In this document: one piece after another, positions 1 through 44,088 of the stretch
How the letters are laid out: each line of letters opens with the position of its first letter
How positions within the stretch are numbered: position 1 is the stretch's first letter
Assembly: GCA_964397845.1 (NCBI GenBank)
Contig: CAYNKW010000004.1
Span: forward strand, 1-44,088
Source of the DNA: an uncultured Anaerolineae bacterium
Lineage (GTDB): Bacteria > Chloroflexota > Anaerolineae > CAYNKW01
DNA: 44,088 bases
Direction: 5' to 3'
Notes under the pieces: generated by a model
What the model was told of the DNA's origin: nothing
What the model saw: the letters and a program-made list of their open reading frames with translations, nothing else
Databases searched by the model: none
Made by a program: the position numbers and the translations under genes

Positions 1-1
1 T

Positions 2-169
2 TCCCGTTTGTCGGTTACGAACTATCAAAATTTCCTCTCCGACAGACTGCTAGAGGAATGGGTAAGGACAGCAAAACCTATGCTGCCGCCGATACCGGGA
101 CTTGGCAGGGATTTCGACGACGAGGAAATCCGAAAGCGGTTGCAGGCACTAGGCTATATTGGTGTTTGA
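2..169 (+). CDS. 3' end of a CDS entering from upstream (partial); tail resembles the alkaline-phosphatase-family protein at 32066..33649
   Basis: Frame 2 is open from the window edge to TGA 167-169. The translated tail ..GRDFDDEEIRKRLQALGYIGV* parallels ..PEEEEQVLKERLRGLGYID* of the 32066 gene. Confidence 0.4.
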   Translation, partial: SRLSVTNYQNFLSDRLLEEWVRTAKPMLPPIPGLGRDFDDEEIRKRLQALGYIGV

Positions 170-304
170 TACGCTGCGAAGTTACCTGATAGCTCCCCCA
201 TCTGTGTACCGGTCAGCGATTGGTGGCTAATGCATGGTTGATGTGTGGTAGCGAGCAGCAAGTTTGACAACATACAGCTTTTCCAGTCTCCCACGGAGGA
301 ATGA

Positions 305-1558
305 ATGCGACTGCTATTTATCTCAAATTTCTACCCACCCGCCCACCTGGGCGGCAAAGAACTCCGTTGTCAGCAAGTCGTCCAGGGATTGCAGTCGAGA
401 GGACATACCTGCCTGGTGCTAACCGGCGATTTTGACCCGCCTGGCGTTACGCTGCCCGATCAACCAGGCGTCCGGCGCGTGTTGGCCCTGGAGGCCGACG
501 TATATTACTACCGTCCCCTGAACCATTTGTTACACTATCCAGCGCGGTTACGAGCTAATCTGAACGTTCTAGAAGCGACTGTATCTGAGTACAAGCCCGA
601 TCTGGCGTTCATCTGGGGCACGTGGAACCTGTCGCCAGCTCTGGCTGCGGTGGCAGAAGAGCTATTGCCAGGCCGGGTGGTGTATTCCTTTGGTGGCTGC
701 ACACCCATTGAGCCCGACCCGCACGAGCAATTCTGGCATGCCCAGGATGGCAATTGGTTGAGACGACAGTTCTGTCGGGCTTTGGCTCCATTAGCCCTTT
801 CGCCAAGATACAGACCAGTCCAGGCACGTTCATTAGAATTTGCTCACGCCATCACCTGTTCGCAGTTTGTGCTAAGGCAACTGCGAACAGGTGGCTTAAC
901 CTTACCCCATGCCAAGGCCGTGCTCAGTGGGATAGACACGAACCATTTTGTGCCTGCCTCCATGACTAAACCACACTCTTCGGATGAGTTGAAGGCAATC
1001 TATGCCGGCGGAATCGCATTTCACAAGGGTGTTCACACGGCCATAGAGGCTATACGGTTGCTTGTCGAACAAGGGTGGCGAAAAGTCAGTCTTACAATTG
1101 TTGGACAGGGTCATCCTGTATATCGTGCCAGCCTGGAAGAGATGGTAACCCAGGCTGCCCTGGAAAGACGGGTGCATTTCCATCCGGCAGTGCCCAGGCA
1201 TGACATGCCCCATTTGTTGCAACATTCTGATGTGTTGGTTCTTCCTACGATCGGGAATGAACCTTTGAGTCGCGTGGTTATGGAGGCTATGGCCTGTGGC
1301 CTGGTCGTCGTAGCCACTAACACTGGCGGAACCCCAGAGATGATTGCGGACGGCAGCAGCGGTCTGTTGTTTGACCCAGGCGATAGCATGAGTCTAGCCA
1401 ACCATCTACGCCTGGTCGCTACGGACGGCGAGTTAAGGCAGCGATTATCAACAGCAGCCCGCCAGACAGCCGAGGCACGATTCTGCCTAGGCCGGATGAT
1501 TGGCGAGATTGAGGCGTTCTTGGAAGAGGTATTAACTGAAACGCAGAATCTGTCCTGA
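305..1558 (+). CDS. Glycosyltransferase, GT4 family (GT-B fold)
   Basis: GGAGG lies 5 nt upstream of ATG 305. N-terminus MRLLFISNFYPP. The donor-binding block NEPLSRVVMEAMACGLVVVATNTGGTPEMI is typical of Glycos_transf_1. Confidence 0.9.
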   Translation: MRLLFISNFYPPAHLGGKELRCQQVVQGLQSRGHTCLVLTGDFDPPGVTLPDQPGVRRVLALEADVYYYRPLNHLLHYPARLRANLNVLEATVSEYKPDLAFIWGTWNLSPALAAVAEELLPGRVVYSFGGCTPIEPDPHEQFWHAQDGNWLRRQFCRALAPLALSPRYRPVQARSLEFAHAITCSQFVLRQLRTGGLTLPHAKAVLSGIDTNHFVPASMTKPHSSDELKAIYAGGIAFHKGVHTAIEAIRLLVEQGWRKVSLTIVGQGHPVYRASLEEMVTQAALERRVHFHPAVPRHDMPHLLQHSDVLVLPTIGNEPLSRVVMEAMACGLVVVATNTGGTPEMIADGSSGLLFDPGDSMSLANHLRLVATDGELRQRLSTAARQTAEARFCLGRMIGEIEAFLEEVLTETQNLS

Positions 1559-1573
1559 GTCTTGGAGGTTAAC

Positions 1574-2827
1574 ATGAGGATCTTGTTAATTACCAACTAC
1601 TACCCGCCCTGCGACTATGGCTGGGGTTATATGCAACTGTGCGAAGAAGTGGCCGACGGCCTGTCTGCCAGAGGACACGCCATCGCTGTGCTGACCAGCA
1701 CTTACCGCGACGGTGACGAAATCGCCCGGCCGTATCCGGTCCATCGGCTCCTGCGCATAGACCCTGACTGGCACGGTGGCAGACTGGCTGCCTGGCAGTT
1801 CTTTGTTGGCCGCCGTCAACGAGAACGGCGAGCCGATGCCCATTTGCGCCAACTGGTAGCCGGGTTTCGCCCAGACGTGGTCTTTGTCTGGCACACACTG
1901 GGCTTGCCCAGGGTGCTATTTCGACAGGCCGAACAATTGCCAGGTGTGGTCGTAGCCTATTACCTGGCTGACTATCTGCCTGAAATGCCCGACGAGTATA
2001 TCGCCTATTGGCGGTTGCCGCCTGTTCACTGGACAGCCAAGCTGCTCAAACGCCCGCTGACCAGGTTGGCGCTCTACATGCTCGCCCGTGAAGGCAAGCC
2101 CATCTTGCTCAAATATGAGAACGCCATCTGCGTCAGCGATTACGTCCGGCGTCGGCTGGTTGGTCAGAAGCTGATTCCGCCAACTGCCGTGGTCATTCAC
2201 AACGGTATTGATGTCCAGCAGTTCCGTTCGAGTGGGCGCCGTCGCGACTTTTCCCAGTCGGTCTCGTTATTGTACGCTGGACGATTAGAATCCCATAAGG
2301 GGGTTCATCACATTCTTGAAGCGCTATCTTTACTGTCCAAGGAACAACAAAAACGTATCGGACAATTGGCAATAGTTGGGAATGGAGAGCCTGCGTACTC
2401 TTCCCGGCTATTGCAGATCACAAAGCGTCTGGGATTGCCTTCATTGGTTCGTTTTGGGCCACCTGTACCTCGCAGCCAGATGCCCGCTTTGCTTGACAGG
2501 TTCGATGTGCTGATTCTTCCGTCTTCCCTCGAAGCTCTATCGAGAATGATGCAAGAGGCGATGGCGATGGGTCTGCTGATCATCAGCACGAACACGGGGG
2601 GCAGCAGGGAACTGTTGGCGCACGAAGGGACCGGCCTCGTCTTTGAGCCCGGAGAGCCAGAATCACTGGCTGCTCAACTCTCCTATGCATTGAACAAGCC
2701 AGACTTGGCAGCGCGGTTGGCCAAGGCGGGGCGACAGACGGTGATAGATAATTTTGACATAAGGTGTACTGTCGAGCAGATCGAAACCTATTTGCTCGAT
2801 CTGGTGGATAGCGAAGGTGCTTTGTAG
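1574..2827 (+). CDS. Glycosyltransferase, GT4 family
   Basis: ATG 1574 is preceded by GGAGG (1564-1568); the ORF-track start at 1562 is TTG. MRILLITNYYPP..; SLEALSRMMQEAMAMGLLIISTNTGGSRELL. Confidence 0.9.
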   Translation: MRILLITNYYPPCDYGWGYMQLCEEVADGLSARGHAIAVLTSTYRDGDEIARPYPVHRLLRIDPDWHGGRLAAWQFFVGRRQRERRADAHLRQLVAGFRPDVVFVWHTLGLPRVLFRQAEQLPGVVVAYYLADYLPEMPDEYIAYWRLPPVHWTAKLLKRPLTRLALYMLAREGKPILLKYENAICVSDYVRRRLVGQKLIPPTAVVIHNGIDVQQFRSSGRRRDFSQSVSLLYAGRLESHKGVHHILEALSLLSKEQQKRIGQLAIVGNGEPAYSSRLLQITKRLGLPSLVRFGPPVPRSQMPALLDRFDVLILPSSLEALSRMMQEAMAMGLLIISTNTGGSRELLAHEGTGLVFEPGEPESLAAQLSYALNKPDLAARLAKAGRQTVIDNFDIRCTVEQIETYLLDLVDSEGAL

Positions 2828-4045
2828 ATGCAAATCTTGTTCCTCTCCACCTGGTTTCCCTATCCACCCGACAACGGTTCCAAGATCCGGGTATACCACC
2901 TGCTCCGCGCTCTTGGCGCCAGGCACAAGGTTACTCTTCTGTCCTTTGCCTTCGAGACGGCGAACCCAGAGGGTGCTAACGAGCTGCATCATTTCTGTGC
3001 AGACGTCCAAACGGTACAGTGTAACCCTTTTGATCGCAGCCGCGTCGCCAATACCTTGCGCTTTCTTTCGCCAGTCCCAATTGTGACGAACCCCCTGCCG
3101 GAAATGACCCAGGCTGTTCGCAGCGCTCTGGCGCAGACTAACTTTGATGTGGTCGTCGCTTCTACCGGGGTGATGGCGACCTACGGGTTGCTGGCCCCCC
3201 AGGCAACAGTCAAAGTTCTGGAAGAGCACAATTCCCTCACTCGCTGGATGTGGGAGCGCTATAGAGAGCAGAATTCAACCGTGCAACGCCTGCGCTGTTG
3301 GCTAAGCTGGCAAAAAACCCGCTACTACGAAGCCCGGCTGTTCCGCCGGTTTGGCCTGTGTATGATGGTTTCTGAGCAAGACCGTAAAACCAGCCGGTAC
3401 ACATTACCTGGTTATCACGGGCGGGTCAAAGTCGTGCCCAACGGCGTGGACTGCCAGCACAACCGCCCTGGCCTGGCCCGGCCCACGCCCAAAGCACTGG
3501 TCTTCAACGGCGCCCTTACCTACAGTGCCAATTACGACGCCATGCAGTACTTTCTGGCCGAAATCTACCCCCTCATCCAGCAACAAGAGCCTGATGTGTC
3601 GTTGACCATCACTGGCTCCACCTCCGGCGTGCGCCTCTCTGGTTTGCAGTTGGATGAAAGCGTCCGTCTCAGCGGCTACGTGGACGACGTCCGCCCCGTG
3701 GTGGCCGGCGCCTGGGCCTGCGTTGTGCCCATCTGTCAGGGCGGCGGCACCCGGCTCAAGATCCTGGAGGCCATGGCCCTGGGCACGCTGGTGGTGACCA
3801 CGTCCAAAGGAGCAGAAGGGCTGGATGTGACACCCAACTACAATATCCTGATTGCCGACGAACCGGCAGAATTCGCGGCCCAAGTGATCCACCTGCTGCG
3901 CGATCCAGTCCTGCGCCGGCGGCTAACAATCAATGCCCGTCGCCTCGTCGAGCAACGTTACGACTGGGCACCGATCGGCCAACGTTTTGTAGATCTGATC
4001 GAGGAGGTTGCCAGCAAGCATATGCGCGCGGGAGTTCCGTCATGA
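2828..4045 (+). CDS. Glycosyltransferase, GT4 family; N-terminus resembles the PEP-CTERM/EpsH1-system-associated sugar transferase subfamily
   Basis: The ATG directly abuts the upstream TAG. MQILFLSTWFPYPPDNGSKIRVYHLLRAL..; GGGTRLKILEAMALGTLVVTTSKGAEGL. Confidence 0.85.
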   Translation: MQILFLSTWFPYPPDNGSKIRVYHLLRALGARHKVTLLSFAFETANPEGANELHHFCADVQTVQCNPFDRSRVANTLRFLSPVPIVTNPLPEMTQAVRSALAQTNFDVVVASTGVMATYGLLAPQATVKVLEEHNSLTRWMWERYREQNSTVQRLRCWLSWQKTRYYEARLFRRFGLCMMVSEQDRKTSRYTLPGYHGRVKVVPNGVDCQHNRPGLARPTPKALVFNGALTYSANYDAMQYFLAEIYPLIQQQEPDVSLTITGSTSGVRLSGLQLDESVRLSGYVDDVRPVVAGAWACVVPICQGGGTRLKILEAMALGTLVVTTSKGAEGLDVTPNYNILIADEPAEFAAQVIHLLRDPVLRRRLTINARRLVEQRYDWAPIGQRFVDLIEEVASKHMRAGVPS

Positions 4046-5478
4046 TCGGCGACATCCGACGCAGGCTCCGTACTGGCCGATGGTGGACCTGGGCAGCGGC
4101 TGCGGTCGTGTTGCTTGGGGCGGCCTTCCTCGGCTCCCGCCCTTCTCCGCGCTGGTTGGTCTTGCTCGGAGCAGGCATGGGCGCCGTTGTTTTGTTGCAA
4201 TGGCCGATCCTGGGCCTCCTGGCCCTGGTGCCTGCTGCCCTGGTCGTCCCGTTGGAGTTCGGCACCGGCACGGCCGTCGCTGTGAACCCGGCCACGTTGC
4301 TAGTGCCGGCCTTGTTCGTCCTCTGGTTACTGGACATGGTGCGCCAGCGAGATCTGCGCCTGGTCCCATCGCGCACCACCAGACCTCTGTCGCTCTTTCT
4401 GCTCGCTGGCTTGGTCTCTCTCCTGGTAGGCAACGCCCTCTGGGACCCGGCCGTGCCCCGCTCCGGAAGCTTTACCCTGGTGCAACTGGCACAGTGGGCC
4501 ATCTTTGCCTTCTCCGCTGGCGCCTTTTGGCTGACGGGCAACCTGGTGCGCGATGAGGTTTGGTTGCGCCGTCTGACTTTCCTCTCCCTGGCTGTGGCCG
4601 GCAGCGTGGCTATCGTTTTCGTGCTAATCGGCGGCGTTAGTCTGGTGAGCCATCGTGTGGTTACAGTTGCCCTGATCCGGGCCCCCTTCTGGCTGTTGCT
4701 GGCCGCCCTGGCTGGTGGGCAATTGCTCTTCAATCGGGAGCTCTCCTCTGGCTGGCGTTCCTTCCTGGTGGCTACCCTGGGAGCGGTGCTGGTCTACGTC
4801 TTTCACTTGCAGCGAGAAGTGGCGTCCCACTGGGTTGGCGTGGCCGCCGTGGCGGGCGTGCTGGCCTGGCTGCGCTGGCCGCGCCTGCGCTGGCCGGTTG
4901 TGGTTCTGCTGTTGGTGCTGGCCAGCACTGGCGTGCTCTCTTCAACCATCTACGACTTTGCCGGTGGCGATGCCGAGTGGTCTGAGAGCGGCGGCTCGCG
5001 CCTGGCGCTCATTGGCCGCGTCGTCGAGGTGACCATGCGCAACCCCATTACTGGTCTGGGGCCGGCCGCCTATCGCTCTTATGCCCGAATGAGACCTTTG
5101 CCTTACGGGAGAGCGCTGTGGCTCGAACCCAATGTCTCATCCCACAACAACTACGTGGACCTGTTTTCACACATTGGCTTGCTGGGATTGGGGCTTTTCT
5201 TCTGGTTTGCAGCGGAGCTGACCAGGTTGGGTTTGCGATTGCGAACTCAATTTACCAAAGGCTTTGCTGCTGGTTACGTGAACGCTATGCTGGCCGCCTG
5301 GGCCGGAGCGCTGACACTGATGCTGATGGCCGACTGGATCCTGCCCTTTGTTTACAACATCGGCTTCTCCGGCTTTCAGGCCAGTGTGTTGGTGTGGTTG
5401 TTCCTGGGCGGGCTGGTGGCGCTGGAGCAAATGGCAAATGGCAAATGGCGAATGGGCGGAAAGCAAGAGATGAAGTGA
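4042..5478 (+). CDS. O-antigen ligase/polymerase (Wzy_C) family polytopic membrane protein
   Basis: ATGA start/stop overlap with the upstream GT. Many hydrophobic segments. The loop block SSHNNYVDLFSHIGLLGLGLFFWF is typical of the O-antigen ligase family. Confidence 0.8.
   Translation: MIGDIRRRLRTGRWWTWAAAAVVLLGAAFLGSRPSPRWLVLLGAGMGAVVLLQWPILGLLALVPAALVVPLEFGTGTAVAVNPATLLVPALFVLWLLDMVRQRDLRLVPSRTTRPLSLFLLAGLVSLLVGNALWDPAVPRSGSFTLVQLAQWAIFAFSAGAFWLTGNLVRDEVWLRRLTFLSLAVAGSVAIVFVLIGGVSLVSHRVVTVALIRAPFWLLLAALAGGQLLFNRELSSGWRSFLVATLGAVLVYVFHLQREVASHWVGVAAVAGVLAWLRWPRLRWPVVVLLLVLASTGVLSSTIYDFAGGDAEWSESGGSRLALIGRVVEVTMRNPITGLGPAAYRSYARMRPLPYGRALWLEPNVSSHNNYVDLFSHIGLLGLGLFFWFAAELTRLGLRLRTQFTKGFAAGYVNAMLAAWAGALTLMLMADWILPFVYNIGFSGFQASVLVWLFLGGLVALEQMANGKWRMGGKQEMK
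5428..5455 (+). repeat. Tandem heptanucleotide tract CAAATGG x3 + CGAATGG inside the 3' end of the Wzy-like gene
   Basis: Read directly: caaatgg caaatgg caaatgg cgaatgg. Confidence 0.95.
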
Positions 5479-5505
5479 AGATCTGGGGAACAACCAGGAG
5501 GAAGT

Positions 5506-5893
5506 CTAGGATTGCACCCAGCTCTCCAGGGGCAGGCGGGGGATGCGGCGGAAATGCTCTACGTTGTTGGTCACAAGGGTCAAACCATGGGTCAGCACCG
5601 TCGCGGCAATCACCAGATCAAAGTCTTCTATGAGCATTCCCTGCTTGCGTAGTAACGCTTTGAGGTCGCCAAAGATGCGGGCAATCTCCGAATCAACTCC
5701 CAATACAGTGATGCCACTGAAAGTCATCAATGGCCTGATGATTGGCCTCAGGTCGAGCCGAACAGGCTGCCCCGTAGCGTAGCTCCGCCAGCGTGATCAC
5801 CGAGACGCCTGTTGCCTCAGGGCCGATGGCGGACGGACTCATGTCCACACAGCCAGAAGACGCAGGTGTCGGTATCCAGCAGGAATTTCACAG
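5506..5893 (-). pseudogene. vapC: PIN-domain VapC toxin, disrupted by two frameshifts
   Basis: GTG 5891-5889 overlaps the antitoxin TGA (GTGA). Frame a reads VKFLLDTDTCVFWLCGHESVRHRP*. Frame b reads ..IGPEATGVSVITLAELRYGAACSARPEANHQAIDDF... Frame c (ORF 5506..5730) reads ..SGITVLGVDSEIARIFGDLKALLRKQGMLIEDFDLVIAATVLTHGLTLVTNNVEHFRRIPRLPLESW. Concatenated, these form a canonical VapC. Confidence 0.8.
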
Positions 5894-6139
5894 CGCAGGC
5901 GGCTCCATCCTTGACCGGCGGGCCTCGTGAATATCCTGCAGCGTTGACTCTACCGGCCGGTCATCCTGCCAGGCACCGAAAGAAGCCCAGAAGCGTGCCA
6001 CATCTCGTGGCAGCAATCCTTCCTCGCGAGCAGGCTCCACAAAGGTAACCAGAACACGGTAAGGCTCTTGTACAGGAGCCGTTTCCAGCAACTGAATTTG
6101 TTTACCGTCATATACGGCTGGCACAGATATCAGCGGCAT
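5888..6139 (-). CDS. vapB: Type II antitoxin (VapB-like), 83 aa
   Basis: ATG 6139 with GGAG about 9 nt upstream. MPLISVPAVYDGKQIQLLETAPVQEPYRVLVTF.. followed by a C-terminal tail. The stop overlaps the vapC start. The 143-aa ORF-track version is an upstream extension. Confidence 0.7.
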   Translation of the reverse strand: MPLISVPAVYDGKQIQLLETAPVQEPYRVLVTFVEPAREEGLLPRDVARFWASFGAWQDDRPVESTLQDIHEARRSRMEPPAL

Positions 6140-6289
6140 GGTTTGCTCCTTCTCACAATCGAGACTTGACTTTAAGGCTATTGTACCACGAGCCGATGAA
6201 CTCGACAAGTAAAGTAACCTGCTTTCAACGCCATTGTACCATAACCCGGCGGGCCTGGCAAACAGGTCCACGCCAGAGAGTGAGGACCC

Positions 6290-7315
6290 ATGGTTGAGCC
6301 GCAACTCCCAGCACGACACAAAGTGGATATCTCGATCATCATTGTCAACTGGAACACGCGAGAGTTGCTGGCGCGGTGCTTGCAGTCGGTGATTTCAAGT
6401 TTCGAGTCTCAGGTCTCGAGTCCGGCGAGCCAACCCGCAACCCGCAACCCGCAACCCGCAACCCGCAACCTGCAACCTGCAACCCGCAACCTGCAACCTG
6501 CAACTTGTGAGGTGTTTGTGGTGGACAACGCCTCGACCGACGGCAGCGCCCAGATGGTGCGAGAGTGCTTCCCCTGGGTGCGGCTCATCGAGAACGCGGA
6601 GAACGTTGGCTTTGCTCGGGCCAACAACCAGGCCATCAGCCAGAGTCAGGGGTGCTACGTCCTGCTGCTCAACAGCGACACCGAGGTGTACCCTGGGGCA
6701 CTGAAGACGACGGTTCAGTTCATGGAGGGGCGTCCTCAGGCTGGCGGATGTGGGCCGCGGCTGCTAAACGCCGGCGGCAGCCTGCAGGTCTCGTGCCACC
6801 CTATGCTGACGCCGGAGCGCGAGTTCTGGCGGCTGCTGTTCCTGGAACGGCTGTGGCGCCGGGCGACCTACGCTCAAGAACGCTGGGACCGGCAGGTGCC
6901 GCGCTCGGTAGAGGTGATCAAGGGGGCCTGCTTCCTGCTGCGGCGGACGGCGCTGGAGCAAGTGGGATCGCTGGATGAAGGGTATTTCATGTACACCGAG
7001 GAGATGGATCTGTGCTACCGTCTGCTGCGGGCCGGGTGGCAGCTTTGGTGGATGCCGCAGGCCGTGGTGAAGCATTATGGGGAGGCCAGTTCAAAACAGG
7101 TGGCCGAGGCGATGTACGTGCAACTCTATCGCAGCAAAGTCCAGTTCTACCGCAAGTTCGGCGGGCCGCGCCGGGCGACTCGCTTCAAGCGTCTGCTGCG
7201 CCTGGCCTACGGGCCTCGACTGATTGTTGCTGCCCTGGGCGCTCTCTTTTCACCATCTCTGGCCACCCGGGCGCGTACCTATCGCCGCCTGCTGGCCGAA
7301 CTGCCAGCGATGTAA
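6290..7315 (+). CDS. Glycosyltransferase, GT2 family (GT-A fold), carrying an internal heptamer-repeat insert
   Basis: [21 protein letters not shown] .. [16 protein letters not shown] .. LLLNSDTEV .. [10 protein letters not shown] are typical Glycos_transf_2 blocks. Confidence 0.9.
6431..6507 (+). repeat. Eleven tandem heptamers CAACC(C/T)G (last unit CAACTTG), in-frame inside the GT2 gene
   Basis: Read directly: 5x caacccg, caacctg, caacctg, caacccg, caacctg, caacctg, caacttg. Translated as [14 protein letters not shown] repeats. Confidence 0.97.
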
Positions 7316-7322
7316 AGGGAGA

Positions 7323-8243
7323 TTAATCATCTTTCAGAATCAGCGGCAGATAAGTTAGGTAGGGGTTGGCAATGACGATGACCATGGCGGTACTGGACTC
7401 GGCGCCCGCTTCGCTCAGTTCGGCGGTGTTGGTGAGAGCCCGGTGGTCACTGGTGGTGATGGTAATGATGTAACTGATGGTCACCTCCTGGCCTGCTGGC
7501 GGGGTATCGCTCCACGTCAGGCGGTGTTGATCGCTGTCATAATCAGGCATAACACTGGTGCCTTCCAACCCAAAGTTGCCTGGCGCGCTTACACCTGTAG
7601 ACAGCGTATCAGTGAGGGTGAGAGTGCTATGATTACCTAAAAAACTCAGGGTATAGGTGATGGCGTTGCCCTGGTAGCCGAAGGATGGAGTAGCGACCTT
7701 TTTGAAATAACGTACGGCCTGTATGGTGACGATAAGGTTTTGGATGTAGAAGAGGTCGCCTCTGACAAAGGCAGGGACGTCCAAGTATTTCAACAGTTCC
7801 TCTCGGTCTTCTTGGAGAATTAGGGCTTTGGCCTGAAATAAAGAGTTAGAGTCATATAGAGGCTGTATAACCCCTTCACAAAATGTCTGTTCTGTCTTTG
7901 TTTGAAACCAATAAGGAGCCACATAGTTATATTCATCAATGGCTTCCTGTATTTTTGCCAAAGCATTATCGTGCAGATATTGTCCCAGTTCGGGCACAAG
8001 GTATATAAAATTTCTGGCCACGTTTAGTGTTCGTCTGTAATCATAGTAGTCCGGCCAGGGCGCATCTTTGTCAAATTCTGTTACTCTCAGGGCAAGCAGC
8101 CTATCGAGCTCAGTCCTAATTTCAGTGGACTCGGGATATCCGGCTAGTTTTTCTAATTCGAGGTACCCCCAGTAGCCGGCGATATATGCATTATGCACAT
8201 GGACATTTTCTAACAAATAGGCATCAGAAGGCGGCGATTGCAA
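7323..8243 (-). CDS. C-terminal portion of the upstream beta-propeller protein (helical region + DUF11-like domain + YLPLILK tail); separated from it only by one in-frame TAG
   Basis: No signal peptide of its own. The frame is open from 8303 down to 7323. Ends ..TITTSDHRALTNTAELSEAGAESSTAMVIVIANPYLTYLPLILKDD*. Confidence 0.7.
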   Translation of the reverse strand: MQSPPSDAYLLENVHVHNAYIAGYWGYLELEKLAGYPESTEIRTELDRLLALRVTEFDKDAPWPDYYDYRRTLNVARNFIYLVPELGQYLHDNALAKIQEAIDEYNYVAPYWFQTKTEQTFCEGVIQPLYDSNSLFQAKALILQEDREELLKYLDVPAFVRGDLFYIQNLIVTIQAVRYFKKVATPSFGYQGNAITYTLSFLGNHSTLTLTDTLSTGVSAPGNFGLEGTSVMPDYDSDQHRLTWSDTPPAGQEVTISYIITITTSDHRALTNTAELSEAGAESSTAMVIVIANPYLTYLPLILKDD

Positions 8244-8303
8244 TCTCTCTTCACTGTTATCAAATATCTCTTTAGCTATGCCTGGTGATTCCCCTTCAAA
8301 AAC

Positions 8304-10517
8304 CTAGGCATACTTCCATAAGCCATAGAACATGTGCGGAGGATAGTGCCAGCCTTTATAAAAGCCACTCCATTCAGCTTTAGCAGGAAAATTAACTCGG
8401 TCTTCTTCTACTTCAGGAGGGAGATCAAAGATTTGACGAGAGGCACCGTCTTTCCAACCAATATGGGTATATGTGTAAGGAGGATAAGCCGCATATTCAT
8501 TCTGGAGATAAGTTTTTACAGTTTCTTGTTGGTTTTTAGGCAAATGGGGCAAGGCAAGAGATAGAATGTAAAGCGTATCTGAAGGATGATGCCAATAATC
8601 TATTAGATATTCGCCGGCACCACTTTTGGTTCTTTGGTCAAACAACCCAGAGCCCAGGTAACCTGGTCTTAAGTGACCAGCATCCAAGATCTTTTGTATC
8701 TCTTGGGACAATTGCTGTCTCAATTGTTCAGTGCTGATTGGGGTGATATTGGCATTCTGAACATTGACTGTTGGTGCCATTGGCAAACCCGTATAAGAAC
8801 CAGCATAATCCCCAAAGGCAATAATAGAGTTGCTTTTGTGCATATAGACTTTTCCCTTATATGGGACAGGAGGGTTCTGCTCACCGTGTAGGCCATAAAC
8901 TCCATTGACGCTTTCTTTGGCTCCCTTATACATGAGGTAGTCATTCGTGTCGTCTAAATCAAAGTACAATTCGTTATATCCAGGTATCTTGTCTTCTAAA
9001 TCATAACAGAAATAAGTCCATATTCTGTCTGGTTCTGAGAGTGGTTTGGTAATGTCGAAAGCTCCAGCCACGCGATCAGCGCAATGGAGCCAGTAGATGA
9101 GGTCACCACCGGCGGAATAGGCTATTGGCTCGTCCATAACGTTTCCCCATGAAGTAGGTATATCAAAAGATGAAGCGCCAAGTTCCCAACCAACGATGCA
9201 TCCAGAGGCAATATGAGGGTTAGATGTATAGTGAACTGGTTGGTGAAGCTTATTATCAGACCCTACTACCGGTGGATAACGATTGCCTGGCCCATGAGTA
9301 TGAAGCCAGGTGATAGGAGCATAGCTGATACCGGTAGTGCCATTTTCCCTTTGATACTCGAAAGTAAATTCCTCTCCTGTGTTTGCGCTCAGAACAAAAT
9401 AGGTTCTTCTCCAAGGTTTCTGCTCGTAATACTCAAGGATTTTGGTAACATCCATTGAACCATCAATTATTGGAGCAATAGTTTCCCCGGCAGGGATGCC
9501 ATTGGCAGTATACAGATCAGCTATTTCCAATCCTTGAATATCGGAGCTAGGACCTGGTTCGAGGGCTATACGGTAGTTATTGCTGCCGGCAAATATAACA
9601 TAATCTTCCTGCGTCTGAGGATCGGTGTAGACCACCGGCCACCAGGAGTGAAAACCGGCCCCAGGAAGCTTGGCCGATTTCCACACCAGTTCTCCTGTGT
9701 CGGCTGTCAGAGCATAGGCATGAGAGTCGTTAGAGGCAAAATAGATGGTGTTGCCCTTGTAGGCAGCCGAGAAAAGAACAGGGCCACCCGTTTTGAATTT
9801 CCAGAACAATGTAGCTGTGGTTCCGTTGTCCTCTATGGCATACATATAACCATCTCTGTTGCCGGCATAGACATAGGTATTACCCCCCAGATCAATAACA
9901 AGAGGGTTGGTTTGGAAGCCTTTTTCGGCTTCGAACGTCCAAATGGGTTGCCCAGTAAAGGCATCTATTGCGTGAATCTTGTGGTCGAATCCCCCTACAT
10001 ATGCCCTGCCATTGTGCACTGTTGGTGAATGGCCCAAGGGTAGTTCGGTTGGGTACACCCATCTCTCACTGCCTGTTTCGGCATCTATGGCATAAAGGCC
10101 TCTTGCTGTGGAGATATACAGGGTATCATGAGCAGCAATAATCTGCACCTTTTGAGAGATGTATGGCTCAATGGGTTTGTACCATATGGGGCTCAGTTTA
10201 CCTCTCACCTCTTCTGGTGTCCAAGAGGTTCTCTGGAGATTGGCGGCAACCATGGGCCAGTCACCTTCATCTACGATATCTGTGACTGTAGAAACAGTAT
10301 TGGCTGCCGCGTTGGTCTGGTAGTCCTTCCAGAAAGCCTTGGCTCCACTCGTGCCTTTACAGGCGAAACTCAAGTCCCCACGACACAATGTCGAGGCCGA
10401 TGCCGGTCTATGCGCAGCCATGCCCCACACCGCCAACAAGATAGCAGCGATGCTGACGATTGTGACGAACGCAATTCGTTTGCACCTCATTCTCTTCCTC
10501 CCTCGACTATCTCTCAA
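8304..10517 (-). CDS. Secreted/anchored PQQ-like (BamB-like) beta-propeller repeat protein; ends at an in-frame TAG
   Basis: N-terminal basic + hydrophobic signal MRCKRIAFVTIVSIAAILLAVWG. Repeated blocks of the type LYAIDAETGSERWVY, HAIDAFTGQPIWTF and YALTADTGELVWKS are typical of PQQ-like propellers. Confidence 0.8.
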   Translation of the reverse strand: MRDSRGRKRMRCKRIAFVTIVSIAAILLAVWGMAAHRPASASTLCRGDLSFACKGTSGAKAFWKDYQTNAAANTVSTVTDIVDEGDWPMVAANLQRTSWTPEEVRGKLSPIWYKPIEPYISQKVQIIAAHDTLYISTARGLYAIDAETGSERWVYPTELPLGHSPTVHNGRAYVGGFDHKIHAIDAFTGQPIWTFEAEKGFQTNPLVIDLGGNTYVYAGNRDGYMYAIEDNGTTATLFWKFKTGGPVLFSAAYKGNTIYFASNDSHAYALTADTGELVWKSAKLPGAGFHSWWPVVYTDPQTQEDYVIFAGSNNYRIALEPGPSSDIQGLEIADLYTANGIPAGETIAPIIDGSMDVTKILEYYEQKPWRRTYFVLSANTGEEFTFEYQRENGTTGISYAPITWLHTHGPGNRYPPVVGSDNKLHQPVHYTSNPHIASGCIVGWELGASSFDIPTSWGNVMDEPIAYSAGGDLIYWLHCADRVAGAFDITKPLSEPDRIWTYFCYDLEDKIPGYNELYFDLDDTNDYLMYKGAKESVNGVYGLHGEQNPPVPYKGKVYMHKSNSIIAFGDYAGSYTGLPMAPTVNVQNANITPISTEQLRQQLSQEIQKILDAGHLRPGYLGSGLFDQRTKSGAGEYLIDYWHHPSDTLYILSLALPHLPKNQQETVKTYLQNEYAAYPPYTYTHIGWKDGASRQIFDLPPEVEEDRVNFPAKAEWSGFYKGWHYPPHMFYGLWKYA

Positions 10518-10826
10518 GATCAGCGATGGGTAAGGTCAGAAAAGTATTCGTCCCGCGTTCGGGTCTCGAACTCTGCTTTTCTGGGTTATTACACCACGCG
10601 TCTTTTCGGTCATTGTGATACCTATCATTTGCCATTTATCATTGGTCATTCCTCCCTATAGTCATATTCTAGCACGTCACGTCGAATCTGGCAAGCAATG
10701 TGGCGGGAACAAGGAGACGTGGAGACCGGGAGATAGGGGGGCCAAGGAGCGGACTCTTTGATCACCTTGTCTCCCCCTCTCCCCATCCCCCCTCACTTCT
10801 TCACAGCTTCACTGGAGGCCAAACCC

Positions 10827-11990
10827 ATGCGTCTTTGCTACGTCCTGCTCTCTCCCACTTTCGGCATGCACCAGTATACCGCCGACCTGGCCAACCGCAT
10901 GGCCCACACTTTGACGGGCTCAGTGAGCCACGACGTGTGCCTGGTGACGACGACGCACGTCCCGCGCTGCCGCTACGCGCCGGCCGTGGTGGTCCACACG
11001 CCCATGGAGACGACCAACACCGGTCTCTCGCGCCAGGTATTCCGGCTCTCCGCCCTTCGCAATCTGCAATCTGCAATCTGCAATCTGCACCCCGACGTCG
11101 TTCACTTTACCGGGCCACACCTGTGGAACGCCCCCTTGATATGGGCGCTCGTCGCGCGAGGCGTTCCTGTGATCCACACCCTGCATGACCTGGACCCCCA
11201 TCGCGGCGTCCGTTACAGCTTGCTGATCCGGCTCTGGAACCGGGTGGTCATGCACTCGGCGGATCACATCCTGGTCCACGGCCAGACCTACCGGCAGCGA
11301 CTGCTGGCCCAAGGGATGCCCCCCCACCGGGTGACCTGGACACCGCTGCTCCATCTCTTCCTGGGCAGCACCATGCTGGCCGCGTCCCCCGACTTGACTG
11401 TCTCTGTTGAATACCAGCCCTGGGCTCTCTTTTTTGGGCGTCTGGAACGTTACAAAGGCCTGGATCACCTGATCACCGCCTGCGCCATGATGGACGGAAC
11501 TGACGCGCCCTCGCCTCGCGTCGTGGTCGCCGGGCCCGGAGACCTGACGGCCTTGTGGGCCGGGCCGCTGCCCCAACGATTGGCCTTGCGTAGTCGCCTG
11601 ATAGCCGACGTGGAGGCCATAGATCTATTTCGCCGTTGTGGGCTGCTGGTGTTGCCCTACGTGGACGCCACCCAGTCGGCTTTAATTGCCGCGGCCTACT
11701 ATTTCCGCAAACCGGTCGTCGTCACCCGCACCGGCGCGCTGCCCGAGTACGTGGAAGACGGCCTCACCGGCCGTGTGATAGAGCCGGGCCACCCTGCTAC
11801 GTTGGCGCGCTGTCTCGACGAAATGTTGAGCGATCCGGCCCGGCTGGCCCGGATGGGCGCGGCCGGTCGCGCCTGGTACGACGCTCGCCGTGCTACCGAA
11901 GAGCGCACTTTGATTGAAATGTACCTCCGTCTCGCGAACAAGAGACCCTTGGACGACCCGATCACCCAATTGTCCAGCCACCCAGTCTGA
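10827..11990 (+). CDS. Glycosyltransferase, GT4 family, carrying an internal heptamer tract
   Basis: ATG 10827 with GGAGG (10813-10817). MRLCYVLLSPTFGMHQY..; LLVLPYVDATQSALIAAAYYFRKPVVVTRTGALPEYV. Confidence 0.85.
   Translation: MRLCYVLLSPTFGMHQYTADLANRMAHTLTGSVSHDVCLVTTTHVPRCRYAPAVVVHTPMETTNTGLSRQVFRLSALRNLQSAICNLHPDVVHFTGPHLWNAPLIWALVARGVPVIHTLHDLDPHRGVRYSLLIRLWNRVVMHSADHILVHGQTYRQRLLAQGMPPHRVTWTPLLHLFLGSTMLAASPDLTVSVEYQPWALFFGRLERYKGLDHLITACAMMDGTDAPSPRVVVAGPGDLTALWAGPLPQRLALRSRLIADVEAIDLFRRCGLLVLPYVDATQSALIAAAYYFRKPVVVTRTGALPEYVEDGLTGRVIEPGHPATLARCLDEMLSDPARLARMGAAGRAWYDARRATEERTLIEMYLRLANKRPLDDPITQLSSHPV
11059..11089 (+). repeat. Tandem heptamers GCAATCT x4 (+GCA) inside the GT4 gene
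   Basis: Read directly: gcaatct gcaatct gcaatct gcaatct gca. Translated as ..LRNLQSAICNLH... Confidence 0.95.
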
Positions 11991-12009
11991 CCTGCATCGG
12001 AGAAGGGCA

Positions 12010-13500
12010 ATGAGTTCCGAAAGCGCAACTGTGCAGATAGCCCCAGAACTTGCACGCCCGTGGCCGGCGGCCTGGCCTCGGATCCGCTTACGGCTGACGG
12101 CCACTGAGCGCAAATACTTGCTCATTCTAACAGACCTGATCCTGGTCAACGGCTCGTTGCTGGCTGCTGTGACGATGTGGGACGACTTTTCGCCCTCCCT
12201 GCCAGTCCTGCTGGCCAACGCCAAATGGTTCATCACCCTGTCCGTCCTGTGGTGCATCGCTGGCGCGGTTCTCGACGTCTATAACCTGGCCCGCTCGGCC
12301 AGCACGACCAGCATCATGATTAGTGCGGGCCTCGCGGCGCTGTTGAGTACACTCGTCTATTTCACCATCCCCTGGCTGACGCCTCCCGTTCTGAGTCGCA
12401 CGTATGCCTTGAGCTTTTTGCTGCTCAACGCCTCGACGGTGGTCGCCTGGCGTGTCCTTTACGCCCAGGCCCTCGTCCAGCCGGCTTTCCGGCGACGGGC
12501 GCTGGTTCTGGGGGTAGGGGAATCGTCCCGCGCGTTGATACGTGCTCTCAAACAGGCCGGCGGGGCGGACGACGCCAACCCCTTTCGCGGCACCAGCTAC
12601 CAGGTCGTGGGCCTGGTGGCAGACCGGCCGGCCCAGTTGGGCGAGGATGCCGACGGCCTCCCCCTGCTAGGCGATGCACGGGGACTCGTGCGTCTGGCTC
12701 GCCAGCACGGCGTGGACGAAATCGTCGTCGCACTCGACGACGGGCACGCCCTCTCTCTGGAGGCACATGAGGTGTTGCTCGACTGCCGTGAATTAGGCTT
12801 GCAAGTCAACACCCTGGCGACGGTCTATGAACGCCTGGCCGGGCGGGTGTCGGTGGATTACGCCCAGCGCGACTTGCACTTGATCTTGGGCCCGGCCGAT
12901 AGTCCGGCTTCTCGCCTGTACGTGGCCCTCAAACGCCTCCCGGACATCCTGCTGGCCCTGATTGGCCTGGTCTTGCTGGCTCTGATCGTCCCGTGGGTGG
13001 CGTTGGGTAACGCGCTCTGTTCGCCAGGCCCCCTCTTTTACCGGCAGCAACGGGTGGGCAAGGGAGGACGGCCCTTTGCGCTGCTCAAGTTCCGTTCGAT
13101 GATCCCCCATGCCGAGCGGGCTAGCGGCGCGGTGTGGTGTGAGGAAGAGGATCCGCGAATCACACCCGTGGGCCGCTGGCTGCGCAAGATCCGCCTGGAC
13201 GAGCTCCCGCAGCTCATCAACGTCCTGCTCGGCGAGATGAGCATCGTCGGCCCCCGGCCGGAGCGCCCCCACTTTGTGGGCCAGTTGGCCCGTGCTTTGC
13301 CGCTCTACCGCGCCCGTCACGCCGTCAAGCCGGGCATCACCGGCTGGGCGCAGATCCATTACGGCTATGGCAACTCGGTCGAGGACGGCCGGGTCAAGCT
13401 AGAGTACGACCTCTACTACGTCAAGCATGCCAGCCTCTTTCTGGATTTGCTCGTTTTACTCCACACGGTGCGGGTAGTGCTTGGCCTGCGAGGGCAGTGA
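12010..13500 (+). CDS. Polyprenyl-phosphate glycosyl-1-phosphate (priming) transferase, bacterial sugar transferase family (WbaP/EpsB-like)
   Basis: ATG 12010 after GGAGAAGGG. N-terminal TM segments. C-terminal block PGPLFYRQQRVGKGGRPFALLKFRSM .. DELPQLINVLLGEMSIVGPRPERP .. KPGITGWAQI. Confidence 0.9.
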   Translation: MSSESATVQIAPELARPWPAAWPRIRLRLTATERKYLLILTDLILVNGSLLAAVTMWDDFSPSLPVLLANAKWFITLSVLWCIAGAVLDVYNLARSASTTSIMISAGLAALLSTLVYFTIPWLTPPVLSRTYALSFLLLNASTVVAWRVLYAQALVQPAFRRRALVLGVGESSRALIRALKQAGGADDANPFRGTSYQVVGLVADRPAQLGEDADGLPLLGDARGLVRLARQHGVDEIVVALDDGHALSLEAHEVLLDCRELGLQVNTLATVYERLAGRVSVDYAQRDLHLILGPADSPASRLYVALKRLPDILLALIGLVLLALIVPWVALGNALCSPGPLFYRQQRVGKGGRPFALLKFRSMIPHAERASGAVWCEEEDPRITPVGRWLRKIRLDELPQLINVLLGEMSIVGPRPERPHFVGQLARALPLYRARHAVKPGITGWAQIHYGYGNSVEDGRVKLEYDLYYVKHASLFLDLLVLLHTVRVVLGLRGQ

Positions 13501-13503
13501 ACC

Positions 13504-14718
13504 TTGGCTATGATAAACGCCTTCATCCTGTTAGTTCAGGCAATCGTGGGCCTCGGGCTCCTCTATCACTACGTCCTTTTGACAACTGGAGGCAGTCCGC
13601 ATCGCAGCGCGGCACATGGCGTCAGCTCAGAGGACTTTTTACACTTTGCGGTAGCTGTACCCGCACACAACGAAGAGAGCGTCATTGGCGCTACAGTGGC
13701 CCGTTTGCGCCAGATGGATTACCCGAAGGGGCAATTTGACGTACACGTTGTGGCTGACTACTGTTCCGACGCGACGGCGCAGACAGCGCGCTCGGCCGGG
13801 GCGATTGTCCACGAGCGCTCAGAAGGCCCGCGCGGGCGCAAGGGATACGCCCTGGCGTGGTTGCTGGCACGATTGCTGCATAGCCCCAGGCATTACGACG
13901 CGGTTGTGATCTTTGACGCTGACAGCCAGGTAGCGTCCAATTTCTTGAGCCTGATGAATCGGGCCCGGGCTGCCGGTGCGCAGGTCGCGCAAGGCCGGCA
14001 CGTGATTGCCAATCCCGCTGCCAGCGTTTTCAGCGCTCTGGCGGATGCCGACATGCGTCTGAACAACCGCATTCGCAATCAGGCCAAGGAGAACCTGGGG
14101 CTTTCGGCCCGTTTGATGGGCGATGGCATGTGCTTCCGCCGGGAGATCCTGGAGACGTACCCCTTTGGGGCACGTTCTCTCACCGAAGACAGAGAGTACG
14201 GCGTCTACCTGGCAACCCGTAGCGTGCGCGTACGCTTTGTGCCCGAGGCGATCTCTGTGGGCCAGGCGACAGCGCGCTGGCGCGATGCCACGGGCCAGCG
14301 TCTGCGCTGGTATGGTGGAGCGTTCGAACTACAAAAGCGCTATCTCGGTCCCCTTCTGGCATCGGTGTGGAAGAATCGCAGCCTGGATGCACTGGACCAT
14401 GCCTTAGAGTTGTCCCTCCCCCCTTTCTCCGCTCTCTCTGTGCTGGCTGGAGGCCTGGTCATCTTTCAGACTGTCTTGGGGATGCATCGGGTCTCGTCCT
14501 CCTTTGCTCTCAGTGCGCTCCTGGCAATTATGGCCTTTGTGTATCCCTTTTGGGGGTTGCTGGCAGAACGGGCGCCCTGGCGGAGTTTTTGCGCCCTGAT
14601 CTACGGGCCAATCTATGCTGCCTGGCGCGTCTGGCTGGGGCTTGTGGTGCGGGCCCGGCGCGGTCGGGTACCGTGGATCCGCACCCGGCGTGCAGAGGAA
14701 GAAAGGCTGGTCAGGTAA
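13504..14718 (+). CDS. Integral-membrane GT2 of the processive synthase type (cellulose/PNAG/hyaluronan-synthase-like)
   Basis: N- and C-terminal TM segments. Motifs VPAHNEE, FDADS, TEDRE and GQRLRWYGG (QxxRW). Alternative ATG start at 13510. Confidence 0.85.
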   Translation: MAMINAFILLVQAIVGLGLLYHYVLLTTGGSPHRSAAHGVSSEDFLHFAVAVPAHNEESVIGATVARLRQMDYPKGQFDVHVVADYCSDATAQTARSAGAIVHERSEGPRGRKGYALAWLLARLLHSPRHYDAVVIFDADSQVASNFLSLMNRARAAGAQVAQGRHVIANPAASVFSALADADMRLNNRIRNQAKENLGLSARLMGDGMCFRREILETYPFGARSLTEDREYGVYLATRSVRVRFVPEAISVGQATARWRDATGQRLRWYGGAFELQKRYLGPLLASVWKNRSLDALDHALELSLPPFSALSVLAGGLVIFQTVLGMHRVSSSFALSALLAIMAFVYPFWGLLAERAPWRSFCALIYGPIYAAWRVWLGLVVRARRGRVPWIRTRRAEEERLVR

Positions 14719-14720
14719 GC

Positions 14721-15854
14721 ATGTCAAACGAGCGACCCCTTCTGCGCATCCTGGTGATCTTTGGCACCCGTCCCGAGGCGATCAAGATGGCGCCTGTGGT
14801 GCGAGCGTTGCAAGCGCGGCCGGAGGCGTTCGCCGTGCGAACCTGTGCCACGGCCCAACACCGCGAGATGTTGGACCAGGTGCTCGACCTGTTCGGTATC
14901 GTGCCCGACGTTGACCTGGACCTGATGCAACGCGGGCAAAGCCTGTCTGACCTGGGGGCGCGGGTGCTGGCCGGGCTGGACCCGGTGTTTGTCGCCGAGC
15001 GCCCGGACTGGGTGCTGGTGCAGGGGGATACGACGACGGTGGCGATGGCCGCCCTGGCGGCCCAGCACCGGCAGGTGCGCGTGGGACACGTGGAGGCTGG
15101 CCTGCGCACCGGCGACCGGCGCAACCCTTTCCCGGAGGAGATGAACCGGGTGGTGGCCGACCACGTCAGCGACCTCTGCTTTGCGCCGACAGAGACGGCC
15201 CGCCGCAACTTGCTGCGCGAGGGCATCCCCGATGCTCTGATTCGGGTCACCGGCAACACCGTGATTGACGCCCTGCTGACGGTGGTCGGAGGAGCCTGGC
15301 CCCGTGAGCCCAACAGCCCGCTGGCTGATCTGCCCGCTGACCGGCAATGGCTGCTGGTGACAGCCCACCGGCGAGAGAACTTTGGACGGCCACTGAAGAA
15401 TATCTGCCAGGCGTTAAAGCGCATCTCTGAGGAGCGCGGCGATCAGGTACATATCGTTTACCCGGTCCATCGCAATCCGCAGGTGTGGCAGCCGGTCCAC
15501 GAAACATTAGCCGGCTTGTCCGGGGTCACCCTGCTGCCACCGGTGGACTATGGCACTTTGATCTGTTTGATGAGACGATGCTGGTTAGTGTTGACCGACT
15601 CGGGTGGGCTGCAAGAAGAAGCGCCAAGTTTAGACAAGCCGGTGTTGGTGCTGCGGGAGACCACAGAGCGGCCCGAGGCCGAGGCCGTGGGCGCCGCGCG
15701 CGTCGTAGGCACCGACCCGCAGCGAATCGTGGCCGAGACGTACCGATTGTTGGACGATTCCGCCGCCTACACCCGGATGGCCAGCGCTCCCAATCCCTAT
15801 GGCGATGGTCATGCTGCGGAGTGCATTGCAGACGCGCTCCTCGAGTTTGCGTGA
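14721..15854 (+). CDS. wecB: UDP-N-acetylglucosamine 2-epimerase (non-hydrolysing)
   Basis: ATG 14721. MSNERPLLRILVIFGTRPEAIKMAPV .. VQGDTTT .. HVEAGLRT .. PFPEE .. DSGGLQEEAPSLDKPVLVLRETTERPE. The ORF-track start at 14367 overlaps the upstream GT2 and is rejected. Confidence 0.92.
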   Translation: MSNERPLLRILVIFGTRPEAIKMAPVVRALQARPEAFAVRTCATAQHREMLDQVLDLFGIVPDVDLDLMQRGQSLSDLGARVLAGLDPVFVAERPDWVLVQGDTTTVAMAALAAQHRQVRVGHVEAGLRTGDRRNPFPEEMNRVVADHVSDLCFAPTETARRNLLREGIPDALIRVTGNTVIDALLTVVGGAWPREPNSPLADLPADRQWLLVTAHRRENFGRPLKNICQALKRISEERGDQVHIVYPVHRNPQVWQPVHETLAGLSGVTLLPPVDYGTLICLMRRCWLVLTDSGGLQEEAPSLDKPVLVLRETTERPEAEAVGAARVVGTDPQRIVAETYRLLDDSAAYTRMASAPNPYGDGHAAECIADALLEFA

Positions 15855-15864
15855 AAGGGTTCAC

Positions 15865-17163
15865 ATGAAACAGCGCCCCAATCACTATCTGGCTGCAATC
15901 TTGATCCTGTCCGTCCTGTTGCGCGTCGCCGTAGCCGCATACCTGGGCGATGAGGTGGACGCGCCGTCGCTGCTGACCGACCAGCGATCCTACGACGCAC
16001 TGGGCGCCCGGTTGATCGCTGGCCACGGCTTCAGCTTTGACCGGGCGTGGTACCCTTTTACGCCCGCCGAGGCACCCACGGCCCACTGGTCGTTCCTCTA
16101 CTCGCTCTTTGTGGCCGGCGTCTATGCTCTTTTCGGTGTGCATCCCCTGGCAGTGCGACTGATACAGGCCATCCTCGGCGGCCTCCTGCTGCCCTGGATG
16201 ATCTATCGCCTGGCGCGGCACCTTTTCTCTCCCCCTCTCCCTCTCTCCCTCCTCCTGCTGGCGGCGCTCATGGCTTCCCTATACGGCTATTTTATCCTCT
16301 ACGCTGCCACACTGATGACGGAGACGTTCTACATCACCGCCGTGTTGTGGTCCCTGGAACGAGGCCTGAAGCTGGCCGACCGGCTGCGCGTCAAAGCGGC
16401 CATGCGAGCGCTATGGCCGCTTGTGTCCTCGTTGGGCCTGAGCCTGGGGGTTGCGACGTTGCTGCGACAGTCAATCTTGCCCTGGGTGCCGGTCCTGTTC
16501 ATTTACTTGTTCTGGACCGGGTGGCGCGTACGATGGTTGCGCTCCACTGTGGCAGCGGTGGGAATCGTTGTGCTGATTCTGACTGTCTTTATCCTGCCCT
16601 GGACGGTTCGCAACTACCTCGTCTACGACGATTTTTTACTACTCAACTCCAACGCCGGATACGCCATGTACTCGGCTCAACATCCCATGCACGGCACGGA
16701 CTTTCGCGAGTTCGATCCTGCCCCGCTGCCGGAAGGGTTACGGGGACAGCCAGAGCCAGAACTGGATCGGGCTCTGATGCGGCAGGGCATTCAGTTCATC
16801 CTGGACGACCCCGGCCGCTACCTGCTGCTCTCGTTGAGCCGGGCCCGCGCCTTCTTTGAGTTCTGGCCCACGCCGGATACCACCCTGCTGCACAACATCG
16901 GACGCACCGGCTCCTTTGGCTTGTTTCTACCCTTCATGCTCTATGGCCTGATCCTGGCGGTTCGCCGCCGGCAATTTGTGGCGCACAACGCGCTGCTGTT
17001 CCTGTTCGCCGCTTTTTACACCCTGCTACATATGCTAACCTGGGCCATGGTACGTTACCGGCTGCCAGTAGACGCGATTGTGATTCCGCTGACCGCACTG
17101 GCGGTGGCGGACCTTGTTCAGCGTGTGCGGGAAGCAACCCGCCATCTGGCTACTGGCTACTGA
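15865..17163 (+). CDS. GT-C fold membrane glycosyltransferase (GT39/ArnT/PMT_2-like)
   Basis: ATG 15865. About 10 or more TM segments. The first extracytoplasmic loop has the acidic motif LGDEVDAPSLLTDQRSYDALG. Confidence 0.65.
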   Translation: MKQRPNHYLAAILILSVLLRVAVAAYLGDEVDAPSLLTDQRSYDALGARLIAGHGFSFDRAWYPFTPAEAPTAHWSFLYSLFVAGVYALFGVHPLAVRLIQAILGGLLLPWMIYRLARHLFSPPLPLSLLLLAALMASLYGYFILYAATLMTETFYITAVLWSLERGLKLADRLRVKAAMRALWPLVSSLGLSLGVATLLRQSILPWVPVLFIYLFWTGWRVRWLRSTVAAVGIVVLILTVFILPWTVRNYLVYDDFLLLNSNAGYAMYSAQHPMHGTDFREFDPAPLPEGLRGQPEPELDRALMRQGIQFILDDPGRYLLLSLSRARAFFEFWPTPDTTLLHNIGRTGSFGLFLPFMLYGLILAVRRRQFVAHNALLFLFAAFYTLLHMLTWAMVRYRLPVDAIVIPLTALAVADLVQRVREATRHLATGY

Positions 17164-17227
17164 TCTGATAACCAAGGGGGGACAAGCGGTGGCAGTTGGT
17201 CGGAGATTATTGACGATGGAGGATTAG

Positions 17228-18994
17228 ATGGCACTACAACAGTACTTTGCGGTGGTCAAGAAATGGTGGTGGCTGATGGTGGCCTCGATGCTCGTGGCTG
17301 CGGTCTCTAGCTATCTCGCTGTGTCGCGTGTGCCGCGCATCTACCAATCCACCACTACAGTGATGGTTGGCCAAAGCCTGAGCAAAGCCAATCCCACCTA
17401 TCAGGATTTTTCGATCAGCCAGCAGTTGGCCCAGACATACGTCAACATGGTTCGGCGGCAACCGATCCTCAAGGGCGCGGCAGAGGGACTCGGCTTGCCC
17501 TACATTCCCTGGGCGGGGAACATCTCGGCACGCACCGTGCCGGGCACCCAACTCCTTGAGATCAGCGTACGCGACACTGTCCCCCAGCGCGCCCGCGCGC
17601 TCGCCGACGAGATCGCCCACCAGTTGATCCTCCAAACCCCCACTGAATCTACCGAAGATCAGACGCGGTACGCCTTTGTACAGGCTCAATTGCAGAACCT
17701 GGAGGCCAACATCCAGGCAGCGGAGGAAGAGATCGAAACGGAGCAGGCCAAGCTGGACGCCGCCAACAGTGCCCGGGCCATCCAGCAATACCAGAACAAC
17801 ATTTTCGCGCTGCAGCAAAAGCTAGGCTCCTATCAGTCCACTTATGCCTCGCTTCTACAGACGGAGCAAGGGGGCACCAACTACATCTCGGTCATCGAAC
17901 CGGCCACCACACCTACCTGGCCGATCAGCCCTCGCGTGATGGAAACCGTCATGCTGGCCGCTGCCATCGGCCTAATCCTGGCCCTGGGCGGTGCTTTCCT
18001 GATCGAGTTCCTGGACGACACGGTCAAAACGCCCGACGACGTGACGCGTGCGACAAACCTGCCCATGCTGGGTGCGATTGCCCGCATTGAAGGCCAGGAA
18101 TATGACGAAAAATTGATCCCGCTGCGGCAACCTCGATCCTCCATCTCTGAGGCTTATCGTGCCCTGCGTACCAACATCCAGTTTTCCTCGGTGGACAGGC
18201 CGGTCCGCACGCTGCTGGTGACCAGTTCCGACCCCGCCGAGGGCAAGAGCATCACCCTGGCCAACCTGGCTGTGGTGATGGCGCAATCGGGCCGCTCGGT
18301 GATCGTCGTTGATGCTGACCTGCGGCGACCCACGCAACACAAGATCTTTGACCTGAACAACCACCATGGCTTGAGTAACGCCACCCTGGAATCCAGTTCT
18401 AGCCTGCTCGAATACATACAACCTGCAAAGATCGAGAACTTGCGAATCGTCACCAGCGGCCCGCTGCCACCCAACCCGGCCGATTTGCTGGGCTCGGAGC
18501 GCATGGGGGCCATCATTGAGGAACTGAAAAGCCGGGCAGATTTGGTGCTGTTCGACTCCCCTCCCGTGCTGGCGGTGACCGACGCGGCCGTGCTCTCCAC
18601 AAAAGTGGATGGCGTCCTGCTCGTACACAACGCCGGGCACACACGGTGTGCCACGGCCCGGCGGGCTGTAGAAGAGTTGCGCCGGGTGGATGCCAATCTG
18701 CTGGGCGTGGTGCTGAACCGGCTGTCGCTGCGACGTGGAAGCTACTACTATCCCCAATACTACTACCAGACCGAGGACGCACAGCAGAGAAGTCGGCGCT
18801 GGCACCATATCCCACAATTGATCCTCGGCCGGCTCAAGTCTCACATTCCACACCCTCCCTTTCGGGAGCGGCTGATTTTCATTAACGGCTCAACTGATTT
18901 ATCATTCCAGGCCACACTCTATGGAGGAGGCTTGGAATGGCCGACGGCACACTGGCCTACGTGGCTAACTATCATCCCCTGGTGGGACATCTGA
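17228..18994 (+). CDS. Polysaccharide co-polymerase: Wzz-domain chain-length determinant fused to a BY-type tyrosine autokinase; the 3' end probably runs into IS-derived DNA
   Basis: GGAGG before ATG 17228. Two TM segments flank a coiled-coil region. Walker A SDPAEGKS, A' VIVVDADLRRP, B LVLFDSPP. Tyr cluster RRGSYYYPQYYYQ at about 18731-18775. Confidence 0.88.
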   Translation: MALQQYFAVVKKWWWLMVASMLVAAVSSYLAVSRVPRIYQSTTTVMVGQSLSKANPTYQDFSISQQLAQTYVNMVRRQPILKGAAEGLGLPYIPWAGNISARTVPGTQLLEISVRDTVPQRARALADEIAHQLILQTPTESTEDQTRYAFVQAQLQNLEANIQAAEEEIETEQAKLDAANSARAIQQYQNNIFALQQKLGSYQSTYASLLQTEQGGTNYISVIEPATTPTWPISPRVMETVMLAAAIGLILALGGAFLIEFLDDTVKTPDDVTRATNLPMLGAIARIEGQEYDEKLIPLRQPRSSISEAYRALRTNIQFSSVDRPVRTLLVTSSDPAEGKSITLANLAVVMAQSGRSVIVVDADLRRPTQHKIFDLNNHHGLSNATLESSSSLLEYIQPAKIENLRIVTSGPLPPNPADLLGSERMGAIIEELKSRADLVLFDSPPVLAVTDAAVLSTKVDGVLLVHNAGHTRCATARRAVEELRRVDANLLGVVLNRLSLRRGSYYYPQYYYQTEDAQQRSRRWHHIPQLILGRLKSHIPHPPFRERLIFINGSTDLSFQATLYGGGLEWPTAHWPTWLTIIPWWDI

Positions 18995-19808
18995 TTCAAC
19001 AAACGGGCATGGTTCCCATACTGACGGCGATGTTGGACGACCCCAACCAAGAGTACGGCTTGGACGCTGGCACGGTCGTGGCCGGTTTGATCTACAACAT
19101 TCTGAGTTCGGAGCGGATTCGTCTGTACCGTTGGCACGGGGTCACAGCAAGGACCATCGTCCCGATCTGGTTCAATTGCTCTTCGGTGTGGTCATGAGTC
19201 GGGATGGCGTATTGGTCTCCGGCGAGATGGCCTCTGGTAATGAGCAAGACATGAAACTCAACGGCTATTGGATCACCCATATACGACAGCATCTTGGGCT
19301 GGACATCGGCCAGTTTCTGTTGTGCGTGGCCGATAGCGCCGCCGTCACTGAGGAGAACCTTCGCTTGTTCCGCTTGTTTCGCATGGACTTCATCTCTTGC
19401 TTGCCAGAACGATTCGGGCTGGCCGAGAGGCTGTTTACCCAGGCCCTGGCCGCCCAAAAACCATGGACGGAAGTGGGGGCCATCGGCCAAGGCAAGCACG
19501 CCTCACAGTATGAAGTGTGGGAGACCACGGCCGAGCTAGCCGGTGAGCGCTATCGCTTCTTGGTCGTGCGCTCCGACAGCTTGACAGCCCACCAGACCAA
19601 GACCTTGGAGCGGGCTATCGCTCGGGAGCAAGCGTCCCTCCAAAAGGCGCTGAAAGAGATGTCGAAACAGCGGTGGGACACACCGACTGATGCCGAACAG
19701 GCCCAGAGCCACTTTGACCAGACGCACAAGCCGCGCTATCACCACATAGGGTGGACTGTCATGCCCCAGATTGAATATCTCCCGCGGACAAAGCCTGGTC
19801 GGCCCTGA
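18937..19808 (+). mobile_element. IS1634/IS4-family transposase remnant (DUF4277-like N-terminus, internal deletion/frameshift, 3' truncated)
   Basis: GGAGGAGG precedes ATG 18937. MADGTLAYVANYHPLVGHLIQQTGMVPIL..GTVVAGLIYNILSSERIRLYR switches frame near 19130 into GHSKDHRPDLVQLLFGV .. VADSAAVTEENL .. YRFLVVRSDSL. It is too short and lacks the distal catalytic part. Confidence 0.75.
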
Positions 19809-20070
19809 TTATTGCCCAGCGAACCGGGGACACCTGGCATTTCCGCCCAGCACGTCCGCTGTCTAACAACCGGTGCCGGGTCCTGACTTTGGCGGGCTTC
19901 GGCCCTGAGATCTACTCATGGCAGGGCCGCTTGGTCCCGGAAAATCTCGGCTTGCCAGCACCGTAGGGTGCGGAATATGAGTCAAGTGGTCAGGAAACCA
20001 CAGCCAAAGAACAGAGCAGAGCCATGTCGCGAGCGAGCCAGGGCCCGGTGTGCAGCAGTGGTGAAGAATC

Positions 20071-20477
20071 GTGCGGTGGCAGAGGATCACCACCCTGGGG
20101 CCAGGGGGGGTCTTTGGCCTGTTTACTGCTGGTGTGGCGCTGGTGGCGGGGGTGAGCATCTACGTGCCCAGGTCCACCTGCCTCGCTCAGGCCCTGGCCA
20201 TGCAGGTGCTGCTGGGCCGGTGCGGTCATCCGGCCAGCCTCCGCATCGGTGTTGCCCGAAGCGAAGCGAGGCGGGACGATTACAAGCTCACGCATGGGTG
20301 GAAAGCGATGGCAGGATTGTGCTTGGTAACTCCAAAGACCTGGCGCGCTTATACCCCGTTGCCGCCGTTGGAGGGAGAAAGGCCATCCGGGCGCGTTGTG
20401 ATCGTTCTTTGAGATCGACTGGCAAACCCGGCCATGGGTCCGGGGGTTTGCTCATTGAGTTCTTGATTTCAGGTTGA
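20071..20477 (+). pseudogene. Lasso-peptide B2 / transglutaminase-like (Transglut_core3) protein, frameshifted by a 5-bp tandem duplication
   Basis: Frame A reads ..YVPRSTCLAQALAMQVLLGRCGHPASLRIGVARSE. Frame B reads SEAGRLQAHAWVESDGRIVLGNSKDLARLYPV. GAAGC is duplicated at 20258-20262 and 20263-20267; removing one copy restores ..IGVARSEAGRLQAHAWVE... Confidence 0.65.
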
Positions 20478-20515
20478 CGGACAACCATCATGTAAAGCGG
20501 AAAGGAGAAAGACTT

Positions 20516-21046
20516 ATGCTGCACCGATTTGCTCTATTGCATCACCGGCCTCTGTTGCCAGCGCTGGGGGTCAGCGTACTGGCCATTCTGGTTGTGGCTG
20601 TCATAGGGCTGTCCCTTTCAGCTTCGGCCCAGGGCGTGCCAGAGCTAAGCGTCTCAAAGACCGCCAGCAAAATCCACGTGCACCCGAACGAATTGGTGAC
20701 CTACACTATCAGCCTGGAGAACGCAGGCACAGTAAGCGCGTCAGCAATGTTGACGGACACGGTTCCCTTCGGGGTCACCTACGTCCCAGGGAGCGCGACT
20801 GGCGGAGCGACCTATTCTGATGGCAAGGTGACCTGGTCGGGAACTGTGAAGCCGAGCGAAACTAGGGTGATCACTTTCCAGGTGATTGTGGCTGAGCCCG
20901 AAACGCTGGGGCCGTTGCCCATCGTCAATACGGCCTGTGCCGACGATGGTACAGACATGGTCTGTGACTGGATCGTGATCTACTCGCGCCGGTACAAGGT
21001 GTTCTTGCCTTGCATTACCAAGAACCACCGGCCGGGGCCACCATGA
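20516..21046 (+). CDS. Secreted DUF11 (conserved repeat domain) protein with a C-terminal FLPCITK tail
   Basis: ATG 20516 after AAAGGAGAAAG. Signal peptide ..VIGLSLSASAQG. SVSKTASKIHVHPNELVTYTISLENAGTVSASAMLTDTVPFGVTYVPGSATGG is typical of DUF11. Confidence 0.8.
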   Translation: MLHRFALLHHRPLLPALGVSVLAILVVAVIGLSLSASAQGVPELSVSKTASKIHVHPNELVTYTISLENAGTVSASAMLTDTVPFGVTYVPGSATGGATYSDGKVTWSGTVKPSETRVITFQVIVAEPETLGPLPIVNTACADDGTDMVCDWIVIYSRRYKVFLPCITKNHRPGPP

Positions 21047-21093
21047 CCTTGCCACGCACCAAAGCTGACTCACCCTGAAAGAAGGTATGCTAG

Positions 21094-22599
21094 ATGAAGC
21101 GGAGAGTAGTTCTTATGCTGTTGGTCGGGCTGCTGGCTGGCCTGTCAGGTATTCAGGGGGGCGTTTCTTCCCCAGCGCAAGGCCCTAAGAAGGGCGCGGC
21201 AACGACCAACCTCCTGCCAACCAGTGCCACAAGCGCGACGTTCTTGGCTCCGATGTCAGACACCTCTGCGAGTTCGCTTTACCCCTCGGCCTGCGATCGC
21301 TTCGGCGTGGGAGTGAACCTCGATTACGGCAGTGTGGACGACTACGATGTGGCGCGGCTCCATGCGGGCTGGTACGTGGACTGGCACACTCACCTGGCTC
21401 CTCCTCACCCCGCCGGGCTGGACTACATGCAGATGGTACAGACGTTGGGTGACACCTTCTCGCCCGACGAGGCGACACTGGCAGCCATCGCCGCTGCCAG
21501 CCCTGGCGCCACCTGGCTTATCGGCAACGAGCCGGACTGTATCTGGCAGGGCAATAGCACCCCGGATCAATACGCACAGGTCTACCACCAACTCTACACC
21601 TTTCTCAAAGCCCGCGATCCGACCTGTCGCGTGACCGTTGGCGGCATTGTCCAGGCCACCGATCTGCGCTTGCAGTGGTTGGACGCAGTCCTGGATGCCT
21701 ATCAGACGCGCTATGGCGAGGCCCTGCTGGTGGACCTGTGGAACATCCACACTTTCATCCTGCAGGAGAGGAGAGACGACTGGGGCGCCGAGATTCCCCC
21801 GGGCATCAACGCTAGCCAGGGGGAACTGTGGGGTGTTGAAGACCACGATAATATGACCTTCTTTGCCGAGCAAATCGTCCGTTTTCGCCAGTGGATGAAG
21901 GATCGCGGGGAACGTGACAAAGAACTTGTTGTCTCCGAATACGGCATCCTGATGCCGGATAGCCTCGGCTTTGACGAGACCCGTGTCCGAACCTTCATGG
22001 ACAGCACCTTTGACTACTTTACGACAGCGGTGGACTCTGAGTTAGGCTGCCCCGCCGATGGGAATCGCCTGGTGCAGCGCTGGGTCTGGTACAGCCTGAA
22101 CGACAAGCGATTTGAAGGGCATACCTCGCACAGCCACCTTTTCAACCCCGATACCAAAGAGATCACTCCGCTGGGCACAGACTTTGAGAACTATGTGACG
22201 CCGCTGTGTACCTCCTACGTGGATCTGGCTCCGGCAGCCATCACCTTTTCCCCAGCGCAGCCTCTGGCACTCGACGGCCTGCCGATCACGATCACCGTTA
22301 CGGCTGCGGTGCGCAACGCTGGGAATACAGACACGGCCAATGTGCCCCTCTATTTCTGGGTGGGCGATCCTGACCACCCCATCGGCAACGTGGAGACCAT
22401 CGGGGCGCTGGCGGCACGGTCGCTAGCCAGCGGATCGGTCGAGTGGCAGGGAGTGTCGAGTGGGTTATACACCGTTGGCGTGACGGTGGACGCCGGGGAC
22501 GTCATCGTTGAGTCGGATGAGAGCAATAATCAAGCCTCCGGCATCCTGCTGGTTGCCAGACACGCGACTTTTCTGCCACTCGTCGTCAAACAGCGGTAG
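21094..22599 (+). CDS. Secreted clan GH-A-like (beta/alpha)8 glycoside hydrolase + CARDB-like domain + FLPLVVK tail
   Basis: Signal peptide MKRRVVLMLLVGLLAGLSG. Candidate acid/base WLIGNEPD and nucleophile LVVSEYG. C-terminal ITVTAAVRNAGNTDTANV..VIVESDESNN is CARDB-like. Ends LLVARHATFLPLVVKQR*. Confidence 0.7.
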   Translation: MKRRVVLMLLVGLLAGLSGIQGGVSSPAQGPKKGAATTNLLPTSATSATFLAPMSDTSASSLYPSACDRFGVGVNLDYGSVDDYDVARLHAGWYVDWHTHLAPPHPAGLDYMQMVQTLGDTFSPDEATLAAIAAASPGATWLIGNEPDCIWQGNSTPDQYAQVYHQLYTFLKARDPTCRVTVGGIVQATDLRLQWLDAVLDAYQTRYGEALLVDLWNIHTFILQERRDDWGAEIPPGINASQGELWGVEDHDNMTFFAEQIVRFRQWMKDRGERDKELVVSEYGILMPDSLGFDETRVRTFMDSTFDYFTTAVDSELGCPADGNRLVQRWVWYSLNDKRFEGHTSHSHLFNPDTKEITPLGTDFENYVTPLCTSYVDLAPAAITFSPAQPLALDGLPITITVTAAVRNAGNTDTANVPLYFWVGDPDHPIGNVETIGALAARSLASGSVEWQGVSSGLYTVGVTVDAGDVIVESDESNNQASGILLVARHATFLPLVVKQR

Positions 22600-22693
22600 G
22601 CAGCGGATGCTGATTGGCGGATAGAGGGCCAACTTTTCCCCCTGAACGGCTACAAAACCATTTGAGTGTGGCTAAAACAACCTGGAAACCTGA

Positions 22694-22787
22694 CCCTTGC
22701 GAAGGTTAGTGGGATACTCTGGGCCGAAATTGCCTCTGTCAGCGAGCAAATGCCCATTTCAATGGCTCTTTGAAACCTTCGCAAGGG
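22694..22787. repeat. Perfect 14-bp inverted repeat (CCCTTGCGAAGGTT / AACCTTCGCAAGGG) separated by 66 nt, with imperfect outward extensions; intergenic
   Basis: Read directly at 22694-22707 and 22774-22787. Lies in the 328-nt gap upstream of the GT2 gene at 22928. Confidence 0.8.
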
Positions 22788-22927
22788 TTGTCCAAGCCAT
22801 TCCAGCCAGACTCATTTTAACTGCTATATCTCGAAGCCACAAAACTTCCATCTGAGCGTGGCATCACATCGCAATGGTATCGTTGTCCATCTCACTCAGA
22901 GTGACCGAACCTCCAAAGGATACACAG

Positions 22928-23818
22928 ATGCTAAAATGCTGTGTTGCCATCATGGCTTACAACGAAGAAGCAAACATCGGCCGCTTGCTGGACGCGCTGC
23001 TGCGGCAAAGGTTGGAAACGGTGTCCATCGCCGACATAGTCGTCGTGGCGAGCGGTTGCACGGACCCCACCGAGAAGATTGTCGGTGAGTACGTTGCACT
23101 AGATCCCCGCATCAAGCTCTACACCCAGTCGCGGCGTGAGGGCAAAGCCTCGGCCATCAACCTGTTGCTGCAGCAGACACGGCAAGAGATCATCGTCTTG
23201 GAAAGCGCCGATACTTTGCCCAGCCCAGATACCATTGAGAATCTCGTGGCTCCCTTTGCCGATCCCAACGTCGGCATGACAGGGGGGCGTCCTATACCCA
23301 CCAATGACCCTCGTCAGTTCATGGGCTTTACTGCCCACCTGATGTGGAACCTGCACCACCGCGTTTCGCTACGCCGCCCCAAGATGGGGGAACTCATCGC
23401 CTTCCGCAATATCTTTCGACAGATTCCCTACGATTCGGCCGTGGACGAGGCCAGCATCGAGCCGCTCATCCTGGGTCAAGGCTTGGCGCTACGCTACGTG
23501 CCCGAGGCTATCGTCTACAATCGAGGGCCGGAAACGGTATGCGACCTTTTCAAGCAGCGACGGCGCATTTACGCCGGACACCTCTACGTGCGTGACATGC
23601 TGGGCTATCGCGTGTCTACTATGAGTGGCTGGCGTATCCTGCCCCTCTTTTTCGCCGAGATGAAGGCCGATTGGCGCTATCTTGTCTGGGGGCCGGCCGT
23701 CATCGCCTTGGAAGTGGCTGTCCGCCTGAAAGGCTTCATGGACTACTCTGTACGGCGGCACAAGTCGTTCATCTGGCCGGTAGCTGAGACCACCAAAGAA
23801 TTGATCGAGATACCGTAA
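22928..23818 (+). CDS. Glycosyltransferase, GT2 family
   Basis: ATG 22928 (AAGGA upstream). CCVAIMAYNEEANIGRLLDALL .. VVVASGCTDPT .. IIVLESADT. Confidence 0.85.
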   Translation: MLKCCVAIMAYNEEANIGRLLDALLRQRLETVSIADIVVVASGCTDPTEKIVGEYVALDPRIKLYTQSRREGKASAINLLLQQTRQEIIVLESADTLPSPDTIENLVAPFADPNVGMTGGRPIPTNDPRQFMGFTAHLMWNLHHRVSLRRPKMGELIAFRNIFRQIPYDSAVDEASIEPLILGQGLALRYVPEAIVYNRGPETVCDLFKQRRRIYAGHLYVRDMLGYRVSTMSGWRILPLFFAEMKADWRYLVWGPAVIALEVAVRLKGFMDYSVRRHKSFIWPVAETTKELIEIP

Positions 23819-23833
23819 GACTAGGAGGGAGCC

Positions 23834-24673
23834 ATGAGCACCATCGAGATCACTCACTACGATACGGGCCTGGGTACAACCTATGAGCGACATGCGCTGA
23901 ATAAACTTTTGGCCCGGTTGGTCCGGGAACTCGATATACGCACTGTCCTGGAAGGGCCTTTCGATGGCATGACGGGCATTGCGGGCCTCAACAGCCTGGT
24001 GTTGGCCCGCCACGGTGCTCAAGTCTATGTCGTGTTGCCCGATCAAGAGATGACCAACCTGGCCGAACGTGCCTGGGGTGCGACAGGTTGCCGGTCGCGC
24101 GGCACTTTTGCTGTCTCTCCAGAACCAGCCCTCGATTTTCCTGACAATAGCTTTGATCTGGTCTGGAGCTTTAACGTTCTCCCTCGCCTGGACAACTTTG
24201 CGGAGATTCTGAAAGAGATGCTCCGTGTTTCCCGGCGCTACGTCTTGATCTTTGTGCCCAACCGACGAAACTATGGCTTCTGGCTTCACCGCTTGCATCA
24301 CCGGGTCACCGGTGAGCCGTGGGATCACGGCCCGGTGGAACTGCTAGCGCCGAAACCATGGCAACGCCTCTTGGAAGAGCACGGCTTAAAGGTCCACAAA
24401 CCCATGTGGGTAGATATCCCTTGGTGGCCGGACATTGTGGACATCAACCAGATGATGGCGGACTTTTTCCCGTTCTTAAAGCCCCTGACAAACAAAGATA
24501 AACCGGAAAATCGCTACCGTTGGGATGCCGAAGATTTGCCTTATTTTGATCCCTGGCGCTACCCGGAAGTCCACGCCCGTATGGAGCGCCTCTCCTTCAT
24601 CGAGAACAGCCGACTGCCCATTGTCAAGCAACTCTTTGCGCATCACGTAGGCATCCTGGGGGAAAAGATGTAG
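23834..24673 (+). CDS. Putative class I SAM-dependent methyltransferase
   Basis: AGGAGGGAGCC before the ATG. VLEGPFDGMTGIAGLNSLVLARHGAQVYVV .. FDLVWSFNVLPRL .. LKEMLRVSRRYVLIFVPN. The glycine-rich motif I is atypical. Confidence 0.55.
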   Translation: MSTIEITHYDTGLGTTYERHALNKLLARLVRELDIRTVLEGPFDGMTGIAGLNSLVLARHGAQVYVVLPDQEMTNLAERAWGATGCRSRGTFAVSPEPALDFPDNSFDLVWSFNVLPRLDNFAEILKEMLRVSRRYVLIFVPNRRNYGFWLHRLHHRVTGEPWDHGPVELLAPKPWQRLLEEHGLKVHKPMWVDIPWWPDIVDINQMMADFFPFLKPLTNKDKPENRYRWDAEDLPYFDPWRYPEVHARMERLSFIENSRLPIVKQLFAHHVGILGEKM

Positions 24674-24837
24674 CTCGAATCAGCGTTTATCGGCTATCAA
24701 CCGGCCGTATAGGCCCGTATCTGCTGCTACCTCGTCGTCTATCTTGTTGAGGCAGCGTGCAATCCACGAGGCAAATCCTGCAAGGTCCCGGCTTGGTGGC
24801 CGGGGCCCCATCATATCGGGGAAGCGAAAGGGCGGCC

Positions 24838-25851
24838 ATGAAAGTTCTGGTCACCGGCGCGTCCGGTTTTATCGGCCGATACCTGGCACACGCCCTGATC
24901 GCTCAGGGACACCAGGTCCGAGTATTGGTTCGAACGTCGTCCGCTCAAAACAGCTTCAACGGGCCAATGCCTTTTGTGGGAGATCTTACCGACGCCGCCT
25001 CGTTGCGCCGGGCCGTTGAGGGCGTAGACCAGGTCTATCACCTGGCGGCCATCCGCGACCGCTGGGGACAGCCTTTCCAAGACTATTACGCTGTTAACGT
25101 CCAAGGGACACGCCACCTTCTGGGCGCTGCTGCGGACCAAGGTGCGCGCTTTGTCTACTGTAGCTCGGTGGGTGTGCTGGGCTATCCCGGCACACTGGAC
25201 ATTGACGAGAGCTACCCCTATCGCACAAACGACGGCAAGTTCAACTATCACCACACCAAAGCCCTGGCCGAGCAGTTGACGCTGGATTGCGCCCGGAGAG
25301 ACCGGCTGGTGGCCACCGTCGTTCGCCCGGTTATCACCTACGGCCCCGGCGACGAATACGGCATGGTGACTAAACTCCTCACCTTGCTGGCGACAGGCCG
25401 TTTCGTGCCGGTGGGAAACGGTCGCAACCACGTCCATCTGGCCTACGTCACCGACACTGTGCGAGGGATCATCCTGGCTGGCGAAGGTGATCAGTCGCTC
25501 GGCCGAGTCTACATCATCCCCGGCAGCCGCCCCATTACCATGAGAGAGTTAATTGTCCAGGCCTGTGTCTTATTGGGACGCCCGACGCCTCGCTGGCACA
25601 TCCCTCTCATGTCCGCCAAAGCTGCTGCCCGGATGATGGAAACTGTGTACACTCTCCATCGCAGATTAGGCCTCCGGGTTTTAGGTGATGAACCGTTCCT
25701 CACCCGGGACAAGATTGATACGCTGACGATCAATCGGGGATTCAATGGCCGCCGCGCGGAGCAAGAGCTGGGTTATCACCCTACTGTAGACTACCCTGAG
25801 GGCCTGGCATTGACCGTGGCCTGGGCCCGCCAGGCCGGCATCCTGTCCTGA
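24838..25851 (+). CDS. NAD(P)-dependent epimerase/dehydratase (extended SDR)
   Basis: ATG 24838. MKVLVTGASGFIGRYLAHAL (GxxGxxG). YHHTKALAE (YxxxK). Confidence 0.88.
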   Translation: MKVLVTGASGFIGRYLAHALIAQGHQVRVLVRTSSAQNSFNGPMPFVGDLTDAASLRRAVEGVDQVYHLAAIRDRWGQPFQDYYAVNVQGTRHLLGAAADQGARFVYCSSVGVLGYPGTLDIDESYPYRTNDGKFNYHHTKALAEQLTLDCARRDRLVATVVRPVITYGPGDEYGMVTKLLTLLATGRFVPVGNGRNHVHLAYVTDTVRGIILAGEGDQSLGRVYIIPGSRPITMRELIVQACVLLGRPTPRWHIPLMSAKAAARMMETVYTLHRRLGLRVLGDEPFLTRDKIDTLTINRGFNGRRAEQELGYHPTVDYPEGLALTVAWARQAGILS

Positions 25852-26116
25852 CATAGCAATTCTAACCGCTTTCTAACCAATTACACACGGAAACCCTGCT
25901 TTTTTCAGTCATAATGCCAGGAGATGGCGGCCTGTCTGCCTAGTACTACAACGTGGCTTTGTTCCAGAAACCCGTTTTCTGGCGCTTGCAACCTCAATCC
26001 GCCAGCGTTGCAGAGCCGATTTACCAACCAGAGCAGCCCCAGGGCAGGAGAAAATGGATTTCTTTCAAGTCGTTATGTCAAAATAATGTCGTAGTACCAG
26101 GAAAGCGAGGGCAATT

Positions 26117-27247
26117 GTGACCCTACCAGGATATTGGCGCTACAACCAGGAACGCTATGCCATGATCGGTCACTCCTGCGCACATTGTGGGACGCGTTTC
26201 TTGGCACCTCGATTGGTCTGCCCGAATTGCCGTCACGAGGTGACCCAACTGACGCAACACATCTTTCCCACCCTGCAAGTTCAGGCGTCCGCCGATGCTC
26301 AAGAGCCTGCATCTGTGGTCACTGTAATCATTCCGTCTTACGACGCCGCTGCTACCATCCAGGCTACCCTTTCCTCGATCGTGGCCCAAGACTTTGATGA
26401 ACCCTATGAAGTGTTCGTGGTAGATAGTTCTAGCGACGAAACGCCAGCGATCATCGCGCAAGAGTTTCCCCAGGTGCACCTCATTCACCGCGAGAAGAAA
26501 ACTGACCCCGGCACCGCCCGCAACCTGGCCATTGCCCGCGCGTGTGGAGAGATCATTGCCTGCCTGGATGCTGACTGCGTCGCCCCCACCGAATGGTTGC
26601 AGCGGATGGTCGCCGCGCAACGGGCAGGCCACCCTATCGTAGGCGGCGGCATAGAGAACGGCAATCCGGAGAAGATTCTGGCCTGGGCCAGTTTCTTGGG
26701 CGAGTTCCGCGAGTTCATCGCCGTCGGCAAACCTCGCCTGATGCGTCACCTGCCTACCTGCAACATCTCGTACCAGCGCTCGATTTTTTCCCGCTTTGGT
26801 GGGTTTCCCACATCGTTTTATCCACAGGAAGATCTGCTTTTTCATTGGCGACTGGAACAGCAAGGCGTCCCCATCTGGTTCGAGCCAGACATTCAGGTGA
26901 AACACATCCATCGAGCCGAGTGGCGGCCCTATCTGCAACACCAGCGCCGCATTGGACATATTACCGCTCAAGTGCTGGAATTAACCGGCGAGGAAGGAGC
27001 CTTCCTGGCTCGATCGCCGCTGTTGGCGCTGCTGGCGATTCCTTTCTTGCCTCTGGTCAAGTTCTTGCGCACCGTGAGCCACTTTGCCAGTTGGCGACCA
27101 GGGGTCATCCGGCAGCACTGGCCCGCGTTGCCGTTCTTATTGCTGGGGTTGTACGCCTGGTCCATCGGTTTCGTCGCCGGGGCGTGGGACGATCCCCTGC
27201 GGGAATCACTGTCCCCTCTCACCGTCGAGCAGAGTGTGTCGCAGTAG
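26117..27247 (+). CDS. GT2 glycosyltransferase with an N-terminal CxxC..CxxC zinc-ribbon extension
   Basis: GTG 26117 follows GAGGG (alternative ATG at 26162). CAHCGTRFLAPRLVCPNCRHE, then VTVIIPSYDAAATIQATLSSIVAQ .. VFVVDSSSDET .. CLDADC. The C-terminus is hydrophobic. Confidence 0.8.
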   Translation: MTLPGYWRYNQERYAMIGHSCAHCGTRFLAPRLVCPNCRHEVTQLTQHIFPTLQVQASADAQEPASVVTVIIPSYDAAATIQATLSSIVAQDFDEPYEVFVVDSSSDETPAIIAQEFPQVHLIHREKKTDPGTARNLAIARACGEIIACLDADCVAPTEWLQRMVAAQRAGHPIVGGGIENGNPEKILAWASFLGEFREFIAVGKPRLMRHLPTCNISYQRSIFSRFGGFPTSFYPQEDLLFHWRLEQQGVPIWFEPDIQVKHIHRAEWRPYLQHQRRIGHITAQVLELTGEEGAFLARSPLLALLAIPFLPLVKFLRTVSHFASWRPGVIRQHWPALPFLLLGLYAWSIGFVAGAWDDPLRESLSPLTVEQSVSQ

Positions 27248-27288
27248 AGTGAGCGAAGAATCTCGAGGGAGACCCTTTCCCCCTACAT

Positions 27289-29337
27289 ATGGAGGTTGTT
27301 AATTTGAGAAACTCGCCAAAAAATGAGCGAGCGATGAGTAAATCAGTTACTGCTTTGGTGTGTGATATCCCAACACAAACCAAACCCACCATCACCAAGA
27401 TCCGCAGACTGCTAGCAGTACAGGGTTTGCTTTTGGGACTGTATCTGTTATGGGTTGCAGCGATCTTGCCGATCACCAGACTGACCGATTGGCCGTTCAT
27501 GCGTTGGGACTACTCCTACCACTATTCACAGGTCGCCGAAATCAGCGACCTCATGAGGACGCAGGGTGGTTCCTGGGGCTATAGCGACCTCTTTTTCGCC
27601 GGTTATCCACTCGGAATCATATCCAATTTGGGCTCCAAAGGGTGGACGTGGTTCGTTCATCTGCTGTTATACCTTTCTGTACCAACCGCACTTGCTTTCA
27701 ACCTGTATGTAGTGCTGTGGGTGGTACTGACGCCGCTATTGATCTACCGGGCCTGTCGCTGGTTTGGGCTGTCGCCTTCACAGGCACTAGTAGCTACAAT
27801 TGTGGCCATGACCTACTGGTGGACTTCGACTCTTTACTGGTTCTTCTACTTTGGCCTGATCTCTTTCCTGGTCAGCGTGCCGCTAGCCATGTTCAGCATA
27901 GCCGCGCTGTGCGCCTACGTCCGGGATGGGCGCTGGTGCCATGGGATCGTATTTGGGCTGGCTGCTGCCGTTTGTTGTTGGGTGCATGCCCTGTCGGTCA
28001 TCTTTCTGGTTACCGGCTGCGCGGTTGTCTATTTAACCCGGTTCCGACGGCTCGCCTTGAGGCAGCATGGTGCGTTGTTTCTACTGGGCAGTATCGCCGT
28101 AGTGGCGCAATGGCCCTGGATGGGGCCGCTTTTGGCAGTCAGGAAGTGGTTTGTCAAGATCAGCGGGCATCTGCTTTACTCGCAGCCGCATGGGTCGAGC
28201 GCGTTGCACCTGGATATGGTCAGCAGTATACAAGCCAAGCTACCGCTATTACTGGCGTGCGCTGGTGCAGTTTTGGTGAGTGCATTTCTCTGGCGACGCG
28301 AGCAGAAGGTGGCGTGGCTTTTTCTGATCACAGCGGTAGCCTTTCTCTTCGTCGGTATGCTCATCGAGACGCCATTACACCGGCTGTTCCTGGTCGGTAT
28401 GGTAGTGGGTGTGTATGCTTGGTGGCGTCGGCGGAAGTTAGTGTTGATCCTGCTCTTTTCCATCCTGCCAGCGGTACTACTGTTTCTTGGGTACTGGGGC
28501 ACAACATTTGCCGTATTGCAGCCAGCTCGCAACGTCCCTGTCGCCTACTTGTGGCTGGCGATTCCCACAGCAGTAGGAGGCCACTATGTGTACAACGTGA
28601 TACGGAGCAGGTCACGACACCGCCATATACTGGGTGCTGGCGTCGTTCTTCTAGCACTCAGTATATGGCCCGTAATCCCTCCTCAACACGTCAGAGTCTT
28701 CGCCCAGGAACCTATCACCCTGATCCAGCCACCCAGCCAGGAAGCAGAAAAGCTGGTCAACTGGCTGCAGGCCAACACCACTAGGGAAGGGCGGATCCTG
28801 TTTGAGGACTCTCGTTCCTGGCTGGTTGAACACAATGCGTCAGCAGGATACCTGGCTTATACCAGCCAACGAGCCTTCATTGGAGGCCCATTTCCGTGGG
28901 GCGGACCCGTCGACTTTGTGGACGGGCGCCCTTTCGGTCATCCCATTGAGACGATGACAACTTCTCAGATGGCTGACTACTTTGACCTCTACAATATCCA
29001 TTGGGTAATTGTCCACTCCCAGGCGAGCCGAACCTTCTTCGACGCCCGACCAGACCTAGTTGAACCTATTGAAGAGTTAAGTTTTGCCCGAATCTACCTG
29101 GTCAAGATACCCGGCAACCACTTCCTGGAAGGGATGGGCCAGTTGACTGTCCGCAATCATCAAATTGAGTTGTGGGATTTGCAAGGCTCCGAGATCGTAT
29201 TGAAGTATCATTGGGTCCCCAATCTGAAAAGCAGTCCTGAAGTCGTTATAGAAAGAGTGATGGTTTCACCCGATCCTCATGGGTTTATCAAGATCATTGC
29301 ACCCCCTGATCGGCTGACCATCCGGGTTGCACCTTGA
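27289..29337 (+). CDS. Large polytopic membrane protein with a C-terminal extracytoplasmic domain; possible GT-C/YfhO-like glycosyltransferase or polymerase
   Basis: About 12 or more hydrophobic segments over roughly the first 450 aa, then a soluble ~220-aa domain. The first loop WDYSYHYSQVAEISDLMRTQGGSWGYSDLFFAGYPLG is reminiscent of YfhO/PTPS-related membrane proteins. Function is not established. Confidence 0.5.
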   Translation: MEVVNLRNSPKNERAMSKSVTALVCDIPTQTKPTITKIRRLLAVQGLLLGLYLLWVAAILPITRLTDWPFMRWDYSYHYSQVAEISDLMRTQGGSWGYSDLFFAGYPLGIISNLGSKGWTWFVHLLLYLSVPTALAFNLYVVLWVVLTPLLIYRACRWFGLSPSQALVATIVAMTYWWTSTLYWFFYFGLISFLVSVPLAMFSIAALCAYVRDGRWCHGIVFGLAAAVCCWVHALSVIFLVTGCAVVYLTRFRRLALRQHGALFLLGSIAVVAQWPWMGPLLAVRKWFVKISGHLLYSQPHGSSALHLDMVSSIQAKLPLLLACAGAVLVSAFLWRREQKVAWLFLITAVAFLFVGMLIETPLHRLFLVGMVVGVYAWWRRRKLVLILLFSILPAVLLFLGYWGTTFAVLQPARNVPVAYLWLAIPTAVGGHYVYNVIRSRSRHRHILGAGVVLLALSIWPVIPPQHVRVFAQEPITLIQPPSQEAEKLVNWLQANTTREGRILFEDSRSWLVEHNASAGYLAYTSQRAFIGGPFPWGGPVDFVDGRPFGHPIETMTTSQMADYFDLYNIHWVIVHSQASRTFFDARPDLVEPIEELSFARIYLVKIPGNHFLEGMGQLTVRNHQIELWDLQGSEIVLKYHWVPNLKSSPEVVIERVMVSPDPHGFIKIIAPPDRLTIRVAP

Positions 29338-29462
29338 ACTTAACAGGGGGTGTTTGTCTGAAGAGGGCATGTGAGACCACCAGGGTATGTCCGCTCTTGG
29401 AATGATTCGATCACTGGCAGACTTTGTGGTCAGTCGGGATCACTAGATAGGACCAGCCGAGC

Positions 29463-31991
29463 ATGAAGCAAGCAGCAATTATTGTGACCTCAATTTTGGC
29501 ACTGGCGGCGTGCATCGCTGAGGTGCCCGCTGTTCAGACCAATTACGACTTTGTAGCCGACTTTGACGCCGTGGTTGCCCAACCGCCACCAGCCTACGGA
29601 ACCAATCTCTGGTGGACCGATGAGGAGGCCGCGCTGTGGTCGTCACGCTGGGCTGAACTGGGGCCTTCGCTGGTGCGTGTGCCCATCTCTCAGGCGATAG
29701 TCGAGCCTGTAAACGACAACGGCGACCCCAATGTGATCAACTGGGACGGTTTTTTGCTGGATACACCCATCAACGTGTCAAGTATCAGTCGCACGGTCAC
29801 TTATCAAGCCTGGTTCCAGGCCCTGCGTGATCAACCGACCCTGAACATCTTGATTTACTTTGCGTATCTGGCACCCTGGCTAAGCGATAACTCTCCTCAT
29901 CCCGGATCCCCATTTCCATTCGACGTCGCTCCCCACCCGCCTAACGACCTGGCTGAATACCGTGAGTTCATTGAGGCTGTGCTGCGCTACCTGGTCGAGA
30001 CGCTGGATTTTCCGCCGGAGCGGATCATGGTTGAGGCGATGAATGAGCCAGACCTGGGCTGCGGCGTCGATCCGGTGGTGGCATGTTTTTGGCAGGATTG
30101 GACAATGGATGACATCGCCGCCGTCGTTCGTGTCACCCACGAGGCGATCCAGTCTGTCAATGCCGAGATCCCCTTCATAGGTCTGGCCGAGTGCCTCGGT
30201 ACGAGCATTGTGCGCGACCTACTGAATAACTACCCAGAGGGAGCCTATCTGGATGGGCTAACATACCATTACTATTCGCCTTCAGGATATAACCTGAACG
30301 CGGTTCTGAGTCGGGCGGCAGCGCTGGCCCCCTTTGGCTTGCCGATCTACCTGGACGAGTATGGTAGTCGGCAGTATCAGAGTGAGGGTATTGATGGGGC
30401 TCTGTGGCATAGCTGGGCTCTGGCAACCTTGTGGGAGGCGGGCATCGCGCCGCTGCAACATCCTATCAGCGAGTGGCCGCTGGCGGGTGAACCTTACAAC
30501 AGCATGGGCCTCTTTAGGGACTGGCGTGGGGACTGGGAGCGCAAACCCGCGTACTGGGTCTACGCCAACTTCTTTCACCTTGTGGGCGGCGGCGAGATCA
30601 TCTCTCACACCGCTCCTTCTGGGGTGGACGTCCTGACGGCACGTCGGGTCGTCACCGACGAGGTCCAAGTAACCTTCTGGGTAGTCAACCGAGGAGGTAC
30701 AACACTGGCCGACCGGTCCTTCGCAGTCTACAATTTTCCCTGGCAGGAGGCGACGTTACGTGTCTACGACAACCTGGTCGGCTCAACCCCGGTACTGACG
30801 ACGACGGTCAGTGGGTCCCCCCTGGTCTTTAACGCTACCTTGCCAGCGCGTAGCTCCCGCACCTTTGTCCTAAGTGAAGGGCAATCACACGGTTCGCTCG
30901 ACCGCGTTGTGCTTGCTCCTGACTTGGCCACGCGCATGGCAGGGCGGACCATATCCTACACCCTCATCGCTTACGATATCTACGACAACGACTGGGATGT
31001 GACAGCTGACGGTGTTTACACCGTTACTCCTGACGCTGGCGGTGACTGGGTGGGGAATGTCTACACCACTGAACTGGCAGGCACGTGGACAGTGACGGCG
31101 ACATACGGCGGCGAGGTTGACACCGCTACGCTGACTGTGAACCGTGCTCCTCTGGACTACGTGGACCTGACGCCGGCCACGGCTATGCAGATGGCAGGGC
31201 AGTCTATCTCCTACACGTTGACTGCCTACGATACTTACAGCAACGACTGGGATGTCACCATCTCCGGCACTTACACGATCGAGCAGGCCGCTGGCGGCGA
31301 CTGGACGGGCAATATTTACACTACCGAAGTGGCCGGTACTTGGGTTGTCACCGGGAGCTATGGCGGCGAGAGTGACACAGCAATGCTGACAGTATTGTTG
31401 GCAGATCTGAATCATATTGTCATCTCACCCACCTCCGCTATCATCATGGCTGGGGAGGCGCAGACCTATACGTCAGAGGCGTTTGACGCTCAACACAACA
31501 GTCTGGGTGACGTGGCGACGTTGACGACATTCATTATCTCACTCCCTGCGGGCGGCGCATGGAGCGGCAACGTGTACACATCTGAGGTAGCAGGCACATG
31601 GATAGTGACTGGGGCCTACGGCAGCGAGGTTGACACCGCTACACTAACGGTGGACCACGCCCTCCTGGACTATGTGGACTTGGTGCCTGCCGCAGCTATA
31701 CGTATGGCAGGGCAGTCGATTTCTTATACGTTGACCGCCTACGACGCCTACGGTAACGACTGGGATGTCACTGCCTCCGGCGTTTACATGATTGAACAGG
31801 GTGCTGGTGGTCACTGGAAGGGCAACGTTTACACTACCGAGGTGACCGGTACCTGGACCGTGACCGGCACTTGGACCGCGGCCGGTACCTGTACCCATAG
31901 GAGGGAGAGTGACACTGCCATCTTGACAGTTCGGATGCCGGCAGCCCATGTGTATTTGCCGCTTATCCTGGGGAAGGATATGTTGCCTTAG
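29463..31991 (+). CDS. Secreted (possibly lipoprotein) clan GH-A-like hydrolase + four tandem Ig-like repeats + YLPLILGK tail
   Basis: Signal peptide with LAAC. VEAMNEPD and IYLDEYGS are candidate catalytic Glu motifs. Four ~85-aa repeats. Ends LTVRMPAAHVYLPLILGKDMLP*. Confidence 0.75.
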   Translation: MKQAAIIVTSILALAACIAEVPAVQTNYDFVADFDAVVAQPPPAYGTNLWWTDEEAALWSSRWAELGPSLVRVPISQAIVEPVNDNGDPNVINWDGFLLDTPINVSSISRTVTYQAWFQALRDQPTLNILIYFAYLAPWLSDNSPHPGSPFPFDVAPHPPNDLAEYREFIEAVLRYLVETLDFPPERIMVEAMNEPDLGCGVDPVVACFWQDWTMDDIAAVVRVTHEAIQSVNAEIPFIGLAECLGTSIVRDLLNNYPEGAYLDGLTYHYYSPSGYNLNAVLSRAAALAPFGLPIYLDEYGSRQYQSEGIDGALWHSWALATLWEAGIAPLQHPISEWPLAGEPYNSMGLFRDWRGDWERKPAYWVYANFFHLVGGGEIISHTAPSGVDVLTARRVVTDEVQVTFWVVNRGGTTLADRSFAVYNFPWQEATLRVYDNLVGSTPVLTTTVSGSPLVFNATLPARSSRTFVLSEGQSHGSLDRVVLAPDLATRMAGRTISYTLIAYDIYDNDWDVTADGVYTVTPDAGGDWVGNVYTTELAGTWTVTATYGGEVDTATLTVNRAPLDYVDLTPATAMQMAGQSISYTLTAYDTYSNDWDVTISGTYTIEQAAGGDWTGNIYTTEVAGTWVVTGSYGGESDTAMLTVLLADLNHIVISPTSAIIMAGEAQTYTSEAFDAQHNSLGDVATLTTFIISLPAGGAWSGNVYTSEVAGTWIVTGAYGSEVDTATLTVDHALLDYVDLVPAAAIRMAGQSISYTLTAYDAYGNDWDVTASGVYMIEQGAGGHWKGNVYTTEVTGTWTVTGTWTAAGTCTHRRESDTAILTVRMPAAHVYLPLILGKDMLP
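30897..31935 (+). repeat. Four tandem ~255-nt coding repeats (Ig-like/Big-type domains) within the 29463 gene
   Basis: Each unit reads LD(Y/R)V(D/V)L.P....MAG(Q/R)(S/T)ISYTL.AYD.Y.NDWDVT..G.Y......GG.W.GN(V/I)YTTE(V/L)AGTW.VT..YGGE.DTA.LTV. Units 2 and 4 are also visibly similar at the nucleotide level. Confidence 0.85.
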
Positions 31992-32065
31992 TCACGCGGC
32001 TACTTATAGCGCTAGGTTCTGTGCCCTGCGTGATCAGCCGAACTCGAACGTTAGGAGATGTTGAC

Positions 32066-33649
32066 GTGAGAAAAGTACTCGTAGTCGGGTTGGACGGAGC
32101 ATCGTGGCGGTTACTGGATCCGTGGATCGAGAAGGGGCATCTACCCACTCTTGCCAGACTGGTGCGGCAGGGTGCCTATGGTACCCTGTTGAGCACAATA
32201 CCTTGTCGCACCAGCCCCGCACTTCCCGCCTTTTACACTGGAAAGAACCCTGGTGCTCTGGGCGTTTTTGATTTCACCATGTCGGACGGAACTCTTGTGA
32301 AGTCGCAGGACATCAAGTACAAAGCCATTTGGGATGTGCTGGGAGAGTTCGAGTACAAATCCTGCATCGTGAACTTGAGCACCATCTACCCCCCGCAGGC
32401 GATCAATGGCGTTATGGTATCTGGGGTCTGTCCATGCAAGGACTCCGAGTACACGTACCCTAAAGCGGTGCGAGCCAAAACCCAGGGTTTCCACATCGGA
32501 AAAAGCAAACTAAAAGCGATTTGGACTGGCCTTCGAGACGGTGACCGGTCGGCAGTTGAGAAACTCAAAACGCTTCTCCAGCGACGCTACTGGATTTTCA
32601 AAGAACTCGCTTTGGAGGGTGACTTTGACTTCCTGTTGCTCTGGATCAGCCAGACTGATGTTATTCAACACTTTTGCTGGGGCAAACCAACCCTAATGCT
32701 GGATTTTTTCCAGGAGGTGGACAGAGTTCTGGCCGACATGTTGGTTTCCTTGCCGGATCACGTTCTGCTGATCATGTCCGACCATGGGTTCAATGGTTTT
32801 TACGACAAGGCACTTCACACCAACACCTGGCTAATGCAGCAAGGCTATCTCAAAATGAAAGGTGGCAGGCTGGGGAACTGGGTCTGGCCCTGGGCTTACT
32901 CCTTGGCCAGCAAGCTTACGTCGAGCAAGCGCTTGTTGTCACTTTGGAAGCTGCTAATCGGAGGGCGTAAACAGACAGCAGCAAGACCGGCCACTCAATC
33001 TCGTCTCGCTCACAACTTCTACCGCAGTCTGCCCGGCGTGGATTGGAAAAGGAGCATCGCCTTTCTCGACCAGGATTGGGGCATCCGGATTCTGACCGAG
33101 AATGTCGCACCAGGGACGTACGACCGCATCATAACCGAGATCACAGGGAAGCTGAGGGTGCTCCAGGATGGGCGCGGCGAGAGGGTGATTAAAGGTGTTT
33201 GGCGCAGGGAAGAGCTATACGCGGGCAAGTATCTGAATGAGATTCCAGACATTGTTTTTCTGGCCACCAATGGATACGTGCCCAAGTGCGCTATAGTGGG
33301 AAAGGTCTTCCTCCGTGCGTCACCCTCACCAAAGATGGCCAGCCACAACTTTGCCAGAGATGGCATCTTGGCCGCCTACGGCCTGGGTATTGCCCAGGGG
33401 CGATGTATCACCGGCGCCGAAATTCTCGACCTGGCTCCGACTATTCTTCACATCATGGATATTGATGTTCCTGTTGGCATGGATGGCAGGGTGTTGGGGG
33501 AGCTGTTTGAGGAGGGATCTGAGATGGATAGGGAGGTCCGCTATCAGGATCTTGAGCTCTCCAAAAGGGATACCGCCTCGGCGGCGCTGCCTGAAGAGGA
33601 AGAGCAGGTCCTAAAGGAACGGTTGAGGGGGCTGGGCTATATAGACTGA
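32066..33649 (+). CDS. Alkaline-phosphatase superfamily protein (type I phosphodiesterase/nucleotide pyrophosphatase-like)
   Basis: GTG 32066, 8 nt after AGGAG. VLVVGLDGASWRLLDPWIEKGHLPTLARL .. IPCRTSPALPAFYTGKNPG .. LLIMSDHGF. Confidence 0.75.
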   Translation: MRKVLVVGLDGASWRLLDPWIEKGHLPTLARLVRQGAYGTLLSTIPCRTSPALPAFYTGKNPGALGVFDFTMSDGTLVKSQDIKYKAIWDVLGEFEYKSCIVNLSTIYPPQAINGVMVSGVCPCKDSEYTYPKAVRAKTQGFHIGKSKLKAIWTGLRDGDRSAVEKLKTLLQRRYWIFKELALEGDFDFLLLWISQTDVIQHFCWGKPTLMLDFFQEVDRVLADMLVSLPDHVLLIMSDHGFNGFYDKALHTNTWLMQQGYLKMKGGRLGNWVWPWAYSLASKLTSSKRLLSLWKLLIGGRKQTAARPATQSRLAHNFYRSLPGVDWKRSIAFLDQDWGIRILTENVAPGTYDRIITEITGKLRVLQDGRGERVIKGVWRREELYAGKYLNEIPDIVFLATNGYVPKCAIVGKVFLRASPSPKMASHNFARDGILAAYGLGIAQGRCITGAEILDLAPTILHIMDIDVPVGMDGRVLGELFEEGSEMDREVRYQDLELSKRDTASAALPEEEEQVLKERLRGLGYID

Positions 33650-33704
33650 CGCTGGGTACACTCCGAGCTCATCTACCCAAGTGGAAGTCGTCAAGAGGGG
33701 ATGG

Positions 33705-34790
33705 ATGTCAATTAAGAAACTTGTGCGTCTTCTTGCCTGGCGTCACTGGGGTCTGATCCGCTACAACTCGGTCTGGCAGAACGTGGCGGCGCTGTTCTAC
33801 GTCGGTCTGGCGCGTCAGTGGTTCAGCATGGACTACGTCCGCGACATGGGAGTGTTCCTTGTCCTCAGTATGACCTTAACGGCCTATGGCTATCTGATCA
33901 ATGACCTGGCCGACGTCGAACTCGACCGGCTGGCCGGCAAACCAAACGCATTTCACGGGATGAGCCGCACAAAAGCGTCGCAGGTGGTGGTGGCGGTCTT
34001 TGGCGTGATGGTGGCGTGCGGCCTGCCCTTCGCCCGCCGGCCCAATTTCCTGCCCTTGTGGATCGTCTGGGCGCTGGTGGCGACCTTCTATTCCCTGCCG
34101 CCGGTGCGTCTCAAGGAGCGCGGTGTATTGGGCTTGGTCGCCACCATCGCTGCGCAGCAGCCACTACCCGCTGCGATGGCCTTTGCTGCCCTGGGTCACC
34201 TGCGCACGTGGGGAGCGCTGGCTTTCATCGCCTACATCACCCTGCGGGGCATCTGCTCCGACGTGGGCCACCAGATGCGTGACCGGGAGCGGGATGAAGC
34301 CGCTGGTGCGACCACCTTCGCTGTCCGCCTGGGCCACGCGGCCATGACCCGCATCTACGGCCTCAGCTTGGAACTGGAGGCGCTCCTGCTGGGGGTTGTT
34401 CTCATCGTCTTGGTAGTAGACGTGCCGTCTGTCCATCTGGGGGGCTGGTCGGTCGCTCCCGCCTGGCCACTGCTGATGGCCTACCTGGTGCTGCTGTCGT
34501 TCACCCTGGGGCGTGCCTGGGTGCGGTTGGAACGTGACGAGTGGGTGGACCCTTACGATGAATCCCCTGAAGGTCCCCCACGCGACCTGCTGCACCTGAT
34601 CCACCATCCCTTCCCGACGGTCGTTCTCCCCCTCTACTTAGCCATCTGGCTGACGATCTACTATTGGCCTAATCTCATCTTCACCTTGGGGCTGGTCTTG
34701 CTGTACAGGTTGTACGATCCTGGTCGCTGGGCGGGGAGCTGGCCTATGCGGACACTGCTGGCCCGCCTGGGACAGCGGGAGAAGGTGTGA
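33705..34790 (+). CDS. UbiA-superfamily prenyltransferase (polytopic membrane protein)
   Basis: ATG 33705 after GAGGGG. First Asp-rich motif YLINDLADVELDRLAGKPN (NDxxDxxxD). Second motif QMRDRERDEAAGATTFAV. About 8-9 TM segments. Confidence 0.85.
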   Translation: MSIKKLVRLLAWRHWGLIRYNSVWQNVAALFYVGLARQWFSMDYVRDMGVFLVLSMTLTAYGYLINDLADVELDRLAGKPNAFHGMSRTKASQVVVAVFGVMVACGLPFARRPNFLPLWIVWALVATFYSLPPVRLKERGVLGLVATIAAQQPLPAAMAFAALGHLRTWGALAFIAYITLRGICSDVGHQMRDRERDEAAGATTFAVRLGHAAMTRIYGLSLELEALLLGVVLIVLVVDVPSVHLGGWSVAPAWPLLMAYLVLLSFTLGRAWVRLERDEWVDPYDESPEGPPRDLLHLIHHPFPTVVLPLYLAIWLTIYYWPNLIFTLGLVLLYRLYDPGRWAGSWPMRTLLARLGQREKV

Positions 34791-37700
34791 TGTTCGACGT
34801 CATCGTCATTGGCGCTGGGCCGGCCGGCTCGTCGGCCGCTTGCGAGATTGCCCGGGGGGGCTGGCGCGTCGCCCTGCTGGAACGCGGTGCGTATCCTGGC
34901 CAGCGCAATGTCTGCGGCGGAGGCATTGAGGGCGCGGACGTGGAGGAGATGGGCCTGCCGAACGACCTGATCCACAAGCGGATGGTGCGCCGCGAGCACT
35001 ACTTCCCCTGGGGCGTCACCACGCTCATTACCCCTCACGTCACTACCCTTCGGCGTGATCTGGACTGCTGGTTGGCCGAACAGGCTGTCGCCGCTGGCGC
35101 AGAACTTCTTACCCGGACCTGGGCCCGTGCTGTCGTCCGCGAGGCAACCGGGCGGGTGATGGTGACTGTCACCGACTTGACGGATCATCGCCAGATCACC
35201 CATCGTACCCGCTTGGTCGTCTTTGCCGACGGGCCGAACACGCTGGCCCCGCGTTCTGGAAACCTGGGCTTTGTCCGTGCGCCAACCACTGCTGCAGTGG
35301 GCCTGATTTACGAACTTGCCTGGCCGAACACGCTGTTGGATCACTATGAAGTTCACTTCGGAGCTTGCTTCAGCCCGTGGGGTTATGCCTGGGTCTTCCC
35401 TAAGCGCGATCTGCTCAACGTCGGCATCACCATCCTGCCCTCGCGGCGGGGCAGCCGTCATCTGGAGGCACGACTGCAAGCCTTCATTGAGAGTCGGCCC
35501 GACCTGCGCGAACGGCCGATTGTCCGCCGCGCTGGTGCTCACATTCCGGTTGTCCCGGCGGCGCGTATCTACGATGATTCGATGTTGGCCGTTGGAGATG
35601 CGGCAGGGATGGTAGAAGCGCTGACCGAAGCAGGTATCGCAAATGCCGTGGCAGGTGGTCGGCTCGCTGGCCAGGTGGCGTGTGAGGCGCTGGCAGTGGG
35701 TGATCTCTCGGCGGCCTTTCTATCGCGCTACCAGAGCCGCTGGCAGGCGACCTTCCGCTATCGAACGATTCGCTTCCAGTCGCGTCTCACCCGCGCACTC
35801 CTGCCCTTCAGCTGGCTTGATGGGAATTTCTACCCCAAAGTGATGCAAGTCCTGTTCCTGGGCGGCCAATTGAGCCGCAGGCAGAAACTGCGTCTGTTGG
35901 CCTACCCGGCGTTGAAGCCGCGCAAGCGATTGCTCTTGGGATCAGTGGGAGCGGGGGGGGCGAACCTGATGGCTGAGTTCATCTTGCATTTTGATGAGAT
36001 TGAGGAGGCCCGGCGCAACCAGGCAGGTGGCAAGGGCTACGCACTCGCCCGGCTCTGTCAGGCGGGGTTTCCCGTACCACCGGGCTTCATTGTTGCGACC
36101 GATGCCTACCGTGCCTTCGTCACCGCCAACGGCCTGGACACCCTCGTCGCCGCCGCTCTGGCAGATGACGACCCGGCGGCAGCCTCGGCACGTATGAGGC
36201 CAGCCTTCGAGGAGGTGAAAATGCCACCCGCCATCGCCGCTGCCATCCGCGATGCTTACCTGGCGCTGGGGGCGGACGAGGTGGCGGTCCGCTCCTCGGC
36301 CCTCGCCGAAGACGATGAGGCCGCTTCCTTCGCTGGCCAGTATGAGACCTCCTTGGGCATCGTCGGCTCCGACGCACTGCTGGCGGCGGTGCGCCGCTGC
36401 TGGGTCTCTCTCTGGAGCGAGCGGGCGCTGGCCTATCGCCGCTGCCTGGGTTTTAAGGGCGACGCGCCGGCAATGGCCGTCGTCGTGCAGAGGATGGTGC
36501 CTGCTGTTCAGGCTGGCGTTGCCTTTACCCTCGACCCCCTCAGCGGCCGTCGTGACGTGGTCGTCGTCGAGGCCGTCGCCGGGGGGGGCGAGGCGCTGGT
36601 AAGCGGTCGGGCCACGTTATACCGCTACGTCATCCAGCGGGGAAGTCCCTATCCAGATTCCGGGGATGGGGTGCTCGATGTTGCCCGGTTGGCGGCTGTC
36701 GTCCGCCTGGCGCAGGAGGTGGAGTCCTGGGCGGGTCAGCCCCAGGACGTGGAGTGGGCGCTGGGCGATGCCGGGCGCGTGCACCTTCTTCAGGCACGGC
36801 CGATCACCACCGCTTCAAGAAACCAGGTTTTTTCTGAAAAACCTGGTTTCTGCGAGGTTGTTACCCGCTGGACCCGCGACAACGTCGGAGAGGTGATACC
36901 GGATCCGGTCACGCCGCTCAGTTGGTCGGTGCTTGACCCCCTGGGCAACCGTTCTTTCACGGGCGTGTTGCGCCGCCTGGGCGTGGGCGATTACTCAGCC
37001 GCTGACCTGTTTGGCCGCTTCTACGGCCGGGTCTACTTCAACCAGACCTTCTTCCAGGCGATATTGGGCCACTTCTACTTCTCGCGCACCAGTTGGCAAG
37101 CCATTCCCCGGCTGGCACTGACGGCCCTGCGAGCATTCCTGTTGCTGCGCCGCCTGCCAGGGGAGAGCGAGAGAGCCATCGGAGCGATCCTGGAGTGGCG
37201 CCGCTCTGAGGAGGGGCTGAACCTGGCGGCTCTGACCCCGGCCGACGTACTGGACCGGTTGGCCGATTGGCGCCGCCTGGGCGCTGCGGCGATGGAGGTT
37301 CACTTGGCCATGACCGTGATGGGTGACTTGCTCTACCAGACGCTGGACAAACTGCTGGCCCGTTGGGGTGACGGGATGACCACCGTGGCTGCTCTGACGA
37401 CTGGACTCACGGGGGTGCGTAGCGCCGAGGCCGGTCAGGCCTTGGCCGCTCTGGCCCAACAGACTTGCCAGGATGACAATCTGCGTGCCCTGGTGCTGAC
37501 GACGACCCCTGAAGCGCTCCCGGCCCGGCTGGCCGAGACGGAGGCGGGACAGGCGATGTGGGCCCGGATCGAGGCTTTCCTGGCCAAGCACGGCCACAGC
37601 GCGGCACAAGAGTTCGAGTTGGCCACGCCTCGCTGGTGCGATTCCCCGGCGATCATCCTGAGTGCGCTCCAGGCGCAGGTGCGCGCCGGTGCGGAGAGGC

Positions 37701-38464
37701 CTGTTGCCGATCCGTCCACTGCTCGTCTGGCGGCCATCGCCCGGATCGAAAATCGGCTAGGTCCGCTGAAACGCTGGCTTTTCTGCCGCCTGTTGCATCA
37801 GGCGCAGATCTTCACCGTTGCCCGCGAGAATCTCAAGTACCATTTCGTCATCGCCCATAGTCACCTGCGCGATCTCTACCTTGCCTTGGCGGCGCATCTC
37901 GTTGCGGCCGGGCAGTTGACATGTGCAAAGGATATCTTTTTCCTGACCGCTGACGGGGTCGCGGCCCTGGTCGAGGGGAGGCTGGCGTCTGGTGAGGGCC
38001 GGGAGCGTGTAGCCGAGCGTCGCCAGGCGTGGGAGGCTGACCGAAGGGCCGTGCCGCCCTCGTCTTTCGACCAACTGACCGACGGTCGCCTGCGTCCGGT
38101 AGCGCCGTCCGTCGCGCCCGGCAGCGACGGCGGCCAGTTGCTGCGCGGATTGGCCGCCAGTCCTGGCTCATACATCGGGCAGGCTCGCGTCCTGCACACT
38201 CCAGCAGATGGCGCTGGCCTGGAACCGGGCGAGGTATTGATTGCGCCGGCCACCAGCCCTGGGTGGGCGCCCCTGCTCCTTTCGGCGGGCGCTCTGGTCA
38301 CCGAGATTGGCGGCACGTTGTCCCACGGCGCGATCATCGCCCGGGAGTATGGCCTGCCTGCCGTGCTCAACGTCGCCGACGCGACGCGCTGCATTCGCAC
38401 CGGTCAACTTGTTCATGTGGATGGATCCGCAGGCTTCGTCCGACTGCTAGAGGAAGTGACGTGA
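34790..38464 (+). CDS. Fusion protein: geranylgeranyl-reductase-family FAD oxidoreductase (aa ~1-375) + PEP-synthase/rifampin-phosphotransferase-like dikinase (ATP-grasp PPDK_N domain, ~400-aa middle domain, His-swivel PEP-utilizer domain)
   Basis: TGATG overlap with the ubiA-like stop. FDVIVIGAGPAGSSAA .. GDAAGMV; NQAGGKGYALARL .. VAVRSSALAEDDEAASFAGQYET .. VQRMV; C-terminal GLAASPGSY..GEVLIAPATSPGWAPLL..TEIGGTLSHGAIIAREYGLPAV. There is no C-terminal PEP/pyruvate TIM-barrel domain. Confidence 0.85.
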   Translation: MFDVIVIGAGPAGSSAACEIARGGWRVALLERGAYPGQRNVCGGGIEGADVEEMGLPNDLIHKRMVRREHYFPWGVTTLITPHVTTLRRDLDCWLAEQAVAAGAELLTRTWARAVVREATGRVMVTVTDLTDHRQITHRTRLVVFADGPNTLAPRSGNLGFVRAPTTAAVGLIYELAWPNTLLDHYEVHFGACFSPWGYAWVFPKRDLLNVGITILPSRRGSRHLEARLQAFIESRPDLRERPIVRRAGAHIPVVPAARIYDDSMLAVGDAAGMVEALTEAGIANAVAGGRLAGQVACEALAVGDLSAAFLSRYQSRWQATFRYRTIRFQSRLTRALLPFSWLDGNFYPKVMQVLFLGGQLSRRQKLRLLAYPALKPRKRLLLGSVGAGGANLMAEFILHFDEIEEARRNQAGGKGYALARLCQAGFPVPPGFIVATDAYRAFVTANGLDTLVAAALADDDPAAASARMRPAFEEVKMPPAIAAAIRDAYLALGADEVAVRSSALAEDDEAASFAGQYETSLGIVGSDALLAAVRRCWVSLWSERALAYRRCLGFKGDAPAMAVVVQRMVPAVQAGVAFTLDPLSGRRDVVVVEAVAGGGEALVSGRATLYRYVIQRGSPYPDSGDGVLDVARLAAVVRLAQEVESWAGQPQDVEWALGDAGRVHLLQARPITTASRNQVFSEKPGFCEVVTRWTRDNVGEVIPDPVTPLSWSVLDPLGNRSFTGVLRRLGVGDYSAADLFGRFYGRVYFNQTFFQAILGHFYFSRTSWQAIPRLALTALRAFLLLRRLPGESERAIGAILEWRRSEEGLNLAALTPADVLDRLADWRRLGAAAMEVHLAMTVMGDLLYQTLDKLLARWGDGMTTVAALTTGLTGVRSAEAGQALAALAQQTCQDDNLRALVLTTTPEALPARLAETEAGQAMWARIEAFLAKHGHSAAQEFELATPRWCDSPAIILSALQAQVRAGAERPVADPSTARLAAIARIENRLGPLKRWLFCRLLHQAQIFTVARENLKYHFVIAHSHLRDLYLALAAHLVAAGQLTCAKDIFFLTADGVAALVEGRLASGEGRERVAERRQAWEADRRAVPPSSFDQLTDGRLRPVAPSVAPGSDGGQLLRGLAASPGSYIGQARVLHTPADGAGLEPGEVLIAPATSPGWAPLLLSAGALVTEIGGTLSHGAIIAREYGLPAVLNVADATRCIRTGQLVHVDGSAGFVRLLEEVT

Positions 38465-39558
38465 GCCGCTACCCCATCGCTGCCTATCGCCAACTCTTCC
38501 CAGACAGAAGGGAGTTCGCACCCTTCGATCCGGCCGAGGATGGTGACCACTACCGGCCGGAGCCCAACTTTTTCGAGTGGTGGTACTTTGACGCTGCCTT
38601 CGAGGATGGCTCGTATCTAGTTACGACTTTACACTCGTCGTTGTATAATACTATTGATCACAAGCCGACGCTGGACTTGCGCTACTATCCGCCAGAGGGC
38701 CCTCCCGTCATCGCTAATGGCCGCTTCGATCGGACTGCGTACCGTGCCGCGCCGGATCGCTGCTGGGTAAAGATCGGTGATTGCCTGGCTACTGACGAGG
38801 GGGATCGCTACCGGCTTAGCCTGCGCCAGGGATCGTTGGCGGCTGAACTGACCTTCTGGCCGCAGTTGCCGGGCTGGAAGGCGGGCACCGGCCATCTTTT
38901 CGCTGACCCAGCCAGCGGGCATCACTTCGATTGGGCTGTGCCGCTGCCACGTGCCCGCGTCGAGGGAATGTTGACCGTCGCAGGCCAGCGGCGGGCAGTG
39001 GTCGGCAGCGGCTATCACGATCACAATTGGGGTAATCTGTATCTGCCCGCTGCCTTCAGCCATTGGACATGGGGTCGGGTGCTGGCGGGCGACTGGGTAC
39101 TCATTTTCGGCGATATCGTCGGGCGGGGGACATCGCCGGCCCACGTCACGCCGTTCATGCTGGCCCGGGACGACGAGATACTGCTGGCGACCGGCCGCAT
39201 TCACATTCACGGTGAGGAACCGGCGCAGGAGCCACGTACTGGTGCAGGCTACTTCCGTCGGTTGCGCCTGACGACGGTGGAAGGGCCGACGGTGGAACTG
39301 ACGCTGACGGCTTGTCGGACGATGGAGGCCCTCGATTTCGCTGTACCACACTTGCCTCTGGCCCGCCAACGCCACCTGCGGAGAGCAGCCGAGATCATCT
39401 TTTACCTGGCCCAGGGAAAGCCCCTCGTTGGCCGGCTGGCTGCCTGGCTGTTGGGCAAGGGCTCTTACCTGCGCTGGGAGGCCGATTATCGCCTTGACCT
39501 GCCCGATTATGGCGCCGTGGAGACAGGCCGGGCGCTGTACGAGGTGATGTTGCTGTGA
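38461..39558 (+). CDS. CrtC (hydroxyneurosporene synthase / carotenoid 1,2-hydratase)-like, AttH-like lipocalin-fold protein
   Basis: GTG 38461 overlaps the upstream TGA (GTGA). PEPNFFEWWYFDAAFEDGSYLVTTLH .. GSGYHDHNWG .. WTWGR. The ORF-track N-terminal 66 aa overlap the upstream gene and are rejected. Confidence 0.65.
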   Translation: MSRYPIAAYRQLFPDRREFAPFDPAEDGDHYRPEPNFFEWWYFDAAFEDGSYLVTTLHSSLYNTIDHKPTLDLRYYPPEGPPVIANGRFDRTAYRAAPDRCWVKIGDCLATDEGDRYRLSLRQGSLAAELTFWPQLPGWKAGTGHLFADPASGHHFDWAVPLPRARVEGMLTVAGQRRAVVGSGYHDHNWGNLYLPAAFSHWTWGRVLAGDWVLIFGDIVGRGTSPAHVTPFMLARDDEILLATGRIHIHGEEPAQEPRTGAGYFRRLRLTTVEGPTVELTLTACRTMEALDFAVPHLPLARQRHLRRAAEIIFYLAQGKPLVGRLAAWLLGKGSYLRWEADYRLDLPDYGAVETGRALYEVMLL

Positions 39559-39740
39559 TTTGAACACTCCCGTCGCCGTTTACGTCGGGCAGCAGCACCG
39601 CAACGTGCTTGACTACCTCACTGAAGCCTGTGACGCAGCTAAAAAGGCGTTACAGTTGTGTGATTTTAAGCTTAAATTCAATCTTTGCAAATAATCCAGG
39701 TTAGTTCATGGCTCAATTATAGGTATAGGAGGAGTGTATA

Positions 39741-42071
39741 ATGAAAAAAAGGATTATAATGTCACTATTGGTAGTATTGATATTAATAGCCTTTTACTGC
39801 AATTTAGCGTATGCTGATAAAAGGGATGATTTTCTCGATCGAAAAGATTTATGGTTTTTCCATTCCGCAGGAGTGGCGGATGAAGCTGAGATAATGAACG
39901 GATATGCGAAAATATTGTTATCTAATCCAAGCTCTAGTGAAGGAAGCAATTGCGGGATTGGTGAGAATCCAGGTCATTATCTAAACTTCACCTTTAGAGC
40001 AAGGATTAAAGCCCTCACCCCACTGATGCCCGGTACACACGGATGGGGATTATGGTTACAGCGTGATTGGACTGATGGGATAAACTGGGCTGCGTGGTTC
40101 ATGGAACAAAACGATCCTACAGGAGAACCAATTAACAATTTTTGGGCAGCAGCTACTATCAATGGTCCAGTAAGTACAATGCAAATGTTTAATTTGGAAG
40201 GTATCGTTAATAACCAGGAATGGCATACATACGAAATTAAAAAGACCGAAGACAGAGTTGAATTTTTCGTTGGCGGAAATCTCGTATTCCAGACAACCTC
40301 AGAAATACCAAACCGAATTATGGGAGCACGAACATGGAATGATAACTTGAATTATGAGGTGGCGGATCCTTCCAATTACTATTTTCGAGGATGGTCGGGA
40401 ACAAGTTCTCATGTTGTAGATTTTATGGAAATTTATGATGTTGAGCCCGGAATAAGCATTCCCCCTGAAGGAACGATTCTGCTAAGGGAACTACCTAATG
40501 AAATTGGTTCTGGCCAGCCACAGTATCTCTGGAAAAGTTATGAATATACTTCCCCAGGTGGAAAGACAGTAGTAATGGTAACAGCCAGAGCCGAGCAATA
40601 CATCGATGATATGAGCGATGACGATGATATTAAAATAGTCATAGATGGTATTGATTATGGATGGGATACAGACAATTCTTTTGATGGTAATACTTTAATA
40701 GGGAATAATGGAACACTTGTTTTTGTAAAAGATGAGAATCCCGGGCAGCATACGGTTCAGATTTATGGTGACATCACTCCCCTTCTCTATGATGTTACTG
40801 TTCTCGGAGTTGAAAATGGAGATATTATCTTGGAGGATATGCTCAATGAGCAAGCTCCTGGCGGTAATAATTATCTTTGGAAGGAGTACGAATTTACCAC
40901 TTCTGGGGAGGAAGAGGTAGCTATTGCAGTTTCTGCTACTGCCAACGATAATTATCGTTCTGACGACGATGATGTTCGAATAGTTGTAGATGGAGAGGAT
41001 TTTGGATGGGATACTCATGGATCTTTCGATGGTGATGAGCTCTACGGAGAAGCACGACTTCTTGTAATAAGGCGGAATTTATCACAAGGTAGCCATCTAT
41101 TACAAATATATGCCGATGAAACCCCAACTCTCCATGGTGTTGTCATATATGGGGCTACGCCAACGGCGACTTTGACTCCTACACCAACGGCCACGTCTAC
41201 CAACACCCCGACGCCGACGGCGACCCCGACAGACATACCGACGGCGACGCTCACGCCGACTGACACGCCAACGCCAATGGCGACGGCAACCGAGACACCG
41301 ACGGCGACGCCCACCAATACACCGACACCTACGGCGACCGCAACCGACACGCCAACAGCGATTGCAACCGAGACACTGACGCCGACAGCAACCCCGATCG
41401 ACACACTGACGCCGACGGCCACGCCCCCCGACACGCTGACACCGACGAGCACGCCGACAGACACACCGATGGCGACGCCCACACCGACTGACACACCAAC
41501 CGCCACGGCCACGCCGACCGACACACCGACGCCGACGGCGAGTGCGACGCCGACCCCGACCCCCACGCCGACCCCGGCCGACGTGATCGTGGACAACACA
41601 GATCCTGGGTTTTCGGTGATTGGTTCCTGGCTCACCTACTCCGGCTCCATCCATCCCCACTATGGAGCTGACTTTCGCTACGACGAGGCCGGGACGGGTG
41701 GCGAGTGGGCCACATTTGTCCCGGACCTTCCCAAGGCGGCCCGCTACGAGGTCTTCATCTGGTGGGGCACCGCTCCCACCGGTGCGACCAACGCTCCCTA
41801 CACGGTTCATCACCTGGGCGGGGAGACGACCGTGCGGGTCAATGTACGCGGGCCTATCGGAGGGGGAGGGGTCTGGTACAGCCTGGGAACCTATGACTTT
41901 GCTGCCGGGACGGCGGGCAGCGTCGTGATCAGCGACGACGCCGACGGCTACGTCGTCGCCGACGCCGTGCGCTTCCTGGAGGCCAGCTCCACGTCGCCCC
42001 AAACTGGCTTCACGGCTCCTCTCTGGTCATTCCTACGCTGGAGTCTCCTGCCCCCGGGGCATTTGAGGTAG
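39741..42071 (+). CDS. Secreted multidomain protein: ConA/LamG-like domain, two tandem ~116-aa domains, ~140-aa Thr/Pro linker, golvesin-C-terminal-like carbohydrate-binding domain
   Basis: AGGAGG before the ATG. Signal peptide [49 protein letters not shown] (ConA-like). C-terminal [55 protein letters not shown]. Confidence 0.8.
41157..41576 (+). repeat. Low-complexity coding repeat (Thr-Pro-Thr-Ala/Asp linker; ACN CCN ACN GCN periodicity)
   Basis: Translated [40 protein letters not shown]...[13 protein letters not shown]. Long antisense ORFs here are artefacts. Confidence 0.9.
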
Positions 42072-42237
42072 GAGAAGCAGGAAAGGCAACCGAGATGGCC
42101 GGTCGGGCGCTCTTTTTCCCCAGTTACCTGGGTAGCCGCAGGCAATCTTTTGGATGCCACCGCTCGAATTGCGGATGGACAAATAATAAAGTAGACGGCG
42201 ACTCCGGTATTGTAATCCTGCCACAGGAAAATAGGGT

Positions 42238-43785
42238 ATGAAAGATAAAATGTATGCACCAAAAGCCAAGGAAACTATTAGAAGTCTTGTAGGCCCGAGT
42301 AAACCCGATGAAAGCCTTTCAAAGAAAGTTGTTAAGGGCGGTTTTTGGGTATTCACATTAAGAGGGTTCAGTCATTTATTTGGCATAGCCAGGCTTATGA
42401 TTCTGGCGAGAATTCTGGCGCCCTCAGATTTCGGATTGATGGGAACAGCACTGTTGGTAATGGCAACCTTAGAGGCTTTCTCGCAGACAGGATTTCAGCC
42501 GGCTCTAGTTCAAAAGAAAGAAGACATAAAAGAATACCTCAATACAGCCTGGACAGTTTTGATTTTACGGGGGATTATTCTATTTGCCATTTTATATTTT
42601 GTTGCACCCTATGCAGCAAACTTTTTTAACGAACCAGCGGCGAAGAGTATAATTCGAGTTAGCGGATTTTCAATCCTACTTCAGGCATTTGCTAATATCG
42701 GCATCATCTATTTATACAAAGAATTAGAATTTAACAAACAATTTGTTTATGAATCTAGTGGCATATTCACCGACTTTCTTGTTGCTACTTTTGCTGCTTT
42801 TACATTGAAAAGTGTCTGGGCTCTTGTGTTTGGGTCATTAGCTGGAAATCTTGTAAGGTGCATCGTAAGTTACATAATACATCCATACAAACCGCGCCTT
42901 AATTTGGAATTAGGTAAGACAAGAGAGTTATTCGGTTATGGTAAGTGGATTTTGGGTTCGAGGATACTGGTTTTTACAGGTGCACAGATCGATAAAATTT
43001 GTGTTGGAAGATTGCTTGGTGCAGCAAGTCTTGGCTTTTATGGAATGGCATATCAAATCTCAGACATACCGGCCACTGAAATTACCTACGTAATTGGAAG
43101 GGTTGCATTCCCGGCCTATTCAAAAATCCAAGATCACCGAGTCAGGTTGCAGCAAGCCTATTTTCAAATAACGAGACTAACAATCGCAATTTCTGTTCCC
43201 ATTGCGATAGGAGTAGTCTTTTTGGCTTCAGACTTCACAAGGATATTTCTAGGAGAAAAGTGGTTACCGATGGTACCAGCAATGCAACTTTTTGCTGGAG
43301 CGGGATTGATCAAGTCTATTGTCTCTACGGGAGGCCCTTTATTTGCTGGTAGTGGACGCCCGAATTTTGGATTCTACATACAACTTATTAGAGGCTTAAT
43401 AATGATAGTCGGTATCTATCCATTAACGATTCATATGGGAATTCCAGGAGCAGCTCTATGTGTAATTCTGAGTGTGGTGGGAATGTTTATTATTTGGTAT
43501 CCATTGTCGCAAAATATTGCTCAAGCATCTTGGGATAAATATGCTAACACCCTTGGGCTTCCTTTGTTCAGTTCGTTATTTATGGCAGGAGGTATATATC
43601 TATCCAGATCATACTGGAATCCAATTCAGCAGCCTCTGATTCTTGCTATGTCAGTTTTCATCGGAATAAGTGTAATCAGTATTTTAACCTACATAGCAGT
43701 TATGTATATCTTGCAATTGTACTATCACGATTTTGACATTGTTAGTGACATTAGATTAGTATACAAATATTTAGTGGTAAAATAG
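42238..43785 (+). CDS. wzx: Wzx-type polysaccharide flippase (MOP superfamily, polysaccharide biosynthesis protein)
   Basis: 515 aa with about 12-14 TM segments. N-terminal ..VKGGFWVFTLRGFSHLFGIARLMILARILAPSDFGLMG is typical of Polysacc_synt proteins. Low GC (19/60 in the line starting at 42541). Confidence 0.8.
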   Translation: MKDKMYAPKAKETIRSLVGPSKPDESLSKKVVKGGFWVFTLRGFSHLFGIARLMILARILAPSDFGLMGTALLVMATLEAFSQTGFQPALVQKKEDIKEYLNTAWTVLILRGIILFAILYFVAPYAANFFNEPAAKSIIRVSGFSILLQAFANIGIIYLYKELEFNKQFVYESSGIFTDFLVATFAAFTLKSVWALVFGSLAGNLVRCIVSYIIHPYKPRLNLELGKTRELFGYGKWILGSRILVFTGAQIDKICVGRLLGAASLGFYGMAYQISDIPATEITYVIGRVAFPAYSKIQDHRVRLQQAYFQITRLTIAISVPIAIGVVFLASDFTRIFLGEKWLPMVPAMQLFAGAGLIKSIVSTGGPLFAGSGRPNFGFYIQLIRGLIMIVGIYPLTIHMGIPGAALCVILSVVGMFIIWYPLSQNIAQASWDKYANTLGLPLFSSLFMAGGIYLSRSYWNPIQQPLILAMSVFIGISVISILTYIAVMYILQLYYHDFDIVSDIRLVYKYLVVK

Positions 43786-43801
43786 AAAACACATAAGTAT
43801 T

Positions 43802-43915
43802 ATGAGTGGTATTGTAGGGTACATAAGTAATACAGGAGAGGCTGCGAGTGTTTTACTTGAGAGTATGTCTGAATCAATACGATATGAGCAATACAATGGA
43901 GAAGAAGGTATTTGA
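43802..43915 (+). pseudogene. 37-codon remnant resembling the N-terminus of glutamine-hydrolysing asparagine synthase (AsnB-like), with Ser in place of the catalytic Cys2
   Basis: MSGIVGYISNTGEAASVLLESMSESIRYEQYNGEEGI*, compared with the canonical MCGI(V/A)G.. start of class II amidotransferases. Confidence 0.35.
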
Positions 43916-44088
43916 TTAAAACAAACGAATACTCATCCACAAATCTCAATAAATATCAATGCCAACATCCATTCGCAGGTAAAAGAATAGGTAGATTTTA
44001 CGACTCTCTTATCGAATTGATTGCTTTGGTTAAACCTTGAGGTTACCCCCAAAAGTTGTACCACTTTGACCTGTGTTTATTGTGATCC

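Follow-up and report, generated by a model that had tools for sequence, protein, structure and literature searches.

An intragenic heptanucleotide repeat in a GT2 glycosyltransferase gene of an Anaerolineae bacterium

Heptamers are the most abundant class of LSSR, head-to-tail arrays of 5–11-nt units (LSSR5-11) that exceed the length expected by chance, in most bacterial genomes, according to the passages of PMC4692102 and PMC4679880 that cite Mrazek 2007. The same passages assign them mainly to non-pathogens with large genomes and mostly to intergenic positions, and parts of both papers describe heptamer tracts whose length varies between close relatives at conserved positions, with polymerase slippage suggested as the cause. 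Repeats of this general kind are also known as switches: phase-variable SSR tracts in glycosyltransferase, LOS and LPS genes comprise tetranucleotides in Haemophilus and homopolymers in Neisseria and Campylobacter, and 7-bp repeats lie in the hmw promoters of H. influenzae (PMC2651432, PMC12721329). GGGNATC-type heptamers of Xanthomonas and Nostoc have been reported to fold into G-quadruplexes (G4; Rehm et al. 2015, PMC4692102), and TAACTGA repeats have been described from marine Beggiatoaceae, Cyanobacteria and Bacteroidetes (MacGregor 2015, PMC4679880). No examples emerged when the literature was searched for Chloroflexi with heptanucleotide repeats or for phase variation by 7-bp repeats in glycosyltransferases.

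The locus described here is an array of eleven 7-nt units inside a GT2 glycosyltransferase gene, located in a 44,088-nt stretch of DNA that was analysed as a whole and is referred to below as the window. The architecture of the locus is that of a translational contingency locus; its behaviour is that of a heptanucleotide LSSR. That heptamers are the dominant bacterial LSSR was already known; what is new is an intragenic example in Anaerolineae, which will not surprise a specialist.

The array and the enzyme loop that it encodes

The array starts exactly at codon 48 of the ORF, in its 5′ sixth (Table 1). Listed unit by unit, it consists of five CAACCCG units, two CAACCTG, one CAACCCG, two CAACCTG and a final CAACTTG, with 5 of the 11 units differing from CAACCCG. 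A preliminary description of the locus had given it as eleven CAACC[C/T]G heptamers; the 11 units of exactly 7 nt stand, whereas the formula is matched by ten of them and not by the last (6501–6507), the degenerate CAACTTG. TRF delimits the repeat at 6431–6504 (period 7, 10.6 copies, 95% matches, score 120), and a search for a 21-nt motif of the array, allowing up to 3 mismatches, yielded eight matches, all within the array itself (0.00 expected from 100 dinucleotide shuffles). With 7-nt units placed head to tail beyond chance length, the array belongs to the LSSR5-11 class. Its longest perfect run is the part most prone to slippage. This run extends to 5.7 units at most, the tract carries interruptions and it has decayed in one lineage, so that it lacks the long pure tract that characterizes contingency loci.

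The minus strand of positions 6431–6465, the template strand of the gene, reads (CGGGTTG)5 and contains five G3 tracts separated by 4-nt loops. The 11-unit allele thus contains a formal G-quadruplex motif (at least four consecutive G3 tracts on one strand, with loops of no more than 7 nt), which was read straight from the sequence and is a prediction only. All six frames of the CAACCCG unit are free of stop codons. A minus-strand ORF (6409..6636, 75 aa, containing RVAGCRL) overlaps the array and is explained by this stop-free unit.

The 341-aa product of the gene matches PF00535 (Glycos_transf_2) at 77 bits, against a cut-off of 23.3. With the N-terminal b1-a1-b2 unit interrupted by the array, the Pfam alignment does not begin until residue 70. 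In the GT2 family alignment D79, D84 and D130 (the last in LLNSD) are invariant, as are W21, N22 and T23, and the AlphaFold2 (AF2) model, with a pTM of 0.80, shows alternating strands and helices; Pfam score, conserved acidic residues and a Rossmann-like b-a-b core together identify the product as a GT2 enzyme of GT-A fold. It is rhamnosyltransferase-like and scores far below the cut-offs of all NCBIfam equivalogs. Among named homologues, GT2 proteins from Anaerolineae MAGs come closest (64–74% identity), and a PDB sequence search with the protein found no solved relative at E ≤ 1e-3.

In Rossmann-like GT-A folds, a1 and b2 are joined at the sheet's edge, on the side away from the nucleotide-binding site and the active site; by this standard geometry, the a1-b2 loop of the present enzyme should face away from the active site. 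The AF2 fold is confident outside residues 41–69, and in this model the array encodes the a1-b2 connection, which is predicted to be disordered. The family alignment shows the same division: between the conserved b1/a1 segment and the conserved VVDN block, length is hypervariable. From NWN to VVDN the window protein has a spacing of 52 aa; of the 95 close homologues that allowed the measurement, 38 have 22 aa. This spacing ranges from 19 to 61 aa in the clade, with a mode of 22, and is also 22 aa in most of 80 metagenome relatives among the matches listed (identity ≤71%). About half of the close homologues have loops of 30–61 aa, an expansion that spans a whole subclade. The preliminary description had placed the array in frame between b1/a1 and the VVDNAS strand, which is borne out by the ORF translation, the PF00535 match and the AF2 model, and had held that GT-A enzymes normally keep this loop short, with which the measured spacings agree. 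It had further proposed that a gain or loss of one or two units would disrupt the enzyme while three would keep the frame. Computed unit changes give precisely this outcome, with truncated products of 68–142 aa for ±1 or 2 units and proteins of 334 or 348 aa for ±3 units.

Table 1. Coordinates of the repeat arrays and of the gene and protein features associated with them, in window numbering.
Feature	Coordinates	Strand	Location or basis
GT2 (GT-A fold) glycosyltransferase gene, 341 aa	6290..7315	+	PF00535, family alignment, AF2 model
Strand b1 (residues 14–20, ISIIIVN) and helix a1 (residues 24–39)	6329..6406	+	Upstream of array; family alignment, AF2
Predicted disordered loop (residues 41–69, pLDDT below 50)	6410..6496	+	Holds most of the array-encoded peptide; AF2
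Heptanucleotide tandem array, 11 units	6431..6507	+	Codons 48–73 of GT2 gene; unit-by-unit listing, TRF
Longest perfect period-7 run, 5.7 units, 40 nt	6431..6470	+	Unit listing
Strand b2 (EVFVVDN, residues 73–79)	6506–6526	+	AF2
(GCAAATG)x4.1 array	5427..5455	+	C-terminal tail of Wzy_C-like gene 4042..5478
(GCAATCT)x4.4 array	11059..11089	+	Inside GT4 gene 10758..11990, about residues 100–110
(CTGGCTA)x2.4 short array	17146..17162	+	3′ end of PMT_2-like ORF 15799..17163

Alleles across strains and orthologues

The 11-unit array is identical in the window and in seven other contigs (L001 and L230–L235) from seven different ENA/JGI assembly or sample records, and is therefore no assembly artefact. 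Over the 1026-nt gene, six of these contigs have no SNPs relative to the window and one has four; the array is unaltered in a variant with 4 SNPs elsewhere in the gene. Runs bearing the locus are marine-sediment and subsurface metagenomes, and the 11-unit allele, together with its C/T interruptions, is modal in the samples of three studies, dated 2016, 2017 and 2024. In the 90%-identity protein cluster to which the window protein belongs there are five sequences, with lengths of 341, 341, 327, 327 and 316 aa.

A comparison of strains had been proposed in the preliminary description, and it reveals length polymorphism among close relatives. Three contigs from other sediments or mangroves carry a 5-unit allele, at 97.5%, 96.8% and 92.4% nucleotide identity to the window outside the array. 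In two of them the array reads CAACCCG-CAACCTGx3-CAACTTG and in the third CAACCCA-CAACCCG-CAACCTG-CAACTTGx2, with 3.7 perfect copies at most. The difference from the 11-unit allele is 42 nt, or 6 units. The same 42-nt skip is seen in Logan contigs of three further metagenomes, and in the alignment of these contigs to the window no other length variant was found.

More distant orthologues have arrays at the same site, with a common 3′ junction (...CAACCTG-[CT]AACT..-GAGGT.TTTGTGGTGGA). Four CAACCTG units followed by TAACTTA are present in L122–L124 (~85% nucleotide identity over the gene), seven units, mostly CAACCCA, in L125 (70% amino acid identity), and two units in L128 and L129 (72% amino acid identity); in L126 there are five decayed units and the reading frame is intact. 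The dominant unit is specific to the lineage, being CAACCCG, CAACCTG or CAACCCA. Copy number thus varies at one locus among related genomes in the manner of LSSRs (11 versus 5; 2, 5 and 7 in orthologues), and the tract is, from these sequences, old and orthologous, with changes in copy number and lineage-specific homogenization, which are the signature of continuing slippage. The history of unit turnover that the preliminary description had read from the C/T variants is in this way confirmed between alleles, both at 92–97.5% nucleotide identity and among the orthologues.

Every allele recovered is in frame, about 17 contigs having been retrieved through protein sequence, a route that favours intact ORFs; the independent alleles are few, and any single pair has a 1/3 chance of differing by a multiple of three. 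Logan DNA contigs carry no bias toward intact proteins, and in those of 12 metagenomes, a small, consensus-level sample, no allele differing by ±1 or ±2 units (±7 or ±14 nt) was seen. These k=31 contigs split within the 40-nt perfect run (left contigs end at 6460 and right ones start at 6441), so they reveal neither the unit count of the perfect part nor rare variants.

Candidate OFF alleles were considered and rejected. The truncated homologue P0020 owes its length to a short gene call, and its gene is intact and in frame. At the P0059 locus (L127), the whole loop and b2 are deleted together with a frameshift, which is not repeat slippage.

Heptamers of other sequence occur in more remote relatives. 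In L136 (61% identity), a GAAGGAA-type heptamer stretch of 27 nt occurs twice, 110 nt apart, with one copy in the Wzy C-terminal tail and the other in the GT2 a1-b2 loop, which are the sites of two of the window's own arrays. A (TTCTGGA)4.6 array is present in L203 (40% identity), where it precedes the GT2 start codon by 28 nt.

Heptamer arrays in the window and in other genomes

Among periods 4–12, perfect arrays of at least 3 copies in the 44-kb window are of period 7 only, and there are three of them (starting at 5427, 6431 and 11059); within the window, 7-nt arrays are therefore in excess over other unit lengths, as is characteristic of LSSRs. The three units, GCAAATG, GCAATCT and, in the corresponding register, GCAACCC, have GCAA in common, an observation on three arrays only. 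The GT2 gene sits in a glycan-synthesis cluster of Wzy, Bac_transf, GT4 and GT2 genes, and glycan genes occupy most of the first ~27 kb of the window.

The array in the Wzy tail differs by 2 and 3 units among the same close relatives, and the frame of the last residues is altered. It shows that slippage by other than multiples of three does occur and becomes fixed in this lineage where it is harmless. Such a change is present in the Wzy tail and absent from the GT2 tract, a contrast that suggests that purifying selection keeps the enzyme intact. The GT4 array is of equal length in L210 and in L126, and is decayed in L126.

Outside this locus the repeat is generic. The preliminary description had named occurrence as a dispersed element, regardless of gene class, as the observation that would speak against a switch, and this is what a search of GTDB species representatives returned: (CAACCCG)4 is present at at least 120 unrelated loci in many phyla, with 4–33 copies. 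Among the matches listed, the hosts are Bacteroidota, Streptomyces, Desulfobacterota, Planctomycetota, Acidobacteriota, Vibrio, Delftia, Paenibacillus and one Anaerolineales MAG; some genomes carry many such loci, and no flanks are common to them. In 868 kb of sequence around (CAACCCG)n arrays perfect arrays of period 7 number 208, of which 68 have other units, and each other period accounts for 0–20. Of the 87 (CAACCCG)n arrays with enough flanking sequence, long ORFs enclose 22% (versus 65% of random positions), 39% fall in no long ORF (versus 9.5%) and 34.5% are within 60 codons of an ORF 5′ end (versus 14%).

The metagenomes tell the same story. In all eight, the depth over the CAACCCG part is roughly 5–40 times that of the flanks, and many short contigs join it to unrelated flanks; CAACCCG occurs at many other loci in the same samples. 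The idea of CAACCCG as a special, horizontally spread heptamer was rejected: flanks are unshared, in viral contigs a scrambled heptamer of matched composition occurs no less often than CAACCCG (13 versus 4), and neither comparison gives evidence of horizontal spread.

Readings of the locus and comparison with known systems

The locus is probably (at a probability of about 0.7) an ordinary heptanucleotide LSSR, prone to slippage and kept in a permissive loop of the GT2 enzyme, with its frame held by purifying selection. The permissive character of the site is suggested by the small proportion of arrays found inside long ORFs, the placement of the window's other arrays in a C-terminal tail and at ORF ends, the hypervariable a1-b2 spacing and the low pLDDT of residues 41–69. 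On this account, a heptamer SSR would have arisen in the a1-b2 connection, or expanded there from a two-unit seed such as that of L128, this connection being presumably the only insertion-tolerant part of the enzyme's N-terminal half. Replication slippage would then add and remove 7-nt units and homogenize unit variants, and could have given each lineage its own copy number (2, 5, 7 or 11) and its own dominant unit. Changes that break the frame would produce a truncated, inactive enzyme and be removed by purifying selection, leaving only in-frame states, and the QPATRN(P/L) peptide would be a passive disordered spacer of no conserved sequence. We infer slippage as the mechanism, selection for the frame and neutrality of the peptide.

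Several observations sit less comfortably with so ordinary an origin. The array persists at one site in orthologues down to ~70% amino acid identity; in several lineages the tract stays homogenized instead of decaying, and it has lasted longer than a purely neutral microsatellite would be expected to. A surface-glycan glycosyltransferase with a repeat in its 5′ portion is, moreover, typical of contingency loci. The recurrence of heptamers in L136 and L203 could mean that a repeat at the gene's 5′ end is selected for, beyond being tolerated; recurrent birth at permissive sites can also account for it.

The preliminary description had proposed a candidate contingency locus. On such a reading, slippage of the heptamer would reversibly switch the enzyme between ON (in frame) and OFF (truncated) and subpopulations would differ in surface or exopolysaccharide structure, for example to escape phage or grazers. 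We consider this unlikely. The construction is that of such a switch, with a unit length that is not a multiple of three, a tract inside the ORF and in its 5′ sixth, and truncation upon a change of one or two units; however, nature has so far yielded in-frame alleles only, in a small consensus-level sample, with no OFF allele either in the contigs retrieved through protein sequence or in the Logan DNA contigs. Copy number does differ between close relatives, but the sole DNA-level length variant is −42 nt, and the same modal allele recurs in samples of 2016, 2017 and 2024. Likewise, although arrays recur at the 5′ end of orthologues and (CAACCCG)n is enriched near ORF 5′ ends across genomes, the repeat is generic and elsewhere mostly intergenic. 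The setting in a glycan-synthesis cluster fits a contingency locus well; the impurity of the tract (at most 5.7 perfect units, and 3.7 in the 5-unit alleles) does not, nor does the L126 lineage, which keeps the ORF while the tract decays. The ON/OFF switch thus finds no support in the alleles recovered.

That the array nevertheless serves as a working switch for a surface-glycan glycosyltransferase in sediment Anaerolineae, whether by phase variation or by tuning of expression, must be rated as decidedly improbable. Were it so, the arrays in the Wzy tail, the GT4 gene and the GT2 gene would form a small ‘phasome’ within the glycan cluster, and the recurrence in L136 and L203 would represent selection for mutability.

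A modulator acting at the level of DNA or RNA appears very unlikely. Here, a G-quadruplex formed by (CGGGTTG)5, or an i-motif of the C-strand, would slow transcription or replication in a copy-number-dependent manner, and the number of repeats would tune expression of the glycosyltransferase without switching it fully on or off. On the template strand, the run of five G3 tracts with loops of 4 nt conforms to the G3N1-7 motif, and the reported folding of GGGNATC-type heptamers lends this some plausibility, but the 5-unit alleles of close relatives have one G3 tract only, and orthologues use CAACCTG or CAACCCA. Coverage is similarly divided: three of four metatranscriptome-labelled runs are deeper 5′ than 3′ of the array (23.8 versus 8.2, 10.4 versus 5.7 and 29.1 versus 6.5), with DNA runs of the same samples even on both sides, yet the fourth RNA run is reversed (0 versus 4.8), and contig depth is a poor, unstranded measure of expression.

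Finally, that QPATRN(P/L) is itself a selected Pro/Thr/Gln-rich linker whose length matters, for instance in contact with a membrane or a partner, is hardly credible: the loop is enlarged across the subclade and the array is always translated in frame, but the lineages have unrelated loop sequences, the minimal spacing of 22 aa is found in many close homologues, the loop is disordered by prediction, and the repeat cycles through three frames, so that the peptide follows from the DNA unit and selection is not needed to explain it.

If the reading as an ordinary LSSR in a permissive loop is right, the locus is a natural example of how intragenic heptamer microsatellites survive only where the protein tolerates insertions, and of prolonged concerted evolution at an orthologous site, with selection admitting only in-frame copy numbers. 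Genome annotation stands to benefit, since tracts of this kind give rise to frameshift-like gene calls and interrupt k-mer assemblies, and the locus is a caution against calling contingency loci from sequence alone. If the array were instead a true switch, SSR-based phase variation of surface glycans would extend from host-adapted pathogens to slow-growing environmental Chloroflexota, and the locus, directly testable in public sediment metagenomes, would be the first contingency locus on record for Chloroflexota and for a free-living sediment bacterium.

With the phase-variable SSR glycan genes of pathogens, the locus shares a repeat in the 5′ part of the gene whose unit is not a multiple of three and in which a change of one unit would abolish the protein. 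It differs in that neither OFF alleles nor population-level heterogeneity were seen in the consensus contigs, in that the tract is short and interrupted, and in that the host is a free-living sediment bacterium. The heptamers of H. influenzae hmw act in the promoter or 5′-UTR, whereas the present array lies inside an ORF.

The G4-forming heptamers GGGNATC (Xanthomonas) and GGGGA(T/C)T (Nostoc) likewise have one G3 tract per 7-nt unit and keep their position between relatives while varying in length and sequence (PMC4692102). By contrast, the unit here, in the same register, is GGGTTGC, the array is intragenic where those are intergenic, and G4 potential is predicted for the 11-unit allele only and is absent from the alleles of close relatives. 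TAACTGA repeats (PMC4679880) and cyanobacterial STRR heptamers resemble CAACCCG in that one heptamer occurs in tandem in distant bacteria, mostly close to the 5′ ends of genes; TAACTGA, however, contains stop codons in its forward orientation and lies upstream of start codons, whereas CAACCCG, open in every one of its six frames, is translatable. The array is distinct from GGGNATC-type, STRR and TAACTGA repeats in its unit sequence, position or host.

The closest match is with LSSR5-11 (Mrazek, Guo and Shah 2007, as presented in parts of PMC4692102 and PMC4679880). Common to both are 7-nt units beyond chance length, the dominance of heptamers over other periods, variation in copy number and unit sequence among close relatives at a conserved position, and an environmental, non-pathogenic host. 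Anaerolineae (Chloroflexota) are absent from the hosts named in those parts, and most LSSR7 described there are intergenic, whereas the array reported here is translated within an enzyme domain.

Heptamer arrays of the Wzy-GT2 gene pair and the GT4 gene

Besides the CAACC[C/T]G array in the GT2 gene, the window carries several other repeat tracts (see table). The heptamer array at the end of the Wzy_C-like ORF, which has 4.1 units in the window, counts approximately six units in the close relative L210 and approximately seven in a second one, L212, and the C-terminal residues are read in differing frames (EQMANGKWRMGGKQEMK* versus EQMANDKWQMANGEWAESKR* versus EQMINDKWQMANGEW* in the comparison of the window, L210 and L212). 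Non-3n slippage has thus been fixed in this array, in a part of the protein where it does no harm.

At more distant orthologous loci, the same gene pair carries other heptamers. In L136 (61% identical), one 27-nt GAAGGAA-type stretch is present twice, once in the Wzy C-terminal tail and once in the GT2 a1-b2 loop, the predicted disordered connection that in the window takes in most of the peptide encoded by the main array (L136 positions 1463-1489 and 1573-1599). In L203 (40% identical), the GT2 ATG is preceded, at a distance of 28 nt, by a (TTCTGGA)x4.6 array (1437-1468). Heptamers of unrelated sequence thus turn up repeatedly at the same sites of the Wzy-GT2 gene pair. In the orthologous locus L122 (3085-3123), a CAACCTG array has two units in reverse-complement orientation (GCAGGTTGCAGGTT) 8 nt upstream of it, an arrangement that could form a 14-nt hairpin; the counterpart of these two units in the window is present only in decayed form (TCAGGTCTCGAGTCC).

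The GT4 array is unchanged in length in L210, where two units are mutated. In the orthologue L126 (75% nucleotide identity), the segment is also equal in length, and a period-7 'GC' is all that remains of the repeat. The tract has the look of an ancient coding heptamer repeat, homogenized in one lineage while in another it has decayed. ACC, CCG and ACG codons abound in the long imperfect repeat region, which probably encodes a Pro/Thr-rich low-complexity linker.

Repeat tracts and neighboring features in the window
Feature	Window position	Gene context	Details
(GCAAATG)x4.1 array	5427-5455	C-terminal tail of Wzy_C-like ORF 4042..5478	
Sigma-70-like promoter matches (n = 2)	6180-6261, minus strand		TTGCCA-17-TACAAT and TTGTCG-17-TACAAT
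Two minus-strand genes adjoining the GT2 gene	7368-10785		306-aa protein; 737-aa PQQ-like beta-propeller
(GCAATCT)x4.4 array	11059-11089	GT4 ORF 10758..11990	~residues 100-110, Pfam-covered part
Long imperfect repeat region	41181-41582	ORF 39741..42071	Periods 6, 30, 54 and 60 nt

Loop deletion, gene content and metatranscriptome coverage

The GT2 orthologue in L127 (82% amino acid identity) has lost the entire a1-b2 loop together with strand b2 (420-540), leaving ...CLRSV-stop and a frameshift; this gene has probably become a pseudogene. In the public sequencing run X7, a contig of low depth joins window positions 6360 and 6518 and so skips 157 nt; it may represent a variant of this kind.

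The 306-aa protein has no Pfam match. Both its gene and the beta-propeller gene are missing from L210 (97% identical), where the GT2 gene directly abuts window position 10786; their presence or absence is an indel polymorphism within the glycan cluster. The small genes 5' of the GT2 gene also vary, being PIN-type in L210 and DUF433/DUF5615 in L211, another close relative. Both promoter matches are oriented away from the GT2 gene, for which no promoter-like site of its own was found, and face small minus-strand ORFs (5506-6139); the matching position in L210 holds a PIN-domain toxin gene with a small partner gene upstream.

Within window positions 6181-7500, metatranscriptome-labelled contigs from four runs (X24-X27) cover the GT2 gene, so that its expression in situ is probable. 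Contig depth 5' of the main array was 2-4.5 times that on the 3' side in three metatranscriptome-labelled runs and the reverse in one; in DNA runs from the same samples, depth was even across the two sides.

(CAACCCG)n arrays in other genomes

Across GTDB genomes, (CAACCCG)n arrays of 4-33 copies are present at no fewer than 120 loci in many phyla. Among the matches listed, the Bacteroidetes MAG JADKIH01 has at least eight such loci and a Syntrophobacteraceae MAG at least four. At these listed loci, the arrays frequently adjoin arrays of other heptamers, and among perfect arrays in the surrounding 868 kb, period 7 exceeds the runner-up, period 4, by about 10:1.

Follow-up and report, generated by a model that had tools for sequence, protein, structure and literature searches.

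Two models in NCBIfam release 20, NF050076.1 (sort_motif_YLP) and NF053834.1 (ultrashort_CTERM), are both named 'YLP-box putative sorting motif'. They describe a consensus ..V-Y-L-P-L-[IV]-x-[KR]-N-Y at the extreme C-terminus of exported proteins. A publication on a bacterial YLP-box motif was not found in the literature. The peptide strings were met there only in frog temporins (FLPLI...), which we treat as coincidence.

PEP-CTERM (TIGR02595) is also a C-terminal tag on proteins with signal peptides. It is typical of polysaccharide loci, and the tags described here likewise lie in one. PEP-CTERM combines the PEP motif with a transmembrane helix and an Arg cluster; it is found only at the C-terminus, where an exosortase embedded in the membrane cleaves it. 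In contrast, the YLP-box has no helix, spans 10 to 12 residues, and occurs at several positions. The LPXTG signal of sortase substrates shares with it the Leu-Pro and the location at the C-terminus of surface proteins, and both fit cells whose outer membrane is minimal or missing. However, the YLP-box lacks the Thr-Gly, the hydrophobic helix, and the charged tail, and Lys and Arg interchange at its end. The CAAX box of eukaryotes and bacteria is likewise an ultrashort C-terminal recognition motif without a transmembrane segment, a precedent for signals so short directing enzymatic processing. It acts in the cytoplasm, depends on a Cys, and is strictly terminal, whereas the YLP-box lies outside the cytoplasm and lacks an invariant nucleophile. 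The functional analogy that we favour is with SLH, LysM, GW, and dockerin-cohesin modules, which are position-independent additions, sometimes repeated, attached through flexible linkers to many unrelated enzymes. These modules are folded domains of 40 to 80 residues with known ligands, while the YLP-box is a peptide of 10 to 12 residues.

Soils, sediments, hot springs, and wastewater plants all harbour abundant Chloroflexota, but little is understood of the cell envelope of the phylum. An outer layer without LPS, the nature of which 'remains enigmatic', is seen by cryo-electron tomography (PMC7332563).

Here we describe four YLP-box tails from one Chloroflexota locus, the distribution and placement of the motif, and the ways in which it may be read at the cell surface.

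Four tails in one window

The window is the whole stretch of DNA analysed, 44,088 nucleotides from an uncultured Anaerolineae bacterium. Four of its ORFs share the ending [FY]LP[LC][IV]x(G)K, which lies 2 to 7 residues ahead of the stop. The features are as follows.

20516..21046, plus strand: protein 1, an exported DUF11 protein of 176 aa (translation; DUF11 and B_ant_repeat matches); tail RRYKVFLPCITKNHRPGPP
21002..21022, plus strand: YLP-box core FLPCITK of protein 1, a weak variant whose core contains Cys and Thr
21094..22599, plus strand: protein 2, an exported glycoside hydrolase (Glyco_hydro_cc) of 501 aa with a CARDB domain (translation, domain matches); tail ARHATFLPLVVKQR
22570..22590, plus strand: YLP-box core FLPLVVK of protein 2 (pattern scan, own profile, orthologue)
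29463..31991, plus strand: protein 3, an exported protein of 842 aa (translation); tail AAHVYLPLILGKDMLP
31953..31976, plus strand: YLP-box core YLPLILGK of protein 3, a perfect YLPLIL with an extra Gly ahead of the Lys
7323..10517, minus strand: protein 4, read as one gene of about 1,064 aa from the in-frame ORFs 7323..8243 and 8304..10517 and from homologues
8304..8306, minus strand: single in-frame TAG that splits protein 4, at a site occupied by Gln or Glu in homologues
7332..7352, minus strand: YLP-box core YLPLILK of protein 4, the best match in the window with our own profile; tail NPYLTYLPLILKDD

With the residue at -1 the cores read VFLPCITK, TFLPLVVK, VYLPLILGK, and TYLPLILK, and were taken as following the core consensus [YF]-L-P-[LIV]-[IV]-x-[KR] with a hydrophobic residue at -1. 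A relaxed version of the pattern, run over all six frames, placed the four tails at a distance of 4 to 9 residues from the stop, measured from the five-residue core match, and found only four internal matches in the remaining long ORFs of the window. Our own profile was built from tails that our own DNA patterns had not seeded; over all six frames of the window its best, second, and third matches were proteins 4, 2, and 3. In approximately 35 genes we estimate a chance expectation of about 2e-3 (0.002) for four such C-terminal tails. The four copies differ in codon usage, which indicates selection at the protein level rather than a repeated DNA element, and a translated DNA repeat was ruled out on this ground.

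The first-pass annotation had regarded the ending as a candidate undescribed signal, whereas it is already in NCBIfam as NF050076 and NF053834. Sequence and orthology indicate that all four endings are YLP-box copies, with the consensus [YF]-[RK]-[VIL]-Y-L-P-L-[IV]-L-[KR]-[NG]-[YF]. The curated cut-offs are 15 bits for NF050076 and 10 bits for NF053834. Proteins 2 and 4 fall below the first (12.1 and 12.5 bits) and proteins 1 and 3 have no match, in the case of protein 3 probably because of the inserted Gly. The models have only 10 to 11 positions, so that a single substitution loses several bits. For three of the four proteins (1, 2, and 4), orthologues score above the cut-offs at the same position. 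On NF050076 and NF053834, respectively, the protein 2 orthologue P0006 has 16.8 and 14.8 bits, passing both, and the protein 4 orthologue P0135 passes with 17.6 and 15.5 bits. The tail of protein 1 also scores as background with our own profile. Its orthologues have canonical YLP-boxes at the equivalent position, and two of the three tested exceed the NCBI cut-offs (P0246, 16.3 and 15.8 bits; P0255, 15.6 and 13.5 bits). The protein 1 tail, with its Cys and Thr, matches the pattern only loosely and is assigned to the YLP-box by orthology only.

The distinction that the annotation drew between these tails and known architectures is upheld. A hydrophobic run of helix length downstream of the motif is absent in all four tails, leaving no transmembrane helix. 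The positions corresponding to LPXTG read LPCIT, LPLVV, LPLIL, and LPLIL, with no Thr-Gly and with only 2 to 7 residues after the Lys, and no LPXTG model matches the tails. With E values of up to 10 allowed, TIGR02595 (cut-off 16 bits) matches none of the window tails, while the positive control P0257 gives 23.4 bits. At the same E limit the NCBIfam models for GlyGly-CTERM/rhombosortase, PGF-CTERM/archaeosortase, and MYXO-CTERM/myxosortase likewise give no match, and Pfam contains no model for the tails.

Proteins 1 to 3 have signal- or lipoprotein-like N-termini, as does the upstream portion of protein 4. The annotation's four signal-peptide proteins with one common ending are right as to the tails, which are as quoted, but only three are intact with a signal peptide of their own. 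The ORF 7323..8243 (minus strand) has none and is in frame with ORF 8304..10517 (minus strand), which does. A query across the junction was 99-100% covered by homologues of 1,000 to 1,026 aa. Among 40 aligned homologues the residue at the TAG site is Glu in 18 and Gln in 14, and the two closest homologues read KYAQVF there. From this alignment the two ORFs are identified as a single broken gene, not as a separate fourth protein. Its layout is a signal peptide, a PQQ beta-propeller, a helical region, a DUF11-like module, and the YLP-box.

Protein 3 has a lipoprotein-like LAAC signal and a TIM-barrel-like N-terminal part, together with four Ig-like repeats and the YLP-box tail; a Pfam search returned no domain matches for it. 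The tail of protein 2 is kept in at least 45 of 120 homologues, including variants without CARDB in which the box directly follows the hydrolase domain. In the AlphaFold2 model of protein 2 (mean pLDDT 89), residues 480-488 form the final CARDB strand; beyond it, over residues 489-501, the chain is coil and the confidence declines. The tail as the last strand of an Ig-like domain was rejected, given this coil beyond CARDB and the other copies that lie between Pro/Thr linkers.

Distribution and placement of the YLP-box

Two pattern scans were run over 185,579 species genomes. Their counts are samples, not censuses, and refer to long ORFs, with C-terminal meaning no more than 10 residues from the stop. 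Among the matches listed, Chloroflexota have at least 47 C-terminal and at least 18 internal copies, whereas other phyla have no C-terminal copies and at least 38 elsewhere. For these listed matches the difference in C-terminal placement is highly significant (Fisher p approximately 1e-14). The enrichment at C-termini that was to be checked is thus borne out in Chloroflexota, and the earlier guess that similar endings occur in other members of the phylum proved correct, the occurrence being wide. Instances that do not depend on the patterns number 12 of 342 genes in Chloroflexota versus 3 of 975 in other phyla. Exact heptapeptides turn up by chance in other phyla too.

The motif is found in the classes Anaerolineae, Thermoflexia, and Chloroflexia, and the homologues are labelled Anaerolineae, Chloroflexota, or Thermoflexales in their source records. 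Roughly 3-4% of the genes in the sampled Chloroflexota loci are tagged. Signal-peptide-like N-termini are present in 46 of 70 motif proteins versus approximately 30% of all genes in those loci. The tail is conserved between orthologues of 45-75% identity. The YLP-box is a phylum-specific short linear motif on exported proteins, located outside folded domains and without a transmembrane segment.

The ending was initially described as an extreme C-terminal tail, and the name 'ultrashort_CTERM' suggests a strictly C-terminal signal. However, among the 65 Chloroflexota copies listed from long ORFs, 72% are at the extreme C-terminus and approximately 28% (18/65) are internal or follow a signal peptide. 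Copies just past the signal peptide occur in L025 (twice), L103, and L157, and tandem copies in L055. A copy within a propeller insertion is kept in two orthologues (L047 and L091), and several proteins have Pro/Thr linkers on either side of the box. In 9 of 49 C-terminal copies the protein ends directly after the Lys or Arg; residues beyond it, where present, vary in sequence and length.

A choice-of-anchor Q domain was detected in 7 of 10 tested YLP-tailed proteins. In 5 of the 10 this domain ends 10 to 14 residues before the stop and the box follows directly. In these five proteins the box fills the slot of classical C-terminal anchors in other phyla. The distant DUF11 homologue P0257 has a true PEP-CTERM in the slot where the protein 1 family has the YLP-box, and in this respect the two tags are interchangeable in position. 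These two observations make the sorting or anchoring role of the first-pass proposal plausible. The non-terminal copies (about 28%), the slot after choice-of-anchor Q with its PEP-CTERM counterpart in a DUF11 homologue, and the lack of a linked enzyme gene among the neighbours surveyed are new here.

Retention, processing, or anchoring

We infer that the box is a putative surface retention or sorting tag that is read as an exposed peptide. After export by Sec, the box would be exposed, and its recognition by some envelope component would hold the tagged protein at the cell surface. A docking tag of this kind, captured non-covalently, is a reading that we put forward tentatively, as one that may be correct but has less than an even claim to be. 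Docking is favoured over a cut-and-transfer signal of the sortase type, since the box is found at either end of proteins, within linkers, and as tandem copies, and the protein often stops at the Lys or Arg of the box. Where a protein ends exactly at the Lys or Arg, nothing is left to cleave off. In the window the tag is carried by a small DUF11 protein, two glycoside-hydrolase-like enzymes, and a PQQ-propeller protein, which are probably surface-held polymer-processing enzymes in a polysaccharide locus. Seven hydrophobic residues would bind weakly alone (our own rough estimate from published hydrophobicity scales), so that non-covalent retention would need a specific, hypothetical receptor.

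The strong C-terminal preference (72% of the matches listed) argues against docking in that it is equally expected of a processed C-terminal signal. A processed signal would be cut in or after the box by a dedicated extracytoplasmic protease or transpeptidase, which would join the protein covalently to a wall polymer, a lipid, or another envelope component. Such a system would be akin to sortase or exosortase, without the membrane-spanning retention segment. It accords with the NCBI terms 'putative sorting motif' and 'ultrashort CTERM', and with the box standing in for processed anchors after choice-of-anchor Q and DUF11 domains. The variable residues past the Lys or Arg fit a leaving group. 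However, no transmembrane helix is present to hold the substrate at a membrane enzyme, and many copies finish exactly at Lys or Arg. The interchange of these two residues indicates that Lys is not an obligatory nucleophile. Cleavage at the post-signal-peptide, internal, and tandem copies would discard or separate whole functional domains. We regard enzymatic processing as rather unlikely, while still a serious competitor to docking.

The neighbourhoods of the tag bear on the same question. In a Pfam census of 109 neighbouring genes from 27 other Chloroflexota loci no recurring partner was found; the top family, ABC transporter, accounts for 4 of the 109. Sortase, exosortase, rhomboid, and CPBP are not among the most frequent families of these neighbours, a further point against processing. 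Glycan genes are not enriched among the most frequent families either. The link to a glycan polymer suggested at first pass is therefore not general over the 27 loci and is retained for the DUF11 and GH-CARDB genes only. According to the gene table the pair lies beside a Wzz/kinase gene in the relative L242 as well, and the GH-CARDB gene is within a polysaccharide locus in the relative L241. The window annotation has no exosortase-like gene or other candidate for a processing enzyme. Its only protease-like ORF is 19968..20477. This ORF was rejected as a partner, being a degenerate lasso-B2/transglutaminase-like remnant next to an IS1634 fragment. A membrane protein of 682 aa (27289..29337) has no family match and is not credible as a partner.

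The box could also act as a direct hydrophobic anchor that enters the cytoplasmic membrane interface or an atypical outer layer without a protein partner. Its composition fits, since a Tyr or Phe, a Pro, and four or five aliphatic residues lie between flanking Arg or Lys residues, and binding strength could rise with tandem copies. The outer envelope layer of the phylum, which lacks LPS and is unsettled in nature (PMC7332563), leaves room for such insertion. Against this, the conservation of Y-L-P-L is far more specific than generic hydrophobicity requires. By our own estimate, approximately seven residues would provide too little binding energy for proteins of 500 to 2,000 aa, and protein 3 already has a lipoprotein-type signal. 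We consider direct anchoring improbable.

Slightly less probable still is a structural, folding, or domain-boundary element with no role in sorting, such as a capping strand or a barrier to proteolysis. The box often comes straight after the beta-rich DUF11, CARDB, and choice-of-anchor Q domains, and the moderate pLDDT of the protein 2 tail (mean 77 over residues 491-500) could mean packing on the domain. However, AlphaFold2 models that tail as coil, and Pro/Thr linkers isolate the box on both sides in several proteins. The folds that precede the box are unrelated, and in proteins lacking CARDB it comes straight after the hydrolase domain. Outside the one phylum to which the box is restricted, the same domain families are found without it. 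Finally, a chance or compositional coincidence or a translated DNA repeat is refuted, despite the shortness of the motif and the chance heptapeptides of other phyla, by the four tails seen in the window against approximately 0.002 expected, the differing codons, the Fisher p of 1e-14, and the conservation between orthologues of 45-75% identity.

A possible surface-display tag of Chloroflexota

More broadly, and with a likelihood that we place only a little short of even, the YLP-box may be the tag of a Chloroflexota-specific surface-display system unlike those of sortase, exosortase, or rhombosortase. In such a system a peptide of 10 to 12 residues, at either end or in linkers, would be captured by a putative envelope receptor or enzyme. 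The site of capture would perhaps be the LPS-free outer layer of these filamentous bacteria.

The window by itself is ordinary, adding four further instances of which one is in a broken gene. Regular-expression or HMM calls made only at C-termini miss about a quarter of the copies, and the NCBI cut-offs miss diverged copies such as those of the window. The missing transmembrane segment and the positional freedom of the box argue against a simple transfer of the sortase model. Among the tagged proteins in the sampled loci are many large enzymes and adhesin-like proteins. The tag could help to define the surface proteome of the phylum, to find the partner that reads it, and to engineer surface display.

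The YLP-box in the window and its prior curation

Four proteins of the window end in the YLP-box, a short peptide tail of the form [FY]LP[LC][IV]x(G)K:

Protein 1: 20516..21046, plus strand; small DUF11 protein, core FLPCITK
Protein 2: 21094..22599, plus strand; Glyco_hydro_cc hydrolase with a CARDB domain, core FLPLVVK
Protein 3: 29463..31991, plus strand; lipoprotein-like signal (LAAC) and four Ig-like repeats, core YLPLILGK
Protein 4: 7323..10517, minus strand; signal peptide, PQQ beta-propeller and DUF11-like C-terminal module, core YLPLILK

All four tails are present in the sequence as the first-pass annotation quoted them. When all six frames are scanned with a relaxed pattern, they lie 4 to 9 residues before the stop, counted from the five-residue core, and only four internal matches occur in long ORFs. 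Amino-acid frequencies predict approximately 0.002 C-terminal matches in about 35 genes, and chance deserves almost no credence as an explanation. The codons of the cores differ (TTC TTG CCT TGC ATT; TTT CTG CCA CTC GTC; TAT TTG CCG CTT ATC; TAT CTG CCG CTG ATT), which rules out a DNA repeat as the source and indicates conservation at the protein level. The feature is genuine and the original observation is sound.

The motif had been taken to be undescribed, which is incorrect. NCBIfam release 20 contains two models for it, sort_motif_YLP (NF050076.1; 11 positions, 15-bit cut-off) and ultrashort_CTERM (NF053834.1; 10 positions, 10-bit cut-off), each described as 'YLP-box putative sorting motif-containing protein'. 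With the tails alone as queries, those of proteins 2 and 4 score 12.1 and 12.5 bits against NF050076, and those of proteins 1 and 3 find no match in this release. For proteins 1, 2 and 4, the tails of orthologues exceed both cut-offs. Pfam gave no match for the window tails, and a literature search found no paper on a bacterial YLP-box motif. The window thus contributes four instances under the NCBI thresholds, one of them within a broken gene.

The broken gene is that of protein 4. All four proteins had been credited with signal peptides, but the tail-bearing ORF (7323..8243, minus strand) lacks one; the signal peptide and PQQ beta-propeller are encoded by the in-frame upstream ORF (8304..10517, minus strand). 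A single in-frame TAG (8304..8306, minus strand) divides the two. Homologues of 1,000-1,026 aa align over 99-100% of a query across the junction; in place of the TAG, 18 have Glu and 14 have Gln, and the two closest read KYAQVF there. Protein 4 is therefore a single gene of approximately 1,064 aa, and the TAG reflects either a CAG-to-TAG nonsense mutation, which would make it a pseudogene, or an error in sequencing.

Orthologues of the tagged proteins and their locus

The tail is found at the extreme C-terminus of at least 45 of 120 protein 2 homologues (strict pattern; homologues named Anaerolineae), directly after the hydrolase domain in those that lack CARDB. Nearly all protein 4 homologues that retain the DUF11-like module terminate in a YLP-box; a shorter architecture has neither module nor box. 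The tail of protein 1 scores at background against our own YLP-box profile; at the equivalent position the orthologues of this protein carry unambiguous boxes (AVYLPLIMRNY.., KVYLPIVTKNY.., KIYLPLIARRD). This small DUF11 family (P0244-P0253) has a second conserved element, ..Y.P.PPWPW..P, after the YLP-box, of which only NHRPGPP is left in the window. Protein 3 starts with MKQAAIIVTSILALAACIAEV (29463..29530, plus strand), apparently a lipoprotein signal whose lipobox is L-A-A-C, so that an N-terminal lipid may be present in addition to the C-terminal box.

The window is a polysaccharide-biosynthesis locus with several GT4 and GT2 glycosyltransferases, a Wzy_C protein, the priming transferase Bac_transf, a UDP-GlcNAc 2-epimerase, a Wzz/tyrosine-kinase protein and a flippase. 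The tail had been tied to the cell-surface glycan. As a general link this is not supported by a Pfam census of 109 neighbours, and it is seen only for the DUF11 and GH-CARDB genes in two relatives. One (L242) retains the order Wzz/kinase, DUF11 (YLP), GH-CARDB (YLP); in the other (L241) the GH-CARDB gene follows a Wzy_C gene within a polysaccharide locus, and no YLP-tailed DUF11 gene precedes it. Contigs of matching length suggest that the two genes also adjoin in further relatives. The two proteins are probably polymer-processing enzymes that happen to bear the general tag of the phylum.

Other features of the locus are as follows. An IS1634-family transposase fragment (19131..19808, plus strand; 99.6 bits, just below the cut-off of 100) and a lasso-B2 remnant (19968..20477, plus strand) sit between the Wzz/kinase and DUF11 genes and look like an insertion scar, since these genes adjoin in L242. 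At the locus edge, flanked by a UbiA prenyltransferase (33681..34790) and a weak CrtC-like ORF (38263..39558), is a 1,225-aa fusion of unusual architecture (34787..38464, plus strand): its N-terminus resembles FAD-dependent geranylgeranyl reductases and is fused to PPDK_N and PEP-utilizer mobile domains. A 776-aa signal-peptide protein (39741..42071, plus strand) has a Golvesin C-terminal domain (PF25275, E = 5e-32) and no YLP-box.

Distribution and placement of the motif

Chloroflexota are a small minority of the scanned genome collection. One genome from each of 185,579 species was scanned with back-translated YLPLILK and YLPLVLR patterns, and a sample of 120 loci was listed for each. At least 27 and at least 44 of these are Chloroflexota by title. 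The similar endings suspected elsewhere in the phylum occur in Anaerolineae, Thermoflexia/Thermoflexales, Chloroflexia and Ardenticatenaceae among the matches listed. Among those with at least 100 in-frame upstream codons, 47 Chloroflexota copies lie within 10 residues of the stop versus 18 elsewhere, whereas confidently labelled other phyla have 0 near the stop and 38 elsewhere (Fisher p = 1e-14). The commonest stop position in the listed matches is 0-3 residues past the Lys or Arg of the box, and their flanks give the consensus [YF]-[RK]-[VIL]-YLPL[IV]L[KR]-[NG]-[YF]. Boxes not seeded by the search patterns number 12 among 342 genes in Chloroflexota loci (8 C-terminal) versus 3 among 975 in the other loci (none C-terminal). 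A crude test assigns a signal-peptide-like N-terminus to 46 of 70 motif proteins, versus approximately 30% of the genes in those loci overall. YLP-box genes also cluster: L029 encodes two neighbouring giant proteins with the box, and L063 has three such genes. Typical C-terminal YLP-box proteins in L171 (a 1.9-kb contig labelled Nitratifractor) and L141/L142 ('uncultured bacterium') probably come from mis-binned or unlabelled Chloroflexota contigs; these were excluded from the statistics.

The extreme C-terminal placement first proposed is true of most of the listed Chloroflexota copies (72%), but internal and post-signal-peptide copies exist too. The box lies 15-60 residues past the signal peptide in L025 (two adjacent paralogues), L103, L096 and L157, and between domains, flanked on each side by Pro/Thr linkers, in L109, L072 and L103. 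A giant beta-helix protein longer than 2,666 aa (L055, frame -1, residues ~2420-2470) has tandem boxes, YLPLILKNY..PT..YLPLVLRDY, with Pro/Thr linkers between and after them and then a CARDB-like domain. Two orthologous exported proteins with a beta-propeller followed by a di-haem-peroxidase-like region (L047:2477-4423 and L091:794-2776, both minus strand) share an identical YLPLILK in a low-complexity insertion within the propeller, and its flanks differ. These placements mark the YLP-box as a short linear motif that is presented on flexible stretches of the protein. Structure prediction of protein 2 with AlphaFold2 (54 sequences, mean pLDDT 89, pTM 0.82) agrees: the final CARDB strand is predicted at residues 480-488 and coil at 489-501, with block mean pLDDT dropping from 94 to 77 to 42 at the C-terminus.

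Anchor position and proposed mechanism

NCBIfam 'choice-of-anchor' domains are named for preceding different C-terminal sorting signals in different lineages. The choice-of-anchor Q domain (NF041518) is above cut-off in 7 of 10 YLP-tailed proteins from other loci, and in five of these 10-14 residues separate the end of the domain from the stop. Protein 1 has a distant DUF11 homologue, P0257, that terminates instead in a true PEP-CTERM (TIGR02595, 23.4 bits; cut-off 16). The Pfam census (109 neighbours, 27 loci) revealed no recurrent family next to YLP-box genes, and sortase, exosortase, rhomboid and CPBP protease were not among the commonest families. The ORF at 19968..20477 (plus strand) was rejected as a partner, being merely a degenerate remnant of a lasso-peptide B2/transglutaminase-like protein. 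Directly upstream of protein 3 is a polytopic membrane protein of 682 aa whose C-terminal domain is soluble (27289..29337, plus strand); it matches no Pfam or NCBIfam family, and its shape appears similar to that of GT-C glycosyltransferases or polymerases.

The YLP-box is exported, phylum-specific, outside folded domains, free of a transmembrane segment, mostly terminal and located at the anchor position of other phyla. We infer that it keeps or sorts proteins at the cell surface. Tentatively, we favour non-covalent capture, in which a hypothetical envelope receptor would bind the box, because the motif occurs at either protein end, in linkers and in tandem, the protein often ends at its Lys or Arg, and these two residues interchange. 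That the box is a signal processed by an enzyme is possible if somewhat doubtful; the 72% C-terminal bias of the listed Chloroflexota copies and the curators' label of 'putative sorting motif' argue for it. Direct hydrophobic insertion of the box is improbable, and a structural element with no sorting role slightly more so.

Filamentous Chloroflexota have an enigmatic outer envelope layer that lacks LPS (PMC7332563), and a phylum-specific mechanism for the YLP-box is therefore plausible.

Follow-up and report, generated by a model that had tools for sequence, protein, structure and literature searches.

Three tightly packed forward-strand genes at 33705–39558 of the window, a stretch of 44,088 nucleotides from an uncultured Anaerolineae bacterium, raise the question of which lipid they make and what the surrounding glycan genes do with it. 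The sequence-only reading had taken their products to be a UbiA prenyltransferase, a geranylgeranyl-reductase (GGR) domain joined to a swivel-domain dikinase without the PEP/pyruvate barrel, and a CrtC/AttH-like protein. All the motifs claimed were present, and all four family assignments were upheld by Pfam/NCBIfam, PDB and AF2 comparisons. Most likely, the product of the module to which the trio belongs is a short isoprenoid phospho- or glyco-lipid destined for the cell surface and made by an undescribed pathway; a literature search found no paper with this gene combination, as the sequence-only reading had supposed. More specifically, and tentatively, since we rate it somewhat short of probable, the trio would form the core of a conserved glycoconjugate operon and build its lipid, a C15–C20 prenyl lipid that is installed, saturated, ω-hydrated and phosphorylated and that serves, once glycosylated, as anchor or carrier at the cell surface.

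The three genes and their products

The stop/start overlaps between the genes lie exactly where they had first been placed (Table 1). They had been taken to imply co-translation; however, 4-nt overlaps are commonplace in the window (others are at 4042–4045 and 20474–20477), and as read from the sequence they indicate operon packing and are no proof of co-translation. SD-like purine runs precede the starts of ORF A (GAGGGG, 33695–33700), ORF B (GGAGAAGG, 34778–34785) and ORF C (GAGGAAG, 38450–38456), and the N-termini of homologues agree with ATG 33705 as the start of ORF A.

Table 1. Features of the window, in order of position.
Feature	Coordinates	Strand	Basis or remarks
PMT_2, GT-C-like with sequence support	15799–17163		Outside module
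GT2	22874–23818	+	Pfam; sugar block
Methyltransferase	23834–24673	+	Pfam; sugar block
NAD-dependent epimerase/dehydratase	24757–25851	+	Pfam; sugar block
GT2, N-terminal zinc ribbon, two C-terminal TM helices	26117–27247	+	Pfam, TM prediction
Polytopic membrane protein, at least 8 TM segments, C-terminal soluble domain	27289–29337	+	Hydropathy
Secreted protein, N-terminal domain of about 460 aa (with NEPD), repeated Ig-like modules	29463–31991	+	N-terminal hydrophobic segment
Cytoplasmic alkaline-phosphatase-superfamily enzyme (type I phosphodiesterase/nucleotide pyrophosphatase)	32021–33649	+	PF01663, E 5e-30
ORF A, UbiA-superfamily membrane prenyltransferase, 361 aa	33705–34790	+	ATG 33705, alternative GTG 33681; TGA 34788–34790; PF01040, motifs, AF2 fold
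TGATG overlap, ORF A/ORF B	34788–34792	+	Direct sequence reading
ORF B, GGR::RPH-type dikinase	34790–38464	+	GTG 34787 or ATG 34790; TGA 38462–38464
GGR-family FAD domain of ORF B, about aa 1–388	34790–35952	+	TIGR02032, PF22578, motifs
Fusion hinge: G8 homopolymer 35953–35960, then CTGATG	35953–35971	+	Sequence reading
RPH/PigC-type dikinase part of ORF B	35969–38464	+	PF01326, PF00391, PDB matches
ORF C, CrtC/AttH-fold protein, 365 aa	38461–39558	+	GTG 38461; PF07143, AF2, Foldseek
GTGA overlap, ORF B/ORF C	38461–38464	+	Direct sequence reading
Secreted protein: lectin-like N-terminal region, Pro/Thr-rich linker, Golvesin_C	39741–42071	+	PF25275, E 5e-32
Wzx/MurJ-superfamily flippase (Polysacc_synt_3)	42238–43785	+	Pfam, E 6e-81

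ORF A matches PF01040 with E 1e-15 (58 bits; cut-off 34), and its AF2 model (pLDDT 87.8) has the UbiA fold. Its Asp-rich motifs, N66-D67-x2-D70-x3-D74 and D193-x3-D197, are invariant in an alignment of 16 homologues, and a C-terminal extension (DPYDES...RDxLHxIHHPFP) is specific to the family. The closest solved sequences found by phmmer in the PDB are chlorophyll synthase (E 1e-7) and DGGGP synthase, and the best NCBIfam matches are prenyl-donor enzymes.

The N-terminal part of ORF B scores 181 bits against NCBIfam TIGR02032 (GG-red-SF; cut-off 158.8), matches Pfam PF22578 (GGR_cat) and DGGGPL reductase (PDB 3oz2, E 4e-24), and carries the motifs GAGPAG, CGGG, YAWVFP and GDAAG. Between its ATP-grasp domain (PPDK_N, PF01326, E 1e-69) and its phospho-His swivel domain (PEP-utilizers, PF00391, E 1e-21), the dikinase part has a region for substrate binding (Rph_4th in homologues); the Pfam search found no PEP/pyruvate barrel (PF02896) in ORF B. 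Rifampin phosphotransferase (5hv1/5fbs) is matched in the PDB with E 1e-69, and all NCBIfam equivalogs scored below their cut-offs. The swivel motif GGTLSHGAIIARE, with His1180 (codon 38324–38326), is kept in both phyla that carry the module.

The fusion hangs on the G8 run at the hinge: with G7, the GGR would stop at TGA 35967–35969, overlapping an in-frame ATG (35969–35971) at the position where stand-alone dikinases start. Because G8 recurs in eight independent assemblies of this population, the fusion is real for this population. In the closest relatives (loci L038 and L040) GGR and dikinase are two separate genes. An independent flavoprotein::dikinase fusion (35% identity) occurs in the same module in L052.

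For ORF C, the match at sequence level is weak (PF07143, 25.4 bits; cut-off 22.5), and AF2 predicts an AttH/CrtC fold (pLDDT 94.7); neither a signal peptide nor a TM segment was found. WWYFD and HDHNWG occur in ORF C and are conserved; the residues computed to be invariant across phyla are W40, Y42-F43-D44, H58, W158, Y185-H186-D187-x-N189, W202-x-W204, Y336-x-R338 and E361. In RgCrtC, W241, Y266-x-D268 and W283-x-W285 are essential to hydrate the terminal prenyl units of C13–C40 terpenoids (PMC4717167, PMC12402844); judged by motif spacing, not by alignment with the RgCrtC sequence, the ORF C family keeps their equivalents at the same spacing. The position equivalent to CrtC His239, in contrast, is an invariant Phe.

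A conserved module in two phyla

Synteny showed that the trio belongs to a module of roughly 21 kb (22874–43785) found again at about 40 distinct loci in two phyla, in Anaerolineae/Thermoflexia and in Calditrichota. Besides UbiA, the dikinase and the CrtC-like protein, the common gene set comprises two GT2s, a methyltransferase, an SDR epimerase and a flippase, together with secreted lectin/GH-like proteins; frequent extras in relatives are an FPP/GGPP-type synthase, GT28, GT-C and RtcB. The proposed link to glycan machinery is thus strongly supported, but the conserved unit is this module, and the Wzy/Bac_transf/Wzz part further upstream (305–19000) falls outside it.

UbiA and the dikinase occur together in 31 of the 32 informative loci (those holding enough downstream sequence) and are the invariant pair of the module, with UbiA its most conserved member. 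The CrtC-like gene adjoins the dikinase gene in both phyla, even though gene order is inverted. A subclade (L012, L027, L030, L032 and L052) has UbiA and dikinase and no CrtC-like gene, so the dikinase has no strict need for the CrtC-like protein. The GGR is accessory: it is missing in many loci and a stand-alone gene in most; in L003 it forms a fusion with UbiA, and in L004, L016 and L040 other flavoproteins take its place or accompany it.

In every Calditrichota locus that extends far enough, and also in L038 and L052, an FPP/GGPP-type synthase adjoins UbiA; L052 has a Dxs::FMN_dh fusion as well. The cluster-encoded synthases are short-chain trans types, not cis-prenyltransferases, and the cluster's synthase is most similar to cyanobacterial CrtE/FPPS. 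The window itself is without the synthase, RtcB and GT28 of many relatives.

A possible pathway and its alternatives

In the pathway that we tentatively prefer, steps 1–4 are inferred from the enzyme families and steps 5 and 6 from gene context. A short-chain trans-prenyl diphosphate (FPP or GGPP) would be supplied (step 1), by a synthase encoded in the cluster of many relatives and absent here. With its two Asp-rich Mg2+ sites, UbiA would ionise this diphosphate and transfer the C15–C20 chain to a membrane-associated acceptor (step 2), and the GGR-family flavoprotein would saturate one or more double bonds (step 3). Asp187 of the CrtC-like protein may then protonate the ω-terminal double bond, with Trp residues stabilising the tertiary carbocation and water capture giving a tertiary alcohol (step 4). 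The dikinase would phosphorylate a lipid hydroxyl via His1180~P, converting ATP to AMP and Pi (step 5). Its most plausible target is the tertiary alcohol, on grounds of adjacency and thermodynamics, but a sugar or head-group hydroxyl could equally serve. Because a tertiary-alcohol phosphoester matches ATP in energy, the dikinase would render the step irreversible. Finally, GT2/GT28, methyltransferase and SDR epimerase would glycosylate the isoprenoid phosphate, and the flippase would carry the lipid outward as anchor or donor for a surface glycan or for the secreted proteins encoded alongside (step 6).

The intact and conserved catalytic motifs of all four domains argue for this pathway, as do the near-constant pairing of UbiA with the dikinase, the adjacency of dikinase and CrtC-like genes in both phyla and the FPP/GGPP-type synthase next to UbiA in relatives. 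The UbiA::GGR, GGR::dikinase and flavoprotein::dikinase fusions link its parts. The RgCrtC-type residues support the hydration step, the fold also matching 25-phosphosteroid lyase (25-PSL), and co-conservation of GT2, GT28, flippase, GT-C (in Calditrichota) and secreted proteins also speaks for the pathway. Against it count the subclade without the CrtC-like gene, the many loci without GGR, the genes missing from the window and the Phe at the His239 position.

The match to 25-PSL points to an alternative that we consider unlikely: the dikinase may phosphorylate a pre-existing tertiary or allylic alcohol, from which the AttH-fold protein would expel phosphate, yielding an alkene or driving cyclisation or alkylation; the phosphate would be a transient leaving group and not a sugar handle. 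Foldseek matched the ORF C model to AttH (2ich), 25-PSL (9fzn and 9g4c, the latter with phosphate and product bound; E 5e-11, TM 0.55) and, on a par with 25-PSL, kievitone hydratase (7a0q). In the 25-PSL pathway a partner kinase, 25-HSK, phosphorylates a tertiary isoprenoid alcohol to an ester with ATP-like transfer potential (PMC8449060), which with PMC11061730 gives a kinase/lyase precedent. The dikinase and AttH genes, adjacent and overlapping in both phyla, would suit such a tandem, and the invariant R338, H58 and H186 could bind phosphate. However, sequence profiles detect CrtC and kievitone hydratase and not 25-PSL, the CrtC-type acid Asp and Trp constellation is fully conserved, the module has no enzyme to create the alcohol beforehand, and 25-HSK, which releases ADP, is from another kinase family.

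Both lipids first suggested, a long polyprenyl phosphate carrier and a novel anchor, can be weighed against the cluster synthases; the short-chain type beside UbiA in relatives favours the anchor. Remodelling of a C50–C55 polyprenol, which would be saturated, hydroxylated and (re)phosphorylated into a dolichol-like carrier for GT2, flippase and GT-C, is improbable: it leaves UbiA without a role, and the GGR is dispensable in many loci. It would account for the co-conserved flippase, GT-C and GT2 with a C-terminal TM hairpin (ArnC/DPMS-like), the dikinase could serve as polyprenol kinase, and archaeal dolichol is saturated by GGR-family enzymes.

Very unlikely is a route like mycobacterial decaprenyl-phospho-arabinose (DPA) synthesis, in which UbiA, as a DPPR synthase, would move a phospho-sugar from a sugar diphosphate (PRPP in mycobacteria) onto a prenyl phosphate, an alkaline-phosphatase-family enzyme would trim the phosphate, and flavoprotein and SDR would remodel the sugar into a lipid-linked GT-C donor. 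Foldseek places the ORF A model as near to the Rv3806c-type PRTase 8j8j (TM 0.55) as to DGGGP synthase, a phosphatase-superfamily gene lies directly 5' of UbiA in this clade, and SDR, flippase and GT-C are in the module. Yet phmmer found no PRTase in the PDB at E ≤ 1, the NCBIfam matches favour prenyl donors, the flavoprotein is not DprE1-like, and the UbiA::GGR fusion, flanking synthase and CrtC-like enzyme have no role in a DPA-type route.

Tailoring of a pigment or quinone-type metabolite, such as a carotenoid elongated by a lycopene-elongase-like UbiA, hydrated by the CrtC-like enzyme, oxidised by CrtI/CrtD-like enzymes and glycosylated by a CrtX/CruC-like transferase, is just as hard to credit: carotenoid glycoside pathways do contain hydratase and glycosyltransferase pairs, the synthases resemble CrtE, L004, L015, L016 and L040 have CrtI-like amine oxidases and additional flavoproteins between dikinase and AttH, and GT28/UDPGT-type enzymes occur in several loci, but no locus examined has a phytoene synthase, a Wzx/MurJ-type flippase and secreted lectin/GH-like proteins are always in the operon (with GT-C in Calditrichota), and we know of no carotenoid or quinone pathway that uses an RPH-type dikinase.

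The neighbouring genes

In Chloroflexota and Calditrichota loci, homologues of the sugar block (22874–27247) are found next to UbiA in unchanged order, and the second GT2 of the block matches ArnC and DPMS in the PDB (E about 1e-4). Of the two GT-C-like enzymes originally counted nearby, the PMT_2 protein has sequence support but lies outside the module, and the polytopic protein at 27289–29337 is GT-C-like by architecture only; it has no Pfam/NCBIfam match, no similarity to the Calditrichales GT-C and no homologue found in the other loci. The N-terminal domain of the Ig-like secreted protein is kept directly 5' of UbiA in Chloroflexota loci. The alkaline-phosphatase-superfamily gene has a place directly 5' of UbiA in this clade only (L038–L051). 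Relatives of the N- and C-terminal parts of the Golvesin_C protein flank UbiA, dikinase and AttH in both phyla. Flippases are likewise found in the module of both phyla. The flippase gene of the window has a low GC content (0.40).

The trio and its protein families

The three forward-strand ORFs, encoding a UbiA-family protein (ORF A), a fusion of a geranylgeranyl-reductase-family (GGR) flavoprotein with a His-swivel dikinase (ORF B) and a CrtC/AttH-like protein (ORF C), were confirmed where the sequence-only reading had placed them, as were the two overlaps between them. For ORF A, the downstream of the two candidate starts was preferred because of the N-termini of homologues and the GAGGGG run that precedes it. 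The overlaps had been taken to imply co-translation. Similar overlaps are common across the window; they are evidence for tight operon packing, but for nothing beyond it. A promoter and terminator scan gave no informative site within 33650–39740. The identical UbiA sequence was present on 24 contigs from many samples, and therefore belongs to an abundant, clonal environmental population. The longest contig with this UbiA protein in the protein collection measures 44088 bases, and the window thus appears to be a complete contig.

Coordinates of the trio and of other features in the window and in other loci compared with it (handles beginning with L)
Locus	Feature	Position	Remark
Window	ORF A, UbiA	ATG 33705 to TGA 34788-34790	alternative upstream start GTG 33681
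Window	GAGGGG, Shine-Dalgarno-like	33695-33700	upstream of ATG 33705
Window	ORF B, GGR::dikinase	GTG 34787 or ATG 34790 to TGA 38462-38464	
Window	ORF C, CrtC-like	GTG 38461 to 39558	GAGGAAG at 38450-38456 precedes start
Window	Overlap of ORFs A and B	34788-34792	TGATG
Window	Overlap of ORFs B and C	38461-38464	GTGA
Window	Similar overlaps of other genes	4042-4045; 20474-20477	
Window	G8 run in fusion linker	35953-35960	seven bases before CTGATG
Window	In-frame ATG of ORF B	35969	aligns with start of stand-alone dikinases
Window	Conserved module	22874-43785	
Window	Two minus-strand genes	7323-10517	GC 0.45-0.48 around them
Window	Flippase end	39000-44088	flagged for composition, with 7000-10000
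Window	GT2 with zinc ribbon	26117-27247	
Window	842-aa secreted protein	29463-31991	
Window	Golvesin_C protein linker	41040-41640	Pro/Thr/Ala-rich (TPTPTATP...)
Window	Spurious opposite-strand ORFs	41042-41635; 41100-42002	
Window	UDP-GlcNAc 2-epimerase ORF	14367-15854	starts ~350 nt inside preceding GT2 (13504-14718)
L013	DDE transposase	11417-12790	
L016	Second, smaller UbiA-family gene	2688-3566	
L027	450-477 aa protein	4841-6241	
L030	450-477 aa protein	13471-14820	
L032	450-477 aa protein	13381-14811	
L038	RtcB and ~350-385 aa gene	2217-4779	
L052	DXP synthase::FMN_dh fusion	17432-20392	
L052	Flavoprotein::dikinase fusion	10001-13738	

The assignment of ORF A to the UbiA superfamily held. 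The protein matched the Pfam profile PF01040 at 58.2 bits (cut-off 34.2, E = 1e-15), and the residues N66, D67, D70 and D74, together with D193 and D197, were unchanged in 16 homologues with 37–84% identity. NDxxDxxxD and DxxxD are the Asp-rich Mg2+/diphosphate motifs of UbiA enzymes. More than 180 homologues were found in all. The AF2 model (pLDDT 87.8) has the all-helical, polytopic UbiA fold, and Foldseek matched it to AfUbiA (4tq4), DGGGPS (6m31), a PRTase (8j8j) and UBIAD1, each with a probability of 1.00. The scores for DGGGPS, AfUbiA and the mycobacterial PRTase were indistinguishable, and structure was dropped as a guide to the type of donor.

The N-terminal part of ORF B passed the cut-offs of NCBIfam TIGR02032 (181.4 bits, cut-off 158.8) and Pfam PF22578 (GGR_cat; 34.7 bits, cut-off 27), bearing out the predicted GGR-family FAD fold, and has the motifs GAGPAG at position 9, CGGG at 43, YAWVFP at 200 and GDAAG at 270. 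We take the FAD GxGxxG, the conserved Cys of CGG and YxWxFP to be the motifs that define this family. Equivalog cut-offs were not reached (BchP-ChlP 142.8 vs. 343; DGGGPL reductases 94 vs. 780 and 82.6 vs. 580). Residues 395–1225 are, by domain composition, a dikinase of the rifampin phosphotransferase (RPH)/PigC type, and the expected ATP-grasp (PF01326 PPDK_N, 235 bits, E = 1e-69) and phospho-His swivel domains (PF00391, 76.6 bits, E = 1e-21) were both matched, while the Pfam search found no PEP barrel (PF02896), also as expected. The top solved relatives were Listeria rifampin phosphotransferase structures (5hv1/5fbs, E = 1e-69), and dikinase homologues carry PF27448 (Rph_4th). The swivel-domain motif GGTLSHGAIIARE (His1180) is kept in 23 dikinases from both phyla, and the phospho-His motif GGxLSHGAI[IV]ARE is common to all dikinase relatives. 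The architecture is that of RPH, PigC and RedH, with PPDK_N, a middle substrate domain (Rph_4th in the homologues), the swivel domain with its LSHGA His motif, and no PEP barrel. Unlike those enzymes, the module's dikinase is fused to a GGR-family flavoprotein and sits in a lipid/glycan operon, and it scores 360–427 bits against equivalog cut-offs of 883–1350 (RPH 360 vs. 999, PigC 384 vs. 1300, RedH 425 vs. 1350). The PEP synthase equivalog was not reached either (300 vs. 740 bits).

The linker of the fusion holds a run of eight Gs. With seven, the GGR frame would stop at a TGA that overlaps an in-frame ATG, and the junction would become TGATG, like that between the UbiA gene and ORF B, so that G8 decides between one protein and two coupled ones. 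This hinge had raised the suspicion of a sequencing error. Eight contigs assembled independently from JGI, ENA and SRA samples share G8 and the 1224-aa gene call (99.97–100% identity); a single-assembly artefact was therefore rejected and the fusion is genuine for this population. The run is slippage-prone, and the population could switch between fused and separate GGR and dikinase. Close dikinase homologues are all stand-alone proteins of 800–850 aa, and GGR and dikinase are two overlapping genes in L038 and L040, which are the nearest relatives at 82% nucleotide identity. Locus L003 has a UbiA::GGR fusion. Among the best 150 matches from 1.84 billion representatives searched, one further flavoprotein::dikinase fusion was found (protein P0315, 35% identity), in the same kind of module at L052. 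This locus (GCA_046128215.1) is a distant copy of the module, with an independent fusion of 1245 aa and no CrtC-like gene.

The AF2 model of ORF C (pLDDT 94.7) has the AttH/CrtC double beta-barrel fold, and was matched by Foldseek to 2ich (E = 3e-14, TM 0.64–0.72), kievitone hydratase (7a0q, E = 1e-10), 25-phosphosteroid lyase (25-PSL; 9fzn/9g4c, E = 5e-11, TM 0.54–0.56) and fungal decalin pericyclases. The CrtC/AttH-like call thus stood as far as the fold is concerned, whereas its sequence support was marginal, with PF07143 at 25.4 bits against a cut-off of 22.5 (relatives, 23–29 bits). The CrtC equivalog of NCBIfam was not reached (25.9 bits vs. 400). ORF C shares the fold, the PF07143 match and the lack of a cofactor domain with kievitone hydratase and with CrtC of Rubrivivax gelatinosus. 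The latter requires H239, W241, Y266, D268, W110, W283 and W285, with Asp268 as the residue that protonates the terminal double bond and Trp residues as stabilisers of the carbocation, and it hydrates C13–C20 terpenoids with polar head groups in addition to lycopene (PMC4717167, PMC12402844). The CrtC-like family is invariant in both phyla at W40, Y42-F43-D44, H58, W158, Y185-H186-D187-x-N189, W202-x-W204, Y336-x-R338 and E361. Mapped by spacing, not by alignment, W158, Y185-x-D187 and W202-x-W204 correspond to W241, Y266, D268, W283 and W285, so that the upstream Trp, Tyr-x-Asp and Trp-x-Trp of CrtC are kept. The W-x-W lies 15 and 17 residues past the Asp in both proteins, and the distance from the upstream Trp to the Tyr is 27, vs. 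25 in CrtC. His239 is not kept, the family having an invariant Phe156 two residues before W158. These spacings, the His239 position excepted, lead us to read ORF C as a putative enzyme for carbocation chemistry on a terminal isoprene unit.

A conserved module around the trio

When one genome for each GTDB species was scanned for UbiA, 31 distinct loci were obtained (Anaerolineae/Thermoflexia, Calditrichota and one Aminicenantes), to which metagenomic contigs were added before an ORF-by-ORF comparison. The conserved module turned out to be much bigger than the trio, and some 40 distinct loci of two distantly related phyla share its order and content. The order in Chloroflexota is GT2, methyltransferase, (radical SAM), SDR epimerase, GT2 with zinc ribbon, (FPP/GGPP-type synthase), unknown protein, RtcB, flippase, secreted GH-like protein, (phosphodiesterase), UbiA, (GGR), dikinase, (two other flavoproteins), CrtC-like, and Golvesin_C protein or GT28. 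In Calditrichota it is SDR, methyltransferase, GT2, double GT2, GT-C, prenyl diphosphate synthase, secreted protein, UbiA, secreted protein with a T9SS sorting domain, CrtC-like, dikinase, GT28, methyltransferase and flippase. The window's module has no prenyl diphosphate synthase, RtcB or GT28.

By hand count, UbiA and dikinase occur together in 31 of the 32 loci with enough sequence, the exception being the Aminicenantes locus. The CrtC-like gene adjoins the dikinase gene in both phyla, but L052 lacks it, as does a subclade whose dikinase is divergent (L012, L027, L030, L032). GGR is present in only about one third of the loci. The gene-neighbourhood check proposed earlier thus found the trio's UbiA, dikinase and CrtC-like genes recurring with glycosyltransferases in both Chloroflexota and Calditrichota. 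Each domain of the trio is a new member of a known superfamily, without an assigned function. Searches of the literature found no relevant description of the gene combination, in line with the initial statement that no described pathway has it, and combination and module alike are undescribed in the searchable literature.

The putative lipid and competing explanations

The synthase encoded in the L038 cluster, with cyanobacterial FPPS/CrtE as its best PDB matches (E = 5e-85) and a Tyr at –5 before the first DDxxD, is predicted to be a short-chain enzyme; the Calditrichales synthase has small residues at –5. L052 carries a fusion of Dxs (DXP synthase) with FMN_dh (an IDI-2-like family), which would supply isoprenoid precursors. 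Together, synthase and fusion speak for a prenyl diphosphate of C15–C20 (or somewhat longer) as the UbiA donor instead of a sugar diphosphate, and for a dedicated short isoprenoid, as opposed to the general C55 carrier, as the lipid. The nearest solved proteins agree with a prenyl diphosphate donor, since a phmmer search of the PDB with the UbiA sequence found chlorophyll synthase (E = 1e-7) and DGGGP synthase (E = 3e-3).

The explanation that we tentatively favour starts with UbiA prenylation, which would begin a dedicated isoprenoid lipid. The prenyl chain would optionally be saturated and would be omega-hydrated, and the dikinase would phosphorylate the lipid, which would offer a phosphate or hydroxyl handle to the co-conserved glycosyltransferases and flippase and serve the glycan and the co-encoded secreted proteins as an anchor or donor at the surface. 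Saturation of a UbiA-installed C20-type chain by a GGR-family flavoenzyme is known from DGGGP synthase/DGGGPL reductase, ChlG/ChlP and MenA/MenJ, and the solved sequences closest to the trio come from such pairs (chlorophyll synthase and DGGGP synthase for UbiA, DGGGPL reductase 3oz2 for GGR). Unlike these pairs, the module has no GGGP synthase, tetrapyrrole or naphthoquinone genes, its UbiA family has a C-terminal extension of its own, and every NCBIfam equivalog scores far under its cut-off. Archaeal-type ether lipid synthesis was set aside because GGGP synthase is absent from every locus.

Among the alternatives, the one that survives best, though we consider it rather unlikely, is a kinase/lyase pair that would bring about ATP-dependent dehydration or carbocation generation. 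In Sterolibacterium denitrificans, a kinase phosphorylates the tertiary C25-OH of an isoprenoid side chain and a lyase expels the phosphate (PMC8449060, PMC11061730). As in the module, an AttH/CrtC-fold enzyme (9fzn, 9g4c) is found alongside an ATP-dependent phosphorylating enzyme, and the site acted on is the tertiary carbon of the terminal isoprenoid unit (PMC8449060). The 25-PSL fold match is a useful precedent. However, the Sterolibacterium pathway is catabolic, with steroid side chains as its substrates, and its kinase, unlike the His-swivel dikinase, is an APH-like phosphotransferase that makes ADP; no lyase candidate was found near the kinase gene in the 25-hydroxysteroid kinase paper (PMC8449060). 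Kinship of ORF C to 25-PSL at the sequence level was rejected, as a search of the PDB with the CrtC-like family profile did not retrieve 25-PSL at E ≤ 10. In its transfer potential the tertiary phosphoester resembles ATP, and 25-hydroxysteroid kinase is therefore fully reversible (PMC8449060, PMC11061730). For the favoured explanation, this means that a dikinase, by spending two anhydride bonds, would make phosphorylation of a tertiary alcohol irreversible, which would account for the presence of an RPH-type enzyme beside one with the CrtC fold.

Remodelling of the general polyprenyl-phosphate carrier we hold to be improbable. Among known systems, the module also resembles the three-component, lipid-linked systems of periplasmic glycosylation (ArnC/ArnEF/ArnT, GtrA/B/C, Ppm1/PMT and the mycobacterial DPA route). 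Like them, it has a flippase, a GT2 whose C-terminus bears TM helices and, in Calditrichota, a GT-C, co-encoded with an SDR sugar-nucleotide enzyme; its secreted proteins have Pro/Thr-rich linkers. The known systems draw on the general undecaprenyl- or decaprenyl-phosphate of the cell, and they all lack a prenyl diphosphate synthase, a UbiA of the prenyl-donor type, a dikinase and a CrtC-like enzyme. The PDB matches of the window's two GT2s were mixed (archaeal mannosyltransferase, chondroitin synthase, ArnC, DPMS), and their possible role as polyprenyl-phosphate glycosyltransferases is for this reason only suggestive. The 682-aa membrane protein of the window, proposed as a second GT-C, had no Pfam or NCBIfam match and no similarity to the Calditrichales GT-C. 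The biosynthesis of moenomycin-type phosphoglycolipids follows a logic like that of the favoured lipid, with a short prenyl chain (C15 extended to C25) placed on a small phosphorylated head group and then glycosylated, and also involves an SDR epimerase (MoeE5 is among the PDB matches of the window's SDR, E = 1e-16). It differs in using the TIM-barrel prenyltransferase MoeO5 and MoeN5, and in doing without UbiA, dikinase, GGR and a CrtC-like enzyme, so that the two are alike in concept only.

Two further routes are both very improbable: a DPPR-synthase-like loading of sugar, for which the PRTase fold match might speak but whose sequence kinship (Rv3806c type) was rejected because phmmer found chlorophyll synthase and DGGGPS and no PRTase among PDB sequences at E ≤ 1, and the tailoring of carotenoids or quinones, where ORF C, unlike CrtC, is coupled to dikinase and UbiA in a glycan operon and not to carotenoid genes, with UbiA, dikinase and glycosyltransferases as neighbours and no crtB, crtI or crtD operon context. 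The remaining probability goes to explanations that we have not considered.

A more specific form of the favoured lipid, unlikely in our judgement, would be a hitherto undescribed class of bacterial surface lipids, in which UbiA would install a C15–C20 chain, the CrtC-like enzyme would omega-hydrate it and the dikinase would phosphorylate the tertiary alcohol; this tertiary isoprenoid phosphate, which is rich in energy, would take the place of undecaprenyl phosphate and prime or carry the GT2/GT28/GT-C glycan. The RtcB-like enzyme of many Anaerolineae may guanylylate and thereby further activate it. Phosphorylation of a tertiary alcohol would thereby have its first use in biosynthesis, and Chloroflexota and Calditrichota would have in common a glycan carrier or anchor of a new kind.

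All enzymes of the module come from known superfamilies and no described pathway combines them; we rate it as lipid-linked glycoconjugate biosynthesis with an unprecedented isoprenoid-tailoring arm. Should the favoured model hold, Anaerolineae and Calditrichota, which are abundant in sediments and bioreactors, would make a dedicated short isoprenoid phospho- or glycolipid for their surface. This would add one more lipid class to bacterial envelope biology and provide a physiological substrate for the RPH-like 'PEP synthase' paralogues, a large group of orphans. It would also carry the chemistry of tertiary isoprenoid phosphoesters, discovered recently in steroid catabolism, over into biosynthesis. 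The genes are also a candidate set for the unexplained isoprenoid biomarkers of lipid geochemists.

Neighbouring genes

Most Anaerolineae modules (L002, L004, L005, L009–L011, L014–L018, L038, L040) have a gene of the RtcB family (RNA 3′-phosphate ligase family), whose product may guanylylate a phosphomonoester. The gene upstream of it, of ~350–385 aa, has a faint precomputed 'ScmC' match and none in the local Pfam copy; a literature search for 'ScmC' gave nothing relevant. Both are placed between the zinc-ribbon GT2 and the flippase, as in L038, and the window is without them. L016 and L037 have a second, smaller UbiA-family gene with an N-terminal zinc ribbon, the same as that on the window's GT2. 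In the CrtC-less subclade, the divergent dikinase is followed by a protein of 450–477 aa with no Pfam match, which may functionally replace the CrtC-like protein. In the Anaerolineales module L013, a DDE transposase is inserted between the UbiA and flavoprotein genes.

The 842-aa secreted protein of the window has an N-terminal domain of ~460 aa with the motif NEPD, reminiscent of clan GH-A hydrolases. This domain is found immediately upstream of UbiA in Chloroflexota (L002, L005, L007, L010–L013, L016, L017, L027, L030, L032). The same position in Calditrichota is taken by proteins, one of them carrying a T9SS sorting domain, that are related to the window's Golvesin_C protein in its N-terminal region. 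Neither that region nor the NEPD domain is covered by a Pfam family. The Golvesin_C protein has a long Pro/Thr/Ala-rich linker, the repetitive DNA of which yields long spurious ORFs on the opposite strand. Pro/Thr/Ala-rich linkers are typical targets of O-glycosylation, and they may connect the secreted proteins with the module's GT-C or lipid-sugar chemistry.

The flippase gene lies upstream of UbiA in the closest relatives and at a different place in the window, and the locus looks mosaic or rearranged; GC content is low in the flippase gene (0.40) and amounts to 0.45–0.48 around the two minus-strand genes. The true start of the UDP-GlcNAc 2-epimerase is probably further downstream, because its Pfam match begins only at residue 148.

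Follow-up and report, generated by a model that had tools for sequence, protein, structure and literature searches.

An in-frame fusion of a geranylgeranyl-reductase-type flavoprotein and a rifampin-phosphotransferase-type dikinase in a probable isoprenoid-lipid gene cassette

Genes at the locus

The window analysed here, 44,088 nucleotides of one contig from an uncultured Anaerolineae bacterium, is a Wzx/Wzy-type glycan locus carrying Bac_transf, Wzy and Wzz/kinase genes, several glycosyltransferases and flippases. The ORF listing of the window contains a single plus-strand open reading frame at 34787..38464 (1,225 codons from a GTG). From the ATG at 34790 it encodes 1,224 aa and, as the initial annotation had claimed, runs to 38464 without interruption by a stop. 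The encoded protein joins a geranylgeranyl reductase (GGR)-type flavoprotein to a rifampin phosphotransferase (Rph)-type dikinase. The fusion gene and its neighbours are as follows:

24757..25851, + strand: SDR / 3-beta-HSD-type 'epimerase', HpnA/OleD-like (PF01370, E 8.5e-39)
26117..27247, + strand: GT2 glycosyltransferase with an N-terminal Cys4 zinc-ribbon-like motif (PF00535, E 6.8e-29)
29463..31991, + strand: secreted protein with an N-terminal glycoside-hydrolase-like domain and four ~90-aa tandem repeats (signal peptide and repeats seen)
32066..33649, + strand: alkaline-phosphatase-superfamily protein (Phosphodiest), directly upstream of UbiA (PF01663, E 5.5e-30)
33705..34790, + strand: UbiA-family prenyltransferase, 361 aa (PF01040, E 1.1e-15; ORF from 33681)
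34790..38464, + strand: GGR-dikinase fusion, 1,224 aa
38461..39558, + strand: AttH/CrtC-like lipocalin-fold protein, 365 aa (PF07143, E 2.6e-5)
42238..43785, + strand: MOP-family (Wzx/MurJ-like) flippase (PF13440, E 5.8e-81)

The UbiA stop codon TGA shares 1 nt with the ATG of the fusion (TGATG), and the GTG start of the AttH-like gene overlaps the fusion stop (GTGA). GC content is 63-66% in the UbiA, GGR, dikinase and AttH coding regions compared with 54-58% in the upstream neighbours. In UbiA, the Asp-rich motifs N74DxxDxxxD82 and D194..D201xxxD205 do not vary among 11 orthologues. UbiA is most closely related to the C20-using chlorophyll and DGGGP synthases; in the PDB, a profile built from the 11 orthologues matched the former at E 5.7e-9 and the latter at E 0.011. 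Downstream of the fusion, the gene at 38461-39558 encodes a member of the AttH/CrtC-like family (PF07143, 25.4 bits against a cut-off of 22.5), and its orthologue profile matched 2ich, a 'putative AttH' (E 1.6e-5), and 7a0q, a CrtC-domain protein (E 0.004). Enzymes of this family hydrate isoprene double bonds (bioRxiv 10.1101/2025.10.20.683597), and the product is a putative hydratase.

Several upstream genes recur in related loci. The N-terminal domain of the secreted protein is co-conserved upstream of UbiA, with orthologues in five loci (L001, L003, L006, L095 and L097) and a weak Glyco_hydro_cc match in a paralogue from L097. The GT2 enzyme, which has two C-terminal membrane helices (aa 295-321 and 336-356), is co-conserved with the UbiA-dikinase genes (60-64% identical in L004, L006 and L095; 44% in L093), and the SDR, which scored 164.8 bits to TIGR03466 HpnA, under that model's cut-off, travels with it in the same four loci. 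Among related loci, Phosphodiest has an orthologue in L001 only (78% identical). The protein at 27289-29337 is polytopic: ~10 membrane segments are predicted, with a soluble domain at the C-terminus.

Reductase and dikinase domains of the fusion protein

The fusion protein comprises four domains and a linker:

34790..35914, + strand: GGR-family flavoprotein domain, aa 1-375 (TIGR02032; 3oz2 alignment)
35915..35968, + strand: linker, aa 376-393, KPRKRLLLGSVGAGGANL, formerly the 3' tail of the GGR gene
35969..36811, + strand: ATP-grasp nucleotide-binding domain, aa 394-674 (PPDK_N), starting at the ancestral ATG
36854..38053, + strand: central helical substrate-binding domain of Rph type, aa 689-1088 (PF27448, DSSP, Foldseek)
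38054..38461, + strand: phosphohistidine swivel domain, aa 1089-1224 (PF00391)

The flavoprotein half passed the family cut-off of TIGR02032 (GG-red-SF; 181.4 bits against 158.8, aa 2-296), also matched PF22578 GGR_cat, and aligned end to end with the Thermoplasma GGR 3oz2 (TaGGR) over fusion aa 2-328. That alignment retains GxGxxG (aa 8-13), CGGG (Cys42), GYAWVFP (aa 198-204) and VGDAAG (aa 268-273); on the TaGGR and SaGGR structures we take the FAD GxGxxG, the CG(E/G)G Cys, YxWxFP and GDAAG to be family-defining. None of the GGR equivalog cut-offs was reached (BchP/ChlP 142.8 against 343; DGGGPL reductases 82-93 against 580-780). The domain may saturate isoprenoid C=C bonds, an activity consistent with its context (UbiA, and polyprenyl synthase in relatives).

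The dikinase half begins where the initial annotation had placed it (~nt 35969): its own Met, opening MAEFILHF, is aa 394 at nt 35969. Pfam assigned PPDK_N to aa 410-616 (E 1.3e-69) and the PEP-utilizers swivel PF00391 to aa 1145-1215 (E 1.2e-21), and PF27448 Rph_4th is precomputed for the identical protein. The motif GGTLSHGAIIAREYG (aa 1174-1188) contains His1179 (codon at nt 38324-38326), a swivel His invariant in 49 homologues. These Pfam matches, together with TIGR02032 and the 3oz2 alignment, confirmed the proposed pairing of a GGR-like flavoprotein with a PPDK_N/swivel-His dikinase.

In the AlphaFold2 model (mean pLDDT 89.9) the ATP-grasp domain is confident, and the middle region is largely helical by DSSP, as predicted from the letters. 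Foldseek matched the model over its full length to Listeria Rph 5hv1 (E 5.2e-42). All seven Rph catalytic residues are identical: Rph-Lm Lys22, Arg117 and Thr136 correspond to fusion K415, R501 and T520, the second phosphotransfer site Arg666, Glu667 and Lys670 to R1012, E1013 and K1016, and His825 to His1179. The roles of these residues at both phosphotransfer sites are described for Rph-Lm (PMC4844700). Given the conserved residues and fold, the expected chemistry would be ATP + R-OH -> AMP + Pi + R-O-P. Phmmer left dikinase aa 283-510, the counterpart of the Rph substrate arms, unaligned to Rph.

The full-length 5hv1 match and the Rph residues kept at both sites agree with an Rph layout rather than that of PEP synthase or PPDK. 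A cryptic PEP/pyruvate-binding barrel was sought and was absent: Pfam matches included no PF02896, and the AlphaFold2/Foldseek comparison contained no TIM barrel. PEP synthase/PPDK identity was rejected on this absence, on the C-terminal position of His1179, 46 residues from the end, and on the partial match to PEPS/PPDK structures, through the ATP-grasp and His domains only (TM-scores <=0.30).

The conserved cassette and its proposed product

Across related loci the conserved unit consists of a UbiA prenyltransferase, an optional GGR, an Rph-type dikinase and an AttH/CrtC-like protein. UbiA lies directly upstream of the dikinase or GGR wherever that position is visible, down to 34% dikinase identity, and an AttH-like gene directly follows the dikinase in six loci (L001, L092, L006, L011, L097 and L099). 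The GGR is variable: it is fused to UbiA in L002, decayed in L003 and missing from L004, L005, L006 and L099. Reduction is thus accessory, and the dikinase needs no reduced substrate. UbiA is the dikinase's stronger partner. MOP-family flippases adjoin the cassette in most of the related loci (L001, the P0011 contig, L006, L093, L097 and L099); L093 and L097 also carry a polyprenyl synthase gene, and L093 a DXS-like one. The usual surroundings are a flippase and a secreted glycosidase-like protein, sometimes a polyprenyl synthase, within glycan loci. A more distant protein, P0098 (1,245 aa, 33% identity), is also a flavoprotein-dikinase fusion and adjoins a UbiA gene and a polyprenyl synthase.

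The initial annotation had suggested that both halves share a hydrophobic substrate. The synteny of UbiA, optional GGR, dikinase and AttH, together with the setting of P0098, supports an isoprenoid as that substrate. The cassette belongs to Anaerolineae/Thermoflexia-type bacteria and probably makes a phosphorylated isoprenoid lipid. We found no description of the cassette, or of a fused reductase-dikinase, in the literature; the recent fusion exposes a conserved and previously undescribed gene set.

We consider it moderately probable that the window holds a young in-frame fusion within an isoprenoid-lipid cassette, encoding an enzyme with two activities, first saturating and then phosphorylating (ATP to AMP + Pi) an isoprenoid lipid built by UbiA. 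UbiA, in the membrane, would move a prenyl chain from a prenyl diphosphate onto an acceptor, and the N-terminal FAD domain would saturate C=C bonds of that chain. In the C-terminal module, the ATP beta-phosphate would pass to His1179 in the ATP-grasp site with release of AMP and Pi; the swivel domain would then shift to the helical domain, where the R1012/E1013/K1016 site would pass the phosphate to a hydroxyl on this same lipid, yielding a phosphorylated isoprenoid lipid, saturated in part, that would act in or alongside flippase-dependent glycan assembly. Continuity of the ORF in independent assemblies, the domain identities, the fold, the retained catalytic residues and the conserved neighbourhood are observed; we infer what the substrate is, how the steps are ordered, what the product does, and that the fused protein, as opposed to halves translated separately, is the active form.

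A further proposal, which we put forward tentatively as possible rather than probable, is that the cassette dikinase is an unrecognised AMP-forming, swivel-His isoprenoid-lipid kinase that, with UbiA and GGR, builds the phosphate head of a saturated bacterial lipid. That lipid would either carry glycans, resembling dolichyl or phytanyl phosphate, or be an ether lipid like archaeol that receives its phosphate after prenylation. If true, the large 'unexplored' Rph-like family would gain a physiological lipid substrate for the first time, and Chloroflexota would have a non-canonical way of making saturated isoprenoid phospholipids.

A carrier lipid or sugar donor, instead of a membrane lipid, would also suit the polysaccharide-locus setting of the cassette. 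In an arrangement that we judge unlikely, the genes would supply carrier lipid for extracytoplasmic glycosylation: the GGR would saturate free polyprenol, the dikinase would convert it to polyprenyl phosphate, and UbiA would be a polyprenyl-phosphate phosphoribosyltransferase of Rv3806c/PPPRS type. Phosphodiest would then strip the 5'-phosphate, the SDR epimerise the sugar, the MOP flippase export the product and the polytopic protein at 27289-29337, given its ~10 predicted membrane segments and soluble domain, serve as a GT-C enzyme. Such a set resembles the three-component pentofuranose pathway (PMC11127046), in which a UbiA-family synthase works with a phosphatase, a flippase and a GT-C enzyme, and optionally with an SDR epimerase. 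Co-conservation of the cassette with flippase, SDR epimerase and GT2 genes and the adjacency of Phosphodiest in both the window and L001 speak for this arrangement, yet most related loci lack Phosphodiest, and L005 keeps UbiA and dikinase with no glycan genes nearby. Polyprenyl phosphate, moreover, usually arises by dephosphorylation of polyprenyl diphosphate, for which no kinase is needed. The UbiA protein itself also argues against it: its sequence and the 11-member profile matched chlorophyll and DGGGP synthases and no phosphoribosyltransferase chain in the PDB, although a structure of Rv3806c has been reported (PMC10994848), and its 13 NCBIfam matches include no phosphoribosyltransferase model, a weak, sequence-level test.

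Origin of the fusion and comparison with known systems

A run of eight G residues (G8, 35953-35960) lies in the linker, 8 nt upstream of the dikinase ATG. With G7 in its place, a stop would fall at codon 393 (..AGGRT*, TGATG overlap), and with G9 at codon 396; either would give back two overlapping genes. All orthologues that we examined are unfused, having either two genes or no GGR. In L001, L092, L095, the P0011 contig and L097 the GGR and dikinase lie in different frames, overlapping by 4-29 nt except in L095, which has instead a gap of ~11 nt. The stand-alone relative P0228 (85% identity) has a homologous tail, KPRERLLLGSAGAGDG*, ending in a stop. The ancestral state would thus have been adjacent, translationally coupled GGR and dikinase genes, brought into one frame by an indel on the scale of 1 nt where the GGR gene ends in a G-rich 3' tail. 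Deviations at family-conserved residues number 1/86 in the GGR half (columns defined from 41 orthologues) and 2/115 in the dikinase half, no more than in typical orthologues. Judged from these sequences, the fusion is evolutionarily very young and restricted to one lineage or population.

The single-nucleotide basis of the fusion raises a second alternative, which we regard as distinctly unlikely: that it is a sequencing or assembly error at G8, or a functionally inconsequential frameshift, neutral, transient and possibly prone to slippage. In the latter case separate GGR and dikinase proteins would still be made or needed, for example through slippage on the G-run or an internal start at ATG 35969. 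One G more or less would restore the canonical arrangement of two overlapping genes; all orthologues, P0228 with the same tail included, are unfused, and the mixed-strain contig L100 indicates that a closely related unfused strain co-occurs. Translation could also start at the retained ancestral ATG, with a possible ribosome-binding site in the G-run, and yield a separate dikinase; this counts against the fused protein as the active form. However, the exact 1,224-aa protein was found on 14 contigs examined (JGI and ENA assemblies), and the junction DNA, G8 included, has the same letters in five contigs (L083-L087) from five samples. Those five have differing ends, 0-2 SNPs elsewhere and two assembly sources, although the JGI and ENA assemblies may share some raw reads. 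A stop or frameshift separating the two halves was looked for in these contigs and none was present. An assembly error is thus unlikely, and a one-off error in particular does not account for the ORF. Two other G-runs within the ORF, G8 at 36581 and G7 at 34854, leave the frame undisturbed, and both domains are intact. P0098, whose flavoprotein half aligns around GDAAG only, arose in a separate fusion event between these two types of domain, which indicates that a fused form is viable. The fusion ORF is a genuine joining of a GGR-type reductase to an Rph-type dikinase. With the fusion in one population and P0098 a singleton, covalent coupling has not been widely selected.

Within the dikinase superfamily, a PigC/RedH-like role seems very improbable. 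In that case phosphorylation of a carbonyl or hydroxyl would create a leaving group for an ATP-dependent bond-forming step, with the UbiA product for instance, and not a stable phosphate ester. The NCBIfam RedH and PigC models do score at least as high as Rph (425, 384 and 360 bits) and share the architecture, but all three fall far under their equivalog cut-offs (NF052631 and NF052632, 383.9 against 1300 and 425.4 against 1350; Rph, 999), indicating superfamily membership only, and no pyrrole or prodiginine genes occur in the window or in the related loci examined. A rifamycin-type resistance kinase or true PEP synthase joined to a flavoprotein by chance is scarcely tenable: Listeria Rph is the closest solved structure and many homologues are annotated 'pyruvate, water dikinase', but the scores to the Rph models NF041857 / NF000283 (359.8 against 999 and, for RPH_KJ151292, 237.8 against 1700) mark a superfamily member rather than an Rph orthologue, the substrate segment does not align to Rph, the barrel is lacking with the His C-terminal, and the biosynthetic synteny is fixed.

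The reading that we prefer, a saturating and phosphorylating enzyme of an isoprenoid-lipid cassette, can be set beside several known systems. N-terminal oxidoreductases joined to Rph-type dikinases also occur in NF004520, a 'sugar epimerase family protein' (854 aa), and in the SDR-dikinase P0039 (1,189 aa). Their redox fold is another one, whereas P0098 shares domain types and context with the window's fusion; we found no characterised substrate for any of the three. PigC/RedH and the Rph-like 'PEP synthase' paralogues (PRK06241 group) share superfamily, domain order and scores of 384-427 bits, and the flavonoid phosphate synthetase YvkC is presumably a member of the same Rph-like family. Unlike PigC/RedH and YvkC, the fusion meets no equivalog cut-off and lies in no pyrrole or flavonoid pathway context.

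In eukaryotes, dolichol phosphate is made by a polyprenol reductase followed by a CTP-dependent dolichol kinase. The proposed sequence would be analogous, an isoprenoid alcohol being saturated and then phosphorylated to give a glycan carrier lipid; we take the families of SRD5A3/DHRSX and Sec59/DOLK to be unrelated to those of the fusion, so the likeness is one of analogy only. The window resembles pentofuranose systems and the mycobacterial DPA pathway (PMC11127046; PMC10994848) in gene content, with a UbiA-family membrane enzyme, a MOP flippase, a phosphatase-like protein, an SDR epimerase and a polytopic protein in a glycan locus, but those systems lack the GGR, dikinase and AttH-like protein, and the window's UbiA has no detectable similarity to the phosphoribosyltransferase branch, being nearest to chlorophyll and DGGGP synthases.

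The closest parallels are found for the separate halves. Like the Thermoplasma DGGGPL reductase 3oz2 and ChlP/BchP, the GGR domain passes the family cut-off and has the FAD, Cys, YxWxFP and GDAAG motifs, and its partner is a UbiA-family prenyltransferase, just as ChlG partners ChlP and DGGGP synthase the archaeal GGR; it differs from them in being bacterial (Chloroflexota-like), joined to a dikinase and dispensable in several orthologous loci. The dikinase has the Rph-Lm order of ATP-grasp, large helical substrate domain and C-terminal swivel His (5hv1, 5fbs; PMC4844700). It differs from Rph-Lm in its identity of only 21-25%, under the Rph equivalog cut-off, in substrate arms that are not sequence-alignable, in the N-terminal GGR domain and in its setting, a UbiA/AttH/flippase biosynthetic cassette rather than a resistance locus.

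Domain architecture of the fusion

The initial annotation had described a single open reading frame (ORF) joining an FAD reductase to a dikinase that begins near nt 35969, with a largely helical middle region and a catalytic His in a C-terminal swivel domain, in the layout of rifampin phosphotransferase (Rph) and not that of PEP synthase or PPDK. ORF listing together with Pfam and NCBIfam searches confirmed the joined frame and, at its expected places, the dikinase's own Met and the catalytic His.

Features of the fusion ORF
34787 (GTG) or 34790 (ATG) to stop 38464, + strand: fusion ORF, uninterrupted, 1224 aa from the ATG
aa 2-296, + strand: flavoprotein of the geranylgeranyl reductase (GGR) family (TIGR02032, 181.4 bits versus a cut-off of 158.8; GGR_cat also matches)
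aa 394, nt 35969, + strand: the dikinase's own Met, start of the dikinase part
aa 410-616, + strand: PPDK_N ATP-grasp (Pfam)
aa 1145-1215, + strand: PEP-utilizers swivel domain (Pfam)
aa 1174-1188, + strand: His motif GGTLSHGAIIAREYG; His1179 codon at nt 38324-38326

The GGR domain aligned end to end with Thermoplasma GGR (3oz2, E = 6.5e-25) and retained its GxGxxG, Cys42 of CG(E/G)G, GYAWVFP and VGDAAG motifs. Seven residues essential in Listeria Rph (Lys22, Arg117, Thr136, Arg666, Glu667, Lys670 and His825; PMC4844700) are identical in the fusion by alignment: the first-phosphotransfer residues Lys22/Arg117/Thr136 correspond to K415/R501/T520, the second-phosphotransfer residues Arg666/Glu667/Lys670 to R1012/E1013/K1016, and the phosphate carrier His825 to H1179. 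An AlphaFold2 model of the dikinase part (aa 394-1224, input alignment of 49 homologues) had a mean pLDDT of 89.9.

Domains of the dikinase model (dikinase residues, AlphaFold2)
1-281: ATP-grasp
282-295: hinge, low confidence
~296-695: mostly helical domain
699-826: beta/alpha swivel domain

The helical middle region was thus recovered in the model, and its bulk composition (47% AILMFWV) was similar to that of the fusion's other domains. Foldseek matched the model over its full length to Listeria Rph (5hv1, E = 5.2e-42), whereas matches to PEP synthase and PPDK were confined to the ATP-grasp and His domains, in agreement with the Rph layout proposed at first. A cryptic PEP/pyruvate-binding barrel, named at the outset as the structure that would contradict this layout, was searched for in the prediction, and neither AlphaFold2 nor Foldseek gave a TIM barrel in the dikinase model.

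A conserved UbiA-dikinase cassette

The fusion lies between genes for a UbiA-family protein and an AttH/CrtC-like protein. All three have 63-66% GC, versus 54-58% in the upstream neighbours and 39-51% downstream, and a promoter/terminator scan of 26000-42300 gave nothing above chance.

Cassette genes in the window
33705-34790: UbiA, 1-nt overlap with the fusion
34790-38464: fusion, between UbiA and the AttH-like gene
38461-39558: AttH/CrtC-like gene, 4-nt overlap with the fusion

Wherever the sequence of a related locus extends far enough upstream of the dikinase, UbiA lies directly upstream (the L092 contig ends inside its GGR gene, which leaves the UbiA side out of view). The AttH-like gene comes next after the dikinase in L001, L092, L006, L011, L097 and L099. 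The state of the GGR gene varies.

State of the GGR gene in related loci
L001, L092, L095, the contig of homologue P0011, and L097 (46% dikinase identity): separate gene in a different frame
L002: fused to UbiA, with the dikinase next (ATGA overlap)
L003: decayed to a 107-aa remnant
L004, L005, L006 and L099 (42% identity): absent

Because UbiA remains constant upstream while GGR is separate, fused, decayed or absent, the core partnership is UbiA, dikinase and AttH-like protein, with GGR as an accessory step inserted between them. The L003 remnant (2595-2915, aa 2-108 only, 51% identity), between UbiA and dikinase in an Anaerolineales MAG, appears to show reductase loss in progress. Two distant dikinase paralogues, P0026 and P0020 (30-35% identity), had no UbiA linkage in their gene context, so the UbiA association appears specific to this dikinase clade. 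Near P0026, at L088 11678-16418, a putative diversity-generating retroelement combines a reverse transcriptase and a bAvd accessory protein with target genes that bear FGE-sulfatase domains. Among the related genomes, several derive from isolates whose labels sound hydrothermal.

Genes often found with the cassette encode a MOP flippase, a secreted glycosidase-like protein, an SDR 'epimerase', RtcB and a GT2 with two C-terminal membrane helices; a polyprenyl synthase accompanies it in L093 and L097. The window's secreted protein (29463-31991) has a signal peptide ending ..LALAAC, an N-terminal glycosidase-like domain (NEP motif) and four ~90-aa tandem repeats (..SYTLTAYD.Y.NDWDVT..G.YT....GG.W.GN.YTTE.AGTW.VTG.YGGE.DTA.LTV); a Pfam search gave no match, and L001, L003, L006, L095 and L097 all keep the N-terminal domain upstream of UbiA. 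The window's GT2 (26117-27247), which goes with the cassette in L004, L006, L095 and L093, also bears, in its N-terminal part, a Cys4 motif resembling a zinc ribbon (CAHC..x..CPNC); it may act as a lipid-phosphate glycosyltransferase. A 682-aa protein (27289-29337) matched nothing in Pfam and NCBIfam; its ~10 predicted membrane-spanning segments and soluble C-terminal domain (~220 aa) give it a shape reminiscent of GT-C glycosyltransferases. An RtcB RNA-ligase homologue, unexpected among lipid and glycan genes, is directly beside the flippase and UbiA-dikinase cassette in at least four related loci (L001 1078-2532, L006 4417-5928, L099 772-2280 and the P0011 contig); among the window ORFs scanned, none matched RtcB.

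Base composition breaks sharply at 39741-44088 and 8001-10000, which suggests that the window may be a mosaic or horizontally acquired glycan locus. The flippase (42238-43785) has 39% GC (35% GC3) and the Golvesin_C protein (39741-42071) 51% GC, versus 54-66% in the rest; the 8-10 kb region (45% GC) holds a PQQ-like beta-propeller protein (8304-10517, minus strand).

A candidate isoprenoid-lipid pathway

UbiA enzymes transfer prenyl groups and GGRs saturate prenyl C=C bonds. For the window UbiA, alone or as an orthologue profile, the nearest relatives are chlorophyll synthase (E = 5.7e-9) and DGGGP synthase, which both use C20 chains. The neighbour at 38461-39558 matches the AttH/CrtC family (family HMM and PDB profile search), whose enzymes add water to isoprene double bonds and so form tertiary alcohols (bioRxiv 10.1101/2025.10.20.683597). 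As all three families act on isoprenoid chains, we propose that the UbiA enzyme would attach a prenyl chain for the fusion's N-terminal domain to saturate, and the C-terminal module would phosphorylate a hydroxyl of the same lipid. Phosphorylation would follow Rph chemistry, converting ATP to AMP and Pi, with His1179 carrying the beta-phosphate to the R1012/E1013/K1016 site, and the product may serve in or beside flippase-dependent glycan assembly. Domains, residues, fold and synteny were shown here, whereas the substrate, the sequence of steps and the physiological role are inferred. We hold the general scheme of prenylation, saturation and phosphorylation of one lipid with moderate confidence, and any specific substrate with much less.

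Gene fusions bear on the scheme. P0098, a 1245-aa homologue (33% identical) with a GGR-like FAD domain, PPDK_N, Rph_4th and PEP-utilizers, is a second, independent fusion and a singleton, without close relatives. Its locus, L093, encodes a GT2, a radical SAM enzyme, an SDR, a methyltransferase, a further GT2 (44% identical to the window's), a polyprenyl synthase, a GH-like protein, UbiA (39% identical), the P0098 fusion, a flippase and a DXS-like gene. Fusions thus pair UbiA with GGR (L002) and GGR with dikinase (the window and P0098), the pattern that would be expected for consecutive steps on one substrate; this fits the shared substrate postulated in the initial annotation.

In an alternative account, GGR and dikinase would together yield the saturated polyprenyl phosphate that a UbiA-type phosphoribosyltransferase uses. 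Three-component pentofuranose systems (PMC11127046) are a precedent, and the glycan locus, flippase, SDR, phosphatase-like gene and polytopic membrane protein all fit. We consider it unlikely, however: in sequence and profile tests against PDB and NCBIfam the UbiA protein showed no detectable similarity to the phosphoribosyltransferase branch, which leaves that assignment unsupported, and L005 carries no glycan genes.

The favoured scheme, ATP-to-AMP phosphorylation of a UbiA-made, GGR-saturated lipid, is a testable hypothesis that offers a testable physiological role for an Rph-like clade, and the cassette is a defined four-gene set for heterologous expression. If it is true, Anaerolineae and Thermoflexia would possess both a novel modified isoprenoid lipid and a new type of lipid kinase.

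Origin of the fusion and its place among Rph-like dikinases

The C-terminal two thirds have their nearest homologues in P0001-P0013 (56-75% identity), which stand alone at ~780-850 aa and cover just 63-68% of the query; because of this coverage an assembly artefact was considered first. The join is G-rich, with a G8 run (35953-35960) 8 nt upstream of the dikinase ATG. With a simulated G7, GGR ends at codon 393 and its stop overlaps the next start (TGATG), the arrangement found at the UbiA/GGR junction (34788-34792), and with a simulated G9 it ends at codon 396; since either restores two genes, an artefact was possible. However, the exact 1224-aa protein is present on 14 contigs (JGI and ENA assemblies), and the ORF was continuous across the junction, with an identical G8, in all 5 contigs from 5 samples, which differ in length and ends and by 0-2 SNPs elsewhere, although part of the ENA assemblies may have been built from JGI reads. 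Elsewhere in the ORF, a second G8 (36581) and a G7 (34854) cause no frame trouble. An assembly error is thus largely rejected, an artefact or inconsequential frameshift is improbable, and we are confident that the fusion is real in this population. Both halves look functional: of the alignment columns with at least 95% conservation across orthologues, the window departs from 1 of 86 in GGR and 2 of 115 in the dikinase, which is not above what an ordinary orthologue shows (medians 2 and 3).

The closest related contig, L001, shares the window's gene order (Phosphodiest, an alkaline-phosphatase-superfamily gene, then UbiA, GGR, dikinase and AttH-like), with GGR (395 aa) and dikinase (848 aa) separate, in different frames and overlapping by 26 nt. 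GGR homology in the fusion runs to ..LLAYPALK (aa 369-376), and the linker KPRKRLLLGSVGAGGANL (18 aa) was once the 3' end of the GGR gene. P0228, the closest unfused relative that has this tail, is a stand-alone GGR (85% identity) and terminates in the homologous sequence KPRERLLLGSAGAGDG, followed by a stop. Its final DG equals the window's G9-frame reading ..PDG* (GAT GGC TGA overlapping ATG GCT GAG), from which we infer that a small indel in the G-rich tract probably brought GGR into the dikinase frame. A loose degenerate pattern scan of metagenome contigs for P0228 coding DNA returned 120 chance loci, none encoding GGR, dikinase or UbiA.

Orthologous GGRs (~45 clusters, at least 49% identity) are all 361-419 aa, save a few truncated fragments, and in an exhaustive HMMER scan of 1.84 billion representatives (query aa 25-1224) the top matches were stand-alone dikinases with P0098 as the sole exception; the fusion therefore appears very young and specific to this lineage. 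P0069, a 383-aa GGR with 96% identity, was rejected as a near-identical unfused strain because its Logan contig (L100 1-3797, SRR3085585) switches identity mid-GGR, from 100% identity to the window over ~2.6 kb to 80-87% beyond, with an L001-like unfused junction. Either two co-occurring strains were merged into L100 during assembly, or L100 is a recombinant with its switch inside GGR. The fusion is a clean example of gene fusion born by a one-base homopolymer frame change between translationally coupled genes; as a recent homopolymer accident, it is a less valuable result than the conserved cassette.

Models for Rph, PigC, RedH and the PRK06241 'PEP synthase' scored 354-428 bits on the fusion, far under their cut-offs of 866-1350, and the dikinase substrate arms gave no sequence alignment to Rph, so the dikinase is not an Rph orthologue. 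A PigC-like activating enzyme is very unlikely, and a rifamycin kinase or PEP synthase is scarcely credible, as the HMM scores fall short of the rifamycin-kinase cut-offs and Pfam and Foldseek gave no PEP/pyruvate barrel.

Other Rph-like dikinases are fused to an SDR (P0039), DUF116 (P0100) or an epimerase (NF004520). Unusual architectures (P0062, P0100, P0083-P0087 and P0111) occur in the family, which includes a DUF116-dikinase of 1006 aa, a rhodanese/YidC-domain dikinase of 1377 aa and proteins of 1395-1490 aa that each carry a pair of swivel domains. A different isoprenoid fusion, P0065 (L091 7001-9286, 761 aa), joins GGR to a polyprenyl synthase and adjoins a second polyprenyl synthase, a LanC-like/HopA1 protein and an APH kinase, a lanthipeptide-like context.

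Full-text literature searches returned no description of the GGR-dikinase architecture or of a UbiA/Rph-like dikinase pairing; the parts of the fusion belong to known families. Rph-like dikinases are numerous and mostly annotated 'PEP synthase', and to our knowledge their native substrates are unknown beyond antibiotic inactivation and a few natural-product ligases. The Rph structure paper termed them a large unexplored family (PMC4844700). Because of two independent flavoprotein-dikinase fusions, the UbiA-GGR fusion and synteny down to 34-42% identity, one clade of that family now appears tied to isoprenoid-lipid metabolism and lipid-linked glycan export.
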